Source of the DNA: Lepidodermella squamata
Taxonomy: Eukaryota > Animalia > Gastrotricha
NCBI GenBank assembly: GCA_047495785.1
Contig: JBLDXI010000013.1
Location: forward strand, 1 to 64,000
Reading direction: 5' to 3'
Length of the DNA: 64,000 bases
Shown here: positions 1 through 64,000 of the stretch, one piece after another
How positions within the stretch are numbered: position 1 is the first letter of the stretch
How the letters are laid out: the number at the start of each line of letters is the position of its first letter
The notes under the pieces: model-generated
The model's input: only the letters and a program-made list of their open reading frames with translations
Database searches by the model: none
Told to the model about the DNA's origin: nothing
Program-made: the position numbers and the translations under genes

Positions 1-15
1 ACATCTCGTGAGAGT
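1..15. other. Probable untrimmed PacBio barcode adapter remnant (bc1003-type, lacking first 2 nt)
   Basis: ACATCTCGTGAGAGT at the very start is identical to 1119-1133. As I recall it, it matches PacBio barcode bc1003 ACACATCTCGTGAGAG plus the T overhang. Confidence 0.8.
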
Positions 16-16
16 C

Positions 17-395
17 ATACGGATAAGCAAATGTAACCGAATCAACTAATAAAAGAACGTATTGTAAAGAAATTGTGTGCCTTTTTTATAAGAAAGTAAA
101 CACATTCCATTGTTTTCCAAACAAATTACCTTGGAGACACAGACCCAACATAGCGCGGCAAAACAGAAAAACATAAATATTCAATCGATAGTTCAAAATA
201 TCGATAGTTGGTGCAGGTTTACAATTATTGGATGAGCAAGATACTGGACAAGTTATTAGGGTTGAGAATTGATTCCAGCTTGATGGAAACTTGAATTATT
301 TAATTTGGTCGTAATTCTGAAATTCTACGGTGAATTGGGATTGCAAAACCCACACCTACCCTAAACTAACCCTAACCAGAACCCTGAACCTAACC
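17..395 (+). repeat. Fragment of subtelomeric L unit
   Basis: Near-identical to 16016-16395 (one 1-nt indel). It runs into pure CCCTAA repeats at the degenerate telomere-like segment gaacctaacc. Confidence 0.9.
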
Positions 396-1116
396 CTAAC
401 CCTAACCCTAACCCTAACCCTAACCCTAACCCTAACCCTAACCCTAACCCTAACCCTAACCCTAACCCTAACCCTAACCCTAACCCTAACCCTAACCCTA
501 ACCCCTAACCCTAACCCTAACCCTAACCCTAACCCTAACCCTAACCCTAACCCTAACCCTAACCCTAACCCTAACCCTAACCCTAACCCTAACCTAACCC
601 TAACCCTAACCCTAACCCTAACCCTAACCCTAACCCTAACCCTAACCCTAACCCTAACCCTAACCCTAACCCTAACCCTAACCCTAACCCTAACCCTAAC
701 CCTAACCCTAACCCTAACCCTAACCCTAACCCTAACCCTAACCCTAACCCTAACCCTAACCCTAACCCTAACCCTAACCCTAACCCCTAACCCTAACCCT
801 AACCCTAACCCTAACCCTAACCCTAACCCTAACCCTAACCCTAACCCTAACCCTAACCCTAACCCTAACCCTAACCCTAACCCTAACCCTAACCCTAACC
901 CTAACCCTAACCCTAACCCTAACCCTAACCCTAACCCTAACCCTAACCCTAACCCTAACCCTAACCCTAACCCTAACCCTAACCCTAACCCTAACCCTAA
1001 CCCTAACCCTAACCCTAACCCTAACCCTAACCCTAACCCTAACCCTAACCCTAACCCTAACCCTAACCCTAACCCTAACCCTAACCCTAACCCTAACCCT
1101 AACCCTAACCCTAACC
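387..1116 (+). repeat. Telomeric repeat tract (CCCTAA)n, ~120 units
   Basis: Direct read. A few 1-nt slips occur (CCCCTAA, CCTAA). Confidence 0.99.
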
Positions 1117-1133
1117 ACACATCTCGTGAGAGT
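1117..1133. other. Probable PacBio barcode adapter (bc1003-type) embedded in telomeric tract
   Basis: ACACATCTCGTGAGAGT interrupts the CCCTAA array, and the same sequence is at position 1. Confidence 0.8.
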
Positions 1134-1176
1134 CCTAACCCTAACCCTAACCCTAACCCTAACCCTAACCCAACCC
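1134..1176 (+). repeat. Telomeric cap of PLE copy 1
   Basis: (CCCTAA)n ending in the variant CCCAACCC, directly joined to 5'-truncated element sequence. Confidence 0.95.
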
Positions 1177-1914
1177 GGGAGCATCGATTTAGTCGTCGCC
1201 CCAGCTGCCAGTGTTTCACCGATAGCCAGCGTCTCACATCCCACGGCCGTCGACCTGGATCTTTTTGCAATTCCCGGTACACCCGCACTTACAGAACCAC
1301 CAGTACGTAATGCGGACTTGGAGACAATGGCTAATGAGAACATCGATGTCGACGCACCTGGTACTTCATCCACTCCGATGCTATCTGTCGTACGCGAGGA
1401 TGTCGATATCGATACGCCTGGTACTTCCTTCCCTCCGATGCTAGTTGCTGTAGCAGCTCCAACTCCACAAACCGGCGGCAAGCGCGTGCTGTCGTCTACT
1501 TGCTTCTTTCGTTCGCCAAGTGTGACTTCCTCGGGTCTGGCAAAACGAACCAAGGCTAATGTCACATGTGAATCAGATATCGAAGATGATGACGATTTCT
1601 CCGTCACCTCAACACCGACGACATCCCAAGTTTCGAAGGCCCACAAGGTCAGTGGATCGCTACGTTACGAAGCGGAAAAACGGTTTTGGTTGGAACTCGT
1701 GGCCGATCCGGCTTGGATCGGCAAAGTGTTGTTCGTCAAGCCGGCAAAGGGTGAATTGATTTGTAAAATCAAGAATTGCGGTTTCGGCTGCGTGAAAATA
1801 GGTGGTATGATCGGACACTTCACTGCCACGCATCCCTCAATGGCGCCGACGGCTACACGGCTGGCTGACCTGCGCACAGAGAAAATGGCACTTCACTTAT
1901 CGAAGCTGAAGTAA
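1177..1914 (+). pseudogene. 5'-truncated zinc-finger ORF of PLE copy 1
   Basis: Same translation as the C-terminal part of 7091-8164 (GSIDLVV...LHLSKLK), apart from one A/V change. Confidence 0.85.
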
Positions 1915-2468
1915 CTGAACAATTTCCTGATGTTCTGTTGTCTTTTTTCTTGTTGATGAATGCCTGTAGGCGAGAAATTGTTGAATTGTTGAACGATGAA
2001 CACAGGCTCTGGAATAAAATGAAATGTTGAAACTAGATTTGGCTGTCTTTTGTTATTTACTTGGTGTCAAAAAGAGTCTAAACTTGCTGTCTTATTGAAA
2101 GGTCAAAGCCAGGCAAAACCTTCACAGATGAATTTAAAAAAATCTCTTGTTTCAACGGCGGATCTCAGGAAAGTCGATACTCAGATAAATTAAAAAAGGA
2201 TCACCCTAAAAAACTAATGGGTCAGGATAGTATGAGGCAGCCTGGGAATCATCTCCGTCTGCGTGAAGAGGGAGGGATAATGTCATAGTACTAAACGAGT
2301 ACTCAATACAGCAGGAACACGGGATTGTCAACAAGACATGTGATACTGCCTATTTGGGTCCCTACCCCAACCATATCTACATATAGGGAATGAATACTAA
2401 GATAGCGGAGTAGACAATAGAGATACTGAGGGTAGGATAACGAGACTAAAACCCGAAAATAGGGCAAG

Positions 2469-2703
2469 ATCTATCTCTATCTCTATCCCTATCTCTATCT
2501 CTATCCCTATCCATATCCCTATCCCTATCCCTATCCTTATCCTTATCCCTATCCTCATCCTTATCCTTATCCTTATCCTCATCCTCATCCTTATCCGTAT
2601 CCTTATCCTTATCCCTATCCGTATCCTTATCTCTATCCCTGTCCGTATCCTTATCTCTATCCCTATCCCCATCCTTATCTCTATCCACACCCCTATCCTT
2701 ATC
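2469..2703 (+). repeat. Degenerate hexamer microsatellite (CCCTAT/CTCTAT/CCTTAT) in PLE copy 1
   Basis: Direct read. Equivalent tracts are at ~8719-8935 and ~14093-14333, with different lengths. Confidence 0.95.
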
Positions 2704-2983
2704 TTGATCTATGATAAGGATATGATTAGAGATTGTGGAGATAAGAGGGCGGGAGAGCCGGAGGAAGGGCATATGAGTACATTTAGCATTTATTTCAACT
2801 ACTTCGAAGTTGAAAACCTATTCCGAACTTCATCCCTATTCTGGCTAGGATGACCTTGAAATAGCATGCGGCTATTATTCCCGCCAAAAGCCATGTGCTC
2901 GCCACGTGGCGCAGTAGAAAGACGGTAGCGCTGTTTATAAACGCTGCTCATTCGATTCATTATCTCTACGCTTAACAAATACT

Positions 2984-3054
2984 AGCAACTGAAGTCACTG
3001 ATGAGCCTGTTACCCCCAGGCGAAACCGGTCTGACTACTCACGGGGTTGTTGCT
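2984..3054 (+). ncRNA. Type I hammerhead ribozyme (PLE copy 1)
   Basis: Helix I AGTCA/TGACT, core CTGATGA (2998-3004), helix II GCCTG/CAGGC, GAAA, minimal palindromic helix III ACCGGT, GUC cleavage after 3031. Confidence 0.93.
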
Positions 3055-3140
3055 TTTTCATTCTAGACTGTTTTTTCGAGTATAGCCAGTTATAAATGGC
3101 ATTTTTCCGCATAATTTTAATTGTTTTATTTATAGCTATT

Positions 3141-3418
3141 GCTTCCCTATACGGGTGGCTGCCTTTTATTTTACTTCCCTATATGGGTGGTCATGGCTTG
3201 AACAATTATAGGTTATAACTGGTATTATTTCTTAGATAATTACGTGAAATAATACCGTTATATTATGGTTTTTTTCAAATTGTCCTCTCTATTTTTGCAG
3301 CTATTGCTTCCCTTTATGGGTGGCTGTTTTTAATTTGCTTCCCTGTATGGGTGGCTTTGTCCATTTTACTACCCAGACGGGTGCTAAAATTATTATAAGC
3401 TTCCCTTTATGGGTGGCC
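3141..3418 (+). repeat. Array of ~6 short hairpin motifs (GCTTCCC-N5-GGGTGGC) in PLE
   Basis: Repeated motif gcttccc(tttat/tatac/tgtat)gggtggc. Also present at ~9373-9650 and ~14772-15049. Confidence 0.85.
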
Positions 3419-3666
3419 ATGTCATTTATGCCATGTTCTCACTAGAGGCATGTCGCATTTTTGAGCGCAATTAGCGTCATCTCTACTGTTTTGCTCAATA
3501 ATAACATTGTTATGTTCTCCTTTTTAGAAGAATATTACTGAAAGTAATTACGTCCACAGCGAGATCGACTCTACCAACACCTTTGCCAAAAACTGAGGTA
3601 AATTGTGCCATTCCATTTCATTTTTAGAGATTATTTAACGATAGAGAGGATTTGTGACGTTTTCGT

Positions 3667-3756
3667 CCCTATCCCTATCTCTATCCCTATCTCTATCCCT
3701 ATCCCTATCCCTATCCCTATCTCTATCTCCGTCCCTATCTCTATCTCTATCCCTAT
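3667..3756 (+). repeat. Second (CCCTAT/CTCTAT)n microsatellite in PLE
   Basis: Direct read. Also at ~9899-9988 and ~15297-15387. Confidence 0.95.
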
Positions 3757-4003
3757 TTGTGGATTGATAGTCATTTTCATAATAGGAAAGGGATTTTCCG
3801 CTATTTTTCGAGATTAACTGCGTCTCAAGTAGCATTAGAGCTAACTGCCGGGGTGCTTAGGCTACCTGTCTGGTAATTCTCTCCTAACTAACCCTAACTT
3901 TTGAGCTCGAGTCATGAGTACGATGTGAACGAGATGCGGTTTCTCATCTCGTATTATTTGCGGGTCAAATCTTTTAAACTGTTCAATTTTCATCTTTTGC
4001 CAG

Positions 4004-6964
4004 ATGTCAGAAATGCCCGGTAAGCATAACAACCGCGGTCCCCGAAACTTCGGCCCTAACCAACAGCGCGGCAACTACAACAACAATCGTAACCAACCTT
4101 ACGGCAATAGTAACGGCAATACCAACGGTAACGGTCACGGCAACGTCAACGGCAACAGTCGAGAACGAGCCCCGGTCAACACTCTCAAGGCGAAAATCGA
4201 CGAAGCCTTCCGAATGTACCAACCGAAAGCGGCGCAAAGTGTTGACGCGCTAGATCGTGCAATCGTCATGTTCGGAGCTCTATGGCCTAGAGCCTTTGAA
4301 GTCTTTGATCTATTGTCGGGCTATAAAATCCGATGCGCCAACCTGGGTAAAGACAATGCAGTCGTTCAACAGGTTTGTACTCTAAAACCTAACTGCATTG
4401 ATAATATATCTGTATTTTTCTGATAGGTCGTGATTGCCTTAGTCGATGGAGTCATCAGTGACTATGCCCCTTTGTTAACTGAAGCCATCGACCTGGCTGT
4501 CAAGGTGGCTATGGAGCAAGAGCGATTGAAGTTAACGGCGGCACTGACTAGTCTGGCTGCCAATTTCTTGAACCTCAAGGAGGTGTACGAGACAGCCACC
4601 CAAGGCACACGTTGTTCCCTGGATGACGCCTTGTTGGCAACTTGGCGCGACGCGGACAAACGGTCTGTGGGTCTGACTGCCGACATCAAAATTACTTGGA
4701 CGCCTTGGCCAATGATGGCTACTGCACGTACCATCGGGCGCACGTTGAACACTGAAGGTCTATGTCGCGTTGCGGCATCTGTGTTAAGTCACGACTGGAC
4801 GACCGGAGGGACTGATAAAGAAACGCGCTTCGTCACCTTGCTACGCCTTACGGACGAATTCCTGGCACTCGAGTTGGCCACGAATGGGACCATCGATGGT
4901 CCTCCTACCCAGCCTGGTGCTGCTGGCACGTCCTCAGGTAGGAAAATTAGCGATTCTACTTTTTCCCTAAGTACGAACTGTTTAACATGGGCAGATTTAG
5001 ATTTCTTTAATTGCGAAGCCCTGAAAACCAATTCAAAATTCATTATTGACTTTTTATTTGCACGCCCCAGCGTATGGTACCTAACCTGTAGAATGGAACC
5101 CGGGCATCCAATGCGATGCCTTCGCTCCAATTTTCAAAACAACAAACTTTGGGTTCTTTGTCAGGAACATGCCTCTTGCTTTCACTCTGAAAAACAATTA
5201 TGGTTTCACTTGGAGAATTGCCACCTACAGGATCTCTTTATTATCGAGGACATTCCTCGGCTTACCTCGCATTTATACGGGGTTAACATTTCTCTAATGG
5301 ATAAATTACCAATCCACTCCTCGTCCCAACCAGCTTTGAATTTATCTGAGGACAATAAAAAATGGGAGAAGAAAGGTGTTATTGACCTCACCGGGAAACT
5401 ATCTATCGAGTTAAAAAACCAGCTATCCAAAGGTTTAAAATTTGTTAAACTTACTCGTAGTGATCTCCGTAATTCCATTTTTGAAGCAAAGGAAAAAATC
5501 GATGAACTCAAAGTAAAATTGAGTCGCAAATTGAGAAGAGACCTAAATTTTAAGCTCCGTAATGAGCTATCTAGTCTCAATAATGATATCCCCAACGTAC
5601 CCTCAGATGTCTGGATTACCAAGAGCGATAAGGGCAATGTAGTGGTTGCAATCGCTAAAAATACCTACTGTAAAATGGGTGAGAAATTTCTTAACAATGC
5701 GACTACCTTTCGTAAGACTGAAACTGATGGCTTTACGGAATTCAGAAAATCTATCAATGACCTCAGAACAGAATGGCTAGCCTTCTCCCCTGATACCCTC
5801 AATAAATGGAAAAAAGTCTTTGTCAAATCGAAAAACCTCCGCACGAAATTCATTTACTTTCTTCCAAAACTCCACAAAGCAGCCGATAATGAAAGTCTTC
5901 TGAAAGTAAGACCCATCACCGACGGAACTAATACCTACACCTCTCAAGCTGACAAAGCTCTGTATAAAAAATTACGTAAGGCAAGACTTAGCTTGACAAC
6001 GGTCGTACACAGTAGCACAGAGGTTCTTAGCGAAATTCGGGCCTTGAATGATAGTGGAAAAAACCTGGATGAAGCAATCATCTGCACCGCTGATATCAGC
6101 GACATGTACAACCAAATCCCCCTTTTTGAAGCCGTAGACGGAGTGGCTTCCTACCTCAGAGAGCACGATATCCTAGAACCTGTTGAAAGACGCTTAGTAT
6201 GCAAAGCCATTTACATTGTTTTGAGCTCAAGTTCTGTCAAATTCAATGACAAGTGGTATCGCCAAATTCAGGGTCTAGCTATGGGTGGTCATCTCTCCCC
6301 TTGGGTTGCTAATAATTGGCTCTACATACTTGAACGCAACCTGTGGATAATCCACTCACCCTTAGTAGGCTGTCGGTATCTTGATGACCTATTATCCATT
6401 TTTCTCAACAACCAGCGATCTGCTGAATTCATGAAAGAATACAGCCGTCTGCACCCCAATATAAAATTGGAAATTAACACTTCGGAGCATAGCGCCCAGT
6501 ATTTGGACCTTATCATCTATAAGAAAGATGGTCGTGTAGAAACCGGTGTCTACTTCAAACCAACTGATAGCCTCTCTCTACTGAGCAACGGTTCGGAACA
6601 CCCATCTCACATTTTTTCCGGAGTGATAGAATCACAAATCTTGAGATACTCCCGAATTGCCTCAACTTTCAAAGACTGGGCTATAGCGGTACTCAGCCTA
6701 TGTCATAGCCTCCTGAGAAGGGGATATACATGGACACTTGTGGCATCAACCATCAAGGGCACCTTGAAAAAATTGGAGAATAAGGAATGGCCCTTCATTA
6801 ATAAGAAACTAACAAATAAACCATACGAAACAATGCACGTCCTGCACTACGCAAAATCCCTTGAACCCGTATATAAAACCATTAAAAAACATGGTCGATT
6901 GGCACTTAAGCTGAATAAAAATAATAGAAAGCGTTTCACCAAATCTGAATTTTCAGGAATGTAA
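4004..6964 (+). CDS. PLE reverse transcriptase polyprotein (exons 4004-4372 + 4427-6964, ~968 aa), no GIY-YIG endonuclease
   Basis: PLE RT motifs: KSDKGN, YFLPKLHK, VRPI, TADISDMY, QGLAMGGHLSP, RYLDD, YLDL, VYFKPT, SEHP...SQILRYSRIAS, RGY. A 54-nt GT-AG intron (4373-4426) joins the 139-aa ORF in frame. No GIY-YIG motif is visible at either end. Confidence 0.9.
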
Positions 6965-7127
6965 TGGTTGGTACCCAGCAATGCGAGCCTATTAGCTGGC
7001 AGCCTCAACAACACGCTGATGTGAAATGATGATATTTGACTACAAATAAAAAAGAAAGGGGAATTACCACTGTCTTTTGAATTACTTTGGTTGCTAATCA
7101 TGATCGTAACTTTACTCTTATACTCAG

Positions 7128-8164
7128 ACTGGATCACCGGTAAGGAGTTTAGCTTCGGCCTCGTCATGGACGCCAAGCGATATGCCCCACCGGGTGGTTT
7201 TCGCGCCCCAGTACCATCACCAGTCACCTTCGGTCATCCGACGGTCGTCAGGCGTTCTTCGACGCCTTTGGTCGCACCGCGCCCGGCTGAAACGCCTCTT
7301 GACTCAGATACGGATAGTGACTCATCAGAAGATGCGTTGCTTATGCCTGCCAACTCGGAACAGATCAGTGTTGAACCAGCAGACCTTGATGTCTCTATCC
7401 TGAACCCGCCTTTCGATCAGGCGATCGGGAGCATCGATTTAGTCGTCGCCCCAGCTGCCAGTGTTTCACCGATAGCCAGCGTCTCACATCCCACGGCCGT
7501 CGACCTGGATCTTTTTGCAATTCCCGGTACACCCGCACTTACAGAACCACCAGTACGTAATGCGGACTTGGAGACAATGGCTAATGAGAACATCGATGTC
7601 GACGCACCTGGTACTTCATCCACTCCGATGCTATCTGCCGTACGCGAGGATGTCGATATCGATACGCCTGGTACTTCCTTCCCTCCGATGCTAGTTGCTG
7701 TAGCAGCTCCAACTCCACAAACCGGCGGCAAGCGCGTGCTGTCGTCTACTTGCTTCTTTCGTTCGCCAAGTGTGACTTCCTCGGGTCTGGCAAAACGAAC
7801 CAAGGCTAATGTCACATGTGAATCAGATATCGAAGATGATGACGATTTCTCCGTCACCTCAACACCGACGACATCCCAAGTTTCGAAGGCCCACAAGGTC
7901 AGTGGATCGCTACGTTACGAAGCGGAAAAACGGTTTTGGTTGGAACTCGTGGCCGATCCGGCTTGGATCGGCAAAGTGTTGTTCGTCAAGCCGGCAAAGG
8001 GTGAATTGATTTGTAAAATCAAGAATTGCGGTTTCGGCTGCGTGAAAATAGGTGGTATGATCGGACACTTCACTGCCACGCATCCCTCAATGGCGCCGAC
8101 GGCTACACGGCTGGCTGACCTGCGCACAGAGAAAATGGCACTTCACTTATCGAAGCTGAAGTAA
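7128..8164 (+). CDS. PLE downstream ORF: S/T/P/D-rich linker plus C-terminal C2H2/BED-like zinc finger
   Basis: Open in all copies. CKIKNC-x12-HFTATH (C-x4-C-x12-H-x4-H) at 8012-8083. It is preceded by a splice acceptor at 7126-7127 (alternative start ATG 7166) and followed by AATAAA at ~8263. Confidence 0.75.
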
Positions 8165-9215
8165 CTGAACAATTTCCTGATGTTCTGTTGTCTTTTTTCT
8201 TGTTGATGAATGCCTGTAGGCGAGAAATTGTTGAATTGTTGAACGATGAACACAGGCTCTGGAATAAAATGAAATGTTGAAACTAGATTTGGCTGTCTTT
8301 TGTTATTTACTTGGTGTCAAAAAGAGTCTAAACTTGCTGTCTTATTGAAAGGTCAAAGCCAGGCAAAACCTTCACAGATGAATTTAAAAAAATCTCTTGT
8401 TTCAACGGCGGATCTCAGGAAAGTCGATACTCAGATAAATTAAAAAAGGATCACCCTAAAAAACTAATGGGTCAGGATAGTATGAGGCAGCCTGGGAATC
8501 ATCTCCGTCTGCGTGAAGAGGGAGGGATAATGTCATAGTACTAAACGAGTACTCAATACAGCAGGAACACGGGATTGTCAACAAGACATGTGATACTGCC
8601 TATTTGGGTCCCTACCCCAACCATATCTACATATAGGGAATGAATACTAAGATAGCGGAGTAGACAATAGAGATACTGAGGGTAGGATAACGAGACTAAA
8701 ACCCGAAAATAGGGCAAGATCTATCTCTATCTCTATCCCTATCCATATCCCTATCCCTATCCCTATCCTTATCCTTATCCCTATCCTCATCCTTATCCTT
8801 ATCCTTATCCTCATCCTCATCCTTATCCGTATCCTTATCCTTATCCCTATCCGTATCCTTATCTCTATCCCTGTCCGTATCCTTATCTCTATCCCTATCC
8901 CCATCCTTATCTCTATCCACACCCCTATCCTTATCTTGATCTATGATAAGGATATGATTAGAGATTGTGGAGATAAGAGGGCGGGAGAGCCGGAGGAAGG
9001 GCATATGAGTACATTTAGCATTTATTTCAACTACTTCGAAGTTGAAAACCTATTCCGAACTTCATCCCTATTCTGGCTAGGATGACCTTGAAATAGCATG
9101 CGGCTATTATTCCCGCCAAAAGCCATGTGCTCGCCACGTGGCGCAGTAGAAAGACGGTAGCGCTGTTTATAAACGCTGCTCATTCGATTCATTATCTCTA
9201 CGCTTAACAAATACT

Positions 9216-9286
9216 AGCAACTGAAGTCACTGATGAGCCTGTTACCCCCAGGCGAAACCGGTCTGACTACTCACGGGGTTGTTGCT
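9216..9286 (+). ncRNA. Type I hammerhead ribozyme (PLE copy 2)
   Basis: Identical to 2984-3054. Predicted cleavage after 9263. Confidence 0.93.
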
Positions 9287-10119
9287 TTTTCATTCTAGAC
9301 TGTTTTTTCGAGTATAGCCAGTTATAAATGGCATTTTTCCGCATAATTTTAATTGTTTTATTTATAGCTATTGCTTCCCTATACGGGTGGCTGCCTTTTA
9401 TTTTACTTCCCTATATGGGTGGTCATGGCTTGAACAATTATAGGTTATAACTGGTATTATTTCTTAGATAATTACGTGAAATAATACCGTTATATTATGG
9501 TTTTTTTCAAATTGTCCTCTCTATTTTTGCAGCTATTGCTTCCCTTTATGGGTGGCTGTTTTTAATTTGCTTCCCTGTATGGGTGGCTTTGTCCATTTTA
9601 CTACCCAGACGGGTGCTAAAATTATTATAAGCTTCCCTTTATGGGTGGCCATGTCATTTATGCCATGTTCTCACTAGAGGCATGTCGCATTTTTGAGCGC
9701 AATTAGCGTCATCTCTACTGTTTTGCTCAATAATAACATTGTTATGTTCTCCTTTTTAGAAGAATATTACTGAAAGTAATTACGTCCACAGCGAGATCGA
9801 CTCTACCAACACCTTTGCCAAAAACTGAGGTAAATTGTGCCATTCCATTTCATTTTTAGAGATTATTTAACGATAGAGAGGATTTGTGACGTTTTCGTCC
9901 CTATCCCTATCTCTATCCCTATCTCTATCCCTATCCCTATCCCTATCCCTATCTCTATCTCCGTCCCTATCTCTATCTCTATCCCTATTTGTGGATTGAT
10001 AGTCATTTTCATAATAGGAAAGGGATTTTCCGCTATTTTTCGAGATTAACTGCGTCTCAAGTAGCATTAGAGCTAACTGCCGGGGTGCTTAGGCTACCTG
10101 TCTGGTAATTCTCTCCTAA

Positions 10120-10197
10120 CTAACCCTAACCCTAACCCTAACCCTAACCCTAACCCTAACCCTAACCCTAACCCTAACCCTAACCCTAACCCACCCC
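10120..10197 (+). repeat. Interstitial telomeric tract between PLE copies 2 and 3
   Basis: (CCCTAA)~12 ending CCCACCCC. Confidence 0.97.
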
Positions 10198-12339
10198 ACG
10201 CGCTTCGTTACCTTGCTACGCCTTACGGACGAATTCCTGGCACTCGAGTTGGCCACGAATGGGACCATCGATGGTCCTCCTACCCAGCCTGGTGCTGCTG
10301 GCACGTCCTCAGGTAGGAAAATTAGCGATTCTACTTTTTCCCTAAGTACGAACTGTTTAACATGGGCAGATTTAGATTTCTTTAATTGCGAAGCCCTGAA
10401 AACCAATTCAAAATTCATTATTGACTTTTTATTTGCACGCCCCAGCGTATGGTACCTAACCTGTAGAATGGAACCCGGGCATCCAATGCGATGCCTTCGC
10501 TCCAATTTTCAAAACAACAAACTTTGGGTTCTTTGTCAGGAACATGCCTCTTGCTTTCACTCTGAAAAACAATTATGGTTTCACTTGGAGAATTGCCACC
10601 TACAGGATCTCTTTATTATCGAGGACATTCCTCGGCTTACCTCGCATTTATACGGGGTTAACATTTCTCTAATGGATAAATTACCAATCCACTCCTCGTC
10701 CCAACCAGCTTTGAATTTATCTGAGGACAATAAAAAATGGGAGAAGAAAGGTGTTATTGACCTCACCGGGAAACTATCTATCGAGTTAAAAAACCAGCTA
10801 TCCAAAGGTTTAAAATTTGTTAAACTTACTCGTAGTGATCTCCGTAATTCCATTTTTGAAGCAAAGGAAAAAATCGATGAACTCAAAGTAAAATTGAGTC
10901 GCAAATTGAGAAGAGACCTAAATTTAAAGCTCCGTAATGAGCTATCTAGTCTCAATAATGATATCCCCAACGTACCCTCAGATGTCTGGATTACCAAGAG
11001 CGATAAGGGCAATGTAGTGGTTGCAATCGCTAAAAATACCTACTGTAAAATGGGTGAGAAATTTCTTAACAATGCGACTACCTTTCGTAAGACTGAAACT
11101 GATGGCTTTACGGAATTCAGAAAATCTATCAATGACCTTAGAACAGAATGGCTAGCCTTCTCCCCTGATACCCTCAATAAATGGAAAAAAGTCTTTGTCA
11201 AATCGAAAAACCTCCGCACGAAATTCATTTACTTTCTTCCAAAACTCCACAAAGCAGCCGATGATGAAAGTCTTCTGAAAGTAAGACCCATCACCGACGG
11301 AACTAATACCTACACCTCTCAAGCTGACAAAACTCTGTATAAAAAATTACGTAAGGCAAGACTTAGCTTGACAACGGTCGTACACAGTAGCACAGAGGTT
11401 CTTAGCGAAATTCGGGCCTTGAATGATAGTGGAAAAAACCTGGATGAAGCAATCATCTGCACCGCTGATATCAGCGACATGTACAACCAAATCCCCCTTT
11501 TTGAAGCCGTAGACGGAGTGGCTTCCTACCTCAGAGAGCACGATATCCTAGAACCTGTTGAAAGACGCTTAGTATGCAAAGCCATTTACATTGTTTTGAG
11601 CTCAAGTTCTGTCAAATTCAATGACAAGTGGTATCGCCAAATTCAGGGTCTAGCTATGGGTGGTCATCTCTCCCCTTGGGTTGCTAATAATTGGCTCTAC
11701 ATACTTGAACGCAACCTGTGGATAATCCACTCACCCTTAGTAGGCTGTCGGTATCTTGATGACCTATTATCCATTTTTCTCAACAACCAGCGATCTGCTG
11801 AATTCATGAAAGAATACAGCCGTCTGCACCCCAATATAAAATTGGAAATTAACACTTCGGAGCATAGCGCCCAGTATTTGGACCTTATCATCTATAAGAA
11901 AGATGGTCGTGTAGAAACCGGTGTCTACTTCAAACCAACTGATAGCCTCTCTCTACTGAGCAACGGTTCGGAACACCCATCTCACATTTTTTCCGGAGTG
12001 ATAGAATCACAAATCTTGAGATACTCCCGAATTGCCTCAACTTTCAAAGACTGGGCTATAGCGGTACTCAGCCTATGTCATAGCCTCCTGAGAAGGGGAT
12101 ATACATGGACACTTGTGGCATCAACCATCAAGGGCACCTTGAAAAAATTGGAGAATAAGGAATGGCCCTTCATTAATAAGAAACTAACAAATAAACCATA
12201 CGAAACAATGCACGTCCTGCACTACGCAAAATCCCTTGAACCCGTATATAAAACCATTAAAAAACATGGTCGATTGGCACTTAAGCTGAATAAAAATAAT
12301 AGAAAGCGTTTCACCAAATCTGAATTTTCAGGAATGTAA
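10198..12339 (+). CDS. PLE RT, copy 3 (N-terminally truncated, RT domain uninterrupted)
   Basis: 708-aa ORF that differs from copy 2 at only about three residues. Confidence 0.85.
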   Translation, partial: TRFVTLLRLTDEFLALELATNGTIDGPPTQPGAAGTSSGRKISDSTFSLSTNCLTWADLDFFNCEALKTNSKFIIDFLFARPSVWYLTCRMEPGHPMRCLRSNFQNNKLWVLCQEHASCFHSEKQLWFHLENCHLQDLFIIEDIPRLTSHLYGVNISLMDKLPIHSSSQPALNLSEDNKKWEKKGVIDLTGKLSIELKNQLSKGLKFVKLTRSDLRNSIFEAKEKIDELKVKLSRKLRRDLNLKLRNELSSLNNDIPNVPSDVWITKSDKGNVVVAIAKNTYCKMGEKFLNNATTFRKTETDGFTEFRKSINDLRTEWLAFSPDTLNKWKKVFVKSKNLRTKFIYFLPKLHKAADDESLLKVRPITDGTNTYTSQADKTLYKKLRKARLSLTTVVHSSTEVLSEIRALNDSGKNLDEAIICTADISDMYNQIPLFEAVDGVASYLREHDILEPVERRLVCKAIYIVLSSSSVKFNDKWYRQIQGLAMGGHLSPWVANNWLYILERNLWIIHSPLVGCRYLDDLLSIFLNNQRSAEFMKEYSRLHPNIKLEINTSEHSAQYLDLIIYKKDGRVETGVYFKPTDSLSLLSNGSEHPSHIFSGVIESQILRYSRIASTFKDWAIAVLSLCHSLLRRGYTWTLVASTIKGTLKKLENKEWPFINKKLTNKPYETMHVLHYAKSLEPVYKTIKKHGRLALKLNKNNRKRFTKSEFSGM

Positions 12340-12502
12340 TGGTTGGTACCCAGCAATGCGAGCCTATTAGCTGGCAGCCTCAACAACACGCTGATGTGAA
12401 ATGATGATATTTGACTACAAATAAAAGAGAAAGGGGAATTACCACTGTCTTTTGAATTACTTTGGTTGCTAATCATGATCGTAACTTTACTCTTATACTC
12501 AG

Positions 12503-13539
12503 ACTGGATCACCGGTAAGGAGTTTAGCTTCGGCCTCGTCATGGACGCCAAGCGATATGCCCCACCGGGTGGTTTTCGCGCCCCAGTACCATCACCAGTC
12601 ACCTTCGGTCATCCGACGGTCGTCAGGCGTTCTTCGACGCCTTTGGTCGCACCGCGCCCGGCTGAAACGCCTCTTGACTCAGATACGGATAGTGACTCAT
12701 CAGAAGATGCGTTGCTTATGCCTGCCAACTCGGAACAGATCAGTGTTGAACCAGCAGACCTTGATGTCTCTATCCTGAACCCGCCTTTCGATCAGGCGAT
12801 CGGGAGCATCGATTTAGTCGTCGCCCCAGCTGCCAGTGTTTCACCGATAGCCAGCGTCTCACATCCCACGGCCGTCGACCTGGATCTTTTTGCAATTCCC
12901 GGTACACCCGCACTTACAGAACCACCAGTACGTAATGCGGACTTGGAGACAATGGCTAATGAGAACATCGATGTCGACGCACCTGGTACTTCATCCACTC
13001 CGATGCTATCTGCCGTACGCGAGGATGTCGATATCGATACGCCTGGTACTTCCTTCCCTCCGATGCTAGTTGCTGTAGCAGCTCCAACTCCACAAACCGG
13101 CGGCAAGCGCGTGCTGTCGTCTACTTGCTTCTTTCGTTCGCCAAGTGTGACTTCCTCGGGTCTGGCAAAACGAACCAAGGCTAATGTCACATGTGAATCA
13201 GATGTCGAAGATGATGACGATTTCTCCGTCACCTCAACACCGACGACATCCCAAGTTTCGAAGGCCCACAAGGTCAGTGGATCGCTACGTTACGAAGCGG
13301 AAAAACGGTTTTGGTTGGAACTCGTGGCCGATCCGGCTTGGATCGGCAAAGTGTTGTTCGTCAAGCCGGCAAAGGGTGAATTGATTTGTAAAATCAAGAA
13401 TTGCGGTTTCGGCTGCGTGAAAATAGGTGGTATGATCGGACACTTCACTGCCACGCATCCCTCAATGGCGCCGACGGCTACACGGCTGGCTGACCTGCGC
13501 ACAGAGAAAATGGCACTTCACTTATCGAAGCTGAAGTAA
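12503..13539 (+). CDS. PLE zinc-finger ORF, copy 3
   Basis: Same as 7128-8164 with one I/V change. Confidence 0.75.
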
Positions 13540-14614
13540 CTGAACAATTTCCTGATGTTTTGTTGTCTTTTTTCTTGTTGATGAATGCCTGTAGGCGAGA
13601 AATTGTTGAATTGTTGAACGATGAACACAGGCTCTGGAATAAAATGAAATGTTGAAACTAGATTTGGCTGTCTTTTGTTTTTTACTTGGTGTCAAAAAGA
13701 GTCTAAACTTGCTGTCTTATTGAAAGGTCAAAGCCAGGCAAAACCTTCACAGATGAATTAAAAAAATCTCTTGTTTCAACGGCGGATCTCAGGAAAGTCG
13801 ATACTCAGATAAATTAAAAAAGGATCACCCTAAAAAACTAATGGGTCAGGATAGTATGAGGCAGCATGGGAATCATCTCCGTCTGCGTGAAGAGGGAGGG
13901 ATAATGTCATAGTACTAAACGAGTACTCAATACAGCAGGAACACGGGATTGTCAACAAGACATATGATACTGCCTATTTGGGTCCCTACCCCAACCATAT
14001 CTACATATAGGGAATGAATACTAAGATAGCGGAGTAGACAATAGAGATACTGAGGGTAGGATAACGAGACTAAAACCCGGAGATAGGGCAAGATCTATCT
14101 CTATCTCTATCCCTATCTCTATCTCTATCCCTATCCATATCCCTATCCCTATCCTTATCCTTATCCCTATCCTTATCCTTATCCTTATCCTTATCCCTAT
14201 CCCTATCCGTATCCTTATCCTTATCCTTATCCCTATCCCTATCCCTATCCGTATCCGTATCTCTATCCCTATCCCTATCCCTATCCCTATCCCTATCCCT
14301 ATCCTTATCTCTATCCACACCCCTATCCTTATCTTGATCTATGATAAGAATATGATTAGAGATTGTGGAGATAAGAGGGCGGGAGAGCCGGAGGAAGGGC
14401 ATATGAGTACATTTGGCATTTATTTCAACTACTTCGAAGTTGGAAAACCTATTCCGAACTTCATCCCTATTCTGGCTAGGATGACCTTGAAATAGCATGC
14501 GGCTATTATTCCCGCCAAAAGCCATGTGCTCGCCACGTGGCGCAGTAGAAAGACGGTAGCGCTGTTTATAAACGCTGCTCATTCGATTCATTATCTCTAC
14601 GCTTAACAAATACT

Positions 14615-14685
14615 AGCAACTGAAGTCACTGATGAGCCTGTTACCCCCAGGCGAAACCGGTCTGACTATTCACGGGGTTGTTGCT
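14615..14685 (+). ncRNA. Type I hammerhead ribozyme (PLE copy 3)
   Basis: Same core and helices as the other copies. Predicted cleavage after 14662. Confidence 0.93.
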
Positions 14686-15518
14686 TTTTCATTCTAGACT
14701 GTTTTTTCGAGTATAGCCAGTTATAAATGGCATTTTTCCGCATAATTTTAATTGTTTTATTTATAGCTATTGCTTCCCTATACGGGTGGCTGCCTTTTAT
14801 TTTACTTCCCTATATGGGTGGTCATGGCTTGAACAATTATAGGTTATAACTGGTATTATTTCTTAGATAATTACGTGAAATAATACCGTTATATTATGGT
14901 TTTTTTCAAATTGTCCTCTCTATTTTTGCAGCTATTGCTTCCCTTTATGGGTGGCTGTTTTTGATTTGCTTCCCTGTAAGGGTGGCCTTGTCCATTTTAC
15001 TACCCAGACGGGTGCTAAAATTATTATAAGCTTCCCTTTATGGGTGGCTATGTCATTTATGCCATGTTCTCACTAGAGGCATGTCGCATTTTTGAGCGCA
15101 ATTAGCGTCATCTCTACTGTTTTGCTCAATAATAACATTGTTATGTTCTCCTTTTTAGAAGAATATTACTGAAAGTAATTACGTCCACAGCGAGATCGAC
15201 TCTACCAACACCTTTGCCAAAAACTGAGGTAAATTGTGCCTTTCCATTTCATTTTTAGAGATTATTTAACGATAGAGAGGATTTGTGACGTTTTCGTCCC
15301 TATCCCTATCTCTATCCCTATCCCTATCTCTATCCCTATCCCTATCCCTATCTCTATCTCCATCCCTATCTCTATCTCTATCCCTATTTGTGGATTGATA
15401 GTCATTTTCATAATAGGAAAGGGATTTTCCGCTATTTTTCGAGATTAACTGCGTCTCAAGTAGCATTAGAGCTAACTGCCGGGGTGCTTAGGCTACCTGT
15501 CTGGTAATTCTCTCCTAA

Positions 15519-15710
15519 CTAACCCTAACCCTAACCCTAACCCAACCCACACTAACCCTAACCCTAACCCTAACCCTAACCCTAACCCTAACCCTAACCC
15601 TAACCCTAACCCTAACCCTAACCCTAACCCTAACCCTAACCCTAACCCTAACCCTAACCCAACCCTAACCCCCTAACCCTAACCCTAACCCTAACCCTAA
15701 CCCTAACCCC
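15519..15710 (+). repeat. Interstitial telomeric tract with variant units
   Basis: (CCCTAA)n with CCCAA, CCCACACTAA and CCCCCTAA variants. Confidence 0.97.
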
Positions 15711-16659
15711 AATCTTGAAACACATCATCAAAAAACACCCGGGCAACACTAGTAACGCTGAATCCATGTGTGCAAATTACTTCAGAGCCTTCAACATTCA
15801 ATCATTCGGCTGGTTGGATATAGCTGATTTGTTAGCCAGGTACCCTCTGCGTAAAAAATGATGACAGGGAAAATAACTGTTTACCACCGTGTACCATTTA
15901 TCAACCGTTTCAAATTATGTTCCTAACTAAATGTATGCATATTGTTGGCTCTTGGAAAGACAAAATAAAGGAAGAACTTGTTGATTTTATCAGTTGTTAA
16001 ACATTTTTACTGCGGATACGGATAAGCAAATGTAACCGAATCAACTAATAAAAGAACGTATTGTAAAGAAATTGTGTGCCTTTTTTATAAGAAAGTAAAC
16101 ACATTCCATTGTTTTCCAAACAAATTACCTTGGAGACACAGACCCAACATAGCGCGGCAAAACAGAAAAACATAAATATTCAATCGATAGTTCAAAATAT
16201 CGATAGTTGGTGCAGGTTTACAATTATTGGATGAGCAAGATACTGGACAAGTTATTAGGGTTGAGAATTGATTCCAGCTTGATGGAAACTTGAATTATTT
16301 AATTTGGTCGTAATTTCTGAAATTCTACGGTGAATTGGGATTGCAAAACCCACACCTACCCTAAACTAACCCTAACCAGAACCCTGAACCTAACCGAAAC
16401 CAGAACCTTCCTGAACGGAAGGCTAGTCGCCTAAATCGCCGTATTGGGATTGCGAAACCCACACCTACCCTGAACTAACCCTAACCAGAACCCTGAAACT
16501 AACCTTAACCAGTTCCCTCCTGAACTGAAGGTTGATCGGAAGTTTCCTGAGCTGCAGGCTAAACGGAACCCTCCTGAAGCGAAAGCCTGGACATGATCCT
16601 GATCACGTATTTGTGCTTTGAGAACATGAATGCGGACATTTCATACTCTGTAAAATCTA

Positions 16660-19600
16660 GTTTGCCCTTCGAATTTCATGTCAACTTGATAGATTCTCAG
16701 CCAATTTCAGAATTATTCACAGGCATAGTGTTATAAGGTCTCCAGATGACGAATAGGTCGCCTAAAACCATGTACGGTTAACGGTAAAAGCTCCAAATAG
16801 GTTCAAGATGACCTATTTTGAGTTTGAGATATTCACTTTTGGCATTTCAAAATAATTCATAATTTCTCGGATCTTCAGTCAATTGGCGATTAAGCGCATG
16901 GAAATAGTATTATCGGGTCCGCTGATGGCGGAAATGTGGTCGAAAATCATGTTTGGTCAACGGAAAAGGTTCCAGATCGATTCCAGATGACCTTATTTAA
17001 TTTTAAGAATTTCACCTTTGGTACTGCCAAAGAAATTCATATTTATTCGGATCTTGGGTGAATTTTCTAGCGTTGGAATGGAAATCATATTTTCGGATCC
17101 GCCGATCAAGATAATGTGGTCAAAACCCTTGCACGGTGAACAGAAAAGGTTTCAGATCGATTCCAAGTGTGCTATTTTGAGATCCTAAAATTGACTTTTG
17201 GCATTTCAAATAATTTCATAATTTTTCGGATCATCATGCATTTCTTGATTAAACTGTTGGACATGGCGTTATCGAGTCCGCTTAACGCGGGGATGTGGTC
17301 AGTGGATATGTTCGGCCAATGACAAAGGTTCCAGATCGATTCCAAGTGACCTACTTCAGTTTTCAGATTTTCACTTTCGGATTTTATAAAAATATTGATT
17401 ATCCCTCGGATCTTCAGGCGGTTGTCGATTAATCAAATAAGCATCATCGGGTCCACCAACAACGATTGTGGGGTTGAGACCATGCACTGGTAACGTAAAA
17501 GGTTCCAGCGAGGTACCAATTGACCTTTGTGAGTAATGTAGAAGCCATGTTTGGCTTTTCAAATTTCATCTCAACATGACGAATCCTAAGCCAATTTGTG
17601 AATTATTTACAGGAATCGTGCTATCAGGTCCGCTGATGGCGATTACGTGGTTGAAAACCATGTACGGTGAAGGGAAAAGGTTCCAGATCGTTCAAAAATG
17701 ACCCATTTTGAGTTCGATCTGGTCACGGTTGACGTTTCAAATTTCATCTAAACTTACCGGATTCGGAGCCAATTGGTGAAATATTGACAGGAATAGTACT
17801 TTCAAGACAGCTGATGACGAATATCAAGTCGAAAAACACACCCGATTCGAGATAAAGGTTCCAGATCGATCCCAAATGACATACTTTAAGTTGGAAATTA
17901 TCACTTTTGGACTATTTGGACCTTTCAAAATAGTCAGGGATTTCTCGGATTCCCATGCTTTTGCCGATTAAATACATGGAATTGGTACTTTCAGGGCTCC
18001 TGAGCACGAATATGATGCCAGATTCGCGAGGGAATCTCGGAAAAAGGTTCCAGGTCGTTTCCAAATGACCTAGTTTGAACTTGATGTTTTGTAATTAAGC
18101 ATTTCGAAATTATTCATGAATTCTCGGATCTTGAGGGGATTTTCGGCTATTGGAATGAAATAGTACTATCGGGTCAACCGATCATGAATGTGTCGTCCAA
18201 ACCTTGGTACGGTGAACAAAAAAAGGTTCCAGAACGATTCCAAGTGACCCACTTCGGGCTTCAAATGTTCACTTTTGGCATCTTAAAATAATTCATTATT
18301 CCTCGAATTTTCTGGCACTGGTCGATTAATCGCATGGAAATAGTATTATCGGGTCCGCTAATGACGATTACGTGGTTGAAAACCATGTACGGTGAAGGGA
18401 AAAGGTTCCAGATCGGTTCCAGATGGCCTATTTTGAGATCGACCTGGTCACGGTTGACCTTTCAAATTTCATCTATACTTCCCGGATTCTTGGTCACTTC
18501 GTGAATAAATCGCGGGAATAGTAATGTCAGGTCCGCCGATAAAGAATATCAAATCGGATTAAGAAGGCTGTCTACCATAAAGGTTCCAGAGCGAATCGAA
18601 ATCACCTATTTTGAAGTTGAAAATAATTTGTTACCTTTCAGTTTTGATTTTAACTTGACGGATCCTGAGCCATTTGGTGAGAAATTTACGGGAATAGCAC
18701 AATCAGGTCCGCTGATGAGGAATATCAAGTCGAAAAACACACCCGATTCGCGATAAAAGATCCAGATCGATCCCAAATGACCTACTTGGATTTTTAAATT
18801 TTCATGTTTGACCTTTCAAATGGGTTGTTAAATTGTCGGATTCTTCGCCAATTTGTGAATAATTTACAGGAATCATGATATGAGGTCCGCTGATGACGAT
18901 AACGTGGTTGAAAACCGTGTACGGTGAAGGGAAAAGGTTCCAGACCGATCCCAAATGACCTACTTTGACTTTTAAATTTTCATGATTGACCTTTCAAATT
19001 TGATCTTAACTTATCGGATTCTCGGCCAGTTTGTGAATAATTTACAGGAATCGTGCTATCAGGTCCGCTGATGGCGATTACGTGGTTGAAAACCATGTAC
19101 GGTGAAGGGAAAAGGTTCCAGATCGTTCAAAAATGACCCATTTTGAGTTCGATCTGGTCACCGTTGACGTTTCAAATTTCATCTAAACTTACCGGATTCA
19201 GAACCAATTGGTGAAATATTTATGGGAATAGTACTTTCGAGTCAGCTGATGACGAATATCAGGTCGGATCAAGACGGCTGTCGACAATAAAGGTTCCGGA
19301 GCGAACTAAAATCATCGATTTCGAAATTGGGATTTTCACTTTTGGCATTTCAAAATAATTCATAACTTCTCGGATCTTCAGTCAATTGCCGATTAATCGC
19401 ATGGAAATAGCAATATCGGGTCCGCTGATGACGGAAATATGGTTGAAAACCATGTACGGTGAAGGGAAAAGGTTCCAGATCGGTTCCAGATGACCTACTT
19501 TGAGATTTTAAAATTTCACTTCGTCCGGTTCAAATTCTTCAACAATTCCGGTGATCCTGAGTTAACTGTTGATTAAACACAAAGAATAAGTAAAATAGGG

Positions 19601-19690
19601 TCCGCTGATCACGGAAATCATATCCAAAACGAGGTGCGTCTAATATTGAGGGTTCCAGATTTATTTAACGTGACCTGTTGGGTCATAATT
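16660..19690 (+). repeat. ~179-bp satellite, ~17 diverged monomers
   Basis: The AGGTTCCAG anchor recurs about every 174-189 bp. Same-order arrays are at ~21500-24720, ~27240-30460 and ~32990-35957. Confidence 0.93.
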
Positions 19691-20289
19691 TTGTGAAATT
19701 ACTTGCTCATTTATTTCGCTTGTTAAGTTTTCATTCCCGCTGAATACGATTGGCGTAACGAGGAGGTGCCCCTTCAGGGGATGCATCTGCACTTGTCAGT
19801 TTTGCCCGCTTCTTGTGTTCATGCTGTAATTTGTAGTTGGATTTTGAAAAATATCTTGGAAATAATTTTTTATGTGCTCTAGTTTGCACGTGACTTGAGC
19901 TTGGAATCTTATTTGATTCATAAAGGATGACTCGCTAATTAAATACAACGCATGAATAAGATCCATGTGACTTGACTTGGCACGACGATTGGCAAAATCT
20001 GGCAACAGAATAATTTACGCAGCCATTCAATCAAAAAAGCTTATAAAAGTCTTTCTCGAAGACTGTAAAATTATCAATCGCCTTCAACAGCACTATCTGT
20101 TAAACTTTGTTTTCAACATATAGTAAGTTTGAGGACACTAGTGTAAAACCCTTCATAACTTTTGCTTCAACGTTTGACGAATATTACCTAAGTAATTTTT
20201 TCAAAGTTATGAAACTGTTCCAAGGCAGTAGACTTATGTTGAAATGTTTACAATTTATTTATTTCTAATTCTATCCTTTGTAATTTCCC

Positions 20290-20461
20290 TGACTCCCCTG
20301 GGTCATGGTGAAATATTGAGAATTTGCCTGACTCCCCTGGGTCACGGTAAAATAAATAATTTCCCTGACTCCCCTGGGTCATGGTGAAATATTAATAATT
20401 TGCCTGACTCCCCTGGGTCATGGTAAAATAATTTCAAACAGAAAATGACTCCCCTGGGTCA
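20290..20461 (+). repeat. Four TGACTCCCCTGGGTCA hairpin repeats (L unit)
   Basis: Direct read. Also at 25331-25464 and 31072-31205, with a single copy at ~35982-35997. Confidence 0.9.
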
Positions 20462-20721
20462 TTCTTCTGATTTATTTTGAATACAATTTTTGTCCGAGTT
20501 CCTTTGAGCCATTTGTCGGGAATTTTTATCGGATCTCAGTATTATCGCGGAGTGGTTAGGGACACATAATTTTTGTGATGAAGAATTATCATAAACATAA
20601 AAATGATGCTCATCTTGGATCCCTATGATGGAGTAATGGTAGGGCCCGGTTTGACTCTCGGTAAAACGAGAGGCCCCGGTTTGCAGCTCGTCTGTATTAA
20701 ACTATTACCAATAACCCTAAC

Positions 20722-23700
20722 AACTCTCGCCCGTTCGGTCCAATGGATCACCATGAAACTGAATTAGGGTGAAAAGTGAGCTTAGCGATGTGATCCCTCA
20801 TATTTTCTATATAATGATGACGAGGGAAAATAACTGTTTACCTCTGGTCAGTTATCAGCAGCTTCAAAATATGTTCCTAACTAAAGGTATGCATATTGTT
20901 GGCACTTGGCAATACGAAATAAAGGAAGAATTTTTTGATTTTATCATTTGTTAAACATTTTTACTGCGGATACGGATAAGCAAATGTAATCGAAAGAACG
21001 TATTGTAAGGAAATTGTGTGCCTCTATGGGAAAGTATACTCATCCCACTGTTTTCCAAACAAATTACCTGGGACACAAAGGTCCAACATAGAGCGGCAAA
21101 ACAGAAAAACAGAAATATTCAATCGACAGTTGTGGAATTGCGGGTTTACAAAATTATCGCATGAGCAAGATATTGGACAGGTTATTAGGGTTGAAAATTG
21201 ATTCCAGCTTGATGGAAACTTGAATTATCTAATTTGGTGCTAACCTCTGAATTGTTACGCCGTTTTGGGATTGCAAAACCCACACCTACCCTGAGCTAAC
21301 CCTAACCAGAACCCTGAACCTAACCTGAACCCTGAAACTAACCTTAACCAGAACCCTCCTGAACTGAAGGCTATTCGGAAGCCTCCTGAAGTGAGAGCAT
21401 AGACAGGATCCTGATCACGTATTTGAACTTGGAGAACTTGAATGCCGACATTTCGAAACTCTGCTAATAATCTCTCGCACAGCCAGTCAATTTTGCAGTT
21501 ATTTGACCTTTCAAATGTCATGTCAACTTGATAGATTCTGAGCCGATTTAAGAATTATTCACAGGCATAGTGTTATAAGGTCTCCAGATGACAAATATGT
21601 CGCCTAAAATCATGTACGGTTAACGGTAAAAGCTCCAGATCGGTTCCAGATGACCTATTTTGAGTTTGAGATATTCACTTTTGGCATTTCAAAATAATTC
21701 ATAATTTCTCGGATCTCGGATCTTCGGAGTCAATTGGCGATTAATCGAATGGAAATAGTATTATCGGGTCCGCTGATGGCGGAAATGTGGTCGAAAATCA
21801 TGTACGGTGAAGGGAAAAGGTTCCAGATCGATTCCAGATGACCTTATTTGAGTTTGAGAGTCTCACCTTTGGTACTGCCAAAGAAATTTATATTTATTCG
21901 GATCTTGGGTGAATTTTCAAGCGTTGGAATGGAAATAATACTTTCGGGTCCGCCGATCAAGATTATGTGGTCAAAACCCTTGTACGGTGAACAGAAAAGG
22001 TTCCAGATCGATTCCAAGTGGGCTATTTTGAGTTCCGAAATTTAACTTTTGGCATTTCAAATAATTTCATACTTTTTCGGATCTTCATGCATTTCTTGAT
22101 TAACCGCTTGGAAATAGTGTTATTGAGTCCACTGAACGCGGGTACGTGGTCAAGAAACAAGTACGACCAATGACAAAGGTTCCAGATCGATCCCAAATGA
22201 CCTATTTTGAGTTCCGTAATTTGACTTTTGGCATTTCAAATAATTTCATAATTTTTCGGATCTTCATGCATTCCTTGATTAACCGCATGGAAATAGTTTT
22301 ATCGAGTCCGCTTAACGCGGGGATGTGGTCAGGGGACATGTGCGGCCAATGACAAAGGTTCCAGATCGATTCCAAGTGACCTACTTCAGTTTTCAGATTT
22401 TCACTTTTGGATTTTATAAAATTATTGACTATCCCTCGGACCTTCAGGCGGTTGTCGATTAATCAAATAAGCATCATCGGGTCCACCAACCACGATTGTG
22501 GGGTTGAGACCATGCACTGTTAAAAGGAAAAGGTTCCAGCGAGGTACCAATTGACCTTTGTGAGTAATGTAGAAGCCATGTTTGGCTTTTCAAATTTCAT
22601 CTCAACATGACGAATCCTAAGCCAATTTGTGAATAATTTACAGGAATCGTGCTATCAGGTCCGCTGATGGCGATTACGTGGTTGAAAACCATGTACGGTG
22701 AAGGGAAAAGGTTCCAGATCGTTCAAAAATGACCCATTTTGAGTTCGATCTGGTCACCGTTGACGTTTCAAATTTCATCTAAACTTACCGGATTCAGAAC
22801 CAATTGGTGAAATATTTATGGGAATAGTACTTTCGAGTCAGCTGATGACGAATATCAAGTCGAAAAACACACCCGATTCGAGATAAAGGTTCCAGATCGA
22901 TCCCAAATGACATACTTTTAGTTGGAAATCCTCACTTTTGGACTATTGGGACACTTCAAAATAGTCAGGGATTTCTCGGATTTCCATGCTTTTGCCGATG
23001 AAATACATTGAATTGGTACTCTCAGGGCTCCTGAGCACGAATATGATACCAGATTCACGAGGGAATCTCAGAAAAAGGTTCCAGGTCGTTTCCAAATGAC
23101 CTAGTTTGAGTTTGGTGTTTGTAATTAAGCATTTCGAAATTATTCATAAATTCTCGGATCTTCAGGGTATTTTCGGCTATTGGAATGAAAATAGTACTCT
23201 CGGGTCAACCGACCATGAATGTGTCGTCCAAACCTTGGTACGGTGAACAAAAAAAGGTTCCAGAACGATTCCAAGTGACCCACTTGGGGCTTCAAATTTT
23301 CACTTTTGGCATCTTAAAATAATTCATTATGCCTCGGATTTTCAGGCACTGGTCGATTAATCGCATGGAAATAATATTTTCGGGTCCGCTAATGACGATT
23401 ATGTGGTTAAAAACCATGTACGGTGAAGGGAAAAGGTTCCAGATCAATCCCAAATGACCTAATTTGAGTTCAACCTGGTCACGGTTGACCTTTCAAATTT
23501 CATCTAAACTTCCCGGATTCTTGGTCACTTCGTGAATAAATCGCAGGAATAGTAATGTCAGGTCCGCTGATAATGAATATCAAATCGGATTATGAAGGCT
23601 ATCTACCATAATGGTTCCAGAGCGAATCCAAATCACGTACTTTGAAGTGGAAAATTAAACAATTTTACCTTTCAATTTTGATCTCAACTTGACGAATCCT

Positions 23701-25712
23701 GAGCCATTTGGTGAAAAATTGACGGGAATAGCACAATCAGGTCCGCTGATGAGGAATATCAAGTCGGAAAACACACCCGATTCGAGATAAAAGATCCAGA
23801 TCGATCCCAAATGACCTACTTTGACTTTTAAATTTTCATGTTTGACCTTTCAAACGGGTCGTTAAATTGTCGGATTCTTCGCCAATTTGTGAATAATTTA
23901 CAGGAATCATGATATGAGGACCGCTGATGACGATAACGTGGTTGAAAACCATGTACGGTGAAGGGAAAAGGTTCCAGACCGATCCCAAATGACCTACTTT
24001 GACTTTTAAATTTTCATGATTGACCTTTCAAATTTGATCTTAACTTATCGGATTCTCGGCCAGTTTGTGAATAATTTACAGGAATCATGCTATCAGGTCC
24101 GCTGATGGCGATTACGTGGTTGAAAACCATGTACGGTGAAGGGAAAAGGTTCCAGATCGTTCCAAAATGACCCATTTTGAGTTCGATCTGGTCACGGTTG
24201 ACCTTTCAAATTTCATCTAAACTTACCGGATTCAGAGCCAATTGGTGAAATATTGACAGGAATAGTACTATCAAGTCAGCTGATGACGAATATCAAGTTG
24301 AATCAAGACGGCTGTCGATAATAAAGGTTCCGGAGCGAACTAAAATCATCTATTTCGAAATTGAGATTTTCACTTTTGGCATTTCAAAATAATTCATATT
24401 TTCTCGGATCTTCAGTCAGCTGCAGATTAATCGCATGGAATTAGTATTATCGGGTCCGCTGATGGTGGAAATGTGGTCGAAAATCATGTACGGTGAAGGG
24501 AAAAGGTTCCAGATCGGTTCCAAATGACCTACTTTGAAATTTAAAATGTCACTTATGGAGGTTCAAATTCTTCAACAATTCCGTTGATCCTGAGTTAACT
24601 ATTGATTAAACACAAAGAATAAGTAAAATGGGGTCCGCTGATTGCGGAAATCATATCCAAAACGAGGTACGTCTAATATTGAGGGTTCCAGATTTATTTA
24701 ACGTGACCTGTTGGGTCATAATTTTGTGAAATTACTTGCTCATTTATTTCGCTTGTTAAGTTTTCATTCCCGCTGAATACGATTGGCATAACGATGAGGT
24801 GCACCTTCAGGGGATGCATCTGCACTTGTCAGTTTTGCCCGCTTCTTGTGTTCATGCTGTAATTTGCATTTTAATTTCCAAAAATATCTTGGAAATAATT
24901 TTTTATGTGCTTTAGTTTGCACGTGACTTGAGCTTGGAATCTTATTTCATTCATAAAGAACGACTCGCTAATTAAATACAACGCATGAATAAGATCCATG
25001 TGACTTGACTTGGCACGACGATTGGCAAAATCTGGCGAGAAAATAATTTACGCAGCCATTCAATCAAAGAAGCTTATAAAAGTCTTTCTCGAAGACTGTA
25101 AAATTATCAATCGCTCTTCAACAGCACTATCTGTTAAACTTTGTTTTCAACATATAGTAAGTTTGAGGACACTAGTGTAAAACCCTTCATAACTTTTGCT
25201 TCAACGTTTGACGAATATTGAAGTAATTTGAAGTAATTTTTTCAAAGTTATGAAACTGTTCCAAGGCAGTAGACTTATGTTGAAATGTTTACAATTTATT
25301 TATTTCTAATTCTATCCTTTGTAATTTCCCTGACTCCCCTGGGTCATGGTGAAATATTAATAATTTGCCTGACTCCCCTGGGTCATGGTAAAATAAATAA
25401 TTTGCCTGACTCCCCTGGGTCATGGTAAAATAAGATCAAACAGAAAATGACTCCTCTGGGTCATTCTTCTGATTGAATTGTATTCATTCTTTGAATACAA
25501 ATTTTGAGCCATTTGTCGGGAATTTTTTATCGGATCTCAGTATTATCGCGGAGTGGTTAGGAACACATAATTTTTGTGATGAAGAATTATCACAAACATA
25601 AAAATGATGCTCATCTTGGATCCCTATGATGGAGTAATGGTAGGGCCCGGTTTGACTCTCGGTAAAACGAGAGGCCCCGGTTTGCAGCTCGTCTGTATTA
25701 AACTATTACCAA
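20722..25712 (+). mobile_element. Subtelomeric L unit 2
   Basis: Diverged paralog of L1 with ~18 monomers. It ends ...ctattaccaaTAACCCTAAC followed by telomeric repeats. Confidence 0.6.
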
Positions 25713-25785
25713 TAACCCTAACCCTAACCCTAACCCTAACCCTAACCCTAACCCTAACCCTAACCCTAACCCTAACCCTAACCCT
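25713..25785 (+). repeat. Interstitial telomeric tract
   Basis: (CCCTAA)~12. Confidence 0.97.
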
Positions 25786-26756
25786 CCTGAAATTTCACTT
25801 TTGGCATTTCAAATAATTTCATAATTCTTCGGATCTTCAGGCATTTCTCGATTAATCGCATGGAAATAGTGTTATCGAGTCCGCTTTACGCGAATATGTG
25901 GTCAAAAAACATGTACGGCCAATGACAAAGGCACCAGATCGATCCAAAATGACCTATTTTGAGTCCTGAAACTTCACTTTTGGCATTTCAAATAATTTCA
26001 TAATTCTTCGGATCTTCAGGCATTTCTCGATTAATCGCATGGAAATAGTGTTATCGAGTCCGCTTTACGCGAATATGTGGTCAAAAAACATGTACGGCCA
26101 ATGACAAAGGCACCAGATCGATCCAAAAGGACCTAGTTCCAAGATAGTTCCAAGATGGGTTCCAAGATGACGCACTGAGAACAAAACACTGCTTTACAGG
26201 AATTGAAATCTCGCTTGTTATGTTGCTCAAGCACATGTTACGATCGTTTATTTGTTCGCCAGCTGCTCACGAAATTACGTAAATAGCAGAGTTCGAAGCA
26301 TTTAAAAGACGATGAGAAAAACTCATAAAACAAGCTCTCGTTGAGGTTTAAAGTCACTGATGAGCTACCTTAGCCAAGTAGCGAAACCGGTCTGACGAAT
26401 GGCTAACCTCTAAGTTTTCTTTTAAATCACTAATCAGTTTATTTGTTAAAATTTGTCGGTTCTAACACTGGGTTAATATCTTCAAAACAACCAATGGCTC
26501 CCCTGGGCCTCAGAATACCAACTCCCCTGGGTTGGCAATTCTCATTTAAGGTAGAGACCCCGTTCTCTTACCTCATGACAAGCGAAGGCTCCTCTGGGCC
26601 ACGGATTACTAACTCACCTGGATGAGTAATTCTTACACAAGGTAGAGACCCCGATCTCTAACCTCGACTCCTGAAGAGTAATGGTAGGGCCCGGCTTGTT
26701 TTCCTTCTGGAAAACCCCGGTTTGCAGCTTCGTCTGTAGTCACACACCACTCAAAA
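25786..26756 (+). mobile_element. Subtelomeric S unit 1 (2 satellite monomers + hammerhead + hairpins + conserved 3' domain)
   Basis: Telomeric tracts flank both sides. It has two near-identical ~179-bp monomers, a hammerhead, and a 3' domain homologous to that of the L units. Confidence 0.65.
26343..26410 (+). ncRNA. Type I hammerhead ribozyme (S unit 1)
   Basis: Helix I GTCA/TGAC, CTGATGA 26357-26363, helix II GCTAC/GTAGC, GAAA, ACCGGT, GUC cleavage after 26392. Confidence 0.92.
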
Positions 26757-26810
26757 AACCCTAACCCTAACCCTAACCCTAACCCTAACCCTAACCCTAA
26801 CCCTAACCCT
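26757..26810 (+). repeat. Interstitial telomeric tract
   Basis: (CCCTAA)~9. Confidence 0.97.
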
Positions 26811-29800
26811 GGGACACAAAGGTCCAACATAGAGCGGCAAAACAGAAAAACAGAAATATTCAATCGACAGTTGTGGAATTGCGGGTTTACAAAATTATCG
26901 CATGAGCAAGATATTGGACAGGTTATTAGGGTTGAAAATTGATTCCAGCTTGATGGAAACTTGAATTATCTAATTTGGTGCTAACCTCTGAATTGTTACG
27001 CCGTTTTGGGATTGCAAAACCCACACCTACCCTGAGCTAACCCTAACCAGAACCCTGAACCTAACCTGAACCCTGAAACTAACCTTAACCAGAACCCTCC
27101 TGAACTGAAGGCTATTCGGAAGCCTCCTGAAGTGAGAGCATAGACAGGATCCTGATCACGTATTTGAACTTGGAGAACTTGAATGCCGACATTTCGAAAC
27201 TCTGCTAATAATCTCTCGCACAGCCAGTCAATTTTGCAGTTATTTGACCTTTCAAATGTCATGTCAACTTGATAGATTCTGAGCCGATTTAAGAATTATT
27301 CACAGGCATAGTGTTATAAGGTCTCCAGATGACAAATATGTCGCCTAAAATCATGTACGGTTAACGGTAAAAGCTCCAGATCGGTTCCAGATGACCTATT
27401 TTGAGTTTGAGATATTCACTTTTGGCATTTCAAAATAATTCATAATTTCTCGGATCTCGGATCTTCGGAGTCAATTGGCGATTAATCGAATGGAAATAGT
27501 ATTATCGGGTCCGCTGATGGCGGAAATGTGGTCGAAAATCATGTACGGTGAAGGGAAAAGGTTCCAGATCGATTCCAGATGACCTTATTTGAGTTTGAGA
27601 GTCTCACCTTTGGTACTGCCAAAGAAATTTATATTTATTCGGATCTTGGGTGAATTTTCAAGCGTTGGAATGGAAATAATACTTTCGGGTCCGCCGATCA
27701 AGATTATGTGGTCAAAACCCTTGTACGGTGAACAGAAAAGGTTCCAGATCGATTCCAAGTGGGCTATTTTGAGTTCCGAAATTTAACTTTTGGCATTTCA
27801 AATAATTTCATACTTTTTCGGATCTTCATGCATTTCTTGATTAACCGCTTGGAAATAGTGTTATTGAGTCCACTGAACGCGGGTACGTGGTCAAGAAACA
27901 AGTACGACCAATGACAAAGGTTCCAGATCGATCCCAAATGACCTATTTTGAGTTCCGTAATTTGACTTTTGGCATTTCAAATAATTTCATAATTTTTCGG
28001 ATCTTCATGCATTCCTTGATTAACCGCATGGAAATAGTTTTATCGAGTCCGCTTAACGCGGGGATGTGGTCAGGGGACATGTGCGGCCAATGACAAAGGT
28101 TCCAGATCGATTCCAAGTGACCTACTTCAGTTTTCAGATTTTCACTTTTGGATTTTATAAAATTATTGACTATCCCTCGGACCTTCAGGCGGTTGTCGAT
28201 TAATCAAATAAGCATCATCGGGTCCACCAACCACGATTGTGGGGTTGAGACCATGCACTGTTAAAAGGAAAAGGTTCCAGCGAGGTACCAATTGACCTTT
28301 GTGAGTAATGTAGAAGCCATGTTTGGCTTTTCAAATTTCATCTCAACATGACGAATCCTAAGCCAATTTGTGAATAATTTACAGGAATCGTGCTATCAGG
28401 TCCGCTGATGGCGATTACGTGGTTGAAAACCATGTACGGTGAAGGGAAAAGGTTCCAGATCGTTCAAAAATGACCCATTTTGAGTTCGATCTGGTCACCG
28501 TTGACGTTTCAAATTTCATCTAAACTTACCGGATTCAGAACCAATTGGTGAAATATTTATGGGAATAGTACTTTCGAGTCAGCTGATGACGAATATCAAG
28601 TCGAAAAACACACCCGATTCGAGATAAAGGTTCCAGATCGATCCCAAATGACATACTTTTAGTTGGAAATCCTCACTTTTGGACTATTGGGACACTTCAA
28701 AATAGTCAGGGATTTCTCGGATTTCCATGCTTTTGCCGATGAAATACATTGAATTGGTACTCTCAGGGCTCCTGAGCACGAATATGATACCAGATTCACG
28801 AGGGAATCTCAGAAAAAGGTTCCAGGTCGTTTCCAAATGACCTAGTTTGAGTTTGGTGTTTGTAATTAAGCATTTCGAAATTATTCATAAATTCTCGGAT
28901 CTTCAGGGTATTTTCGGCTATTGGAATGAAAATAGTACTCTCGGGTCAACCGACCATGAATGTGTCGTCCAAACCTTGGTACGGTGAACAAAAAAAGGTT
29001 CCAGAACGATTCCAAGTGACCCACTTGGGGCTTCAAATTTTCACTTTTGGCATCTTAAAATAATTCATTATGCCTCGGATTTTCAGGCACTGGTCGATTA
29101 ATCGCATGGAAATAATATTTTCGGGTCCGCTAATGACGATTATGTGGTTAAAAACCATGTACGGTGAAGGGAAAAGGTTCCAGATCAATCCCAAATGACC
29201 TAATTTGAGTTCAACCTGGTCACGGTTGACCTTTCAAATTTCATCTAAACTTCCCGGATTCTTGGTCACTTCGTGAATAAATCGCAGGAATAGTAATGTC
29301 AGGTCCGCTGATAATGAATATCAAATCGGATTATGAAGGCTATCTACCATAATGGTTCCAGAGCGAATCCAAATCACGTACTTTGAAGTGGAAAATTAAA
29401 CAATTTTACCTTTCAATTTTGATCTCAACTTGACGAATCCTGAGCCATTTGGTGAAAAATTGACGGGAATAGCACAATCAGGTCCGCTGATGAGGAATAT
29501 CAAGTCGGAAAACACACCCGATTCGAGATAAAAGATCCAGATCGATCCCAAATGACCTACTTTGACTTTTAAATTTTCATGTTTGACCTTTCAAACGGGT
29601 CGTTAAATTGTCGGATTCTTCGCCAATTTGTGAATAATTTACAGGAATCATGATATGAGGACCGCTGATGACGATAACGTGGTTGAAAACCATGTACGGT
29701 GAAGGGAAAAGGTTCCAGACCGATCCCAAATGACCTACTTTGACTTTTAAATTTTCATGATTGACCTTTCAAATTTGATCTTAACTTATCGGATTCTCGG

Positions 29801-31453
29801 CCAGTTTGTGAATAATTTACAGGAATCATGCTATCAGGTCCGCTGATGGCGATTACGTGGTTGAAAACCATGTACGGTGAAGGGAAAAGGTTCCAGATCG
29901 TTCCAAAATGACCCATTTTGAGTTCGATCTGGTCACGGTTGACCTTTCAAATTTCATCTAAACTTACCGGATTCAGAGCCAATTGGTGAAATATTGACAG
30001 GAATAGTACTATCAAGTCAGCTGATGACGAATATCAAGTTGAATCAAGACGGCTGTCGATAATAAAGGTTCCGGAGCGAACTAAAATCATCTATTTCGAA
30101 ATTGAGATTTTCACTTTTGGCATTTCAAAATAATTCATATTTTCTCGGATCTTCAGTCAACTGCAGATTAATCGCATGGAATTAGTATTATCGGGTCCGC
30201 TGATGGTGGAAATGTGGTCGAAAATCATGTACGGTGAAGGGAAAAGGTTCCAGATCGGTTCCAAATGACCTACTTTGAAATTTAAAATGTCACTTATGGA
30301 GGTTCAAATTCTTCAACAATTCCGTTGATCCTGAGTTAACTATTGATTAAACACAAAGAATAAGTAAAATGGGGTCCGCTGATTGCGGAAATCATATCCA
30401 AAACGAGGTACGTCTAATATTGAGGGTTCCAGATTTATTTAACGTGACCTGTTGGGTCATAATTTTGTGAAATTACTTGCTCATTTATTTCGCTTGTTAA
30501 GTTTTCATTCCCGCTGAATACGATTGGCATAACGATGAGGTGCACCTTCAGGGGATGCATCTGCACTTGTCAGTTTTGCCCGCTTCTTGTGTTCATGCTG
30601 TAATTTGCATTTTAATTTCCAAAAATATCTTGGAAATAATTTTTTATGTGCTTTAGTTTGCACGTGACTTGAGCTTGGAATCTTATTTCATTCATAAAGA
30701 ACGACTCGCTAATTAAATACAACGCATGAATAAGATCCATGTGACTTGACTTGGCACGACGATTGGCAAAATCTGGCGAGAAAATAATTTACGCAGCCAT
30801 TCAATCAAAGAAGCTTATAAAAGTCTTTCTCGAAGACTGTAAAATTATCAATCGCTCTTCAACAGCACTATCTGTTAAACTTTGTTTTCAACATATAGTA
30901 AGTTTGAGGACACTAGTGTAAAACCCTTCATAACTTTTGCTTCAACGTTTGACGAATATTGAAGTAATTTGAAGTAATTTTTTCAAAGTTATGAAACTGT
31001 TCCAAGGCAGTAGACTTATGTTGAAATGTTTACAATTTATTTATTTCTAATTCTATCCTTTGTAATTTCCCTGACTCCCCTGGGTCATGGTGAAATATTA
31101 ATAATTTGCCTGACTCCCCTGGGTCATGGTAAAATAAATAATTTGCCTGACTCCCCTGGGTCATGGTAAAATAAGATCAAACAGAAAATGACTCCTCTGG
31201 GTCATTCTTCTGATTGAATTGTATTCATTCTTTGAATACAAATTTTGAGCCATTTGTCGGGAATTTTTTATCGGATCTCAGTATTATCGCGGAGTGGTTA
31301 GGAACACATAATTTTTGTGATGAAGAATTATCACAAACATAAAAATGATGCTCATCTTGGATCCCTATGATGGAGTAATGGTAGGGCCCGGTTTGACTCT
31401 CGGTAAAACGAGAGGCCCCGGTTTGCAGCTCGTCTGTATTAAACTATTACCAA
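26811..31453 (+). mobile_element. Subtelomeric L unit 3 (5'-truncated)
   Basis: Essentially identical to 21070-25712 (offset 5741). Confidence 0.6.
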
Positions 31454-31526
31454 TAACCCTAACCCTAACCCTAACCCTAACCCTAACCCTAACCCTAACC
31501 CTAACCCTAACCCTAACCCTAACCCT
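31454..31526 (+). repeat. Interstitial telomeric tract
   Basis: Same length as 25713-25785. Confidence 0.97.
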
Positions 31527-32497
31527 CCTGAAATTTCACTTTTGGCATTTCAAATAATTTCATAATTCTTCGGATCTTCAGGCATTTCTCGATTAATCGC
31601 ATGGAAATAGTGTTATCGAGTCCGCTTTACGCGAATATGTGGTCAAAAAACATGTACGGCCAATGACAAAGGCACCAGATCGATCCAAAATGACCTATTT
31701 TGAGTCCTGAAACTTCACTTTTGGCATTTCAAATAATTTCATAATTCTTCGGATCTTCAGGCATTTCTCGATTAATCGCATGGAAATAGTGTTATCGAGT
31801 CCGCTTTACGCGAATATGTGGTCAAAAAACATGTACGGCCAATGACAAAGGCACCAGATCGATCCAAAAGGACCTAGTTCCAAGATAGTTCCAAGATGGG
31901 TTCCAAGATGACGCACTGAGAACAAAACACTGCTTTACAGGAATTGAAATCTCGCTTGTTATGTTGCTCAAGCACATGTTACGATCGTTTATTTGTTCGC
32001 CAGCTGCTCACGAAATTACGTAAATAGCAGAGTTCGAAGCATTTAAAAGACGATGAGAAAAACTCATAAAACAAGCTCTCGTTGAGGTTTAAAGTCACTG
32101 ATGAGCTACCTTAGCCAAGTAGCGAAACCGGTCTGACGAATGGCTAACCTCTAAGTTTTCTTTTAAATCACTAATCAGTTTATTTGTTAAAATTTGTCGG
32201 TTCTAACACTGGGTTAATATCTTCAAAACAACCAATGGCTCCCCTGGGCCTCAGAATACCAACTCCCCTGGGTTGGCAATTCTCATTTAAGGTAGAGACC
32301 CCGTTCTCTTACCTCATGACAAGCGAAGGCTCCTCTGGGCCACGGATTACTAACTCACCTGGATGAGTAATTCTTACACAAGGTAGAGACCCCGATCTCT
32401 AACCTCGACTCCTGAAGAGTAATGGTAGGGCCCGGCTTGTTTTCCTTCTGGAAAACCCCGGTTTGCAGCTTCGTCTGTAGTCACACACCACTCAAAA
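31527..32497 (+). mobile_element. Subtelomeric S unit 2
   Basis: Duplicate of 25786-26756. Confidence 0.65.
32084..32151 (+). ncRNA. Type I hammerhead ribozyme (S unit 2)
   Basis: Identical to 26343-26410. Confidence 0.92.
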
Positions 32498-32551
32498 AAC
32501 CCTAACCCTAACCCTAACCCTAACCCTAACCCTAACCCTAACCCTAACCCT
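32498..32551 (+). repeat. Interstitial telomeric tract
   Basis: Same length as 26757-26810. Confidence 0.97.
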
Positions 32552-35500
32552 GGGACACAAAGGTCCAACATAGAGCGGCAAAACAGAAAAACAGAAATAT
32601 TCAATCGACAGTTGTGGAATTGCGGGTTTACAAAATTATCGCATGAGCAAGATATTGGACAGGTTATTAGGGTTGAAAATTGATTCCAGCTTGATGGAAA
32701 CTTGAATTATCTAATTTGGTGCTAACCTCTGAATTGTTACGCCGTTTTGGGATTGCAAAACCCACACCTACCCTGAGCTAACCCTAACCAGAACCCTGAA
32801 CCTAACCCTAACCTGAACCCTGAAACTAACCTTAACCAGAACCCTCCTGAACTGAAGGCTATTCGGAAGCCTCCTGAAGTGAGAGCATAGACAGGATCCT
32901 GATCACGTATTTGAACTTGGAGAACTTGAATGCCGACATTTCGAAACTCTGCTAATAATCTCTCGCACAGCCAGTCAATTTTGCAGTTATTTGACCTTTC
33001 AAATGTCATGTCAACTTGATAGATTCTGAGCCGATTTAAGAATTATTCACAGGCATAGTGTTATAAGGTCTCCAGATGACAAATATGTCGCCTAAAATCA
33101 TGTACGGTTAACGGTAAAAGCTCCAGATCGGTTCCAGATGACCTATTTTGAGTTTGAGATATTCACTTTTGGCATTTCAAAATAATTCATAATTTCTCGG
33201 ATCTTCAGTCAATTGGCGATTAATCGAATGGAAATAGTATTATCGGGTCCGCTGATGGCGGAAATGTGGTCGAAAATCATGTACGGTGAAGGGAAAAGGT
33301 TCCAGATCGATTCCAGATGACCTTATTTGAGTTTGAGAGTCTCACCTTTGGTACTGCCAAAGAAATTCATATTTATTCGGATCTTGGGTGAATTTTCAAG
33401 CGATGGAATGGAAATAATACTTTCGGGTCCGCCGATCAAGATTATGTGGTCAAAACCCTTGTACGGTGAACAGAAAAGGTTCCAGATCGATTCCAAGTGG
33501 GCTATTTTGAGTTCCGAAATTTAACTTTTGGCATTTCAAATAATTTCATAATTTTTCGGATCTTCATGCATTTCTTGATTAACCGCTTGGAAATAGTGTT
33601 ATTGAGTCCACTGAACGCGGGTACGTGGTCAAGAAACAAGTACGACCAATGACAAAGGTTCCAGATCGATTCCAAGTGACCTACTTCAGTTTTCAGATTT
33701 TCACTTTTGGATTTTATAAAATTATTGACTATCCCTCGGACCTTCAGGCGGTTGTCGATTTATCAAATAAGCATCATCGGGTCCACCAACAACCACGATT
33801 GTGGGGTTGAGACCATGCACTGTTAAAAGGAAAAGGTTCCAGCGAGGTACCAATTGACCTTTGTGAGTAATGTAGAAGCCATGTTTGGCTTTTCAAATTT
33901 CATCTCAACATGACGAATCCTAAGCCAATTTGTGAATAATTTACAGGAATCATGCTATCAGGTCCGCTGATGGCGATTACGTGGTTGAAAACCATGTACG
34001 GTGAAGGGAAAAGGTTCCAGATCGTTCCAAAATGACCCATTTTGAGTTCGATCTGGTCACGGTTGACCTTTCAAATTTCATCTAAACTTACCGGATTCAG
34101 AACCAATTGGTGAAATATTTATGGGAATAGTACTTTCGAGTCAGCGGATGATGAATATCAAGTCGAAAAACACACCCGATTCGAGATAAAGGTTCCAGAT
34201 CGATCCCAAATGACATACTTTTAGTTGGAAATCCTCACTTTTGGACTATTGGGACACTTCAAAATAGTCAGGGATTTCTCGGATTTCCATGCTTTTGCCG
34301 ATGAAATACATTGAATTGGTACTCTCAGGGCTCCTGAGCACGAATATGATACCAGATTCACGAGGGAATCTCAGAAAAAGGTTCCATGTCATTTCCAAAT
34401 GACCTAGTTTGAGTTTGGTGTTTGTAATTAAGCATTTCGAAATTATTCATAAATTCTCGGATCTTCAGGGTATTTTCGGCTATTGGAATGAAAATAGTAC
34501 TCTCGGGTCAACCGACCATGAATGTGTCGTCCAAACCTTGGTACGGTGAACAAAAAAAGGTTCCAGAACGATTCCAAGTGACCCACTTGGGGCTTCAAAT
34601 TTTCACTTTTGGCATCTTAAAATAATTCATTATGCCTCGGATTTTCAGACACTGGTCGATTAATCGCATGGAAATAATATTTTCGGGTCCGCTAATGACG
34701 ATTATGTGGTTAAAAACCATGTACGGTGAAGGGAAAAGGTTCCAGATCAATCCCAAATGACCTAATTTGAGTTCAACCTGGTCACGGTTGACCTTTCAAA
34801 TTTCATCTAAACTTCCCGGATTCTTGGTCACTTCGTGAATAAATCGCAGGAATAGTAATGTCAGGTCCGCTGATAATGAATATCAAATCGGATTATGAAG
34901 GCTATCTACCATAATGGTTCCAGAGCGAATCCAAATCACGTACTTTGAAGTGGAAATTTAAACAATTTTACCTTTCAATTTTGATCATAACTTGACGGAT
35001 CCTGAGCCATTTGGTGAAAAATTGACGGGAATAGCACAATCAGGTCCGCTGATGAGGAATATCAAGTCGGAAAACACACCCGATTCGAGATAAAAGATCC
35101 AGATCGATCCCAAATGACCTACTTTGACTTTTAAATTTTCATGTTTGACCTTTCAAATGGGTCGTTAAATTGTCGGATTCTTCGCCAATTTGTGAATAAT
35201 TTACAGGAATCATGATATGAGGACCGCTGATGACGATAACGTGGTTGAAAACCATGTACGGTGAAGGGAAAAGGTTCCAGACCGATCCCAAATGACCTAC
35301 TTTGACTTTTAAATTTTCATGATTGACCTTTCAAATTTGATCTTAACTTATCGGATTCTCGGCCAGTTTGTGAATAATTTACAGGAATCATGCTATCAGG
35401 TCCGCTGATGGCGATTACGTGGTTGAAAACCATGTACGGTGAAGGGAAAAGGTTCCAGATCGTTCCAAAATGACCCATTTTGAGTTCGATCTGGTCACGG

Positions 35501-36260
35501 TTGACCTTTCAAATTTCATCTAAACTTACCGGATTCAGAACCAATTGGTGAAATATTGACAGGAATAGTACTATCAAGTCAGCTGATGACGAATATCAAG
35601 TTGAATCAAGACGGCTGTCGATAATAAAGGTTCCGGAGCGAACTAAAATCATCTATTTCGAAATTGAGATTTTCACTTTTGGCATTTCAAAATAATTCAT
35701 ATTTTCTCGGATCTTCAGTCAACTGCAGATTAATCGCATGGAATTAGTATTATCGGGTCCGCTGATGGTGGAAATGTGGTCGAAAATCATTTACGGTGAA
35801 GGGAAAAGGTTCCAGATCGGTTCCAGATGACCTACTTTGAAATTTAAAATGTCACTTATGGAGGTTCAAATTCTTCAACAATTCCGTTGATCCTGAGTTA
35901 ACTGTTGATTAAACACAAAGAATAAGTAAAATGGGGTCCGCTGATTGCGGAAATCATGGTGAAATAAATTCAAACAGAAAATGACTCCCCTGGGTCATTC
36001 TTCTGATTGAATTGTATTCATTCTTTGAATACAAATTTTGTCTCAGTTCCTTTGAGCCATTTGTCGGGAATTTTTTATCGGATCTCAGTATTATCGCGGA
36101 GTGGTTAGGAACACATAATTTTTGTGATGAAGAATTATCACAAACATAAAAATGATGCTCATCTTGGATCCCTATGATGGAGTAATGGTAGGGCCCGGTT
36201 TGACTCTCGGTAAAACGAGAGGCCCCGGTTTGCAGCTCGTCTGTATTAAACTATTACCAA
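32552..36260 (+). mobile_element. Subtelomeric L unit 4 (5'-truncated, internally deleted)
   Basis: Same 5' and 3' junctions as L3. It lacks one monomer (~33660) and ~0.75 kb at ~35957. Confidence 0.6.
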
Positions 36261-36313
36261 TAACCCTAACCCTAACCCTAACCCTAACCCTAACCCTAAC
36301 CCTAACCCTAACC

Positions 36314-36354
<41 letters not shown>

Positions 36355-36363
36355 CCCTAACCC
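36261..36363 (+). repeat. Innermost telomeric tract
   Basis: (CCCTAA)~17, followed by unrelated sequence. Confidence 0.97.
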
Positions 36364-38233
36364 GCGAGCGAAAGCGTGCAAGTGAAGTTGTCCAATGCAT
36401 CTCAATGATGAAACATTTCTCCGCCTCAATTCTACCATGCACTTCCGAAACGTTGTCACATTTAGACATTATCTGTTATTCCTATCCTAACGTCGAGCCA
36501 TTTACCACCAAAGTGTTAAGAGTAATATCCTATCTAAGTCGTTCCCAGAGACCCTGAGTCCCAAGCCTTACGACACTGCTTAGGAAGACTGCTTAGGAAG
36601 ATTACTGATTTCGAAACGTAAAATCGATGCGCTTGGTCCTGGTTCGGACGAAATAATAGGTTCAAATGAGTTCAGTGTTCAGTGTCAGTTCAGGATCCCA
36701 GATACCAGGAAGAAGAATAATTGGGACCTGCCCATTACGTCGCACTGCGAAGCAAGTGCGCGTAAGACAATTTAGGGTTGCGCGGATCGATTCCTAGGGA
36801 AACGCTGCGGCAAGATTTTGCTTGTATCGCTACTATATGTTTCAATTTCAATTAATTTTGCAAAATATTTTGTTTTGAAAATATACATATATCACCTTGA
36901 CATGAAAATTCAAATTTGCCTGCCATGGTTTTGCCGCCGCCTCACAAATGCCACCTTTGCCGCGATTTGGCAAATGCGAATCATCCGGGGTCTAGGTATC
37001 CACATATCTTGTTTCTTGTTTCTACGTTTAGCTACTGGCTACTGACTGCCAGCTGTCCACTATTCCAGTGTAGTCCACTTTTGGACTTTTGAACTCTTTT
37101 GAGTTATGAGCATTTTTTTTATTCTTGGCTGACTCCGATACTAAATAATTTTTTTACTCCGGAACGAGTCAGAAGATCAGTCAAAACCGACTCTGGATCT
37201 GAATTTGACTCCAAAACGAACTGTCTTCGTCTTCATAATGCTTATATATCCTGGTCCAAAAAATCGAAGAAATATTGGTAGCTAAAGGCTATAAGCTAAA
37301 GCTCGCTTCGCTCGCAGGTGGCTATTATTTTTCGAGTTGCAAAGGCGAAAGGCGCTCGAATAACGAATTTTGTTAGAAATCCCGTGAAAAGTTGCAGCAA
37401 CCGGTGAATATAGATAGCAATTTTTGCGCTGGAATGGACATTTGAGTGGTGTTTACTCGTAATATTCACTCGTTTTTGGGCATTTTAATGGTTTTGACTC
37501 TTTGGCGCATTTATTTACTCCAGTTAGTGTCTTGCCAGTTCCCGACCGTTCGTGGACAACAGTGCACTATTCCATCTCCTGCCCGGAAAGAATAGAAAGA
37601 AGAAAGAGGAAACTATAGTTGACTTTTTACTTGCTGAAATCTGAAACGCTGTTCCAGATTTTCAGACATCTGACGGGAACAGGGTCATTTTATGTTCTTG
37701 GTTCTTGTGATTTTTTCATTCTGAATAAGTATTAGAAGTACCGGACGCTTTGCGCGACAACCAACTACCCACCAGTTCGGGTTTTTTCCAACTTTCCACA
37801 TTCCAAATCATATAGGTAACAATTGAAAACGATAATCCTTCTGTCCTTGTGACAGGCAGACACTGAGAGTCGAATATTTAGGTTATTGACCGGGTTAGCT
37901 CCCTGAATCAGAGATGAAGGTTACAGCTTCACAATGGTTCACCATTCGACGTTCGCAATGGTTAATGGTTATTTGTTGCATGCGATAGAGCTGCAGCCCC
38001 AGCCCCAACATGCGTGTTTATTATGGTAGTGATCACAAATAGTGTATGCACAGGCATGATATTAAGGCTTTTGATTTCTTAGTGATCTCAATATTTTGAA
38101 AGAATCATGTCAGGGATAACAGCTTCTGTAACTTCCTCGGCTATCCTGTCACCCAGGAACGGCAGTTATAACATACAGGTTCCTGGGTTATAATATGTTT
38201 AGCCATAACATGTACCTGAACTGCCGTTATTTA

Positions 38234-38874
38234 AAGGGAGAAATGCTTTCTGCCACCAAATTTGGGTTTCCTGCCACTAAATATGAAAATCCAAAAATCG
38301 CCATCAATTTGAGTTTTCTTGCCACTACAAATGTTGAACTGAGGATGTTGCTCGTTAGGAGGAGAAATACCGGTAACAAAGGTGTCAATAAATCCGACGT
38401 GACTTAACAATGAAAAAAACCACGTGACTCGGAAGCTGAAAAGAAGCCGATTTCGCCAAGCACGCCAATATGAGCTTAAAATGGATAAACTTAATTTAGA
38501 AGTACCGTTCGATGGCCAGGGCGATCGTGCTTCTTAATTCAACTTTTACAAATTATATAAAAAAAAATCCAAAAAATTTCTTATTGATTATTGTTTACTT
38601 TTGTTATTGGATATATTAATTCGTGATTTAAGGATGGAAACCCCAAATTGGTGGCATAAAATCATAATCTGATGGCAAGAAACACCATTCCATTCTTGAT
38701 TTGGAGGAGAAAGCCTCAAATAGGTGGCAAGAAACCTCAAATTGGTGGCAAGCCTTGTTTTGGTGGCCACGAGACCAATTTTGTGGCAAGAACGCTCATT
38801 TTGATGGCGATTTTTGGATTTTCATATTTGGTGGTAGAAAACCCTTATCTGGTGGCAAGAAGTACCACTCCCTT
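38234..38874. mobile_element. MITE-like non-autonomous DNA transposon remnant
   Basis: ~100-bp imperfect inverted repeats (38234-38332 vs 38780-38874; ends AAGGGAG/CTCCCTT), with internal GGTGGCAAG subrepeats. Confidence 0.6.
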
Positions 38875-39212
38875 ATTTAAATTAGTAGATTTGCAATGAA
38901 AATGGTGATGGGAAAGGAATCATCGTGGGATGCCATTGTATAATTCTGAGAAAGGCATAGAAAGAACGCAATTTCTTGGCATGTTGGCAGGTAATGCTAG
39001 AATATTTTGCGACTAGCCCGAATTGACTCTTCTCTAACACATAGAAACACTTTAAGATTTTACTAAACAAAGAAATACCCACCATTGTTTGAAGGAAAGA
39101 GATAATTAACAGGAAAAATCCCTATCATCCGAATCAATAAATATTCTATTTACTAATAGAACTATTAAATCGTTGTACGGCGCTCGCCGATTGGAAGGAA
39201 CCCGGAAAGAAG

Positions 39213-40849
39213 ATGGACGATTCAAGCTCGAACAGCGCCTCTTTCTCCTCGAAACCTTCCGACGATTCAGCGGAAGATAGTTCAGCTGAATCAGAAGATC
39301 TCACTGACCTTCAAATGGAGAGCGAAATGCCTATCGAAGAATTGATGCGCAAGTTTCGCAATCCCGCGGGGGAGACGTCGGCAGTAGTTATCAGCAGTGA
39401 AGTCGCTGCTGGCGAGGCTGGCGAGTTGACTCCTGAGGCTGAGAAGAGCACAACATGTGATGAGAATGATGATGATGATGATGATGATGATTCAGCAGCG
39501 GAAAGTAAAAAACGATCGTTGTTCAGCATTTTCATGAAGTCAGGTTTGTATATTGTTGCTACCACCTCTGTCACCACCTGCCATGACAATTGAGTGTTAT
39601 GCGTTTGCTTTAGCACAGAAAAATGACGGCGACGAAGCTGATGAAGCTGATGAAGAATGGGATCCTATTTTCGAATTGGATGATTTCTACAAACCTCGGG
39701 AACCTCGTATCGGTATTGAATAATTAATATAATTATTAACTATTAATTAATTGATATTTAGGTGCTGAATATCAAGCCGATTTTGATGAAAACTGTCTGA
39801 TGGCCAAGTTTGTAACATTTATTAATTATGTTGGTATATAATGATTTTTATATGCTGATTTTTTATTGGAAAGTGGCCAGTTGGAAGAAGAATTCGAAAG
39901 AATAGGCAGTTTAGTTTGGAATCCCACCTCTTTGACTGAAGAAGCGGTACGACAACCTTTAATATAGCTCTCTTGTTATTGATTGCTGTGCATTATTTCA
40001 GGTTCAAAAATATCTTCTTCATTTTTACGGCATCTATACGAAATATATTGTTGCCAACGAAGCTCGTCAATTGTCGATAAAGAGTAACAACGTGGAAGAA
40101 AGGTTGTTTCCGTTAATTGAATTTTTCAAAGAAGTACTCATCTTTTTCCTCAATAGCAATATTTCCATGCACAATAACGTTCCAGACCACGAAGCAGCGT
40201 TGTTTCATCTGTTAATATCAGGTAATTTACGTCCACGCTTCATTTGATCGGTCTAACCATATGACTTTATTAAATTTGGCCAGATTATGATGTTGACGAA
40301 GCTTTGCGATATTGGAATCTCAACCCGCCAGTTTACATTTCGGTAACTCCTGCCTCTCGAGACCCTTCGGTTCCGACAAAGCTCAATCCTATTTTTGATA
40401 TCTGGTCTGAAGACGAAGTTCGGCTTTTTGAATGGGGTAAAATTCTTGAATGTGCAAAATTAATGTCGCTTTGCTATGACCTCTTGGTATATCAGCCTTA
40501 CGGTTGTACGGCAAGCAATTCAATGTGATTCAAGACAAGACTTTGCCCGGACGGACGGTTGCTGAGCTAGTTGACTTCTATTACAATTGGAAACTTACCG
40601 ATCGTTATCGTTATTTACGACCATCGAAAAAGTCCCAGTACCTCGTGGAAGATGATGCTATTTACGGCAGCAACGGAGATGAGCTCGGGTATGTATCAAC
40701 TTTCCGACCACGATATTTAGGTTTCGCATAACTCTTAAAGAGCAGCAAGAATAACACACAAACACTCCCAGGCCAAGTTCCTTAACGAATTGATAGAGCG
40801 AATAGCTTATCTGTTACCTCGAACTCTCGATATTGAAGTTGATTCCTAA
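39213..40849 (+). CDS. MIER1: MIER-family ELM2-SANT transcriptional corepressor (multi-exon)
   Basis: Acidic N-terminus with DLQMESEMPIEELM; ELM2 (PRIGAEYQA...LVWNP...DHEAALFHLL...DVDEALR); SANT (WSEDEVRLFE...YGKQFNVIQ...RTVAELVDFYYNWK). Short GT-AG introns, e.g. 39544-39613, 39713-39761, 40689-40740. The last exon is inferred. Confidence 0.85.
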
Positions 40850-40889
40850 CACTGCTTCAAGATTAGTTTGTTCGAAATTCAGATTGAAT

Positions 40890-40980
40890 ATTGCTTATTA
40901 TTGCTTATATATTGCTTATATATTGCTTATTATTGCTTATTATTGCTAATAATAATTGCTATAATACTTATTGCTTATAA
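40890..40980 (+). repeat. Short AT-rich minisatellite (ATTGCTTAT...)
   Basis: About 7 imperfect copies. Confidence 0.7.
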
Positions 40981-43900
40981 CACATTGCTCACGTATCAGA
41001 AACCCGAATGTGCCAGTTAGACTTCGGGGACTCTGTAAGTCAACCTTGCTACTGCGATGCACCGATATTCACAATAGTAGGATGCGGATTTAGGAACTGC
41101 CAGAGATCGGGATGACTGGCAATAAGTTTTTGCATTGATAGCATTGAATGTAACACATTTCGGGCAAAATAAGGTTCTTCGCGACAGATCTGCCGGCTCA
41201 TGAAACCGATGGCCTGTCGTTAGCCGTCCCCTAAACTCTCAGGCATAAGGCCTTTTTTTATTGTAACAATGCATTTGGTCATTTATAAGCAAGCGAAAAC
41301 TTGCTTGGTTATTCCTGTGATGAACACTACTTTGTGGTCCATATCGCTTGTGTCATTGAATAATGCGGATTGTAGGCTGGTTTACGTCCGTCACAAGGTG
41401 CCGGTGACAAGTAAAAAGTCGATTTTTATGTGAATGTAGGGGAAAAAAATTACTTGTTACTTGTCACCAATCACCCTTAAACAAGCTCAAATCGAGTTAT
41501 TCAGCGATGCTTTCGATACCAATGATTGCGTCTATAAATAACTCGATTTAACAAAAGACATAAACCATAACCCTACATATTTATAACTCAACTTGCTAAT
41601 AACTTCCGTGTTTTATTTTTCAGGATGTCTTGATGCAATGGTCAAACTACTCCCCGGTGCTGAAAATTCCGTTGAACATTATCTTTGATTTCTATTCTCA
41701 CGCATCTTAATGATATTTCAAAAATAAAGCGGTTCGTTCGAAATGTGCGACGTGCAGTCTTTGTCTTGCCTTTATTAATTTGACAAATTTTGAGAAGCAG
41801 GCGAACAAGTCATCTTAAGGTATTTCACCATTATCGGGGAAGGAGATGTCCAGTTTTCCCTGCGCATATCGTTGAAAAACTCGGATTTAATCCGTTCACG
41901 GCCACCTGACGATGTCGGAATTCTGACTTTGCAAGTTCATAGCTGGGCCAATTTGTTGATTTTGTTTGTCTCGGTTCGTGGAATACTACGTTTTGTATGT
42001 TGCCTACAAGACTCTGAAACCCGAATTCCATTATTCCGTTGCTTCTTGGGATATCATCAATTTTAAAATTTCAAACCAAAGGGTGTTTCTATTTTGTCAA
42101 TCGAAGAAATCGATATCCCGGCCATTTTCTCTGCAAGATCTGACTTTACAGCCGTGTCCGGCAGGGTCCCGTTGACTACCTATTTCTTTGTGTTTACGAA
42201 CTAAGCGCCCAAGTCCCTACTGTAGCATATGGGTGTAAATTTTCCGACTAGCTGAAAATTCAGAAATTCGATTTGTTGGCTTGGCTGAAAAAAATCGACC
42301 GTGAAAGAGTTAAGATTTTCGTGTCAGTTTTAAGGTGAAAAGTAAAAAACGTTTCTTTGCTTTCTTTTCTCTTGCCAGCTTTGATATTTGAGTGTCCAAT
42401 GTAACCCCTTTTGACATGTCAAAGTCGCCCCACTGGCCAAAGTCACCCCAAATTACGGTACACCTTGCTGCGTACATCGATTTAATATGATGCAGATCAG
42501 AGAAACTGCTCCACGACAGTCACAAGAGAAAGATACGAAAGAAAGGAAAGAAGAAAGAAAGCTATGCTGAACGCAGAATAAACATTCACACCACAGCAAA
42601 GCAAATGTCCAGAGTCTAGCTCTCCTCAACAAACGGCGCTATATTTTCTAATAGTCTTCAACTCCTTCGTCAGTTGCTAGACACGCAGTTCTCACCAAAG
42701 ACACATTCGTGTGTTTTGACAGCACACACACACACACACACAGAAAGGTGTAAATTTACTGTTCGTCTCAAATTAAAGCTGGTCAAAAAATAAGTAGCCA
42801 AGATTTCACCACGACAGTTGCTATAGACATTAGTGATTGTCAAACTACAAAAGGAAGCGCTTAAATTCTGCTGAATTCTGAGAATGCATTTCAAACCCGC
42901 GTAGCATATCATCGGCGCGCGTGACAACCACTGAACGGCGCTGAAAAACTTTCGAGAGTAGACCAAGAGCCCTTGACAATTAGTGCGAGGGCGCGAGCGG
43001 TCAAAGCCGCGCGCCGGCGGGAGTCAAAAAGAATTTCTAATTGTAGCGAAAATTTGCAGTTGATATGCCACTCGACTTGTCCGCTGCAGGACTTCGCCGC
43101 GGGCTGCCCGCTCATGGGCACCTCGACTGGTGTTCCTCGGGGCCATCCGCACGCTGAACACAAGCGGTAATTAACAATCCAGGCGCACTCACTGCCTCAG
43201 CTGTAAACCAAAAGACAAATATTGACACCTTAATGAACATAGGACAACTGCCGTGATTGAGAGGCGTCGATGTCAAATCGCTGCCGAAAGCCAGGCATAA
43301 AGGAATTTACAGATTTGATTTCGCAGAATCGGAGAGCAAACTGCAGAGAGGCAACGCCGACTCAATATTCATATCAAAACTTCCAAACTTCGCCTTGCTT
43401 CCTAACCGCTCCTAAATTGTTTCAATAAGCTTGCAGATGAAGCTAGATTATTTGCGTTTCATCAGGTTAATAGGCAATTTATCGCGCCTAGTTGAGGAAT
43501 TGTTGAACTAATAAATTTGGCAATATTCCAAGCGCAAGTGCGCCCGCAAAAGGTGCGAGCTGTTTATGCGCACCGTGCAGCTCAGCTAATTTCCGCCTAC
43601 CAGTTACAAGATTGCACTCGCTCGCCCGGCGCGTAATAATTCGGTGTTACAGCGTCTTCAGTAATTGTGTCTCTCCCTTATTGCTTTTATTATTAGATCG
43701 GTGTCACCCTAGGGATTACTCATCGCTAGTCAATTTAACCACAAAACGAAGAAGAATCTGTCGCGCGCGCGCAAGTTATTACTGCATTATGAACCGAGCC
43801 GGTCTGTGAACTTGAATACCTGGCTCACTTCATTTTTATGGATAGCGTCGCCTAGCTCCAAAGCTCTAATGCTCACCATAAAGTTCTAAGATTTTTAAGG

Positions 43901-44718
43901 AAAAATGCTCAACTTCGTAGCTTCGTCGAGAATGGGTGCATGCATTTTCATATGTACAGGTGCTTCATTCTCTTGTTTTTCGCTCACTTATTAGAATGAA
44001 TTCACATTCTGGCAGCTAGGAAGGTGCTATGCCAGGTTCGGCGACGCGTCGCTCCGTCTTGAATCGACGACGTCGAGTGTGAGCCCGCTCCTTTAGATTG
44101 TATTTTTTCAGCTTGTTGTGAGTAATAACAGTATTAGTAACCAAATAAGCTAATCGCTCTCCGCGAGCATCGCATTGTTGTTATATCAACGCTACGGCTG
44201 CCACCGGGCGCGAGGCGATGGTGTTAAATGATTGCGTAACGCAATCTATTATTCATCTACAGCAGCCATAGCAAGAACGCAGCGTCGGACGTGCGAACGT
44301 GGCCTTGCTCTGAACGCTGGTGTGCGCGCGCTGCGCCGACCAATCACGATAGAGCTGCCTCGTGCGCCTCAGCCAATGGCAATCTAGCTACTCGCAGCGC
44401 CTCACTCCAAGAAATATTTTGATATTTATTATTATTGTTATTATTATCTTTGGCCCTGAGTTGCGCAAAAATTGGGTTACCCCGATGCCGATGCACCTGC
44501 GATTGCGATGACACATCTTGTCCCACAAGTGACAATTTTTTGTTCTCGAAATAGATAGGACTCTTTCCCGTCTATCTGGTAACATTCATGCTCATGCTCG
44601 CGTTTTTTCAACTAGAAATAACATTTGCTGAGAAAATAATCACAGGTCGATGCTAGAACTTCATTATCCTTATCCACTTTGAAATGTAGAAGTTTAAAAC
44701 GGAATTATCTAGCTTCGA

Positions 44719-46775
44719 ATGTGTTCTACGGCGATGATGAGCCAATTCTTAGTTGGGTCGTCGCCGGCTACTGCGCCGACAGGCGTATACGGATCTTCAA
44801 GCGCCGCTCGTCCTGCGAACAGCATTCGATCGGGAATGGTCTTCGATCCGGCGCAAATAAACTCAGCTAGTGCGAACCTTGCCGCAGCGGCAGGGCTCTT
44901 CGCTGGTGGCACAGACCAATCTTATTTCAACATCAATCGCGCTCAAGGCGGTTACGATGCAGGTTCAGGCGCGGGAATCGACTCGAACGCACAACTGCAA
45001 GCGCAAGCGGGCGTCGCTGTGCAGCAACATCAGGCCTTATCAGCATCGACGTACGGCCAGCACGTTTCCAATGCTGCGACGTCGCTATATCACAACGCCA
45101 GTAACATGTTGAGCCAACATTCGGCCGCGGCTGCAGCCCTGCTCGCCAAACCATCCAACGTTGCTTCGTACAACGCGGCGACGGCTGCAAGTCTCGCGGC
45201 TGCGGCTTCGATGGCCGCAGGAGTGGCCAGTAGCTTTTCTTCGTCTAAAGACGTGCACGTTAAGCCGCCTTACAGCTATATAGCGCTCATCGCGATGGCG
45301 ATTCAGAGCCAGCCGGATAAGAAAATCACGCTCAATGGCATTTACCAGTTCATAATGGACAAATTTCCTTATTACCGAGAGAACAAGCAAGGCTGGCAGA
45401 ACTCTATACGTCACAATCTTAGTCTCAATGACTGTTTCGTCAAAGTGGCTCGCGACGATAAAAAACCGGGTAAAGGCGCTTATTGGACGCTCGACCCCGA
45501 AAGTTATCACATGTTCGACAACGGTTCGTTCTTGCGGCGACGAAAGCGCTTCAAAAAGCGCGAACGCGCTGCGCAACTAGCGGCGCAGTTGAAACTGGCA
45601 GGCGCCAAGGCCGGCAAAGCGCCTCTCAGTCGTTCGACGGGCAGCGACGACGATCCGCAAGCCGGCCGCAGCGCCGCTGACGACGATTGCAGCAGCTCAG
45701 GCGACGCGGGCGGGGCATCCTCGACGTCCGGATGTGGCGCAGATCAACTAACGGAACATACAGGGTACGTGGCTTCGTCAACACCGCCGGCATTCCTTCG
45801 CCGCTTCCAACACCAAGCCGCGCCGTTGTCATTCATGTTTGGCGATTGTGGCGCACGGGTACCCTCAAAGCTCGAGTTGCTCTGTCAATCGCTCAACTAT
45901 CACTCGGGTGGACACGGCGCCGCTCATGCTTATGCGCCGGGTTACCACTCTGCCAACTCAGCCATAACGGCATTCGCTGCCGCCACTGGAACGACTCCTT
46001 TCGGCGCTTTCCCTAACGCCTACGGCTCGGGGGCAGGGGGATTCGCTGATTTTTCATCCGGACAAGGCGCTTCGGCAGCGACAGCAGCGAACTCGTTGTT
46101 AAGGTATGTTCAATGCATCCTATTTTAATTTCAAAATTTTAATATCCTCTGTTACAAAATATCCATAGCCCGGCAGTCCGCTCTTTCTCCGAGTATTTTT
46201 CGGCTGCTGCGATTCAAGCGGTATGCGCGGCTGCGACAGACCAGGACGCAGCAAATTCTTTCGGCAATAACGCCGCAAACCAGCATCTTTTTACGAACAG
46301 CGGTTCTATTTGTGGCAACAACCTGGCGCCGGCATCCACGCCCAGCAACATGACCGGCAAACCACCGAATCAGTCCGCCAGCTATGCTTCGGCACTCGCA
46401 TCTTACCACTCGCAACAGCAGCAGCAACAACATTCTCGTTATCAGCAGCAGCAACAACAGTACCAGCAACAGTGTGCTCAATCATACTTCAACGCCGGCC
46501 AACAGCAAATGCTTAGCGACAGTGACCGACGCAACAGCCGGGCGGCGCCACCGAATAATCAGCGCCCTGCAACCAACTCGCCGTCATCGAGCGCCGATGC
46601 CAATGCTGCCGTGACCGGCAACCGATCGCGCAACGGAGCCGCATCGACAGGGTCCACGGCGTCGCCCAACGACAGTGGAATCGCATCCCTTGCTTCAACA
46701 GACCATCAAGCGCCACAATCGCAGCAAGTACAGTCGTCGTTTTTCTTGCCCACGCCCAATACTATCGGCTTATGA
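44719..46775 (+). CDS. FoxC: Forkhead box C transcription factor (exons 44719-46103, 46169-46775)
   Basis: Forkhead domain [73 protein letters not shown]...[16 protein letters not shown] is of FoxC/crocodile type. A 65-nt intron links it in frame to the 46350-46775 ORF. The start codon is uncertain. Confidence 0.92.
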
Positions 46776-49700
46776 ACAATCATTTTTACAGATATTGCCG
46801 TAACATCTCTTCATACTACTGAATATTATTATTGAAAATGTGATACATATTTCAATTCGCCTGTCGGGGTATTTTTTTTATTCTGCCCGGATCTCAGGTC
46901 GCCCGTTTCTAAAGCAAAAGCTTTCATCTGTTGCCTAAACATAAGCTTCCCGATAATCCGGGTAGGATAAAGAAACCACCCCCAAATATGTTTAGTTGGA
47001 ACTCGCTCGCTACGTATTTCTAACCGGCGCCATTTGATTTTCGATGCACCTTCGTTGTGACACCCGCATTGTAAGTCGCCAAACTGATGCTCCTTTCTTT
47101 TCGTGTCTCCCAATCGTTTATAGTGTTTTCTAAAAAAAACCGATTTGATCTGATCATAGCCTGCCGCCGATCAGTTCGCCTCGTAATTGCTCCCCTCTCG
47201 AGTTTCTTCCCATTTTATACGATATTTTCTGAAAATACAAATTGGTCAAATTTGCATTGAACCCTTTGCTGCTACCATTCTTACCGTTTGTTTGTGTCAT
47301 AATATGATTTCTAAGAAGCTCTGCGACTTGAAAAGGCGATGACGGCCCTTTAGTTTCAAAGACTTGCAATACTGATTTAAAGGTATCAATTGTGTACATT
47401 TGTAATATCATTCGTTCACCCCAATCATCAATTTCGATGCCGTTATCAACGCGAAAGTTATTTATTTATTATTTGGGGAACGATGATCCCATTTCAAATT
47501 TGAACCCCTTCAAACATTTTTTATGATCAATATGATGAATTAGCTCGAATGCAGCTGCTCTTGCTTCGTGTAACGCAATTATTATTGGCTATTATTATTG
47601 GCAACACCGTAATTGTTATTTCTGCTACTCTTGTAATATTATTATTATTATTATTATATTATTATTAGGAGCGATTGTTATTTCAATGATCATCATTACG
47701 AAATAGATTTGATTTTTCAGCACTTGGAGATGAATAAAATGTTTATTTGCCGATCTGGTCATAGTGATGTCATTTCTTTTGATATAGTCTCGCAAAACCT
47801 GTGCATTTTTTTGCGTTTTCCGTCGCTGTACATGGTGCGACGCGGCATCATTCATCGTACTACAGACTACAGGCGCGGCAATTATATCAATCTCTCGACA
47901 CGTATCGCCTGGTGGTCAATTTAGCACGCCTCACACCTGGCAAGTTTAGCGCTCTTGTAAAAACACTGCTGCCGAGCTATGGGAAGCGAGCGTGATGGTT
48001 CGCGTGAATAATGCAGCAAGACGCCACGAGGCGCGCAAAGACATTGACGATGCCGGTCGGCGGGCGTAGGCGCAGGCTGGGTCGGCGAGTGGCGCAGTGG
48101 ATCAGTGGCGCGGCGCACGTCGACGGAGTACGAGGCGTCGTGCGCGCGCATGTTTTATTGATGGGCTCGTAATGTGATAATGCGCATCGACAACGAAGGC
48201 GCAGGTCGAGATCAATCCGGCCCCTTATTTGCTCAAGTGCCCGATCTGTCAACGCGCGACAGCTCCACTTACGCCACCGCTCCAGTCTGAATTATGCATT
48301 GAGCCAATCAATCGCTTAGCAGTTACACCTGACAGTGACACGACACCTGCTTGTTTTTATTTTTATTGCCCACCAGTGCGCCACAGTGTCTTGTGCCGCT
48401 GCTGTGCGTGCCCGGCAAGGCCGAGCCGATTGAGGCCCAGCCATGTTTTATTCAAGCCAATCAAGTTGGATATAATGAACGCCAAAACACAAGGGCAGCT
48501 GCGTGCCGCTTATGCATTTATTAACGCCTCTCGTTGGCCGATCGCTTGGCCCTCAACGTTTAACAGGCTCCATCGAGCCGTCAAGTGGTGCCAAACGGCA
48601 GCTCTTGGTCTTCGCTTTCAAGCGACGCAACACTATTCATTGTTTTCGAATTCAATTAAATGTTTTTGTCACTCATGAATCTTTGCTGGCTTCTAGCAAC
48701 TAAATTTACCCATATTATGTTTCAATTGAATTTTTGTAAGGATCTGAATGATTGCAATAGCAAGTGCCCGTGTACAGTCGATCGGCTTATACTTCGTGTG
48801 TTAATGCGCTGTGTTGAGCTGTAAATCTGGGAAGGAGGATGATGATGATAGGATAATAACAAAATAAGAAAGAGAGTGAGTAGGTTGATTTATTGACGCT
48901 GGCTATGGTATTATCTCGGCTGGCAGTCGTTGGGACGATAATGAGAAGATGCGCTGCTAGACGCGCGCCCCGCTGCTCCTGCAACGAGGCTGCTGAGCGA
49001 CGGCAATCGCGATACGATGAACAGCCGATGAGCTGCTCACCACAACGCTGGTTCGAACTGCTGGCTGCCGAGCCTTGAAATCTCGCGATAAGGAGATAGC
49101 GGCGTAAGAGAGCGCGCAAGAGAGTGTGAACAACAGTGCAGGCGCGGCGGAAGGTGCGCGATTCGTTTGCGAAAGAGTGATGAGTAATTGGAAACAGATA
49201 ACGCACGCACGCACAAGCGCGCGCATATCGCCAATCACGCATCGCAATTCGCGAAGCCTGGCGAACGTATGTATGCAACTTTACCAGCCGGCGCCAACCA
49301 CCCAGGCTTGCGTCTCTCTATATCAGTTTCAGCACTTTCTCATCGCGACTACTTCAGAATCGGCCAATTAGTGTTATTGCTTGTTATTACTTGGTGTATA
49401 TAATACTCCAATCATCCCATCAGACGGGAAGCCAACATGAATGAAACCTTCAAAATATACATGGATGCGATACTTACGCCGTTGCGATGCACGTGTTCGT
49501 AGGCTGCAACTTTTACCGAAGCAGTGATCGCATGATAGGCGCAGCGGGATTAAACCGACCGATATTATCATCGCCCGGGTAGATTCTACACAGATATCAA
49601 GCGTGTTGCAACAGCGTAAAACCGCTACGCAAGCTGGCTGAACACGTGTCACAGCTGTTAGTACGCATTATAAAGCATAGGCCTATGATTTTTTCAGGTC

Positions 49701-51508
49701 CGGAGTGCATCTCGTGTCATTTTTTTCGAAATGTATTTTCGAAAGGTCAGTTTGATCACAGCATCTGATGTCAGAAAAAGTTATATTACCTTTCACTCAA
49801 GAAAATGTTCGTAAATGGACGGCGAGCTTGCAATCGTTTTAAAATAGAACTAACTTTTCGTTTTTCTTCCGCGAGCCTTACTTTCAAAGAACCTTGGGTA
49901 TTACACGTCGATGAATCATGGGTGAATTGATATGATATTTCATGATTGATCATTTTCTGCCCATGTTTAATTAGCAAATTTTCTCACTCGAAAACCGGCG
50001 AAGAATTCTTAGAATAAAGATCCGCCAGAATAAAAAGAAATCCGCATCGGGAGCGAATATGAAAGATAAAATAACGAAAATTGCTTTTACTCGGCGTTCG
50101 TCAGTCGAACAAATACGCCAACAGCAACTCAATTACAGCTGCAATACTTGTTATTGCGATATACATCCGTCTCTGTTTAGCCGCACCACTTGAAACAACA
50201 AACAGCCGATGTCAGAGACGTATAAGTGATTGATCATGCTGCAATAACAATCAATTTGCCATCAATGCCCCAACCCTCTATACCATCATCAATACTTTCT
50301 CGGGAACATCGACTACATATCGCCAGACAGTGATTTATCAATAGATGAGGATATATTCGTAATTGCAACGAAAGTCAGCAACTTTATTACATGACGGCGT
50401 CAGTATACATTATTTCATAGATCAAACAGCGAAAATTATTTTTAGATCAGTTATATTATTCACATGGAATAATTGCTATCGTCGGCAATATAATAATAAT
50501 TAATAAATGTTGAATATAGAATATGGGATACAGCATTTCGGAATAATAGAACTAAATAAATATTTGAATGCTGGAATTTCAACAAATGATGCATAAAATT
50601 GTCGATGGCGTTACATGGCCATGATTGGAAATATGCGAAATTTCTAAGTTCAAAAATCAAACGGTTAAGGAATGTTCACATCGAGCAGCAAAAACTTGAC
50701 AACTTTATACAAATATCGGGAAGAAATGTGATTCCAGTAAAATGATGACTACAACAAACGCGAGGAGCAATGTCGACTGATGAACGGATAACATAACACA
50801 CTTGATTGCGTTCAATGAAGTAGCACAAAGGCAGCGATAATATAAGAGTAATAGTTTTTCAAGAAAAGGAAAATGACGTAAGGAATAAGGTCAAATCGCA
50901 GGGTTTATCAACGATTGGATGGAATGAGTAGCTGCAGTTTTTACGCACAGCGTCAGATCTTTGATATGCGTCTCAAAAGCCTCAAAGATTCTCAAAACAT
51001 TAAAATAATATAAACGATAGTAATTGGAAGATATATTTTGCGCAGATCTTTTGCACATGTCGCTTCGCACTGCAGGAAGACGCACGATTTAGGGAAAACT
51101 AAAAAAATATTGATCAGCTCACATATGCCCTTTGAATTGCAACATTCTTTAGCAGGGACATTTCCACAAAACACACGTATTTGACCGTCTACAATCAGTC
51201 ATATCGTCGCAAATCATTCATCTCGAAGTATTAATTGCATGTTGAGTTCGATGGAGAAAAGTCATCATCGATTAACGCGACCGCCAAAGACAAAAAGGTT
51301 CAGCTAATACTGCAATTGAGTTGATCACAAAGGCATCGCGCTGAGGGCAGTTGACTCGACTGGGATAAAGAAGTTTTCAGAAAAGCAAGCGCATCGAATA
51401 CAGTAAGTTATGTGCTTTTTGTTAATGAAACAAGCTTGAAGAGTCAAATACGTATATAAGTTGATTGTAAGATTTGCTCATGATTTTTTTTCATCAACTG
51501 CCAAGTAT

Positions 51509-54500
51509 TTAAGATGCAGGAATCTGTGCGACAAACATTTCAACGTTTTTGGTAATCGGAGCGCCATTGTTCATCATCGTAGATGCCAACGGTTTGCGGC
51601 TGCGCTCGGCGACCGCGCGTTCGGCCTCCAATCGAGAAGCGAACATGATCATCGCATCACCTGTAGGCTGGCCATCGGCCGTCACGCTCAGCTGCACCGC
51701 TTCAGGGGGCATCTAGACATGGAGAAAAAAATTAACTTTAATCAATGAGAAATTCAGACTAGTCTTACGTCGAGCAATCCGTCGAAAATGCGCGCAACAT
51801 CGTTAGCGGTGGCATTTTGCGGCAGGCCACGTACGATGACTTGGGTCGGGCCGTTTGCGGCAGCGGGACTTTGGGCGAAGGCGGCTTGTTGTTGGAAGGC
51901 TAGGTAAGCACTGAGCGGTGAAGCAAACATAGCTTGCATTTGGGCATGTCCAGCGGAGCTAGGGGCATAAGCATTCAGTGGGCTTGTCATGGCCACGTTG
52001 CCGTTGCCAGCAGCGCACGTCGTCGGGGTCGGGAAGTAGTAACCCAGCGATTGGTGGTACTGTAGCGACACAGGGCGGGGTACCCCAGCGCCTGTGTTCG
52101 GTGGCAGCAAAACATTACCGGCATTCGAGAAGGTCGAAGTAGACCCGACTCCGGAAGTTGCAATAGTCATCGGTGGCGCAAGGCCTCCCCCACCGGGCAA
52201 CATCGATGGCGGTGCGCTCAGCAGAGTGATAGTAGCGCCCGGGGATAAAAACTGCGACAAGGACTGCTCGGCTGCAAACTTCTGCTGGGCTGCGGCCTGT
52301 TGCTGCTGTTGATGGTGATGCTGGGCTTGTTGCTGCTGCTGTTGTTGATGGAGCAACAGAGCCGATGTTTGCTGTGCCTGTTGCTGCTGCAGAGCGGCGT
52401 GGAAGTTGGCAGCTAGTGGAGTGGTCGGCGGCGTAGCGAAGGTGGGCTGGAAAGCGTTCTGCGCAAGTGACGGGGCCGGTGATACCGATCCAGTGGCTAA
52501 TATCATCTGCATCTCGTCGCCCGAACACACAATGACGTCAACAAGGCGCCGTTTGCCGGCCAGGTTCATCTGCTTGCGGTTGCGAGCAGCGGCGGCGGTT
52601 TCTGCAGCTTGCTCGCTGCACATTCGAATGTAGGCCTCGCCGGACGGGGCGCCGTTCGGAAGGTAGACAAGGTGTACGCCTTGATAAACAATCTTCTTCG
52701 AGTGTTCAGGGCCGAGAAACTGCAGGATATCGTTCACGGTAGTTTCTTGGGGCAATCCGCGGAGTCGAATCATGTCTCGCGCGGCGCCATTGCCGAAAAG
52801 CGTCGACGGCAGGAACTGCATGACACCCAGCTGCGCTAACAGGTGCGGCGACAGCGGCTGCGGGATGGCAGCTGCGGCGGCAGCAGCAGCAGCGGCTGTT
52901 GGAACGAGAAAACAGTGATGGAAACTATTCAAGTTGAATGACAACTTACCAGCAGCGGCTGCGGCCTGTTCAGCTTGTTGCTGCGCAGCCTGGAGAGTTC
53001 CTTCGAGCGATCGATTCAGCACTTGTTGCACCTCTGCGGCCGTGCTTTTGAAAAGTTCAATGTAGCGGGTGCCGATGACTTGGCGATGACGAGTCAACGC
53101 TAGGGCGCCTTCTTCCTCGCTTCTCAGCATGACAAAGGCATCACCGGTTGCCCGACCATCGGGATGTTTCACGAATAGCACGCCTTTTTCTCCGTCAAGA
53201 ATATCGACTGAGGTTTCGTCATTTTGCTGGAAGAACTGGACCTGAAAGACAACAGAGAAAATATTAGTGAATCTGCGTATTCAGCAGTTTGATATTTCCA
53301 TAAATTCCACGGAGATGACAAGTCTTGTTTTAATGTTGCAGCTTTCATCCACCAACCACACCGAACCTGAGATACCATGAACGAAACCCAAAACATTTCC
53401 ACCATGAGGTAAGTGTGCATCAAGCTAATTATTCGAATCGAAATAGATAACCACCAACAGTTAACAAATGTCTTTATAGGCTTCACAAGAGATATTATAG
53501 CTAAAATTAAACCAAGACGCCGGTGTGGCAATAGGCCGCAGTGGATCTACTCAGCATCTTCTACGATGCTTGCAATTTTGGGCAGTGGTACGGCTGTGAC
53601 AACCAAGCTCAGATACCACGTGAACCTCAAATAAGGAAATAATTTTATTCCACGAGTCGTTGGCGTTTGATCAAAGAATTCCTCGATCAAACACCCATCA
53701 ACTCGTGTCCAAAATAAGGCCTTTCCGAATACTTGCGGCCTTGCAAACATCAAGCCTCGTGATGCAGCATCTCAACACCAAGGCAGGCCGCAAGTCATAT
53801 CACGGTATTTAGTTGATATTAGGAAATAATAACTCACCAGCGCCCATCAACGGCACGCTCGTTGGAGCTTAAGATAAAATGCAGCAATTTAAAACATAGC
53901 GGATGACGATGACAGTGGTGGAAATAACATTCAACCAAAATTCAAAAGCTTGTCTACCCATATTTGACTGATAGCTAGCTATCTTTCATAATTCATCGGG
54001 AAGATTTTAGAAATCAACTTACTATTTGGGCAGCGGTGCATGTATATGGAAGGCCTCGCATTCGAATGATGACACTGCCGGGGCGTGACAGAAACGCCTG
54101 GGCATCCGCTGAAGTACCTGTAATGTGCACGTGAAGACGTTGAGAAATAGCGTTTAAATGGGCATTCGTTGACGACAACGCGTTGTAACGCCTTAACACA
54201 TTAAACAAAAAAGCGATAGTTACAAGCACCTTGAAAATTAAGTCTCAACTACCTAAGCAAGCGTTGAACGTCTGGTGGGTACGATGCGTGGTGGAGCGCC
54301 AACACGTTGGGGTAACTTGGCGGCGCAGCCTGTGACGTAGCCGCAGCAGCAACGCAAGGCAACGCGGCACTGCTGATGTACTGGTGGCAAGCACCCGCAG
54401 GTGGTTCAAGCGCGCTATATATGCCAACGTCAATCGACGGCGAAGCGACCGGAGCTGACGTTAACAGGTGGCAAATTTTGGCGCCTCCACTTTGCTGATG

Positions 54501-56840
54501 GTAGGCAACACTGCTCGGTTCAGCAGTCATTAATGTCGGCAGGGCCAACATAGCCGCAGGTGGCTGCTGAGCAAAATGGTGAACGGGTTCAAGCCGAAGG
54601 GGCTCGATCGACTCCGCAGAAGCCTGGTGATCAGCTTCGGGAATCTTATCGGCTTGTGAAGCCATTAGGATAAGCGACTTGGAAAAGCGAGAAATCGGAA
54701 GAATTAAACTAGCAAAATGCTTAAAAGACAAGCCGGTTAGTGAGAATTGGGCGCGCAGTAACTGGGCGACGGCGAGATGCGCCCGCTTGTTGACACAGTG
54801 ATGTGACGTCGATGGAATTTTGTCTTGTTACCGTAGAAGAACTCGTGAGCGCGCTTGAAACGAAGCGGCGGCTGATGCGGCTAATAGGCGCCTATTACCG
54901 CAATATCATGACACTCGTGGGCGCGCAAATAAAAGTTGACACAAAATGCGACAAATATACAGGTACGATGCGAAATAGGCAGCGAGTGAGCGTGTTGCGA
55001 AACCAGTGGCAATAAGATTCTCGCGCCTGGGTCGTGTTTGAGCGCGCGCGTGCGTGTTTGCCTAGTTGAAATTTACAAAAATTCGAGGGTCTCGACGATT
55101 GCGGAGCGAATACATGCCACGCCGAGCGTTGCGCTGCACAATTTACTTTCCTAAGCTTTCAATTAAAGAGCAAATTGCACTAGCATTCCAATCTTATTCA
55201 ACAGGTTTTTATGTCGACAGCACAAATGAGCGAGATAGCAGGCACAGACGGCGAGCCTAATTGCCAGTAAACTCGCCCTAATAATGTCACTTTTTCTGAT
55301 AGATCTTGAGCAACAACCTCTAGGCCGACGAATGTTTCTTGATCAGGCCGTAGATAATAGTTAGTACATTATAAAGGTTATTAGTGTTCAGGCCAGCAAT
55401 TACAACCGCATTGTCGTCAACATTCAGTTTTGGGCAAGTATAGAAAATAATAAAAGATTAGCTCACCTGCAGCCACAGCGATGAAGTTCTTGCCAGTATC
55501 TCGGTAGACCTCGATGTAACGTTGTCTAAATAGTTATAAATTTTTTAATAAAAAGCCAATTGAAAAAGTTTAGTGAAGACAAACCCAAGATGATGTTTAT
55601 GCTTGCGCATGGCCAACTCGCGTTGTTGACGATTGACAAATCGGATCAGAGCCTCGCCGTTACGCCTACCTTGCGCACTGAGGCATAGCGCAACACCGCC
55701 CCTTTAGTTATATTAATGTAAACATTAGTAAAAATAATGCTTTTTTAGCGAAAATCTTACTTAGCGATATTGAGTCCTCTAAAAAACCGCGCAATTTCGT
55801 GGTCCGAACACTGCCAAGGAAGACCTCGCACGCGAACAACGCAGTCATCAGAGACAACTTCATCGGGAAAACTGTGAGGCAAAACAAACCGGCATGTAAA
55901 ATAATCAAGTATATAGATGAACGTTCTAACCAAATGCCCGGTTCGAGTTCACTAGCTATGCGTTCGGGTTCGGGAAATTTGTGATCGTCTGCCACCAACT
56001 TGCTCAAGACTGCACCCATTTGATGAAGCTGCCTCAGACCGTATTCAGCAGGAAAGTCTTTGTGAATGGCCAAACCTTAAAGAAAATATATGTTCAGGCA
56101 TGAACATTTTAACTTTTTTTACTCCTACTGTTAATGATGTCGCTGAGGGATGATGCTGTGGCGGTCTTGTAATGCCTGTGGACCTCTTCGCGGAGGTCGT
56201 AATAGTTGAAAGCCCATTTGGGCAGAGGGATGTCTTTCTGGGAGCACTCGGCATGAATCACCATGCGCGCATGAAGCGGGCCATCGCAGACAAAGCCAAT
56301 GGACGCCGATGCGTCAGACGGCAATCGGCTTGTCACGAAGTCGACCATCTGAAAAGATAAAAGCAAAATCAGGTACATTTTATTCAGCGTTTACAGTTGG
56401 GGAAAATCTGCTTTAAAGAGCACAGCATTAAATCAAAGGTTAGGGGAGTAATTTGCTATTTTCTTCGTTCAACTTACATTGCGAACAGCTAAGTCAAGTG
56501 TTGGCGCGTCTGACAGCTGCGCATCGTCGATAGCTGTCTCCTGGCGACATTCGCTGGTAAGAAAGGCAGCTGCTTTATGAGCATGCGTCGCGTCATCGGT
56601 GTCGCGTTCTTCGTCCATGGCATTGGCGCTGCCGATCGGCAACGGGCTGCCGTTTGCAGATGCCAAATACCGACTCGGGCGCACAAACGAGCGCTCGGCC
56701 CCAATAATTGTGTTCGAAGCCACATCGAACAGCATGTAGGCAATGAGCACGATCTCACTTTCATCGGCGCCAAGATTGTCGGCGTTTTGGCCCGCAGTAA
56801 CAACAAAAACAGGCACGAGGTAACTAGGCGCTGGCGTCAT
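51509..56840 (-). CDS. ESRP: Epithelial splicing regulatory protein (ESRP/fusilli/sym-2 family), multi-exon
   Basis: N-terminal [11 protein letters not shown]...[11 protein letters not shown] domain; quasi-RRMs (RARGLPWQ...[11 protein letters not shown]; IIRMRGLPY...[10 protein letters not shown]...IGTRYIELF; IRLRGLP...QGVHLV...PSGEAYI); a fourth RRM-like segment near the C-terminus. The start may lie further upstream. Confidence 0.92.
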
Positions 56841-59800
56841 TTCAGTTGAATCGCTGCAAGTGCGGCTTTTCTTGGCCCGGGAACACACTGGCGAAGATGA
56901 ATTCGACGAGATGTTGCGCTCGCTAGAAATCGAGGATCGAAAGTCCAGGATCGCACCGAATAAATACACCTGATAAATCTCTATAAACAAAAGTAGGTCA
57001 CAAAAATAGAATTAGTAATAACAGTTTTTCGGCACCGGGCGATGCAGTGGTTCAAGCGGGCCGATAACCAACGCTCGCTCACCTGTCGTGGCTGTCGCCA
57101 GTCAGCACCAGCCACAGTTCCCAGCAAAAGCGATTACACTTTATCTATAACCACCTATTGGTATATACTTGTTTATTTATTTATTTATCATATTCTCGTA
57201 AATCGCGAACAGACCCAATAGACCCACCTACGCCCACCGTAAAAGTTACCCGGGAAATTAAAACAACGAAAAACGCTACGCTAAGTAATTCTTATTAGTG
57301 CACAAGATACAGGATCACAAGACATAGAGAGTTATTTACAGCCAAATTAGTCGCCAGGTATCAACATCAGCTTAGGTGGCGTGACAGCGGGCATCGTTAA
57401 ATGCGCGCTGGCATTTGTGGAGAAAGCAGTAATGGACTAACTTTATCTGTAACTGCAGCAGGGCCATTCTTTGCTACCGTTCGCGTTCACACGTTCGCGA
57501 AGCAGTGACGCGCATCAGTCGATGGTGCGCGGTGATTCAACCGCACTAGCCTGGCGCTTTGTTGCGGCGAAAAGCGCACGGCTCCAGCGCGCGTCACGAC
57601 AAAACACACCAGGTATCTATCTCGAGAGGTCATCGCCTTGCGTGCGCGCGCGACGATATCGACTGAATGGACGAGGGAACGCAAGAGTGGGCAAAGCATC
57701 GCCGGCGACTTGAAAGCCAAGACGCAACCAAGACGCATCGGAAAATGACGACGTCAATCGACCAAGGAATTCGACTAATGTTCCATTTAAATAATAATGT
57801 TACATCCATCGAATTCGTTTACTTATTTCGTATCGAATATAGAACCGGAGTTTAAGGAATAAGTAGTAGAGGACTTCAAACATGCGCGCGCGCACACACG
57901 TTTATTTACCTGTTGGATGCTGTTACAAGTCAATGACTGAGTTAAACTGGTTATTCCTGTTGAAATAATTCGTCCAATCATTAATCTTTGTCAACAAGAT
58001 TTATTCCAAAACAGTTGTAACCCGGTTTTTGGCATGTAAATTAGCGCCAGGTAAAGGGATTACTAGGGCTCTCATCTGATTTCTCGAATTCAAATGAAAA
58101 TGAAAATGATTATATTCTTTTACTTCCCCGCGACTGGGCTTCTATACCCTTTCGGGTTTTGAGGAAGGCGAAGGCAAGGAAACCCAATCCGCGCGGGAAA
58201 CCCAATCGTCATCCGCGCCCACGACCGAAAATATCTTGCTTTTGTTTCCCGAACAACGATCCTGATTTTTTTTAGAAAAGAGCGTTATTGGAAAAACTGT
58301 ACCGCTCCGCTCTGGTAACAGTACGCAATGCTGAGAATAATAATGTTAGTGTGCGCTCAAAACGAAAAGAATAAAAAGTGCGCCTTAATAATTTTCGAAA
58401 TTAAATGATCGGCTCGCGTCAGCGACTCAAAACGCAAGAATTCGTCTATAAAGGGAAGAAAAGGAAGAGCGCCACGCGCAGAGGCCCATATTGGAAGACA
58501 GAGAGATTGGAAGACAGATTGGAAGATAGAGAGAATGGAAGAAAAAGAGAGGGTAGAGGAAGATCGAGGCGTCGAGCGCGTGCACAGCGTGCTAAATATA
58601 CGTGTTGATAAATGTTGATGGCTATAACAAGGTGTTTTGTTTGTTGTTATTGCTCGCGCGTCTGGCTAGGCTGCAATAAACTTGCCGTTGTCATGCGCGA
58701 CATTCTGAAAACACATAACGCGCGCAGCTTATGGACTTACTTGATTACTGCGCTCGCCTGATGCTCGAAAGGTGTGCTTGTCGTGTACTTATTGTTTGGC
58801 TGCGCGACTCTAGCCGCGCGACGATTTCGCTCACTGCTACGCCGCGGATGCGAATTTAGCTTTTTAGTTTGGATTTGTCGACGCGGACGCAGCAGATACC
58901 AAGCCTCTACTCGGCGATGAGGGTAGTAAGAAAACACGACGCTGTAGAAACTTCGGCTTCGATCATGATGATGGTAGTCGCTGCGGGCGCGATGCGTCTC
59001 TGTTGTCACAGCGGCCGTTACAGCGCGCATGACCGACGCATGACGGCCGTTGGCGAGGCCAGGCGGAACGTGTGTCAAAGGCCGGCGGTGAGCACCCCGG
59101 TGAGGCGCGACCTCCCAACAATCACCTCGAAAAATCTGCTGCCGACTGGCGAAACAACCGCCGACGCCGGCAGATCGTTAATTCTGATCACACACCACGC
59201 CATACTTGTGTGTGCGGCTGATAACGATGGCAATGATGGGGAAATTGAAATAAATCAAACGTCGAGTCGCTGTATTCAACAGGAAATACTAGGTTTTTTG
59301 CTGAACATGTGCTACACGTGAGCCGGTGTAGCTTATATTGTAAAAACTCTGCGATGACGAGCAGCAGTTGTTTTTTTGCGCCACGGCTGGTGCATGGGCG
59401 TAGGTATTAAAATATTGCAGCCACGTACGCATTTCGTACGTGTGCTAGCGAAGCATGGCGTTATTAATGGTAGCAAATATTACGCATTAATTCAAGCTCC
59501 GGGTCAACAACTGCAAGACAACTGCCGAGAGATGAGCCAACCCAATTTTACGACCGGCAAGACCAGGGCCCTAACTGCCATATAATTTACTTATGGTCAT
59601 GTTGGTTGATTTTTAAATAATCTCATCCACGCTTTAGGTTTAGGATATTATGGTCAAGTATTCAAATGATACTAGTAATTTTTTTTATCAAAAATGAAAG
59701 ATAAATTTAGGAATGATAACGAAATCCTGAGCAGACGATTAAGAGATGAATCCGTATGTCAATGAGGTGTGCTACGAATTTTAATTAAGCTATGCCTTCG

Positions 59801-61378
59801 AATTTTTTCGCACTATCCGAGGAAAAGTGACCGCCGGTAAAATTAAAGGTCACTAGAGTGCACGACATAGTAATTGGAAAACAAACCTGTAGGTAAAAAT
59901 ACTCAGTGCGAAATTTGTTTAGCAAGTTTAGCATCATCCTACTTCCTACTTGAGGTCATAAGCACGGGTTTGAAATGTCTCTCAAATATAAACCCATCCA
60001 ATTTAGTGTGGCGCACATGTGGCCTTCGAGGCTCAAAATCAAAATTAGAACAAGTGCGCCTTGAAATAAAATCGCCTAGATGAGACGCTCCAATAAAGAG
60101 GTAAAGAAAATAAAGAAATAGAGAATTAGAGATATAAAGAAGGCTGTGAAGGTGAATAACCTGTGATAGCACGCGGGCATGCGCTTCGGTGTTCGTGCGG
60201 CAGGGCTATAAAACCTATTAAACTGGCGGCGTCGTCTTCACCGTCGTCATGAGAATTATCATATTACGCGCGTTCTGCAGCGGCAATACCTTGAGCAAAA
60301 CGAGGCAACTATATGAAATCAAAAATTAAGGCTTTGCGTAACAGCGCGGCCACGTTGCGCGCCGGCTGCATCTAATTTGCCGCGCGCATCTTCGCGTCAC
60401 ATGCCGACCGGTCATCGAGCTTGCCATGCGCGGCCATAAAACAGCCTGCGCTGCTGGTGCCGCGGCACCAATATTGCACCGGTGAATTTGACTTGCCCGC
60501 GATGAAGGTTGGTGCGCAGCATCAGATCACCGGCAATTTAATGTCGTGCGCGGATGAAAAGTAGATGTCATAATTATCTTCTGAAATTAGAAAAACCATA
60601 AAACACGCTCAATACCCACCTCTCACTGCCGTTACAAGATGTAAATGTGGGCGTCAGACTAAGGCTTTTTATTTACTCAACTGCTCTCACCCTTCCGATG
60701 ATCAATACCCTTCTTTGGTCGTCGAATTGCGCTACCTGTTGCCTCAGCTGTTGATGGCAGAACGCGACGCGGCCTGTCGGCCGAAGTTCCGCGGAACTTG
60801 ATCAGCTGCGAAGAAACAAAACTGCCCCCGAGAACTCACACAGAATTCTCGCATTTCAATGACAGTTATCTCATAAGAATTTAATGATGCAAGGTCTATA
60901 TAATATTATATATTAACAAAACCTCCCATGATGCTGATGATTTCATGAGATAAAGCAATATGAGTGGGTAAAGCGTACTCTTAAAATAAATAATTATAAA
61001 AAATTAACTTTTATAATTAATTGCTCGATTCAACTGCAACAACCTTAACAAAACACATTTAGGTAATTAGCAATAGATGTCCTTCGTTTATTATTCCAAA
61101 AGCCAAGTTCTTTCGTAAAAAAACAGGTTTTATCGCCGGTTGGAAATTCTTACCTAAGCGAAACTTAGTAACCATACAAAAATAATGTTATGAAATATTT
61201 TTGAAATCACTGCTACTAGGTATACTGGAAACAGACGGCGATGATAACAGTTTCGGGCGTGTTTAGATGTTGAGACTCAGCTGGTATGGAGTGTAAAGAC
61301 AACACCGCCTAAACGAAGTCACAACAGAGACTTGGAGCCGTAAAACGAGAATTGTGACTGCTATAATATAAACCAAGT

Positions 61379-61669
61379 TCACTTGCGACCCCATTTGAAG
61401 AGCCATGGCTTGGCATTTCCTCCTGCCTGCGCTCCCAAACCGCCAGCGGAAGAGCGTCGATGAACTGACATCGCTCGCAGAAAACGTGGTTGAGTCTGTG
61501 GCGCAACTCGAGCCACATAAACTGACGAATCTAAGGCGCCGCGTTCCCCGAACCCGTCGAGAGTCATAATTGTTCGATCCTCATCAATGTTGGCCAACAC
61601 ACCATCAAGGACAAATAACAACAGCGTCGCAGATAAAGCCAAAGAGATGAGCCGAATGGCAATGGTCAT
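61379..61669 (-). CDS. Neuropeptide precursor (C-terminal ...KPWLFKW-amide)
   Basis: Hydrophobic signal peptide (MTIAIRLISLALSATLLLFVLDGVLA), dibasic RR site, terminal W-G-R-K amidation/cleavage signal, then stop. Confidence 0.75.
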   Translation of the reverse strand: MTIAIRLISLALSATLLLFVLDGVLANIDEDRTIMTLDGFGERGALDSSVYVARVAPQTQPRFLRAMSVHRRSSAGGLGAQAGGNAKPWLFKWGRK

Positions 61670-63639
61670 TTGTAATATAAAGTAAACCGATTCTATAGTT
61701 GAAGGGTTGAAGGAAAAAATTCATCAAGCGTCAAAATATAAAAAGGTTAAAAGCGGCTCTTTTCAACTAATGGTGCCGAGCTAAAACAAGGGATTGAATG
61801 CTGATTTTCGAACTTAATGGCTATTATATAGCGAAATCATTCAAGTCGCCCCCTCGCCAGCAAATCGACGGGCAAAAACGCGTCCCCGAACTACGCGCTC
61901 TGCTCATCATTTGCAAATATAGGTTCATCATTCATCGTAAAGCAGATGTCGCCTTTAATAAATATACACTGACCACGATGATTGTAAAGTGGTTCAAAGC
62001 AAAGCAATTTTGATCAAATTTGCAGAATAAAAACCGAAACGGATCTTGGCTAGCGGCATCAGCAAATAAAGCTTCAAATATTACGCTGTTCCGCGTAGAC
62101 GCCCCCAGAGCCATTGAGCGCATGCGTTTTTAAATGTTTTCCATGACACATTCAGCAACTGGGAATAGGACGAAGCCAGTAAAGTGGGCGACCAATGTCC
62201 CAATGGCATGCAAGTTAATTGAATGCGCTAATTGATTCGGCGACACGGTAAGTGCATTTTCACTGTCAGATCTGAGAACAAAACGCTGAAAAAGCAAGCA
62301 GTTGATTGGCTTTGGTTATGCATGCCTATACGATCTGCACATCGCTATAGCGATACCTATGAGCGAGCATTGCGTTTAATGAATTTCAAAAATTTCCATG
62401 GAGAGTGAAAGGCGCACGCCGGCTCCAGCGCCTGAAGATATATAGAAAAGAGAAGAGAATAATTATCCTCAATTCGCAAATTGACGCAATTTGGCCGTAG
62501 CTTTTTCCAAAGCGCAAAAAGTCACTATTTCGTCGAGCAAGCGGAAAAAATGCTACGTCCATAACCGGGCGAAAATGACTTTTTGACGGATTCGTAATCT
62601 ACTCATCGCACTCTACAATAATTTGAAAACCCAGTTTCATAATTCCTCATGGATTAATGAGCTATATCCACTGGGGTCGTCGTTTTACGAGGTCATTTTT
62701 TCGATGGGCCAAGCCCACAGCATGGAGCCAAGTCCACGCAAAAAATGAATGTTCACACACAAAAATGAACCAACATGGCGCTTAACGCCAGAAATAGCTA
62801 CCAAGCTGGAACAGCGTAACAAAATGCAGCGGCTATATGATCGCACACGCGACCCACAAGTCAAGAACAATTGCAATAGGCTGTAAATAAACAGATTGAA
62901 CATTTAATTATAGCTCAAAAAATCAAGCGATGTGAAGTCTTTCACAGAAGACTGGTAAAAGTTGTTGAGGAAAACCAGCCAAGACCAGCGGGGCAAGTCG
63001 TGAATTCAAAGCTGTCATCGCGACGACGCCACCGCAAGATCGCTGTACTGCGAGAAACGCTCTCGCACCAAATGTCATTGACGACGGCGAAAAGTGTGAG
63101 TTACTTGCCGAAACGTTCCCTTCGGTTCTGAAAGGTCCTTCCAGTTACGTCTACCAAACCAGAAGATATCAATTTCCGGAAGGACGCAGATAAAAATAAA
63201 ATCAGAATTATGCCAATGCATCGTAAAAATTATCGGCGACCATGTTTTTAAATATAGCATTCGCTCAAAAAATATAGTGTTAGTACCCATGCGCATGCGA
63301 TATTTATAGATATAGTACTCGTAATTCATTCATATCTGGATTCTCCGCACTCGATTTGGCCATGCCGACTCGGCTCCGCCTCGTCAGCATGCCCACATCT
63401 CGTGCTACGAATCCTAGATATGAATAAAAAACTCGTACAATATCATACAAATATAGCTCACATCAATGATATTCACGAGTGAAAGATTCATTGCTAATAT
63501 ACGCTGATAATCACAAACTTGTCCCATTAGCAAAAGGCTTAGAAATTTCACCAATTAGCTAAAAATTTGCAAATGGGTTCATCAGGCTCCCTAATGACGA
63601 AATAAACACAAAATTGAAAATCCGAGCATTGAAAATGTG

Positions 63640-63726
63640 GGGGTCACGAAGATTCGAACCTGAGGCGCCCGTAAATCATGTTTTCACACGATAAACGCAA
63701 AAAGCACCCATTTCTGCCTGTGGCCC
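63640..63726 (-). pseudogene. Degenerate tRNA-like sequence (tRNA pseudogene or SINE head)
   Basis: B-box GGTTCGAATC, A-box-like AGGCAGAAATGG, and a 6/7 acceptor-like stem GGGCCAC/GTGACCC. An internal T5 run and a poor T-stem argue against function. Confidence 0.3.
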
Positions 63727-64000
63727 AAGAAGTACGAATCCTACAAGAAAGTGGATTGCGCCATTCGAAAGAGCGGGGTCGATTACCCCCTTACAGCATC
63801 GTAGACATCTTTTACTAGGAATTGTGATGTTGTGAGATTTTCAACTACGTAAAAATACGTTTTTCGATTTATCTCGAAAATTCGTTTTGTGGACATAGCA
63901 CTTTTTCCCGAACGCACGATCATTCAAACCAAGAATTTAACTTTAATGTACAACGAAATGCTGGGTAGTTCCCTAAAGCAGTCATCAGTATGCTGCTGAA

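Follow-up and report, generated by a model that had tools for sequence, protein, structure and literature searches.

The window examined here, the first 64,000 nucleotides of contig JBLDXI010000013.1 of the gastrotrich Lepidodermella squamata, opens with a stack of retroelement copies and telomeric tracts, and raises the question of how a retroelement came to be present in several copies, all in one orientation, amid TTAGGG telomeric repeats. We consider it likely that the element is an autonomous, endonuclease-free Penelope-like element (PLE) which lives on chromosome ends, priming on the telomeric overhang and alternating with telomerase. The start of the contig is laid out as follows:

1..17, technical, non-biological: adapter/barcode-like 17-mer, ACACATCTCGTGAGAGT or a shortened form, seen at contig ends
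18..393, + strand: 3' part of element X, another telomere-attached element; matches 16017-16385, recurs at 15713-16385
394..1176, + strand: telomeric tract, C-strand on +, about 130 repeats, capping the 5' truncation of copy A
1177-3898 (start 1176/1177), + strand: copy A, 5'-truncated, retaining a portion of ORF2 and the complete 3' UTR
3899..10130, + strand: copy B, 6232 nt, the sole full-length unit
10131..10197, + strand: telomeric tract between B and C, (CCCTAA)11 and then irregular CCCACCCC
10198..15529, + strand: copy C, 5'-truncated, with an open RT domain
15530..15712, + strand: telomeric tract proximal to copy C
15713..36363, + strand: remaining stack, with element X (15713-16385), other non-coding units, satellites and five telomeric tracts

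Repeat finding and pairwise alignment place three direct copies of a 6.2 kb retroelement on the + strand at 1176-15529, sharing a terminal TCTCTCCTAACTAACCCTAAC at 3898, 10130 and 15529. Copy A corresponds to 7426-10130 of B, with 1 mismatch and one 18-nt indel, inside a hexamer array, over 2705 nt; copy C matches B from 4823 to 10130 at 99.3% identity (37 mismatches over 5308 nt), and 34-37 defined positions set it apart from A and B. Copy B is the only full-length copy in the 121 Mb assembly, in which its first 531 nt occur nowhere else. Upstream of copy A lies a (CCCTAA)n stretch of about 800 nt (358-1176, including the degenerate, telomere-like tail of the X fragment at 358-393, which perfect repeats follow directly), and alignment places the junction at ...CCCTAACCCAACC/CGGGAGC. 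Five further telomeric tracts of the same orientation lie at 25716, 26759, 31457, 32500 and 36264, so that the C-strand is on + in eight of eight tracts between 1 and 36.4 kb, a stack whose + strand contains no (TTAGGG)2 (chance expectation for the 18-mer, 0); genes start past about 39 kb of the window.

The 3' end of copy A adjoins the 5' end of copy B with zero extra bases (3898/3899). As B sits directly on A, two events are likelier than three, and A+B is probably a single event of 1.44 units. This joint is present in an assembly contig from a public run, in which the A side spans only 30 nt and B-type and C-type variants are mixed, and which may derive from the assembly's own source run; public-run contigs also carry the junction of 3' end and telomere. 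The initial annotation had described three same-orientation copies with a common 3' end, telomere-capped 5' truncations and the build-up of a chromosome end. The copies and their shared end are confirmed as copies, though not as three separate events; the caps are found on A (truncated at the equivalent of 7426 in B) and C (at that of 4823), B abutting A without one; and the build-up stands as a telomere-interspersed stack, whereas the contig, beginning with the 17-mer and the X fragment, does not start at the physical chromosome end. The 17-mer or its shortened form starts or finishes 14 of the 19 contig ends read, and it may be a PacBio barcode.

The anatomy of the element is best read from copy B:

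4004..4372, + strand: RT gene exon 1, 123 codons, ATG at 4004; homologous exon in families C57a and C57b
4373..4426, + strand: RT gene intron, 54 nt, GT..AG, phase 0, with an in-frame stop
4427..6964, + strand: RT gene exon 2, with helical N-terminal region, DKG motif, RT motifs, thumb and tail; no endonuclease
4937..7128, + strand: candidate alternative intron, donor CAG/GTAGGA at 4937/4938, acceptor ...TACTCAG/ at 7127/7128
7091..8164, + strand: ORF2, 357 aa, first ATG at 7100; C-terminal part with one C2H2-type zinc finger between two helices
8721..8935, + strand: hexamer array, about 36 repeats of (CCCTAT) type, one base away from the telomeric C-strand
9898-9988, + strand: second hexamer array
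10055..10130, + strand: 3'-terminal 76 nt, 98.7% identical to the end of non-coding 'mini' elements

The RT ORF is open over 844 aa in copy B and over 708 aa in copy C, where it is shorter because of the 5' truncation. Family C57b has a 58-nt GT..AG intron at the identical codon position, precisely absent from family C57a, and to judge from sequence the RT gene appears to have retained a spliceosomal intron. The donor of the larger candidate intron is conserved at the nucleotide level across families that are 57-60% identical in protein, as are the acceptors and phase 1; its excision would leave the N-terminal region fused to ORF2 without the RT between them. The tail of exon 2 extends about 54 aa beyond the region matching other RTs, and the C-x4-C...H-F-x3-H pattern of ORF2 is invariant in six of six sequences, including two on contigs from other samples. 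All three copies close on the telomere complement CTAACTAACCCTAAC, the last 15 nt (10116-10130) of the unit, while the fold of the 3'-terminal 121 nt is no better than that of shuffled controls (z = -0.36). The non-coding 'mini' elements are probably mobilised by the same RT.

A HMMER search with the element RT returned 10303 matches, those at about E 1e-35 carrying a C-terminal GIY-YIG domain and thus being canonical RT+GIY-YIG PLEs. This domain is found in 84 of 166 related proteins and in none of the query and its 26 closest relatives; these 27 endonuclease-less RTs form one clade (SH-aLRT 100; in a second tree UFboot 90/SH-aLRT 98) in trees built free of named Athena, Coprina or other reference PLE sequences. 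The RT is predicted to match the fold of telomerase RT best, all of the best 13 PDB fold matches being TERT (E 2e-9 to 1e-7). Its motifs, named as for other PLE RTs (DKN upstream of RT1, motifs 1-7, thumb; PMC13159263), read ...TKSDKGNVVV..., FYFLPKLHK, ADISDMY, QGLAMGGHLSP and RYLDD, followed by the thumb; across 24 clade members, D400, K401 and the catalytic D555, D652 and D653 show little or no variation. Between families dN is 0.34-0.51 with dS saturated, and the RT is under long-term constraint. Homology to RT+GIY-YIG proteins, tree position and the TERT fold matches place the RT in the PLE group, to which the element also belongs by its hammerhead ribozyme, intron, DKG/DKN motif and pseudo-LTR-like tandem, the seamless A+B array having counterparts among relatives that are also found as tandems. 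The 26 closest relatives all lie on short metagenome or run-assembly contigs, with no annotated rotifer protein among them; feature-based Atlas neighbours are most often Rotifera, which we treat as a lead only. In relatives from other samples (L012, L080, L074-77), (CCCTAA)n lies just downstream on the sense strand.

The element has no endonuclease. Pfam at E<=0.1 found no GIY-YIG in it, PF01541 gave 21 matches genome-wide with zero inside C13:1-16000, and a PLE-specific GIY-YIG HMM run on six frames of 1-16500 reached at best 0.9 bits, against 36-47 bits on the endonuclease-bearing PLEs of the same genome, which served as positive control. An intact RT, the lack of GIY-YIG, membership of the PLEs, and a polarity with the sense strand running from a distal 5' to a proximal 3' end, as in Athena/Terminon and Coprina (PMC6431247, PMC8557442, PMC13159263), had all been proposed from the initial reading of this locus, and all four are borne out.

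Each unit also carries one hammerhead ribozyme:

2982..3055, + strand: hammerhead of copy A, same sequence as that of copy B
9214..9287, + strand: type I hammerhead of copy B, predicted to cleave after C9263, leaving 867 nt to the 3' end of the unit
14613..14686, + strand: hammerhead of copy C, one base different from that of copy B

It scores only 17 bits against Rfam, under the Rfam threshold. Aligned across sequences, its catalytic core is invariant, 81 of 81 base-pair cells are paired, six of nine pairs show compensatory changes and the loop II/helix I pseudoknot covaries. Helix III is the short palindrome ACCGGU, the metazoan form, and hammerheads of this kind are thought to act as dimers. 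The CUGAUGA...GAAA motif was not found in the last 140 nt of the unit.

Mapped genome-wide, the endonuclease-free clade is concentrated at contig ends: 19 of its 26 RT copies lie within 35 kb of one, a zone making up 8.7% of the genome (P ~3e-15), and counted by locus seven of 13 are terminal (P ~4e-5). Seven contig ends carry related copies. Of the 19 terminal ones, 16 point their 5' end outward and three are inverted, in agreement with the terminal polarity initially claimed; the six internal loci belong to more distant families of the clade. The 3' ends of the family of copies A-C itself occur only at C13, C14, C15 and C32, all less than 16 kb from a contig end; apart from one inverted copy at the C32 end, they are oriented as expected. 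The stack on C57 includes a relative whose truncated 5' end has a 109-nt telomere tract as its cap, and the C32 end holds a ten-fold tandem of a 1605-bp 'mini' unit anchored on a telomere tract, each unit sharing its hammerhead core and its 3' terminus with the autonomous element. The genome also has a TERT gene, represented by TEN, RBD and RT pieces, which makes the proposed alternation with telomerase plausible.

On the reading that we favour, the tail of the element RNA, CUAACUAACCCUAAC, would pair, on an uncapped telomere, with the G-rich 3' overhang of (TTAGGG)n repeats, and the TERT-like RT would extend the DNA end by copying the RNA outward. Early stops in copying would leave variable 5' truncations, to whose new ends telomerase would add TTAGGG, giving (CCCTAA)n caps with irregular first repeats and a new telomere to which the next element could attach. 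At this end the order of events would have been X at 15.7 kb, copy C, a short telomerase tract, B unbroken into A, about 0.8 kb of telomere and another X. A+B probably represents one cDNA from a template longer than one unit, which could have come from tandem or read-through transcription, from template jumping, or from a circular RNA processed by the hammerhead; the internal hammerhead would process multimeric transcripts. The family may still be active.

The first alternative is insertion into existing (TTAGGG)n arrays, whether double-stranded telomeric ones or interstitial ones, either at nicks or by means of a nuclease acting in trans, in the manner of TRAS/SART of the silkworm. Such insertion would likewise give a fixed orientation with respect to the repeat strand, PLEs with an endonuclease exist in the genome as a possible source of nuclease, and some clade members are internal. 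We regard it as improbable, however, since the 5' junctions are irregular (CCCAACC and the CCCACCCC before copy C) and are not flush, in-register repeats, target-site duplications are not seen, the close families have all their copies no more than 32 kb from a contig end, none of the internal clade loci examined has telomere repeats within 1.5 kb, and an endonuclease-free state throughout the clade fits a long-standing nuclease-independent habit.

Alternatively the element may have arrived once and been multiplied as a passive repeat by subtelomeric recombination, through unequal crossing-over, break-induced replication or ALT-like copying. A neighbouring 5741-bp segmental duplication of about 99.8% identity, with two telomere tracts inside it, indicates that recombination also shapes this subtelomere, copies A and B are near-identical, and inverted fragments occur at some contig ends. 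Recombination would however duplicate junctions too, whereas A and C have different 5' break points and their own telomere tracts of unequal length on identical 3' ends; together with the 0.7% divergence of C from B, the open ORFs, and family 3' ends at four different contig ends with related families at more, this makes it quite improbable as the source of the copies. That the tandem is an assembly artefact, a repeat collapse or mis-joining from few reads at a contig end, is very improbable despite the untrimmed adapter-like 17-mer and the inverted copies in which the C32 and C21 ends finish, because the 34-37 positions distinguishing C show that the copies are not one collapsed repeat, and both junctions occur in public-run contigs and the same architecture on other contigs and in unrelated samples.

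An autonomous element that would prime on chromosome ends can be set beside several known systems. The features of endonuclease-deficient telomeric PLEs as a class, namely absence of an endonuclease, a 3' telomere complement, a distal 5' end and capped truncations, are all found here. Like Athena/Terminon of bdelloid rotifers, the element lacks an endonuclease in an animal host, has 3' reverse-complement telomeric repeats, telomere-capped 5' truncations and head-to-tail terminal arrays, combines introns, more than one ORF and a hammerhead ribozyme, and has an RT placed deep, near the TERT root (PMC6431247, PMC8557442). It differs in that the host telomere is TTAGGG in all tracts rather than the TGTGGG of bdelloids (PMC7943196), in that the RT ORF comes first and the zinc-finger ORF after, and in being a 6.2 kb unit rather than a giant multi-gene element; moreover, where Athena/Terminon has the telomere complement immediately downstream of a 3'-terminal hammerhead (PMC6431247), the two are here 867 nt apart, as measured to the 3' end. 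With Coprina of fungi, a diatom and Selaginella it shares the lack of endonuclease, TTAGGG-type telomeres and telomeric repeats on both sides; for Coprina, priming on unprotected telomeres followed by telomerase addition has been proposed (PMC13159263). Coprina typically has a single ORF (PMC13159263) whereas two are conserved here, and PLE hammerheads of fungi and protists are monomer-type ribozymes with a long helix III (PMC4209133), unlike the short palindromic form found here. An endonuclease-free PLE has also been reported in the kuruma shrimp.

HeT-A/TART/TAHRE of Drosophila likewise form head-to-tail end arrays with the 3' end towards the centromere and variable 5' truncation, but their RT class is LINE-like and they have poly(A) tails; as Drosophila lacks telomerase, no telomerase repeats lie between them, in contrast to the telomere tracts that separate elements here, where TERT is present. 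The tandem of 'mini' units on C32 resembles non-LTR retrozymes, tandem non-autonomous PLE derivatives with a type I hammerhead, except that the partner PLE is endonuclease-free and the array is anchored on telomere at a contig end; a 2026 preprint argues for a PLE origin of retrozymes, leaving endonuclease-free PLEs out of its analysis (10.64898/2026.07.22.740005). The proposed lifestyle is one known from rotifers and fungi, carried here by an architecture which, judged by their descriptions, is unlike that of both Athena and Coprina.

Contig C13, which measures 4.73 Mb in an assembly of 121 Mb in 151 contigs and whose first 64 kb make up the window, opens with a stack of three same-strand copies (A, B and C) of a 6.2 kb endonuclease-free Penelope-like element (PLE), interleaved with telomeric repeats and with parts of a different telomere-attached element, X.

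Features of the contig start
1-17: adapter-like 17-mer, also at 13 of 18 other contig ends read
18-393: 3' part of element X, which recurs at 15713-16385
up to 1176: (CCCTAA)n, about 0.8 kb, distal to copy A
1177-3898: copy A
3899-10130: copy B
between copies B and C: (CCCTAA)11 ending in CCCACCCC
10198-15529: copy C
up to 15712: telomeric tract after copy C

The initial annotation read these copies as sharing a 3' end and differing in 5' truncation, and alignment bears out both points: all three terminate in ...TCTCTCCTAACTAACCCTAAC, and A and C are truncated at the equivalents of 7426 and 4823 respectively. The first 531 nt of copy B are unique in the genome, which makes B the only full-length copy, and its 5' end (TTTTGAGCTCGAG...) abuts the last base of A with zero intervening bases. 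Against B, copy A shows a single substitution and an 18-nt indel of hexamers, and C differs at 37 positions (99.3% identity), the proximal copy C diverging more from B than the distal A does. The near identity of A and B, together with their seamless joint, indicates that the two are probably one cDNA of 1.44 units, for which a tandem transcript, two RNAs copied via a template jump, or a circle are the candidate templates. Contigs of a public run, which may be the assembly's own source, carry the A/B joint (with 30 nt on the A side) as well as the junction of 3' end and telomere. The run contig with the joint mixes variants, having the unique 5' region of B and the variants of C from 5551 onward (window 3869-8700), and represents either a copy-switching path through the assembly graph or a further full-length copy missing from the assembly. 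Throughout the first 36.4 kb all telomeric tracts carry the C-strand on the plus strand. The 17-mer ACACATCTCGTGAGAGT, followed by unrelated sequence, opens many contig ends (starts or ends of C9, C20, C54, C46, C4, C29, C10, C7, C14, C32, C57, C15 and C21) and has the look of a sequencing adapter or barcode left untrimmed, possibly a PacBio barcode; if so, the contig ends bearing it are read ends and not chromosome ends.

Spliced gene models of the unit were examined exon by exon.

Features of the unit, as placed in copy B
4004: ATG of reverse transcriptase (RT) exon 1, 123 codons
4373-4426: intron of 54 nt, GT..AG, phase 0, containing a stop
4427-6964: RT exon 2
7091-8164: ORF2, conserved in an N-terminal stretch and again at the C-terminal end, which consists of a helix, a C2H2 finger and a second helix
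8721-8935 and 9898-9988: two CCCTAT-type hexamer arrays of the 3' UTR in telomeric C-strand orientation, at equivalent places in A and C
9214-9287: type I hammerhead, one per copy

A 58-nt GT..AG intron occupies the codon position of the 4373-4426 intron in one related family (C57b) and is precisely absent from another (C57a), the pattern that a genuine retroelement intron should show. In the predicted structure the exon 2 protein begins with a helical region of low confidence, followed by a confidently modelled domain (pLDDT >90 across most of residues 200-840) which carries the DKG motif, FYFLPKLHK, ADISDMY, QGLAMGGHLSP, RYLDD and the thumb. The C2H2 finger of ORF2 is also found in relatives from other samples; its domain is confidently modelled, yet comparison with solved structures gave no significant PDB match. 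Within the RT frame a consensus donor (CAG/GTAGGA, at 4937/4938) is kept without a single base change across families with only 57-60% protein identity, and in each family a pyrimidine-rich acceptor lies directly ahead of the conserved ORF2 coding start in compatible phase. The conserved donor, the acceptors and their phase suggest that the RT segment may be an alternative intron, the spliced product of which would be an N-terminal-domain-zinc-finger protein.

An exhaustive HMMER search returned 10303 relatives of the RT, those at about E 1e-35 bearing a C-terminal GIY-YIG domain. A GIY-YIG profile built from these relatives marks 84 of 166 proteins and leaves the query and its closest relatives unmarked. 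The query falls within a 27-member clade (SH-aLRT 100 in one tree; UFboot 90 and SH-aLRT 98 in another), all members of which are without endonuclease and end 52-123 aa past the region matching the query RT, so that the loss is old and not a recent decay within an endonuclease-bearing family. The clade is made up of three family groups of this genome and of sequences from metagenomes and run assemblies; by cluster look-ups, the closest relatives all come from short contigs of the latter two kinds. That the stack would lack a GIY-YIG domain was proposed at the outset and is upheld, since none was found in 1-16500 by Pfam, by PF01541 searched across the genome or by the profile run in all six frames, and the same searches readily detect the endonuclease-bearing PLEs of this genome.

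Canonical PLEs with RT and GIY-YIG
C24:4309548-4310960
C48:312964-315344
C13:1.59 Mb
C15:4.45 Mb

These canonical elements carry a different, minimal hammerhead type, and one pair of them lies head to head. In fold comparison the best 13 PDB matches of the RT model are TERTs, with the R2, group II intron, defence-associated and LINE-1 RTs ranking lower. Other searches gave little: Pfam on the element proteins matched RVT_1 only, below threshold, sequence search against solved structures returned only weak matches to group II intron and retron RTs, and a word-indexed protein search found one match for the RT and one for the clade profile. A tree rooted on this genome's own TERT, represented by a single exon with a branch length of 4.9 that is far too long to trust, places the root among endonuclease-free lineages.

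The hammerhead has invariant cores (CUGAUGAG and CGAAAC), a predicted cleavage at GUC after 9263, and as helix III the short palindrome ACCGGU, a form of metazoan hammerhead thought to act as a dimer (PMC4209133). Rfam found nothing in 1-37000 at E<=1 and, on a 2-kb slice, gave a Hammerhead_3 match of only 17 bits; it is the motif search, together with covariation, that establishes the ribozyme. In nine variants, taken from this genome and one other sample, 81 of 81 base-pair cells are paired with compensatory changes in six of nine pairs, a result equalled by no shuffle, and the pairing of loop II with helix I is kept in every variant while its sequence changes. A stem before the template in the 3'-terminal RNA, also considered, is unsupported, the fold being no more stable than shuffles.

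The endonuclease-free clade has 26 RT copies across the genome, 19 of them no more than 35 kb from a contig end, a zone holding 8.7% of the genome (P about 3e-15); counted by locus, seven of 13 are terminal (P about 4e-5). The 5' end points outward in 16 of the 19 terminal copies. The mapping of copies to contig ends thus holds for the close families (59-100% identity; C13, C57, C9 and C20), which are all terminal, but not for six loci of more distant families (C19:237 kb, C26:100-105 kb, C4:684 kb, C29:2.95 Mb, C3:3.27 Mb and C54:2.95 Mb), which are internal and have no telomere repeats within 1.5 kb of the RT. End restriction is accordingly not absolute for the clade as a whole; the internal copies may stem from old fusions, from the capture of fragments or from a different route of priming. 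C15 holds a truncated copy of 530 nt of the autonomous element, at a distance of 4.3 kb from its contig end. The last 65-76 nt of the family (98% identity) also terminate a 1605-bp non-coding unit with a hammerhead, which may be mobilised by the same RT.

Occurrences of the 1605-bp unit
C32:4488097-4503781: ten-fold tandem at the end of C32
C14:1-976: single unit at the start of C14

Within the C32 array extended telomere repeats follow the innermost unit only, a pattern by which products longer than one unit seem usual for this family. Inverted copies are present at the very end of C32 and at the end of C21. A metagenome relative is a tandem unit of 8045 nt that contains a telomere-like tract internally, and in two further relatives (CCCTAA)n follows just downstream.

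Further repeats and a gene lie beyond the three copies.

Other features of the window
17795-19478, 22826-23977, 28567-29718 and 35033-35280, plus strand: 178-bp satellite units with CUGAUGA...GAAA motifs
21058-27078 and 26799-32819: tandem duplicate of a 5741-bp block with two telomeric tracts, 13 mismatches in 6 kb
26341-26416 and 32082-32157: hammerhead of a second non-coding unit, sharing the core and the palindromic helix III
44719-46128: FoxC/crocodile-like forkhead gene, single exon

The duplicated block indicates that recombination or multi-unit copying also shapes the subtelomere. The helix II and pseudoknot sequences of the second hammerhead differ but compensate, and its unit extends about 340 nt further downstream, to a telomeric tract; the 178-bp units may, from their motifs, be hammerhead-bearing, retrozyme-like satellites. 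The forkhead gene and the canonical endonuclease-bearing PLEs identify the host as an animal, and the sole near-full-length database relative of the former, at 52% identity, suggests a sparsely sampled lineage.

The arrangement fits the model proposed for endonuclease-free PLEs (PMC8557442, PMC13159263), in which a telomere complement at the RNA 3' end would pair with the G-overhang, the RT would extend the chromosome 3' end, frequent abortion of synthesis would leave 5' truncations, and telomerase would re-cap the new end. At the 5' junctions the first repeats are irregular, as fits repeats newly added to an end that was not telomeric. The CCCTAT hexamer of the 3' UTR is the telomeric C-strand with one base changed, and the cDNA strand would carry (ATAGGG)n. 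It is conceivable, although we hold it to be rather doubtful in its entirety, that this element and its relatives form a deep and so far undescribed lineage of endonuclease-free PLEs in TTAGGG animals other than rotifers, with three habits: one transcript would yield an N-terminal-domain-RT protein or, when the RT is removed as an alternative intron, a Gag-like protein that joins the N-terminal domain to the zinc finger; more than one unit of template would be copied onto the chromosome end, possibly from hammerhead-processed circular RNA by rolling-circle reverse transcription; and the RT would also mobilise telomere-anchored retrozyme-like arrays. Were the lineage and all three habits real, these elements would be routine co-builders of chromosome ends beside telomerase.

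With TTAGGG telomeres, an apparently complete TERT gene (C21:877.7-881.1 kb; a weak TEN, an RBD of 59 bits and RT pieces) and several diverged endonuclease-free PLE families at many chromosome ends, this genome makes a second tractable system among animals, where RT priming on the telomeric overhang, coexistence of the elements with telomerase, and multimeric or circular ribozyme-processed RNAs as templates are testable. For annotation, subtelomeres of such build can pass for interstitial telomere repeats or misassemblies.

The lifestyle itself is known from bdelloid rotifers (Athena/Terminon), from fungi and other hosts (Coprina) and from a shrimp element, the rotifers and that one shrimp element being the documented animal cases, and endonuclease-free PLEs are thought to resemble telomerase ancestors. 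New here are TTAGGG telomeres in the animal host, a clade of unannotated sequences only (Athena and Coprina being compared by description and not in the tree), a retrozyme-like partner anchored on the telomere, and a gene order in which the RT comes first, the zinc-finger ORF lies downstream and an alternative intron is probable. The internal position of the hammerhead is likewise new: in Athena/Terminon it adjoins the telomere complement (PMC6431247), whereas here it lies 867 nt upstream of the complement and is not 3'-adjacent.

What the first reader, a model, noticed from the sequence alone, without database searches (positions are those of the whole stretch)
1176..10130. A 1.4-unit seamless tandem and the ribozyme position suggest a circular RNA / rolling-circle template
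Seen: 1176-10130 is ~1.43 units with no telomeric tract at the internal 3898/3899 junction. The hammerhead cleavage site lies ~860 nt upstream of the fixed 3' end, and every copy spans it. Inference: a linear ribozyme-cut RNA could not template such copies. A monomer cut at two ribozymes (3032-9263) and circularised, as retrozyme RNAs are, then primed internally at CUAACCCUAAC, would yield exactly this longer-than-unit product. An uncleaved read-through transcript from a tandem donor is the alternative.
Basis: inference. Interest (0 to 1): 0.75.

Follow-up and report, generated by a model that had tools for sequence, protein, structure and literature searches.

The report
Telomere retroelement copied longer than one unit
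A reverse-transcriptase element sits on an animal chromosome end as 1.4 head-to-tail units with no telomere repeats at the join, the known "pseudo-LTR" layout of Penelope-like elements; this shows a longer-than-unit RNA template but not that the RNA is a circle.

Summary
Window 1176-10130 is 8955 nt, or 1.44 units of a 6232-nt element. The 3898/3899 join runs from CCCTAAC straight into the unit's 5' start. A canonical minimal hammerhead cuts at 3031/3032 and 9263/9264, 867 nt before the 3' end.

The element is an endonuclease-less Penelope-like element (PLE). Partial tandems are a defining PLE trait. Cervera & de la Pena (2014) already proposed that a ribozyme-cut, circularised RNA serves as a more-than-unit template.

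New here: in this genome seven independent telomere-primed insertions, from seven element families, all read through the unit boundary (1.10 to 8.25 units). No unit 5' end is capped directly by telomere repeats. A 1605-nt non-coding partner forms eight identical seamless units.

This supports a longer-than-unit template primed at the internal telomere-complementary motif. It does not separate a circle from a linear read-through RNA or from template switching.

Other notes of this scan reported hammerhead-bearing telomeric passenger elements elsewhere in this genome. An untrimmed adapter at window 1-16 and 1117-1134 makes the first 1.1 kb doubtful.

The parts
1..1134 (+). Doubtful leading segment. 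It holds an adapter 17-mer (1-16), the 3' end of another element (17-357), a CCCTAA tract (358-1116) and the adapter again (1117-1134).
   Evidence: The 17-mer ACACATCTCGTGAGAGT sits at the start or end of many contigs. It has 218 sites against 14 for the reversed control.
1135..1175 (+). Telomere repeats (CCCTAA)n capping the 5'-truncated end of the insertion. The chromosome end lies to the left.
1176..3898 (+). Upstream 5'-truncated unit (the pseudo-LTR), equal to unit positions 3528-6232. It starts inside ORF3.
   Evidence: 99.3% identical to 7426-10130, with 1 SNP and an 18-nt indel.
2984..3054 (+). Hammerhead ribozyme 1, minimal type I. Core at 2998-3031, cleavage at 3031/3032, helix III is the palindrome ACCGGU.
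3884..3898 (+). Internal telomere-complementary motif CTAACTAACCCTAAC at the seamless join with the next unit.
3899..10130 (+). Full 6232-nt unit of an endonuclease-less Penelope-like element.
4004..4372 (+). ORF1 / exon 1 (123 codons).
4373..4426 (+). Candidate retained 54-nt GT-AG intron. Its removal would put ORF1 in frame with the RT ORF.
   Evidence: Frame arithmetic and end sequences only. There is no RNA evidence, and the exons were not joined.
4427..6964 (+). Reverse transcriptase ORF of the PLE clade. DKG motif at 5627-5635, RYLDD at 6374-6388, no GIY-YIG domain.
7091..8164 (+). ORF3 (357 aa). No Pfam match, Cys/His-rich C-terminus.
8721..8935 (+). (CTATCC)n microsatellite. It carries the 18-nt length difference from the upstream unit.
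9216..9286 (+). Hammerhead ribozyme 2. Core at 9230-9263, cleavage at 9263/9264.
9374..9649 (+). Five CTTCCCT-loop-GGGTGGC hairpin repeats just downstream of the ribozyme. Sister families and non-coding partners have them too.
   Evidence: There are 0 matches in the other 48 kb of the window on either strand.
10116..10130 (+). Terminal copy of the telomere-complementary motif, the point where the cDNA was primed on the older chromosome end.
10131..10197 (+). Older telomere tract between the insertions, ending in irregular repeats at the 5' cap of the next copy.
10198..15529 (+). Older 5'-truncated copy (0.86 unit, 98.9% identical) with its own hammerhead core at 14629-14662.
15530..15709 (+). 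Telomere tract on which the older copy was primed.

Best explanation
This is the pseudo-LTR (partial tandem) form of an endonuclease-less Penelope-like retroelement stacked on a (TTAGGG)n chromosome end.

The G-rich 3' overhang paired with the element RNA's CUAACCCUAAC motif and primed the element's telomerase-related reverse transcriptase. The enzyme copied a template that continued past the unit boundary, so the motif and the 'unit 5' end' were internal sequence of that template. Synthesis stopped at a random point (unit position 3528, inside ORF3), and telomerase capped the end.

The anatomy, the family membership and the rule that the boundary is read through in seven of seven insertions are shown. 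That one RT run made each insertion, and the priming at the motif, are inferred.

The topology of the template is not resolved. I put about 55% on a linear RNA: either an uncut multi-unit read-through transcript, or a terminally redundant RNA extended by template switching. I put about 30% on a hammerhead-cut, religated circle.
For: RT family:
- The RT has the PLE DKG motif.
- Its more distant kin (E about 1e-30 to 1e-36) carry RT plus a C-terminal GIY-YIG domain. The window RT and its closest kin carry none.

Telomeric setting:
- CCCTAA tracts bound every insertion, and every element has its 3' end facing inward.

Seamless joins at exactly the 3' terminus:
- window, 1.44 x 6232 nt
- C32, 8.25 x 1605 nt, with 8 units and all joins identical
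- C57, 1.96 x 5889, 1.75 x 6173, 1.26 x 4810 and at least 1.91 x 1793 nt
- C20, 1.10 x 3213 nt

Unit 5' ends:
- The 5' start TTTGAGCTCGAGTCATGAGTACG occurs 11 times in the genome, always directly after a 3' end.
- The upstream partial units vary in length, so this is not a fixed LTR.

Literature:
- Partial tandems define PLEs (PMC8557442).
- Frangieh et al. 2024 (PMC11167929) showed internal RT initiation in vitro and proposed a multi-copy mRNA as the template.
Against: There are no RNA data.

Each autonomous family has only one insertion in the assembly, so donor and daughter cannot be compared.

The arrays lie near contig ends that carry untrimmed adapters, so unit counts may rest on few reads. 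This matters most for the 8.25-unit array and for the head-to-head inverted joins.

Simple read-through from a tandem donor can only shorten arrays over generations. Yet all three autonomous copies are below 2 units while needing templates of up to 1.96 units. Some lengthening step (circle, template switching or unequal exchange) must therefore exist and is not identified.
Confidence: 0.8

Rival explanations
1. Circular RNA, rolling-circle reverse transcription. The two hammerheads of a longer-than-unit transcript pair through the ACCGGU palindrome and cut out the monomer 3032-9263. The monomer is ligated into a 6232-nt circle. The telomere overhang primes at the now-internal motif, and the RT runs round more than once.
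For: - The hammerhead is canonical, under structural selection and kept in autonomous and non-coding families.
- It always lies hundreds of nt upstream of the priming motif: 638, 813, 867, 867, 1168 and 2228 nt in the six families that have one. A cut RNA is therefore a dead end unless religated.
- Most insertions carry at least 2 hammerheads.
- Synthesis does not stop at unit boundaries, and the smallest unit has the most copies (8.25 x 1605 nt).
- No donor longer than the daughters is present in the assembly.
- Circles of hammerhead-flanked tandem repeats exist in animals (PMC7229834).
- The model was proposed for PLEs in PMC4209133.
Against: - Two passes over one circle should be identical, yet 1176-3031 and 7426-9263 differ by 1 SNP and an 18-nt indel. 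RT error or later mutation could explain this.
- A circle needs a pre-existing join, so it explains spread, not origin.
- No genomic copy starts at the cleavage site.
- Minimal PLE hammerheads cleave poorly in vitro (PMC4209133).
- In a PLE tested in vitro, hammerhead mutants did not affect insertion, and no RNA-seq reads ended at the cut site (PMC11167929).
- Reported ribozyme circles are about 150 to over 1000 nt, not 6 kb.
Confidence: 0.3
2. Linear read-through transcript of a tandem donor. An uncut RNA spanning two or more units is primed at an internal or last motif, as in the published model for the anole PLE.
For: - Internal initiation in vitro, a proposed multi-copy mRNA template, and a dispensable hammerhead (PMC11167929).
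- The A/B differences are what a slightly heterogeneous donor would give.
Against: - Daughters cannot exceed donors, so arrays decay.
- Templates of 1.75-1.96 units and 8.25 units are needed, while no longer donor is in the assembly.
- The model leaves the conserved ribozyme without a role.
Confidence: 0.3
3. Template switching. The RT reaches the 5' end of one RNA and continues either on the 3' end of another RNA, or on the homologous repeat of a terminally redundant RNA, as in retroviral strand transfer.
For: - The join always lies at one fixed 5' position per family, as an RNA 5' end would.
- It gives unlimited array growth without any ligation.
Against: - 8 of 8 joins in the C32 array are identical, with no untemplated bases.
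- 7 of 7 insertions that reach a unit 5' end continue. The jump would have to be nearly obligatory.
- It needs an RNA 3' end made exactly at ...CCCUAAC, and nothing in the sequence explains that.
Confidence: 0.2
4. Change at the DNA level, or an artefact. The tandem arose by unequal exchange or replication slippage after insertion, or by amplification or assembly chimerism.
For: - DNA-level block duplication does occur nearby: 21067-27977 equals 26808-33714 at 99.55%, telomere tracts included.
- Adapters remain in the assembly.
- Eight units with zero differences would fit recent unequal exchange or collapsed polishing.
Against: - Exchange between copies separated by telomere tracts would keep a tract at the join.
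- A chimera would not fall to the base on the element's 3' terminus in seven families on four contigs.
- No adapter lies in 1135-15709.
Confidence: 0.05

Closest known systems
Pseudo-LTR partial tandems of Penelope-like elements (Penelope/Poseidon, Neptune, Naiad, Chlamys; PMC8557442, PMC11167929)
   Same: A full copy is preceded by a 5'-truncated copy with no spacer. The hammerhead sits in the repeated part. The RT has the DKG motif. An intron is retained in genomic copies. Non-autonomous partners share the 3' end and form multi-copy head-to-tail arrays.
   Different: There is no GIY-YIG endonuclease. Insertion is only onto chromosome ends, so every cDNA has a readable start (a telomere tract) and stop (a telomere cap).
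Athena elements / Terminons of bdelloid rotifers (reviewed in PMC6431247)
   Same: They are endonuclease-less PLEs at telomeres with several ORFs. They form head-to-tail arrays of 5'-truncated copies capped by telomere repeats. The 3' end carries reverse-complement telomere repeats next to conserved RNA structure.
   Different: In bdelloids the hammerhead lies immediately upstream of the (ACACCC)n or (TCACCC)n stretch. Here it lies 638-2228 nt upstream, the telomere repeat is TTAGGG, and units are joined without telomere repeats. Placement of this RT in the Athena clade was not tested.
Coprina-1_Alen, a fungal telomeric PLE (PMC13159263)
   Same: It is an endonuclease-less PLE between TTAGGG-type tracts at chromosome ends. 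Its copies are flanked by direct repeats of 63-422 bp, so they too are longer than one unit.
   Different: Its repeats are short and were described as LTR-like. It is a fungal element. Its ribozyme position was not compared here.
Metazoan non-LTR retrozymes (PMC7229834; bioRxiv 10.64898/2026.07.22.740005)
   Same: They are tandem units each carrying a type I hammerhead. Their expression as circles is shown, and those authors suggest that reverse transcription of the circles gives tandem cDNA copies. They are thought to be passengers of PLEs. The 1605-, 1793- and 3213-nt partners here fit that description.
   Different: Known retrozymes are mostly 170-400 nt and dispersed in the genome. The partners here are 1.6-3.2 kb, are aimed at telomeres, and share both termini with a specific autonomous element. 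The 6232-nt unit is protein-coding.
Drosophila HeT-A / TART telomere retrotransposons (from my own knowledge, not checked here)
   Same: They form head-to-tail telomeric arrays with the 3' end inward. A promoter in the 3' region of one copy serves the next. TART has repeated terminal regions thought to be renewed during reverse transcription.
   Different: They are non-LTR (jockey-clade) elements with poly(A) ends. They have no ribozyme and no telomerase repeats.

Membership tests
Penelope-like elements (PLE) | RT of the PLE clade with the DKG motif | tested here: met
   DKG at 5627-5635. D143/K144 are invariant in alignment A1. There are 10303 homologs. The more distant ones carry RT plus a C-terminal GIY-YIG domain.
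Penelope-like elements (PLE) | Partial tandem / pseudo-LTR: a full copy preceded by a 5'-truncated copy | tested here: met
   1176-3898 followed by 3899-10130 with a seamless join. Six further insertions show the same.
Penelope-like elements (PLE) | Minimal type I hammerhead in the repeated region | tested here: met
   Canonical core with the ACCGGU palindrome in place of helix III. 34 genome sites against 0 for the control. Helices I and II covary. The Rfam score is below threshold.
Penelope-like elements (PLE) | Spliceosomal intron retained in genomic copies | tested here: inconclusive
   A 54-nt GT-AG interval at 4373-4426 whose removal would fuse ORF1 to the RT in frame. There is no transcript evidence.
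Penelope-like elements (PLE) | Inverted 5'-truncated copy abutting the upstream repeat | tested here: inconclusive
   Absent in the window. Present at C57 and C32, but both lie near adapter-tagged contig ends and could be chimeras.
Endonuclease-less PLE (Athena / Coprina) | No GIY-YIG endonuclease | tested here: met
   Pfam finds only RVT_1 in the RT ORF, and nothing in ORF1 or ORF3 at E up to 0.1.
Endonuclease-less PLE (Athena / Coprina) | Sits at telomeres with the 3' end inward, ending in reverse-complement telomere repeats | tested here: met
   The 3' end ...CTAACTAACCCTAAC runs into (CCCTAA)n at 10130, 15529, C14 and C32. The 5' ends are capped by CCCTAA tracts.
Athena / Terminon (bdelloid type) | Hammerhead fold immediately upstream of the telomere-complementary stretch | tested here: not met
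   The cleavage site is 867 nt upstream (638-2228 nt in related families). No CUGANGA...GAAA motif lies between the cleavage site and the 3' end. The feature is as stated in PMC6431247.
Athena / Coprina | RT groups with named Athena or Coprina RTs in a tree | not tested
   No named reference sequences could be obtained.
Retrozyme (ribozyme-made circular RNA retroelement) | Non-coding and non-autonomous | tested here: not met
   The 6232-nt unit encodes ORF1-RT and ORF3. Its 1605-nt partner on C32 gave no RT match and does meet this feature.
Retrozyme (ribozyme-made circular RNA retroelement) | Tandem units each bounded by hammerheads | tested here: met
   Two hammerheads 6232 nt apart in the window. 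Eight at 1605-nt spacing on C32.
Retrozyme (ribozyme-made circular RNA retroelement) | Accumulates as circular RNA in vivo | not testable with these tools
   No RNA data are available.

The most novel reading that the evidence does not exclude
A protein-coding, 6.2-kb retroelement RNA is cut out by its own dimeric hammerhead and ligated into a circle. That circle is the required template for telomere-primed rolling-circle reverse transcription. The CUAACCCUAAC motif then acts as an internal, telomerase-like primer-alignment site. The 1.6-3.2-kb non-coding partners would be telomere-aimed retrozymes using the same route.
Probability: 0.27. Interest if true: 0.8.

Novelty: new member of a known kind. 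Interest (0 to 1): 0.4.

Why it matters
How Penelope-like elements make their partial tandems is still an open question. Craig et al. [quoted passage not shown]

In ordinary PLEs the insertion ends are blurred by endonuclease cuts and 'tails'. Here every insertion is bracketed by telomere repeats, so the exact start and stop of each reverse-transcription run can be read from the DNA.

That yields three clean constraints:
- The unit boundary is read through every time it is reached (7 of 7).
- Products run to 8 units for a short unit.
- No extant autonomous copy is long enough to have served as a simple read-through donor.

The system, with matched autonomous and non-coding partners, is a good place to test the circle model against the linear models with RNA experiments. 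It does not settle the question, and the circle idea itself dates from 2014.

Tried and rejected
- **Rfam.** At gathering threshold there were no hits in the window. At a permissive threshold the hammerhead scored only 17 bits, so I relied on core, pattern and covariation tests instead.
- **Word-based protein search with the RT.** It gave one weak hit. The exhaustive search was needed.
- **Naming the RT's relatives.** Two cluster look-ups gave no organism or family names.
- **Metagenome scan.** It gave two short, distant contigs of no use.
- **Thermodynamic fold of the hammerhead as monomer and dimer.** It recovers helix II but says nothing about helix III, so it was not used as evidence.
- **C9 'array' of period 6031.** Dropped. 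It is mostly 178-bp satellite, has no telomere motif at its joins, and holds internal adapters.
- **Organism identification from the FoxC-like gene at 44719-46128.** The result is an invertebrate animal, best full-length match 52% identical to an unnamed protein, not resolved further. The contig is not human.
- **Copies beginning exactly at the ribozyme cleavage site.** None found. The sample is small, so this is a weak negative.
- **Terminon and Athena papers.** The primary papers (PMC5850863, PMC1890498) are not held. Their content is cited through the reviews.
- **Spliced ORF1-RT model.** The exons were not joined. Only frame arithmetic and exon-wise translation were done.

Full report
**1. 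What is there**

The window is the first 64 kb of contig C13 of a 121-Mb animal assembly. It is not human. The flanking genes include a FoxC-like forkhead gene whose best full-length match is only 52% identical, and introns are about 54 nt.

CCCTAA runs on the + strand, so the chromosome end lies to the left and the oldest insertions lie to the right.

BLAST of the 6232-nt unit (3899-10130) against the window finds three copies:
- 1176-3898 equals unit 3528-6232, at 99.3%.
- 3899-10130 is the full unit.
- 10198-15529 equals unit 925-6232, at 98.9%.

CCCTAA tracts lie at 1135-1175, 10131-10197 and 15530-15709. There is none at 3898/3899, where ...CTCCTAACTAACCCTAAC runs straight into TTTTGAGCTCGAG.

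The upstream partial unit differs from its counterpart by one SNP and one 18-nt microsatellite indel. At each of these two sites, one of the pair matches the older third copy.

The join falls exactly on the 3' terminus as defined at four places where that terminus meets telomere repeats (10130, 15529, C14:941 and the inner end of the C32 array), and a fifth copy on C15 ends at the same unit position. That cannot be chance.

**2. What the unit is**

- ORF1 (4004-4372) is followed by a 54-nt GT-AG interval (4373-4426). Its removal would place ORF1 in frame with the 846-codon RT ORF (4427-6964). This rests on frame arithmetic and exon-wise translation only.
- The RT has a weak Pfam RVT_1 match and no endonuclease domain.
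- An exhaustive search finds 10303 homologs. The closest (46% and 36% identity) also lack an endonuclease. More distant ones (about 26-29% identity) are RT plus C-terminal GIY-YIG, the canonical Penelope architecture.
- The PLE-typical DKG motif and the RYLDD active site are invariant in the alignment.
- ORF3 (7091-8164) has no family match.

The element is an endonuclease-less Penelope-like element. Whether its RT belongs to the Athena or the Coprina clade could not be tested, because no named references were obtainable.

**3. The ribozyme**

The core CUGAUGAG-helix II-CGAAAC-CGGUC lies at 2998-3031, 9230-9263 and 14629-14662.

Every conserved core position is canonical. Helix III is replaced by the self-complementary ACCGGU. 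This is the minimal type that Cervera & de la Pena 2014 (PMC4209133) described for PLEs and predicted to act as a dimer.

Rfam does not call it. The evidence that it is real is as follows:
- The strict pattern has 34 sites in the genome and none for the reversed control.
- Among 16 distinct versions, helix II pairs 2-5 appear as CG/UA, UA/CG, AU/UA/CG and CG/UA/GC. All are paired except two versions that my fixed five-base window for the stem does not fit: C12 has a duplicated GAUGAG before its stem, and C7 has extra bases in its 3' strand.
- The four inner pairs of helix I stay paired, with GC-to-AU changes.

Cleavage is 867 nt before the 3' end. In related families the distance is 638, 813, 867, 1168 and 2228 nt.

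This differs from bdelloid Athena and Terminons, where the hammerhead lies immediately upstream of the telomere-complementary stretch (PMC6431247).

**4. The layout is the rule in this genome**

Insertions bounded by telomere tracts were measured on four contig ends.

| Place | Unit (nt) | Units | Note |
|---|---|---|---|
| window | 6232 | 1.44 | autonomous |
| C57 | 5889 | 1.96 | autonomous |
| C57 | 6173 | 1.75 | autonomous |
| C57 | 4810 | 1.26 | no RT match at 33% identity or more, no hammerhead found |
| C57 | 1793 | at least 1.91 | no RT match; cut off by the contig end |
| C20 | 3213 | 1.10 | no RT match |
| C32 | 1605 | 8.25 | no RT match; eight complete units with zero differences, all joins identical |

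- The RTs of the 5889 and 6173 families are 65-68% identical in protein to the window RT.
- The short elements gave no RT match. Each shares both termini, the hammerhead region and the 3' domain with one autonomous family: 1605 with 6232, 1793 with 5889, 3213 with 6173.
- Every join is 'telomere-like motif | fixed 5' start' with no tract.
- The 5' start of the 6232/1605 pair occurs 11 times in the genome and is always preceded by a 3' end.
- In 7 of 7 independent insertions that reach a unit 5' end, synthesis went on. No unit 5' end is capped directly by telomere repeats.
- Copies shorter than one unit also exist (0.86 in the window, 0.09 on C15). The 5' stops fall at unrelated positions, so this is a truncated concatemer and not a fixed LTR.

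**5. Mechanism**

The shared part of every explanation is that the template went on past the unit boundary and that the CUAACCCUAAC motif was internal to it.

The templates were therefore uncut or religated.

Sequence alone cannot tell a circle from a linear multi-unit transcript or from template switching.

Points that lean towards a self-renewing route (circle or switching):
- Read-through can only shorten arrays from one generation to the next.
- Templates of up to 1.96 units (8.25 for the short element) are required, yet no longer donor is in the assembly.
- A conserved ribozyme needs a role.

Points that lean against a simple monomer circle:
- The two 'passes' differ at two sites within 1.9 kb.
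- No genomic copy starts at the cleavage site.
- In the one PLE studied in vitro, the hammerhead was dispensable, initiation was internal on unprocessed RNA, and no RNA-seq reads ended at the cut site (PMC11167929).

Identical joins without untemplated bases weigh against repeated end-to-end jumps. Exchange at the DNA level would leave a telomere tract at the join.

**6. Relation to what is known**

- Partial tandems with hammerheads in the repeats are a defining PLE feature (PMC8557442, PMC11167929).
- The model of a ribozyme-cut, ligated circle as a more-than-unit template was stated in 2014 (PMC4209133, Discussion).
- Cervera & de la Pena 2020 suggested that an RT copies retrozyme circles into tandem cDNAs, and a 2026 preprint describes retrozymes as likely moved by a rolling-circle mechanism (PMC7229834; bioRxiv 10.64898/2026.07.22.740005).
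- A fungal telomeric PLE with flanking direct repeats has been described (PMC13159263).

What this locus adds is a new animal member on TTAGGG telomeres with the ribozyme far from the priming motif, plus unusually clean constraints from telomere-bracketed insertions.

**7. Cautions**

- The 17-mer ACACATCTCGTGAGAGT is an untrimmed adapter. It lies at the first bases of many contigs and, reverse-complemented, at many contig ends (218 sites).
- In the window it lies at 1-16 and at 1117-1134, so the first 1.1 kb may be a glued-on fragment.
- The head-to-head inverted joins on C32 and C57 lie near adapter-tagged contig ends and may be chimeras. I do not count them as the PLE 'inverted copy' feature.
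A more distant RT family with 4945-nt spacing on C21 and C46 was therefore not examined.

Noticed in passing
window 1-16 and 1117-1134; also the first bases or last bases of many G000 contigs: The 17-mer ACACATCTCGTGAGAGT looks like an untrimmed library adapter (218 sites against 14 for the reversed control). The internal copies (window 1117, C9:6216, C9:36913) mark probable chimeric joins in the assembly.
   Followed up: partly
G000:C32:4488086-4501328 (L031, L034): There are eight 100% identical seamless units, plus a 403-nt partial unit, of a 1605-nt non-coding partner of the window element. It has the same 5' 35 nt, hammerhead, hairpin repeats and 3' 76 nt, and it ends in a telomere tract. 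A head-to-head inverted array follows up to the contig end.
   Followed up: yes
window 3142-3417, 9374-9649, 14773-15048; also C57, C32 and C20 elements: Three to seven copies of a hairpin motif CTTCCCT-(3 to 6 nt)-GGGTGGC lie just downstream of the hammerhead. The stems are kept and the loops vary. The motif is found in autonomous and non-coding families and is absent from the rest of the window. It may be a protein-binding array.
   Followed up: partly
G000:C57, sense strand; unit 3' ends at positions 10947 and 16836 of the reverse-complemented stretch 235582-200001: In the 5889-nt family the terminal copy of the telomere-like motif reads CCCTAACCTAACCCTAAC, while the internal join reads CCCTAAACTAACCCTAAC. 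The one-base change towards telomere sequence, 12 nt from the end, might mean that this part comes from the primer. It could also be a plain mutation.
   Followed up: no
window 21067-27977 and 26808-33714: A 6.9-kb block is duplicated at 99.55% with a 5741-nt offset. The block contains two telomere tracts and two hammerhead-bearing non-coding elements. This is a DNA-level tandem duplication within the subtelomere.
   Followed up: partly
window 16660-19620, 21750-24650, 27500-30400, 33050-35960: Arrays of 178-bp satellite inside the non-coding telomeric elements carry CUGAUGA...GAAA-like strings. The implied helix II is only about 2 bp, so these are doubtful as ribozymes.
   Followed up: no
G000:C21:2655319-2669759, C46:1811825-1818077, C54:4291033-4298580: A distant RT family (32-34% identical, about 608-aa frames) lies near three contig ends, with copies 4945 nt apart on C21 and C46. 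These may be further tandem insertions.
   Followed up: no
window 44719-46128 (+): An intact single-exon forkhead (FoxC-like) gene lies about 8 kb inside the last telomere tract (36264-36360). It is the first clear host gene of the arm.
   Followed up: partly

Follow-up and report, generated by a model that had tools for sequence, protein, structure and literature searches.

A telomere-attached Penelope-like element whose reverse transcriptase may form an optional intron

The window (the whole 64,000-nucleotide stretch of DNA analysed) carries near its left end a telomeric Penelope-like element (PLE) with three coding parts: ORF1, a reverse transcriptase (RT) and a further open reading frame, ORF3. 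The account that we consider probable overall, judging from the sites and frames described below, is that a single splice donor serves this element in two ways, the RT being an optional 2190-nt intron and ORF3 a finger-encoding 3' exon. A sense transcript would carry a single strong donor, placed at the final codon of ORF1 (4937/4938, phase 1). When the donor is unused, translation would run from ORF1 straight into the RT as far as the stop at 6964, with the AATAAA at 7045 as a possible RNA end. Splicing of this donor to the acceptor at 7127 would excise the entire RT and place ORF1 in frame with a 345-codon exon, at whose end lies a C2H2/BED-like finger. Both products would have a common ORF1 N-terminus (RG-rich, then putatively helical) and mutually exclusive C-termini. 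The splice, whose occurrence and frequency we infer, would balance a non-enzymatic ORF1-finger protein against ORF1-RT, and may in this way set the ratio of structural protein to RT, as an initial annotation of this DNA had proposed.

The element and its chromosome-end setting

A (TTAGGG)n chromosome end occupies the left third of the window; in it, CCCTAA repeats are followed by three head-to-tail copies of a 6232-bp element (Table 1). Copies A, B, and C show a mutual identity of 98.8-99.3%, and each terminates in ...CTAACTAACCCTAAC / ...CTCCTAACTAACCCTAAC; copies B and C then enter telomere repeats, and copy A is followed immediately by copy B. Across 4823-8164, only 7 positions distinguish copy B from copy C, indicating that the element family is young, and most of their differences lie in the repeat-rich 3' region. 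Two stretches, 2998-3035 and 9230-9267, can be read as a hammerhead-like CTGATGAG-stem-CGAAAC in which helix III is short; Rfam, searched with this motif, returned no family, either at the gathering score or with the limit relaxed to E<=1. Copy C retains both the donor and the acceptor of the proposed intron, indicating that it derived from unspliced RNA. Considering that all DNA copies keep both introns, the template copied onto the telomere would be the fully unspliced RNA, the 54-nt intron of ORF1 included.

The RT ORF gave a weak Pfam RVT_1 match and contains the motifs LPKLHK and YLDD. Its nearest relatives outside the clade were RTs of 600-830 aa with 23-29% identity (E down to 6e-27), and one of them was a beetle protein with RVT_1 and a weak GIY-YIG match. 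RVT_1 together with GIY-YIG is the canonical PLE architecture. As the closest outside relatives include this RVT_1/GIY-YIG protein, the RT was assigned to the PLE type, a judgment made from these relatives. No match to the GIY-YIG endonuclease was obtained in the RT ORF or in ORF3 (E<=0.1 to 1), and the RT ORF terminates soon after its final conserved block. The features of endonuclease-deficient telomeric PLEs are present here, namely the terminal location, the 5'-truncated head-to-tail copies, and a 3' tail that is the reverse complement of the telomere. Judged from the RT comparison and from this anatomy, the element at 3899-10130 is an endonuclease-less, telomere-attached Penelope-like retroelement. 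When the N-terminal finger of the RT was compared with the finger of ORF3, profile against profile, the probability was 24%, which is too weak for a claim of finger duplication.

Table 1. Coordinates of the element copies, coding parts, and candidate processing signals in the window
Feature	Position	Strand	Description	Basis
CCCTAA arrays	394-1168, 10124-10189, 15523-15706			read from junctions
Copy A	1176-3898	+	5'-truncated inside ORF3 (equivalent of 7426), joined to telomere repeats	self-comparison
Copy B	3899-10130	+	full length, 6232 bp; tail of copy A upstream, CCCTAA repeats downstream	self-comparison, junction reading
ORF1 exon 1	4004-4372	+	123 codons; N-terminus rich in Arg/Gly/Asn	
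Intron 1	4373-4426	+	54 nt, phase 0, CAG/GTTTGT...CTAAC...GATAG/G; contains an in-frame stop	
ORF1 exon 2	4427-4937	+	ends at the phase-1 donor G/GTAGGA common to lineages	
RT reading frame	4937-6964	+	runs on from ORF1 when the donor is unused; N-terminal C2H2-like finger, YLDD RT core, thumb; no endonuclease	
Proposed optional intron	4938-7127	+	2190 nt, holds the whole RT coding region	site quality; layout in L001, L002, L003, L008, L010
'Short intron' of the initial annotation	4938-4994	+	57 nt; unsupported, 3' part encodes the conserved L-T-W motif	alignment A5
AATAAA	7045-7050	+	between RT stop and long-intron acceptor; possible intronic polyadenylation signal	
Long-intron acceptor region	7093-7127	+	branch-like GCTAAT (7093-7098), pyrimidine tract, CAG	
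ORF3 exon	7128-8164	+	345 codons; disordered Ser/Thr/Pro/Asp-rich part, then conserved C-terminal domain	
Conserved ORF3 C-terminal domain	7898-8161	+	W...C-x4-C-x12-H-x4-H, C2H2/BED-like finger between helices	A2, A4, profile search, model
AATAAA	8263-8268	+	about 100 nt past the ORF3 stop; the mRNA may end here, before the 2-kb 3' region	
3' tail CTCCTAACTAACCCTAAC	10110-10130	+	complementary to the G-rich telomere strand; continues into CCCTAA repeats	
Copy C	10198-15529	+	5'-truncated at the equivalent of 4823; donor (10312) and acceptor (12502) both present	

Splice sites and reading frames in the window

The donor CAG/GTAGGA falls at 4937/4938 and is in phase 1, G4937 occupying the first codon position. 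The acceptor ...ctttactcttatactcAG ends at 7127 and reads ...ctcttatactcAG/AC (TACTCAG/AC) at 7127/7128, with GCTAAT about 30 nt upstream. Both sites had been proposed in the initial annotation, and direct reading found them as described there. When G4937 is joined to AC (7128-7129), the codon GAC (Asp) is formed in frame with 7091-8164, and the predicted spliced junction is ...TCCTCAG^ACTGGATC. Removal of the 54-nt intron 4373-4426 eliminates an in-frame stop in ORF1, and the exons 4004-4372, 4427-4937, and 7128-8164 total 1917 nt, that is, 638 codons plus a stop, in agreement with the ORF1-zinc-finger product of about 638 aa that had been postulated. The remark that base composition is richer in GC outside these boundaries and richer in AT inside them was also borne out: GC was 0.52-0.56 in 4500-4937 and 7128-8100 versus 0.33-0.45 between the donor and the acceptor. 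In the window, GC3 was 0.58, 0.43, and 0.53 for ORF1, RT, and ORF3, respectively.

Scored with a generic donor matrix, a heuristic of our own, the donor at 4937/4938 ranked first among the 39 GT sites in 4430-5237. The acceptor at 7127 had the highest pyrimidine content (0.69) among the 20 AGs in 6814-7327. Sequence searches were run exon by exon. A search of public runs found no RNA run with this stretch and a single run of DNA-like character, whose one contig, near-identical to 3905-8350, carried the copy-C variants and contained neither splice joints nor an intron-less DNA form. Taken with the comparison across lineages below, the quality of these sites makes it moderately likely that the long splice 4937^7128 is real.

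The initial annotation also offered the nearby in-frame AG at 4994 as a route to ORF1-RT. This AG exists and the 57 nt that it would remove keep the frame, but its use would delete a conserved RT motif. At the end of the 57-nt stretch the codons specify C-L-T-W-A; in alignment A5 these residues match a conserved [ILV]-[TS]-W-x-[DT] motif, which in the related lineages L001, L003, and L008 is located after the short-intron acceptor. The AG at 4993-4994 was consequently rejected as an acceptor, being in frame but removing this N-terminal motif of the RT. Since the splice would delete the motif, ORF1-RT would be reached here with the donor unused, as in lineage L010, and an unspliced donor is the most likely source of ORF1-RT in the window element. 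With 4994 rejected, the choice here would be binary, either to retain the intron (ORF1-RT) or to splice it (ORF1-ORF3). Thus the proposal of an optional intron with alternative C-termini gained from a layout that is conserved in seven diverged lineages, and lost its short-intron route.

An AATAAA or ATTAAA hexamer was found between the RT stop and the acceptor in five of the seven lineages, versus about 1.4 expected (an estimate from hexamer densities). The recurrence of the hexamer at this place suggests that polyadenylation inside the intron may compete with splicing.

Conservation across seven lineages

The RT search found L001, L002, and L003 (40-44% identity) on contigs able to hold whole elements. 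A word-index protein search with ORF3 gave no match and missed the ORF3s of these relatives as well, being blind at this divergence, and therefore a profile of the ORF3 C-terminal domain (alignment A2) was used in an exhaustive search. This search returned multi-finger proteins and single-domain proteins, and the contigs of the single-domain proteins (L008, L010/L011, and L012) carried a Penelope-type RT just upstream of the finger ORF. The comparison comprised seven lineages including the window, the RTs of which are 29-56% identical to each other; L012 contributes the acceptor side of the layout only. As in the window, the elements of L003 and L008 terminate in reverse-complement telomere repeats. 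A word-index search with the RT profile gave no additional close relatives. A metagenome contig scan with the RT profile yielded only two loci, which are distant (24-26% identity) and were excluded from the comparison. L006 and L007 (P0013 and P0011 contigs) are more distant PLEs, and in L006 the same 221-aa product is found on either side of the RT.

ORF1 starts with an Arg/Gly-rich segment in all lineages, which is followed by a poorly conserved region. ORF3 consists of a long Ser/Thr/Pro/Asp-rich linker and a domain of about 90 residues, and all six other lineages have a downstream ORF with the same CCHH finger. Multi-finger host-like proteins aside, the C-terminal domain was found only beside these RTs, indicating that ORF3 belongs to the element. 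Pfam returned nothing at threshold for ORF1 or ORF3. Within the domain, R-x-D-G precedes the first His (alignment A4). H57 is invariant in A4, and at least 9 of its 10 sequences have C39 and H62. The second Cys (C44 in the window) is invariant in A2 (4 sequences), but not in A4 as aligned. AlphaFold run on A4 predicted a small beta-beta-alpha unit between helices (pLDDT 88). In a Foldseek search of the domain against the PDB, the best E-value was 0.6, which is not significant, and the weak rows were C2H2 and BED fingers. Pfam zf-C2H2 matched one of four members at E=0.003, under its cut-off, and a language-model (Atlas feature) search listed zf-BED clusters first (0.84-0.87), which is taken as a lead only. 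Like BED and C2H2 fingers, the domain has an upstream aromatic residue, the pattern C-x2-4-C-x12-H-x4-H, and a predicted beta-beta-alpha unit; unlike them, it reaches no Pfam model at threshold and has no significant structural match, and the resemblance is likewise a lead only. 'Zinc finger', with C2H2 and BED as candidate families, is a fair description of the ORF3 domain.

Each of the six lineages that have this region, the window and 5/5 of the others, carries a phase-1 donor exactly where ORF1 ends. The sites are CAG/GTAGGA in the window, CAA/GTAAGT in L001, CAG/GTAAAT in L002, CTG/GTATGT in L003, AAG/GTTAAT in L008, and CAG/GTCAGT in L010. Among the GT sites scored, this donor is the best in the window, L001, L002, and L010, the second in L003, and the third in L008. 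A stop occurs 1-2 codons past the donor in L001, L002, L003, and L008. Of these, L001, L002, and L008 have a short in-frame intron (71, 102, and 128 nt, respectively) that connects ORF1 with the RT; a further candidate intron is placed inside ORF1 of L001. In the window and in L010, which is without any short ORF1-RT intron, ORF1 and the RT form one continuous frame and the donor is nevertheless present. The long intron would explain why the donor is kept in these two lineages despite the open ORF1-RT frame.

On the acceptor side, the best YAG with a pyrimidine tract past the RT stop fits phase 1 and opens ORF3 in 7/7 lineages, the acceptors having been picked with the reading frames known beforehand. 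A naive rule, which takes the first AG inside the open ORF3 frame, gave phase 1 in five of the seven (P about 0.05). The distance from the RT stop to the acceptor ranges from -4 to 220 nt, the frame relation between the RT and ORF3 is variable, and the implied long introns are 2125-2250 nt across lineages. From the acceptor to the first in-frame ATG of ORF3 there are 12, 144, 42, 32, 116, 40, and 149 codons in the seven lineages, respectively, the window having 12. The out-of-frame ATGs before this first in-frame ATG number 0, 2, 2, 3, 9, 1, and 3 in the same seven lineages, the window having none. The probability that an open stretch of 116-149 codons lacks an ATG by chance was 3e-4 in L001, 5e-4 in L008, and 3e-3 in L012. 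ORF1 and ORF3 exceed the RT in GC and GC3 in every lineage. The donors, acceptors, missing starts, and composition, when combined, indicate that ORF3 would be a coding exon requiring an upstream coding partner.

Other ways of connecting ORF3 to upstream coding sequence were discarded. An RT-ORF3 fusion through a donor at the RT C-terminus is in phase only in L001 and is not conserved. Readthrough or frameshifting out of the RT was discarded too, as ORF3 lies in no constant frame relative to the RT across lineages and additional stops stand in between. These comparisons show that the predicted ORF1 donor is the only conserved, phase-matched partner for ORF3. A library made up mostly of genomic gene calls that ignore introns yielded no single protein combining ORF1 with the finger domain.

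Alternative readings and known systems

The main rival to a long splice out of ORF1 is spliced-leader trans-splicing at 7127 with a start at ATG 7166. ORF3 would then be a separate cistron, 7127 would take a trans-spliced leader or mark a subgenomic 5' end, and the donor at 4937 would be idle or a relic of a short ORF1-RT intron. In the window the start sites are compatible with it: the ATG of ORF1 is itself preceded by a strong acceptor that ends exactly there (ttttgccag/ATG), and ATG 7166 is the first ATG past the acceptor, 39 nt on and with no ATG between. The relatives, however, have their first in-frame ATG 32-149 codons on, behind 1-9 out-of-frame ATGs, and their frame is open back to the acceptor. 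A separate cistron would have to match the phase of the ORF1 donor by coincidence in every lineage, and L010 retains the donor though it needs no ORF1-RT intron. We therefore regard a separate ORF3 cistron as unlikely. It is improbable, to a degree that we would call marked, that the donor only joins ORF1 to the RT by a short intron (4938-4994 here), with ORF3 reached by reinitiation, an internal promoter, or a non-AUG start. Short introns of this kind do join the two parts in L001, L002, and L008, where ORF1 otherwise stops, and AG 4994 is in frame. Against it, the end of the 57-nt stretch encodes the conserved L-T-W of the RT N-terminus while the window frame is open unspliced, L010 is without a short intron, ORF3 is without a conserved start, and no consistent frame relation from the RT to ORF3 would serve readthrough or frameshifting.

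It could also be argued that the splice-like sites are due to chance and that ORF3 is decaying or unrelated and has no role, as GT and AG dinucleotides are common and the scoring matrix was a generic one. Yet ORF3 is intact in three near-identical copies here and in six diverged lineages with its domain conserved, and the position and phase of the donor are conserved across lineages; we hold a chance origin to be very improbable. Returning to the optional intron, we put forward a broader proposal tentatively and with low confidence in it as a whole. One donor may act as a switch in an undescribed clade of telomere-attached PLEs (at least seven lineages from several unrelated public samples), in which a putatively RNA-binding ORF1 is fused either to the RT or to a BED-like finger. 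The finger form may target the RNP to chromosome ends, for example through the five CTTCCCTNTAYGGGTGG motifs of the element's 3' region or through telomeric DNA.

Endonuclease-less PLEs have been described as two-ORF elements (PMC6431247) with conserved introns (PMC8557442), and intron retention in DNA copies is a known puzzle of the PLE class (PMC3846280). Like Athena of bdelloid rotifers and Coprina of fungi, protists, and plants, the present element has a Penelope-like RT without GIY-YIG and an ORF1 upstream of the RT (PMC8557442, PMC6431247), a likeness drawn from the descriptions of these elements in reviews. It also has in common with them the 5'-truncated head-to-tail copies separated by telomere repeats, the 3' tail complementary to the G-rich strand, and spliceosomal introns kept in DNA copies, and its hammerhead-like motif upstream of this tail is a candidate for a further likeness. 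Unlike Athena and Coprina with their two ORFs (PMC6431247), it carries a third conserved CCHH-finger ORF past the RT, apparently spliced to ORF1. In the reviews and full-text searches that we covered, nothing described the joining of a downstream exon to ORF1 across the RT. Telomerase has its closest relatives among the PLEs, and those PLEs that lack the endonuclease extend chromosome ends. To our knowledge, how PLEs express and balance their proteins is largely unknown. A conserved switch with the RT as an optional intron would, if true, provide a function for the PLE introns kept in DNA and add a third conserved protein module to endonuclease-less PLEs.

Functionally, the closest parallel is with Ty1/copia elements, which possess an optional intron; there, alternative splicing yields a subgenomic GAG-only RNA (Arabidopsis EVD 'shGAG', Oberlin et al. 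2017; PMC5580714). Common to both, as proposed here, would be an optional intron coupled to polyadenylation choice and an mRNA for a non-enzymatic protein beside the full-length polymerase RNA. The copia intron, by contrast, has the protease domain at its centre, and premature termination of the spliced RNA leaves GAG as the only product (PMC5580714). The intron of the present element, which belongs to a different retroelement class, would extend over the entire RT, and its removal would bring in a new C-terminal exon, so that two fusions with one N-terminus result. Similarly to the env and accessory mRNAs of retroviruses, a single upstream donor would be either unused, as in the genomic RNA and polymerase mRNA, or joined beyond pol. 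Retroviral spliced products normally begin at their own AUG, whereas here the coding frame itself would cross the junction. If true, this arrangement would represent convergence with the splicing strategies of copia elements and retroviruses.

Putative ends of the element mRNA

A strong acceptor-like site (ttcatcttttgccAG, 3980-4006) was found with its end coinciding exactly with the ORF1 ATG at 4004, and in the related lineages a TAG was located 3-24 nt 5' of the ORF1 start codon. For the mRNA of the element, the site at 4004 is a candidate acceptor of a spliced leader or of an intron in the 5' UTR. Possible polyadenylation signals were observed 3' of both the RT and ORF3 stop codons (table), and therefore the element mRNA may end far upstream of the 2-kb 3' region, which contains a ribozyme-like motif and a telomere-complementary tail.

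Features of the element and the adjoining subtelomere
Feature	Position	Remarks
AATAAA	7045-7050	Shortly 3' of RT stop, within the proposed intron
AATAAA	8263-8268	~100 nt 3' of ORF3 stop
Hammerhead-like core	2998-3035, 9230-9267	3' region; CTGATGAG + stem + CGAAAC, helix III very short
17-nt motif CTTCCCTNTAYGGGTGG, repeated	3142-3416, 9374-9648, 14773-15047	3' region of element copies
Long degenerate hexamer tracts (CCCTAT / CTCTAT / CCTTAT)	8700-8930, 9895-9985	
Further non-coding repeat units, ~5.7 kb, 91-99% alike	15700-36360	Subtelomere continues

CCHH finger of the reverse transcriptase

The RT N-terminus carries its own CCHH finger (C-x5-6-C-x9-12-H-x4-H, 5140-5215), so a CCHH finger would come with either alternative C-terminus of ORF1. 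This RT finger was present in all the lineages compared (the window, L001, L002, L003, L008, and L010).

Motifs of the 3' region and the flanking repeats

Each element copy has five instances of the 17-nt motif in its 3' region, giving 15 matches against 0 expected, and these repeats could be an array for protein binding or of small hairpins. No Rfam family matched either hammerhead-like core, whether the cut-off was the gathering score or E<=1; in lineage L001, a comparable core lies directly 3' of ORF3. The degenerate hexamers are one letter from the telomere unit, and 63 of the 70 differences between copies B and C (~90%) fell within the 3' region containing these tracts.

Beyond the element copies, each non-coding repeat unit was terminated by CCCTAA repeats, and the segment 5' of the first telomere array (17-395) was 99.7% identical to 16016-16395.

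Follow-up and report, generated by a model that had tools for sequence, protein, structure and literature searches.

Organization of the subtelomeric array

The window analyzed here, a stretch of 64,000 nucleotides from the gastrotrich Lepidodermella squamata, forms the left end of contig C13 in an assembly of 121 Mb and 151 contigs. Its terminal (CCCTAA)n tract is followed by seven internal ones, all on the + strand. Two copies of a reverse transcriptase (RT)-encoding element lie between tracts and are followed by six consecutive ORF-less units:

394-1168: terminal (CCCTAA)n tract
4430-6964 and 10213-12339: ORFs of two RT-encoding copies, between tracts
15707-36360, + strand: array of ORF-less units, with a tail at the end of each
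15707-20721, + strand: unit L'
20722-25781, + strand: unit L
25782-26806, + strand: unit S
26807-31522, + strand: unit L
31523-32547, + strand: unit S
32548-36360, + strand: unit L (innermost)
16300-19400, 21900-24400, 25785-26135 and in later units: 178-179-nt tandem repeats, 70-98% alike
44719-46128: ORF with a forkhead domain

No ORF of at least 150 aa is present in any of the six units between 15707 and 36360. The 178-179-nt repeats account for the greater part of L and for the first third of S; some repeat copies contain CTGATGA but do not match a hammerhead descriptor. Short tandem hairpin repeats of the CTCCCCTGGG type are located 200-350 nt upstream of the L and S tails (20281-20431 and 26496-26665).

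All elements of the window have their 5′ ends directed toward the chromosome end and carry (CCCTAA)n after their 3′ ends, which is the geometry expected if cDNA is made on the element RNA from a TTAGGG 3′ overhang as primer. Priming geometry of this type has been described for endonuclease-deficient Penelope-like elements (PMC8557442, PMC6431247).

The array also contains a higher-order repeat. A 5741-bp block (21067-26807) is present a second time at 26808-32548; the 99.98% identity of the two copies and the exact agreement of their tract lengths (66 and 48 nt) indicate duplication at the DNA level. The repeat comprises most of L with its tract and S with its tract, and the junction at 26807/26808 falls on a CCT found in the tract as well as in the L sequence. 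The same junction also marks the start of a third copy (32549), which is more diverged. Subtelomeric arrays of this genome thus grow by DNA-level recombination as well as by new attachments and, because the block is duplicated, the six tail copies of the window do not represent six independent events.

The tail and its copies in the window

Each tail measures ~85 nt and consists of a 5′ strand, an outer stem that encloses a variable hairpin, a second hairpin, and a linker, and is always directly followed by a 9-mer complementary to the telomere repeat. Scores are given for R1, a covariance model built from the tail alignment:

20630-20721, + strand: L-type tail and template, seamless copy (R1 115.6 bits, E 2.7e-23)
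20630-20645: 5′ strand of this tail, GGAGUAAUGGUAGGGC
20646-20649, paired with 20676-20679: outer stem CCGG
20655-20660 and 20667-20672: arms of the variable hairpin, with loop 20661-20666
20682-20686 (UGCAG), 20687-20691 (loop) and 20692-20696 (CUGUA): second hairpin
20697-20712: linker
20713-20721: telomere-complementary 9-mer, AACCCTAAC
25631-25722, + strand: L-type tail and 9-mer, then in-register telomere tract 25716-25781
26675-26765, + strand: S-type tail and 9-mer (R1 85.3 bits)
26691-26694, paired with 26717-26720: outer stem of the S tail
26698-26704 and 26709-26715: arms of the variable hairpin of the S tail
26723-26727 and 26734-26738: second hairpin of the S tail
26757-26765: 9-mer of the S tail, then tract up to 26806
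31372-31463, + strand: L-type tail, duplicate of the copy at 25631, then tract 31457-31522
32416-32506, + strand: S-type tail, duplicate of the copy at 26675, then tract 32500-32547
36179-36270, + strand: L-type tail of the innermost unit, then tract 36264-36360, then unique subtelomeric DNA

An earlier note on this DNA had quoted one L string (20631-20721) and one S string (26676-26765), with the inner hairpins CTCTCG/CGAGAG and GTTTTCC/GGAAAAC, respectively, and a common TGCAG/CTGTA; all of these are found at those positions exactly as described. Its term “3′-terminal RNA domain” suits the attached DNA copies only, whereas in seamless copies, which join the next unit directly, conservation extends past the 9-mer over a block of another ~36 nt. 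A 19-nt motif at the 5′ side of the tail occurs in six window copies (four L, two S) with no mismatches, compared to 0.00 expected from shuffled sequence. The seventh match, at 52224, was rejected as a chance hit: it has three mismatches, lies inside an ORF for an RRM protein and is missed by the covariance model.

Genome-wide distribution and families

The earlier note had suggested a covariance-model search of this genome and had asked whether hits always abut telomeric repeats. Searching the 121 Mb with R1 at a threshold of E <= 3.6e-6 yielded 31 tail copies; BLAST places the 91-nt L tail at 22 genomic positions. In subtelomeric arrays, with the 3′ end facing inward, lie 27 of the 31 copies. 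Of 30 inspected copies, 17 pass in register from AACCCTAAC directly into (CCCTAA)n, ten (L, M, and S types) run seamlessly into the start of the next unit with no tract in between, and three are decayed interior relics (one in C9 at 265 kb, two in C29) followed by degenerate telomere-like bases. A 209-nt query comprising the tail and both flanks revealed a fourth relic in C46, with an 89% match to the C29 copies.

The decayed interior tails in C29 (3.536 and 3.587 Mb, a pair with 99% match) and C46 (288.8 kb, 89%) are of the N type and represent an old telomere junction inside a dispersed segmental repeat.

All non-relic copies are subtelomeric, on the plus strand at contig starts and on the minus strand at contig ends, at distances of 0.6-77 kb from the contig start (+) or 18-38 kb from the contig end (-) where lengths are known. 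Their 3′ ends thus point toward the centromere, as telomere-primed cDNA requires. Several copies are cut to ~150-250 nt by an upstream tract, and truncated copies always retain the whole tail. Outside the duplicated block of the window, at least eight different 5′-truncation points are found, which demonstrates independent events.

Based on the inner hairpin, the copies fall into five families: L, S, M (C21, C9), N (C41, C20), and O (C32). In this single genome, the five families, which may share descent, agree at 42 of 92 tail positions, whereas their flanks cannot be aligned with one another; L copies are nearly the same throughout the genome. A metagenome scan with a gapped pattern, which proved too loose, gave 120 GC-rich chance matches, and none of the 80 loci returned fits the model; a strict 21-mer had no match in a scan of prokaryote genomes, as expected.

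Two near-identical loci, C35:75459-78550 (minus strand) and C63:63689-66782, contain a tail devoid of its first 8 nt together with the 9-mer and an L-like block. Tail and block lie directly upstream of a Gly/Arg-rich coding-like stretch and adjoin the same 244-aa ORF; a host gene may have been captured here, or may use the promoter region of the element.

Predicted fold of the tail

Consensus folding of ten variants by RNAalifold gives four helices: the CCGG:CCGG stem, the variable hairpin inside it, UGCAG:CUGUA, and a closing helix UAGGG:CCCUA that involves the template. Pairs were counted on a model-based alignment of 13 distinct sequences. The variable hairpin is represented by five different perfect stems of 6-7 bp, in which 6 of 7 pairs are changed on both sides; its covariation score is reached by none of 500 shuffles, and pairing drops from 92% to 31-52% if the partners are slid by 1-3 columns. 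The outer stem and the second hairpin are 100% paired and show one-sided changes only (G-U to A-U, G-C to G-U). Support for the structure, on which the earlier note had made its proposal depend, is thus obtained from two sides: the variable hairpin covaries, being free in sequence and fixed in shape, while the second hairpin and the junction strands are fixed in sequence throughout the five families. The solid part of the predicted fold is this two-hairpin core with its sequence-invariant junction strands.

The closing helix GUAAUGG:CUAUUAC put forward previously is not retained. It pairs fully only in L and M, is shifted in register in S and weak in N and O (67% of cells), and pair counts reveal no closing helix conserved across the five families. 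A small hairpin involving upstream flank bases was discarded as too weak (2-5 bp with shifting register). Folding energies of single sequences are not better than those of shuffles (z -0.4 to -1.0), and with the downstream block included they are likewise near shuffles (z -1.7 to +0.1).

Conservation of the tail could also have causes other than an RNA function, namely common descent, subtelomere recombination, or gene conversion, or the tail could act as double-stranded DNA, either as a protein-binding site or as a boundary by interstitial telomere tracts. Part of the window array did arise by DNA-level duplication, with identical tract lengths, the near-identity of L copies suggests recent spread or homogenization, and three of the four tested helices are devoid of two-sided covariation. 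Nevertheless, five hairpin sequences each form a perfect stem at the same place, the 42 invariant positions stand next to flanks that cannot be aligned, and decay in the interior relics reaches the stems. Moreover, G-U pairing is confined to the sense strand: reading the complementary strand would turn the G-U pair in the second hairpin of L and S into a C-A mismatch, a point in favor of sense RNA. We consider a tail that has no function as RNA very improbable.

Search for ribozymes within and near the tail

In Rfam 15, no family covers the tail at gathering score, nor at E <= 5-10 in searches of 11.6 kb, 501 nt, and 341 nt. The Rfam comparison recommended in the earlier note thus yields no family for the tail up to E <= 10; a hammerhead in S, picked up by the same small search, serves as positive control. 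ARAGORN identifies no tRNA-like structure in the tail. The tail itself was rejected as a hammerhead (Rfam CL00010), as it has neither a CUGANGA nor a GAAA core and is negative in both descriptor scan and Rfam. Hammerheads are present nearby:

26352-26396, + strand: minimal type I hammerhead in S (Hammerhead_HH9, 15.3 bits, E 0.74, below gathering)
32093-32137, + strand: second copy of the S hammerhead
2993-3035, 9225-9267, and 14624-14666: minimal type I hammerheads of the RT elements

The S hammerhead, which lies 283 nt upstream of the S tail, is predicted to cleave after C26392. In core and helix I it agrees with the RT-element hammerheads, while helix II is different in sequence and still paired. 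M matches the S hammerhead stretch by 91%, at a position ~280-360 nt before the end of the M unit. The descriptor scan found no hammerhead in L.

These observations bear on the idea that the tail is no handle for an RT but an element of RNA processing or stability, such as an unrecognized self-cleaving ribozyme, a 3′-end protector, or a template mask, which makes or shields the 9-mer end. In rotifer Athena/Terminon elements, a hammerhead ribozyme occupies the same position just before the C-rich repeats (PMC6431247), and the sequence of the tail can be read as a three-way-junction outline resembling small ribozymes. Further, the CCCUA of the template might be bound by the invariant UAGGG until the overhang displaces the latter. 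This helix closes the RNAalifold domain and is paired in 89% of cells, and the template is paired with a probability of 0.4-0.6 in the S and M ensembles. However, UAGGG:CCCUA shows no covariation, is weaker in family N (UUGGG), and reaches a probability of only 0.04-0.11 in L and N. Together with the negative Rfam searches of 341 and 501 nt, in which the S hammerhead was nevertheless detected, and with a sequence that has no CUGANGA or GAAA core, this makes a processing element appear distinctly unlikely.

A conserved block beyond the template

Seamless copies extend the conserved region past the 9-mer:

20722-20759, + strand: conserved block after the 9-mer in seamless copies (~36 nt, 20724-20759), common to L, M, and S
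20737-20749: hairpin GGUCC-AAU-GGAUC within the block
20806-20815: TATA-like box

The ~36-nt block follows the 9-mer in 10 of 10 seamless copies and never directly follows a telomere tract. Thus, the unit boundary is only the priming point inside a module of ~135 nt, and in master copies the tail represents one half of this putative module, which straddles the 9-nt template. The template RNA must cover more than a single unit, which the seamless two-unit copy at 15707-25722 demonstrates. Of the 5 bp in the block hairpin, one has changed in a compensatory manner between L/S and M. On the three junctions, RNAalifold additionally pairs GGGC and AUGGU of the tail with GCCC and ACCAU of the block, and the template would then lie in a loop closed by these helices. 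A CCAAT box can likewise be read in the block, followed by a TATA-like box at a distance of ~65 nt in L and ~45 nt in S. The block represents either a CCAAT-type promoter piece or the second half of the module.

The tail might accordingly be seen as the upstream half of a ~135-nt template module resembling telomerase RNA, whose template sits in a loop closed by pairing between the 5′ strand and the block; RT or telomerase would then engage the closed module and not a 3′ end, on an RNA that is unit-spanning or circular. Such a module would account for the continuation of tail and 9-mer into the block in all ten seamless copies, for the position of the block, which is never found directly after a tract, and for its compensatory pair, and the RNAalifold pairs GGGC:GCCC and AUGGU:ACCAU span the template. 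The 9-mer comprises 1.5 repeats, which is the length of telomerase templates. The two-unit copy indicates that templates longer than one unit are used, and the hammerhead of S and its putative counterpart in M, ~280-360 nt upstream, could excise a unit-length RNA that contains the junction. On the other hand, the junction is available in only three variants, in which the proposed closing pairs are invariant, the AUGGU:ACCAU helix of M carries a G/A mismatch, and single-sequence folds choose other partners. The block may act as a promoter at the DNA level, given its CCAAT box and the TATA-like box 45-65 nt later, L has no hammerhead by descriptor, and the vertebrate telomerase RNA model (RF00024), run on the genome, gave noise only and nothing usable for comparison. 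On balance, we regard a closed module as unlikely. Its fuller version, in which the looped-out 1.5-repeat template pairs with the chromosome end and the flanking helices hold a TERT-sister RT or telomerase, again on a unit-spanning or circular RNA, is less probable still; if true, it would be a living intermediate between retroelement RNA and telomerase RNA.

Gene-less units and their RT-encoding neighbors

The units measure 5.0 kb (L), 5.0-6.0 kb (M), and 1.0 kb (S). Coding capacity was read on whole units of L, S, and M. The longest stop-to-stop frames of these three reach 63-99 aa (99 in L, 63 in S), and no similarity to the RT or the second ORF of the neighboring element was found in them. 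S and L have only internal repeats and the tail in common, while S and M have only the hammerhead stretch, the tail, and one 36-nt stretch of repeat in common.

The RT ORFs of the window match RVT_1 with 23 bits, below the Pfam cut-off, and have generic RT matches only in NCBIfam; a sequence search of the PDB gave no match for the RT ORF. The nearest Atlas clusters are RT clusters of rotifers and basidiomycetes, which, together with the type I hammerheads, fits elements of the Athena/Coprina type (PMC8557442, PMC6431247). RT ORFs and ORF-less units occur in the same arrays, separated by telomere tracts (close cases in C21 and C57). No genomic RT match lies inside any tail-bearing unit, and no RT-encoding element of the assembly has a tail of the present type.

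In the DNA examined, three types of tail abut telomere tracts: type I is the tail described here, type II is found in the RT family of the window, in relatives of this family, and in a tandem array of C32 with a 1605-bp period, and type III belongs to a third RT family. The window contains three type II tails:

10058-10130, + strand (also 3826-3898 and 15457-15529): type II tail of the RT element

Its layout consists of GCCGGGG, a covarying hairpin, CCUGUCUGGUAAUU (CCUGUCUGGUAWU), an 11-nt spacer, and the template. R1 gives type II tails only 10.4 bits (E 3.8), and types I and II share only a motif of 9-11 nt, GUCUG(G)UA(A)UU (the GUCUGUAUU motif). All seven matches of this motif in the window are located 11-14 nt before the template, in L and RT-element tails, compared to 1.9 expected. 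As the motif was picked post hoc, we estimate its weight at roughly p 0.05; it may give a lead as to which RT serves type I, and nothing more. L and S do not form a LINE/SINE pair: both are ORF-less, and the elements that do encode an RT have a different tail that shares only this motif.

In C32:4488086-4502955, at least ten type II tail copies are spaced exactly 1605 bp apart, and this array is probably another gene-less passenger family, sharing its tail with the RT element. In C14:1430-4521 (~1611-1660), a ~40-nt fragment of a type II tail follows closely on an L tail, isolated by a telomere tract on either side; as this fragment suggests, truncation can affect an attachment almost at once.

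A proposed priming module

With a rough probability of 0.55, we favor the reading that the tail is the cis-acting priming module of non-coding retroelements (L, S, M, N, O), which an RT supplied in trans copies onto chromosome ends. More specifically, its sequence is best read as a priming and RT-docking module of non-autonomous, telomere-primed Penelope-like passengers, and the likeliest suppliers of the RT would be the endonuclease-less Penelope-like elements stacked in the same arrays. What stands of the earlier idea of an “RT-recognition element” is a conserved, structured cis-element at the telomere junction; a LINE/SINE pairing of L with S falls away. Against a priming module counts that only one helix covaries, the outer CCGG:CCGG stem and the second hairpin being nearly invariant.

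In the proposed cycle, a sense RNA, which would be unit-spanning or excised by hammerheads and possibly circular, presents AACCCUAAC to the G-overhang. This 9-mer would pair with the TTAGGG 3′ overhang, which then serves as the primer, while the two-hairpin domain directly 5′ of the 9-mer would dock or position the RT of neighboring Penelope-like elements. Because the two-hairpin domain adjoins the 9-mer, the tail would be copied first as the RT extends the overhang, and synthesis would stop at varying points. Telomerase would re-cap the new end afterwards.

Comparison with known systems

In the eel pair UnaL2/UnaSINE1, the RT reportedly recognizes a conserved 3′ stem-loop, through which non-autonomous RNAs borrow it (Kajikawa and Okada, 2002), and the R2 RT is said to recognize a structure in the 3′ UTR by the priming site (Luan and Eickbush, 1995). 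The tail resembles both in that a conserved 3′ structure adjoins the priming site. In contrast to a stringent LINE/SINE pair, there is no autonomous partner with the same tail here, as the RT elements share only the 9-11-nt motif, and unlike in LINE/SINE pairs and R2, priming is assigned to the chromosome end and not to a nicked target.

We know of no RNA feature established as being recognized by Penelope-like RTs, the closest relatives of telomerase; the only candidate for RT recognition in rotifer elements that we are aware of is the hammerhead, whose role is, to our knowledge, unknown. The tail offers a compact, sequence-defined candidate for such RNA recognition, with five hairpin variants, an invariant second hairpin, and a fixed 9-nt template. 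As it resides on gene-less RNAs that need recognition in trans, RNA recognition by telomere-priming RTs becomes directly testable. New here are the tail as a structured element of five families, its genome-wide census, and the template-straddling module.

The closest match is found in the endonuclease-deficient Athena/Terminon elements of bdelloid rotifers and in Coprina, where the 3′ end likewise has a terminal RNA fold with a short reverse-complement telomere stretch right behind it, and 5′-truncated copies are arranged head to tail in the same direction with short telomere tracts between them (PMC6431247, PMC8557442). The units described here share with Athena/Terminon the 3′ end joined to reverse-complement telomere repeats and facing the centromere, as well as 5′-truncated copies. 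They differ in four respects. In place of a hammerhead, there is a two-hairpin domain that has no hammerhead core, with the S hammerhead 283 nt upstream; L, S, and M are gene-less and encode no RT of the Penelope-like clade; the repeat is TTAGGG and not of the rotifer type; and the template is a single 9-mer in master copies. The arrangement of the tail is therefore best read as a variant of the Athena/Terminon one, with a non-hammerhead fold in place of the hammerhead.

Metazoan non-LTR retrozymes are ORF-less, tandem elements with type I hammerheads that are thought to be mobilized by RTs of Penelope-like elements or Terminons (PMC7761336). S has these sequence features, being ORF-less and tandem with a type I hammerhead, and M is 91% alike over the hammerhead stretch. 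However, retrozymes, whose cycle includes a circular RNA intermediate, are small repeats, either dispersed or in tandem, for which no telomere-pairing tail has been described, and L has no hammerhead. A parallel for the dependence on a neighbor is provided by Drosophila HeT-A, the most abundant telomere-building element, which is devoid of an RT and relies on TART/TAHRE in the same array (PMC4700185); the same use of a neighbor's RT by an RT-less element is proposed here. HeT-A, in contrast, belongs to the non-LTR elements, has a Gag ORF, ends in poly(A), and lives in a host that has no telomerase, whereas here units have no ORF and alternate with telomerase repeats.

The presumed enzyme, a Penelope-like RT, belongs to the sister clade of TERT (PMC8557442), which brings telomerase RNA into the comparison. 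No pseudoknot or CR4/5-like element was found in the folds of the tail or the module. Unlike telomerase RNA, which a single host gene provides, the element is mobile and present in many copies; it has no template boundary, the RNA past the template being copied completely, and its helices lie 5′ of the template. Common to both are a template of 1.5 repeats that is complementary to the G-strand and adjoins conserved helices, and a possible enclosing helix. The module also allows a test of whether a helix-flanked template, as in telomerase RNA, already exists in retroelements.
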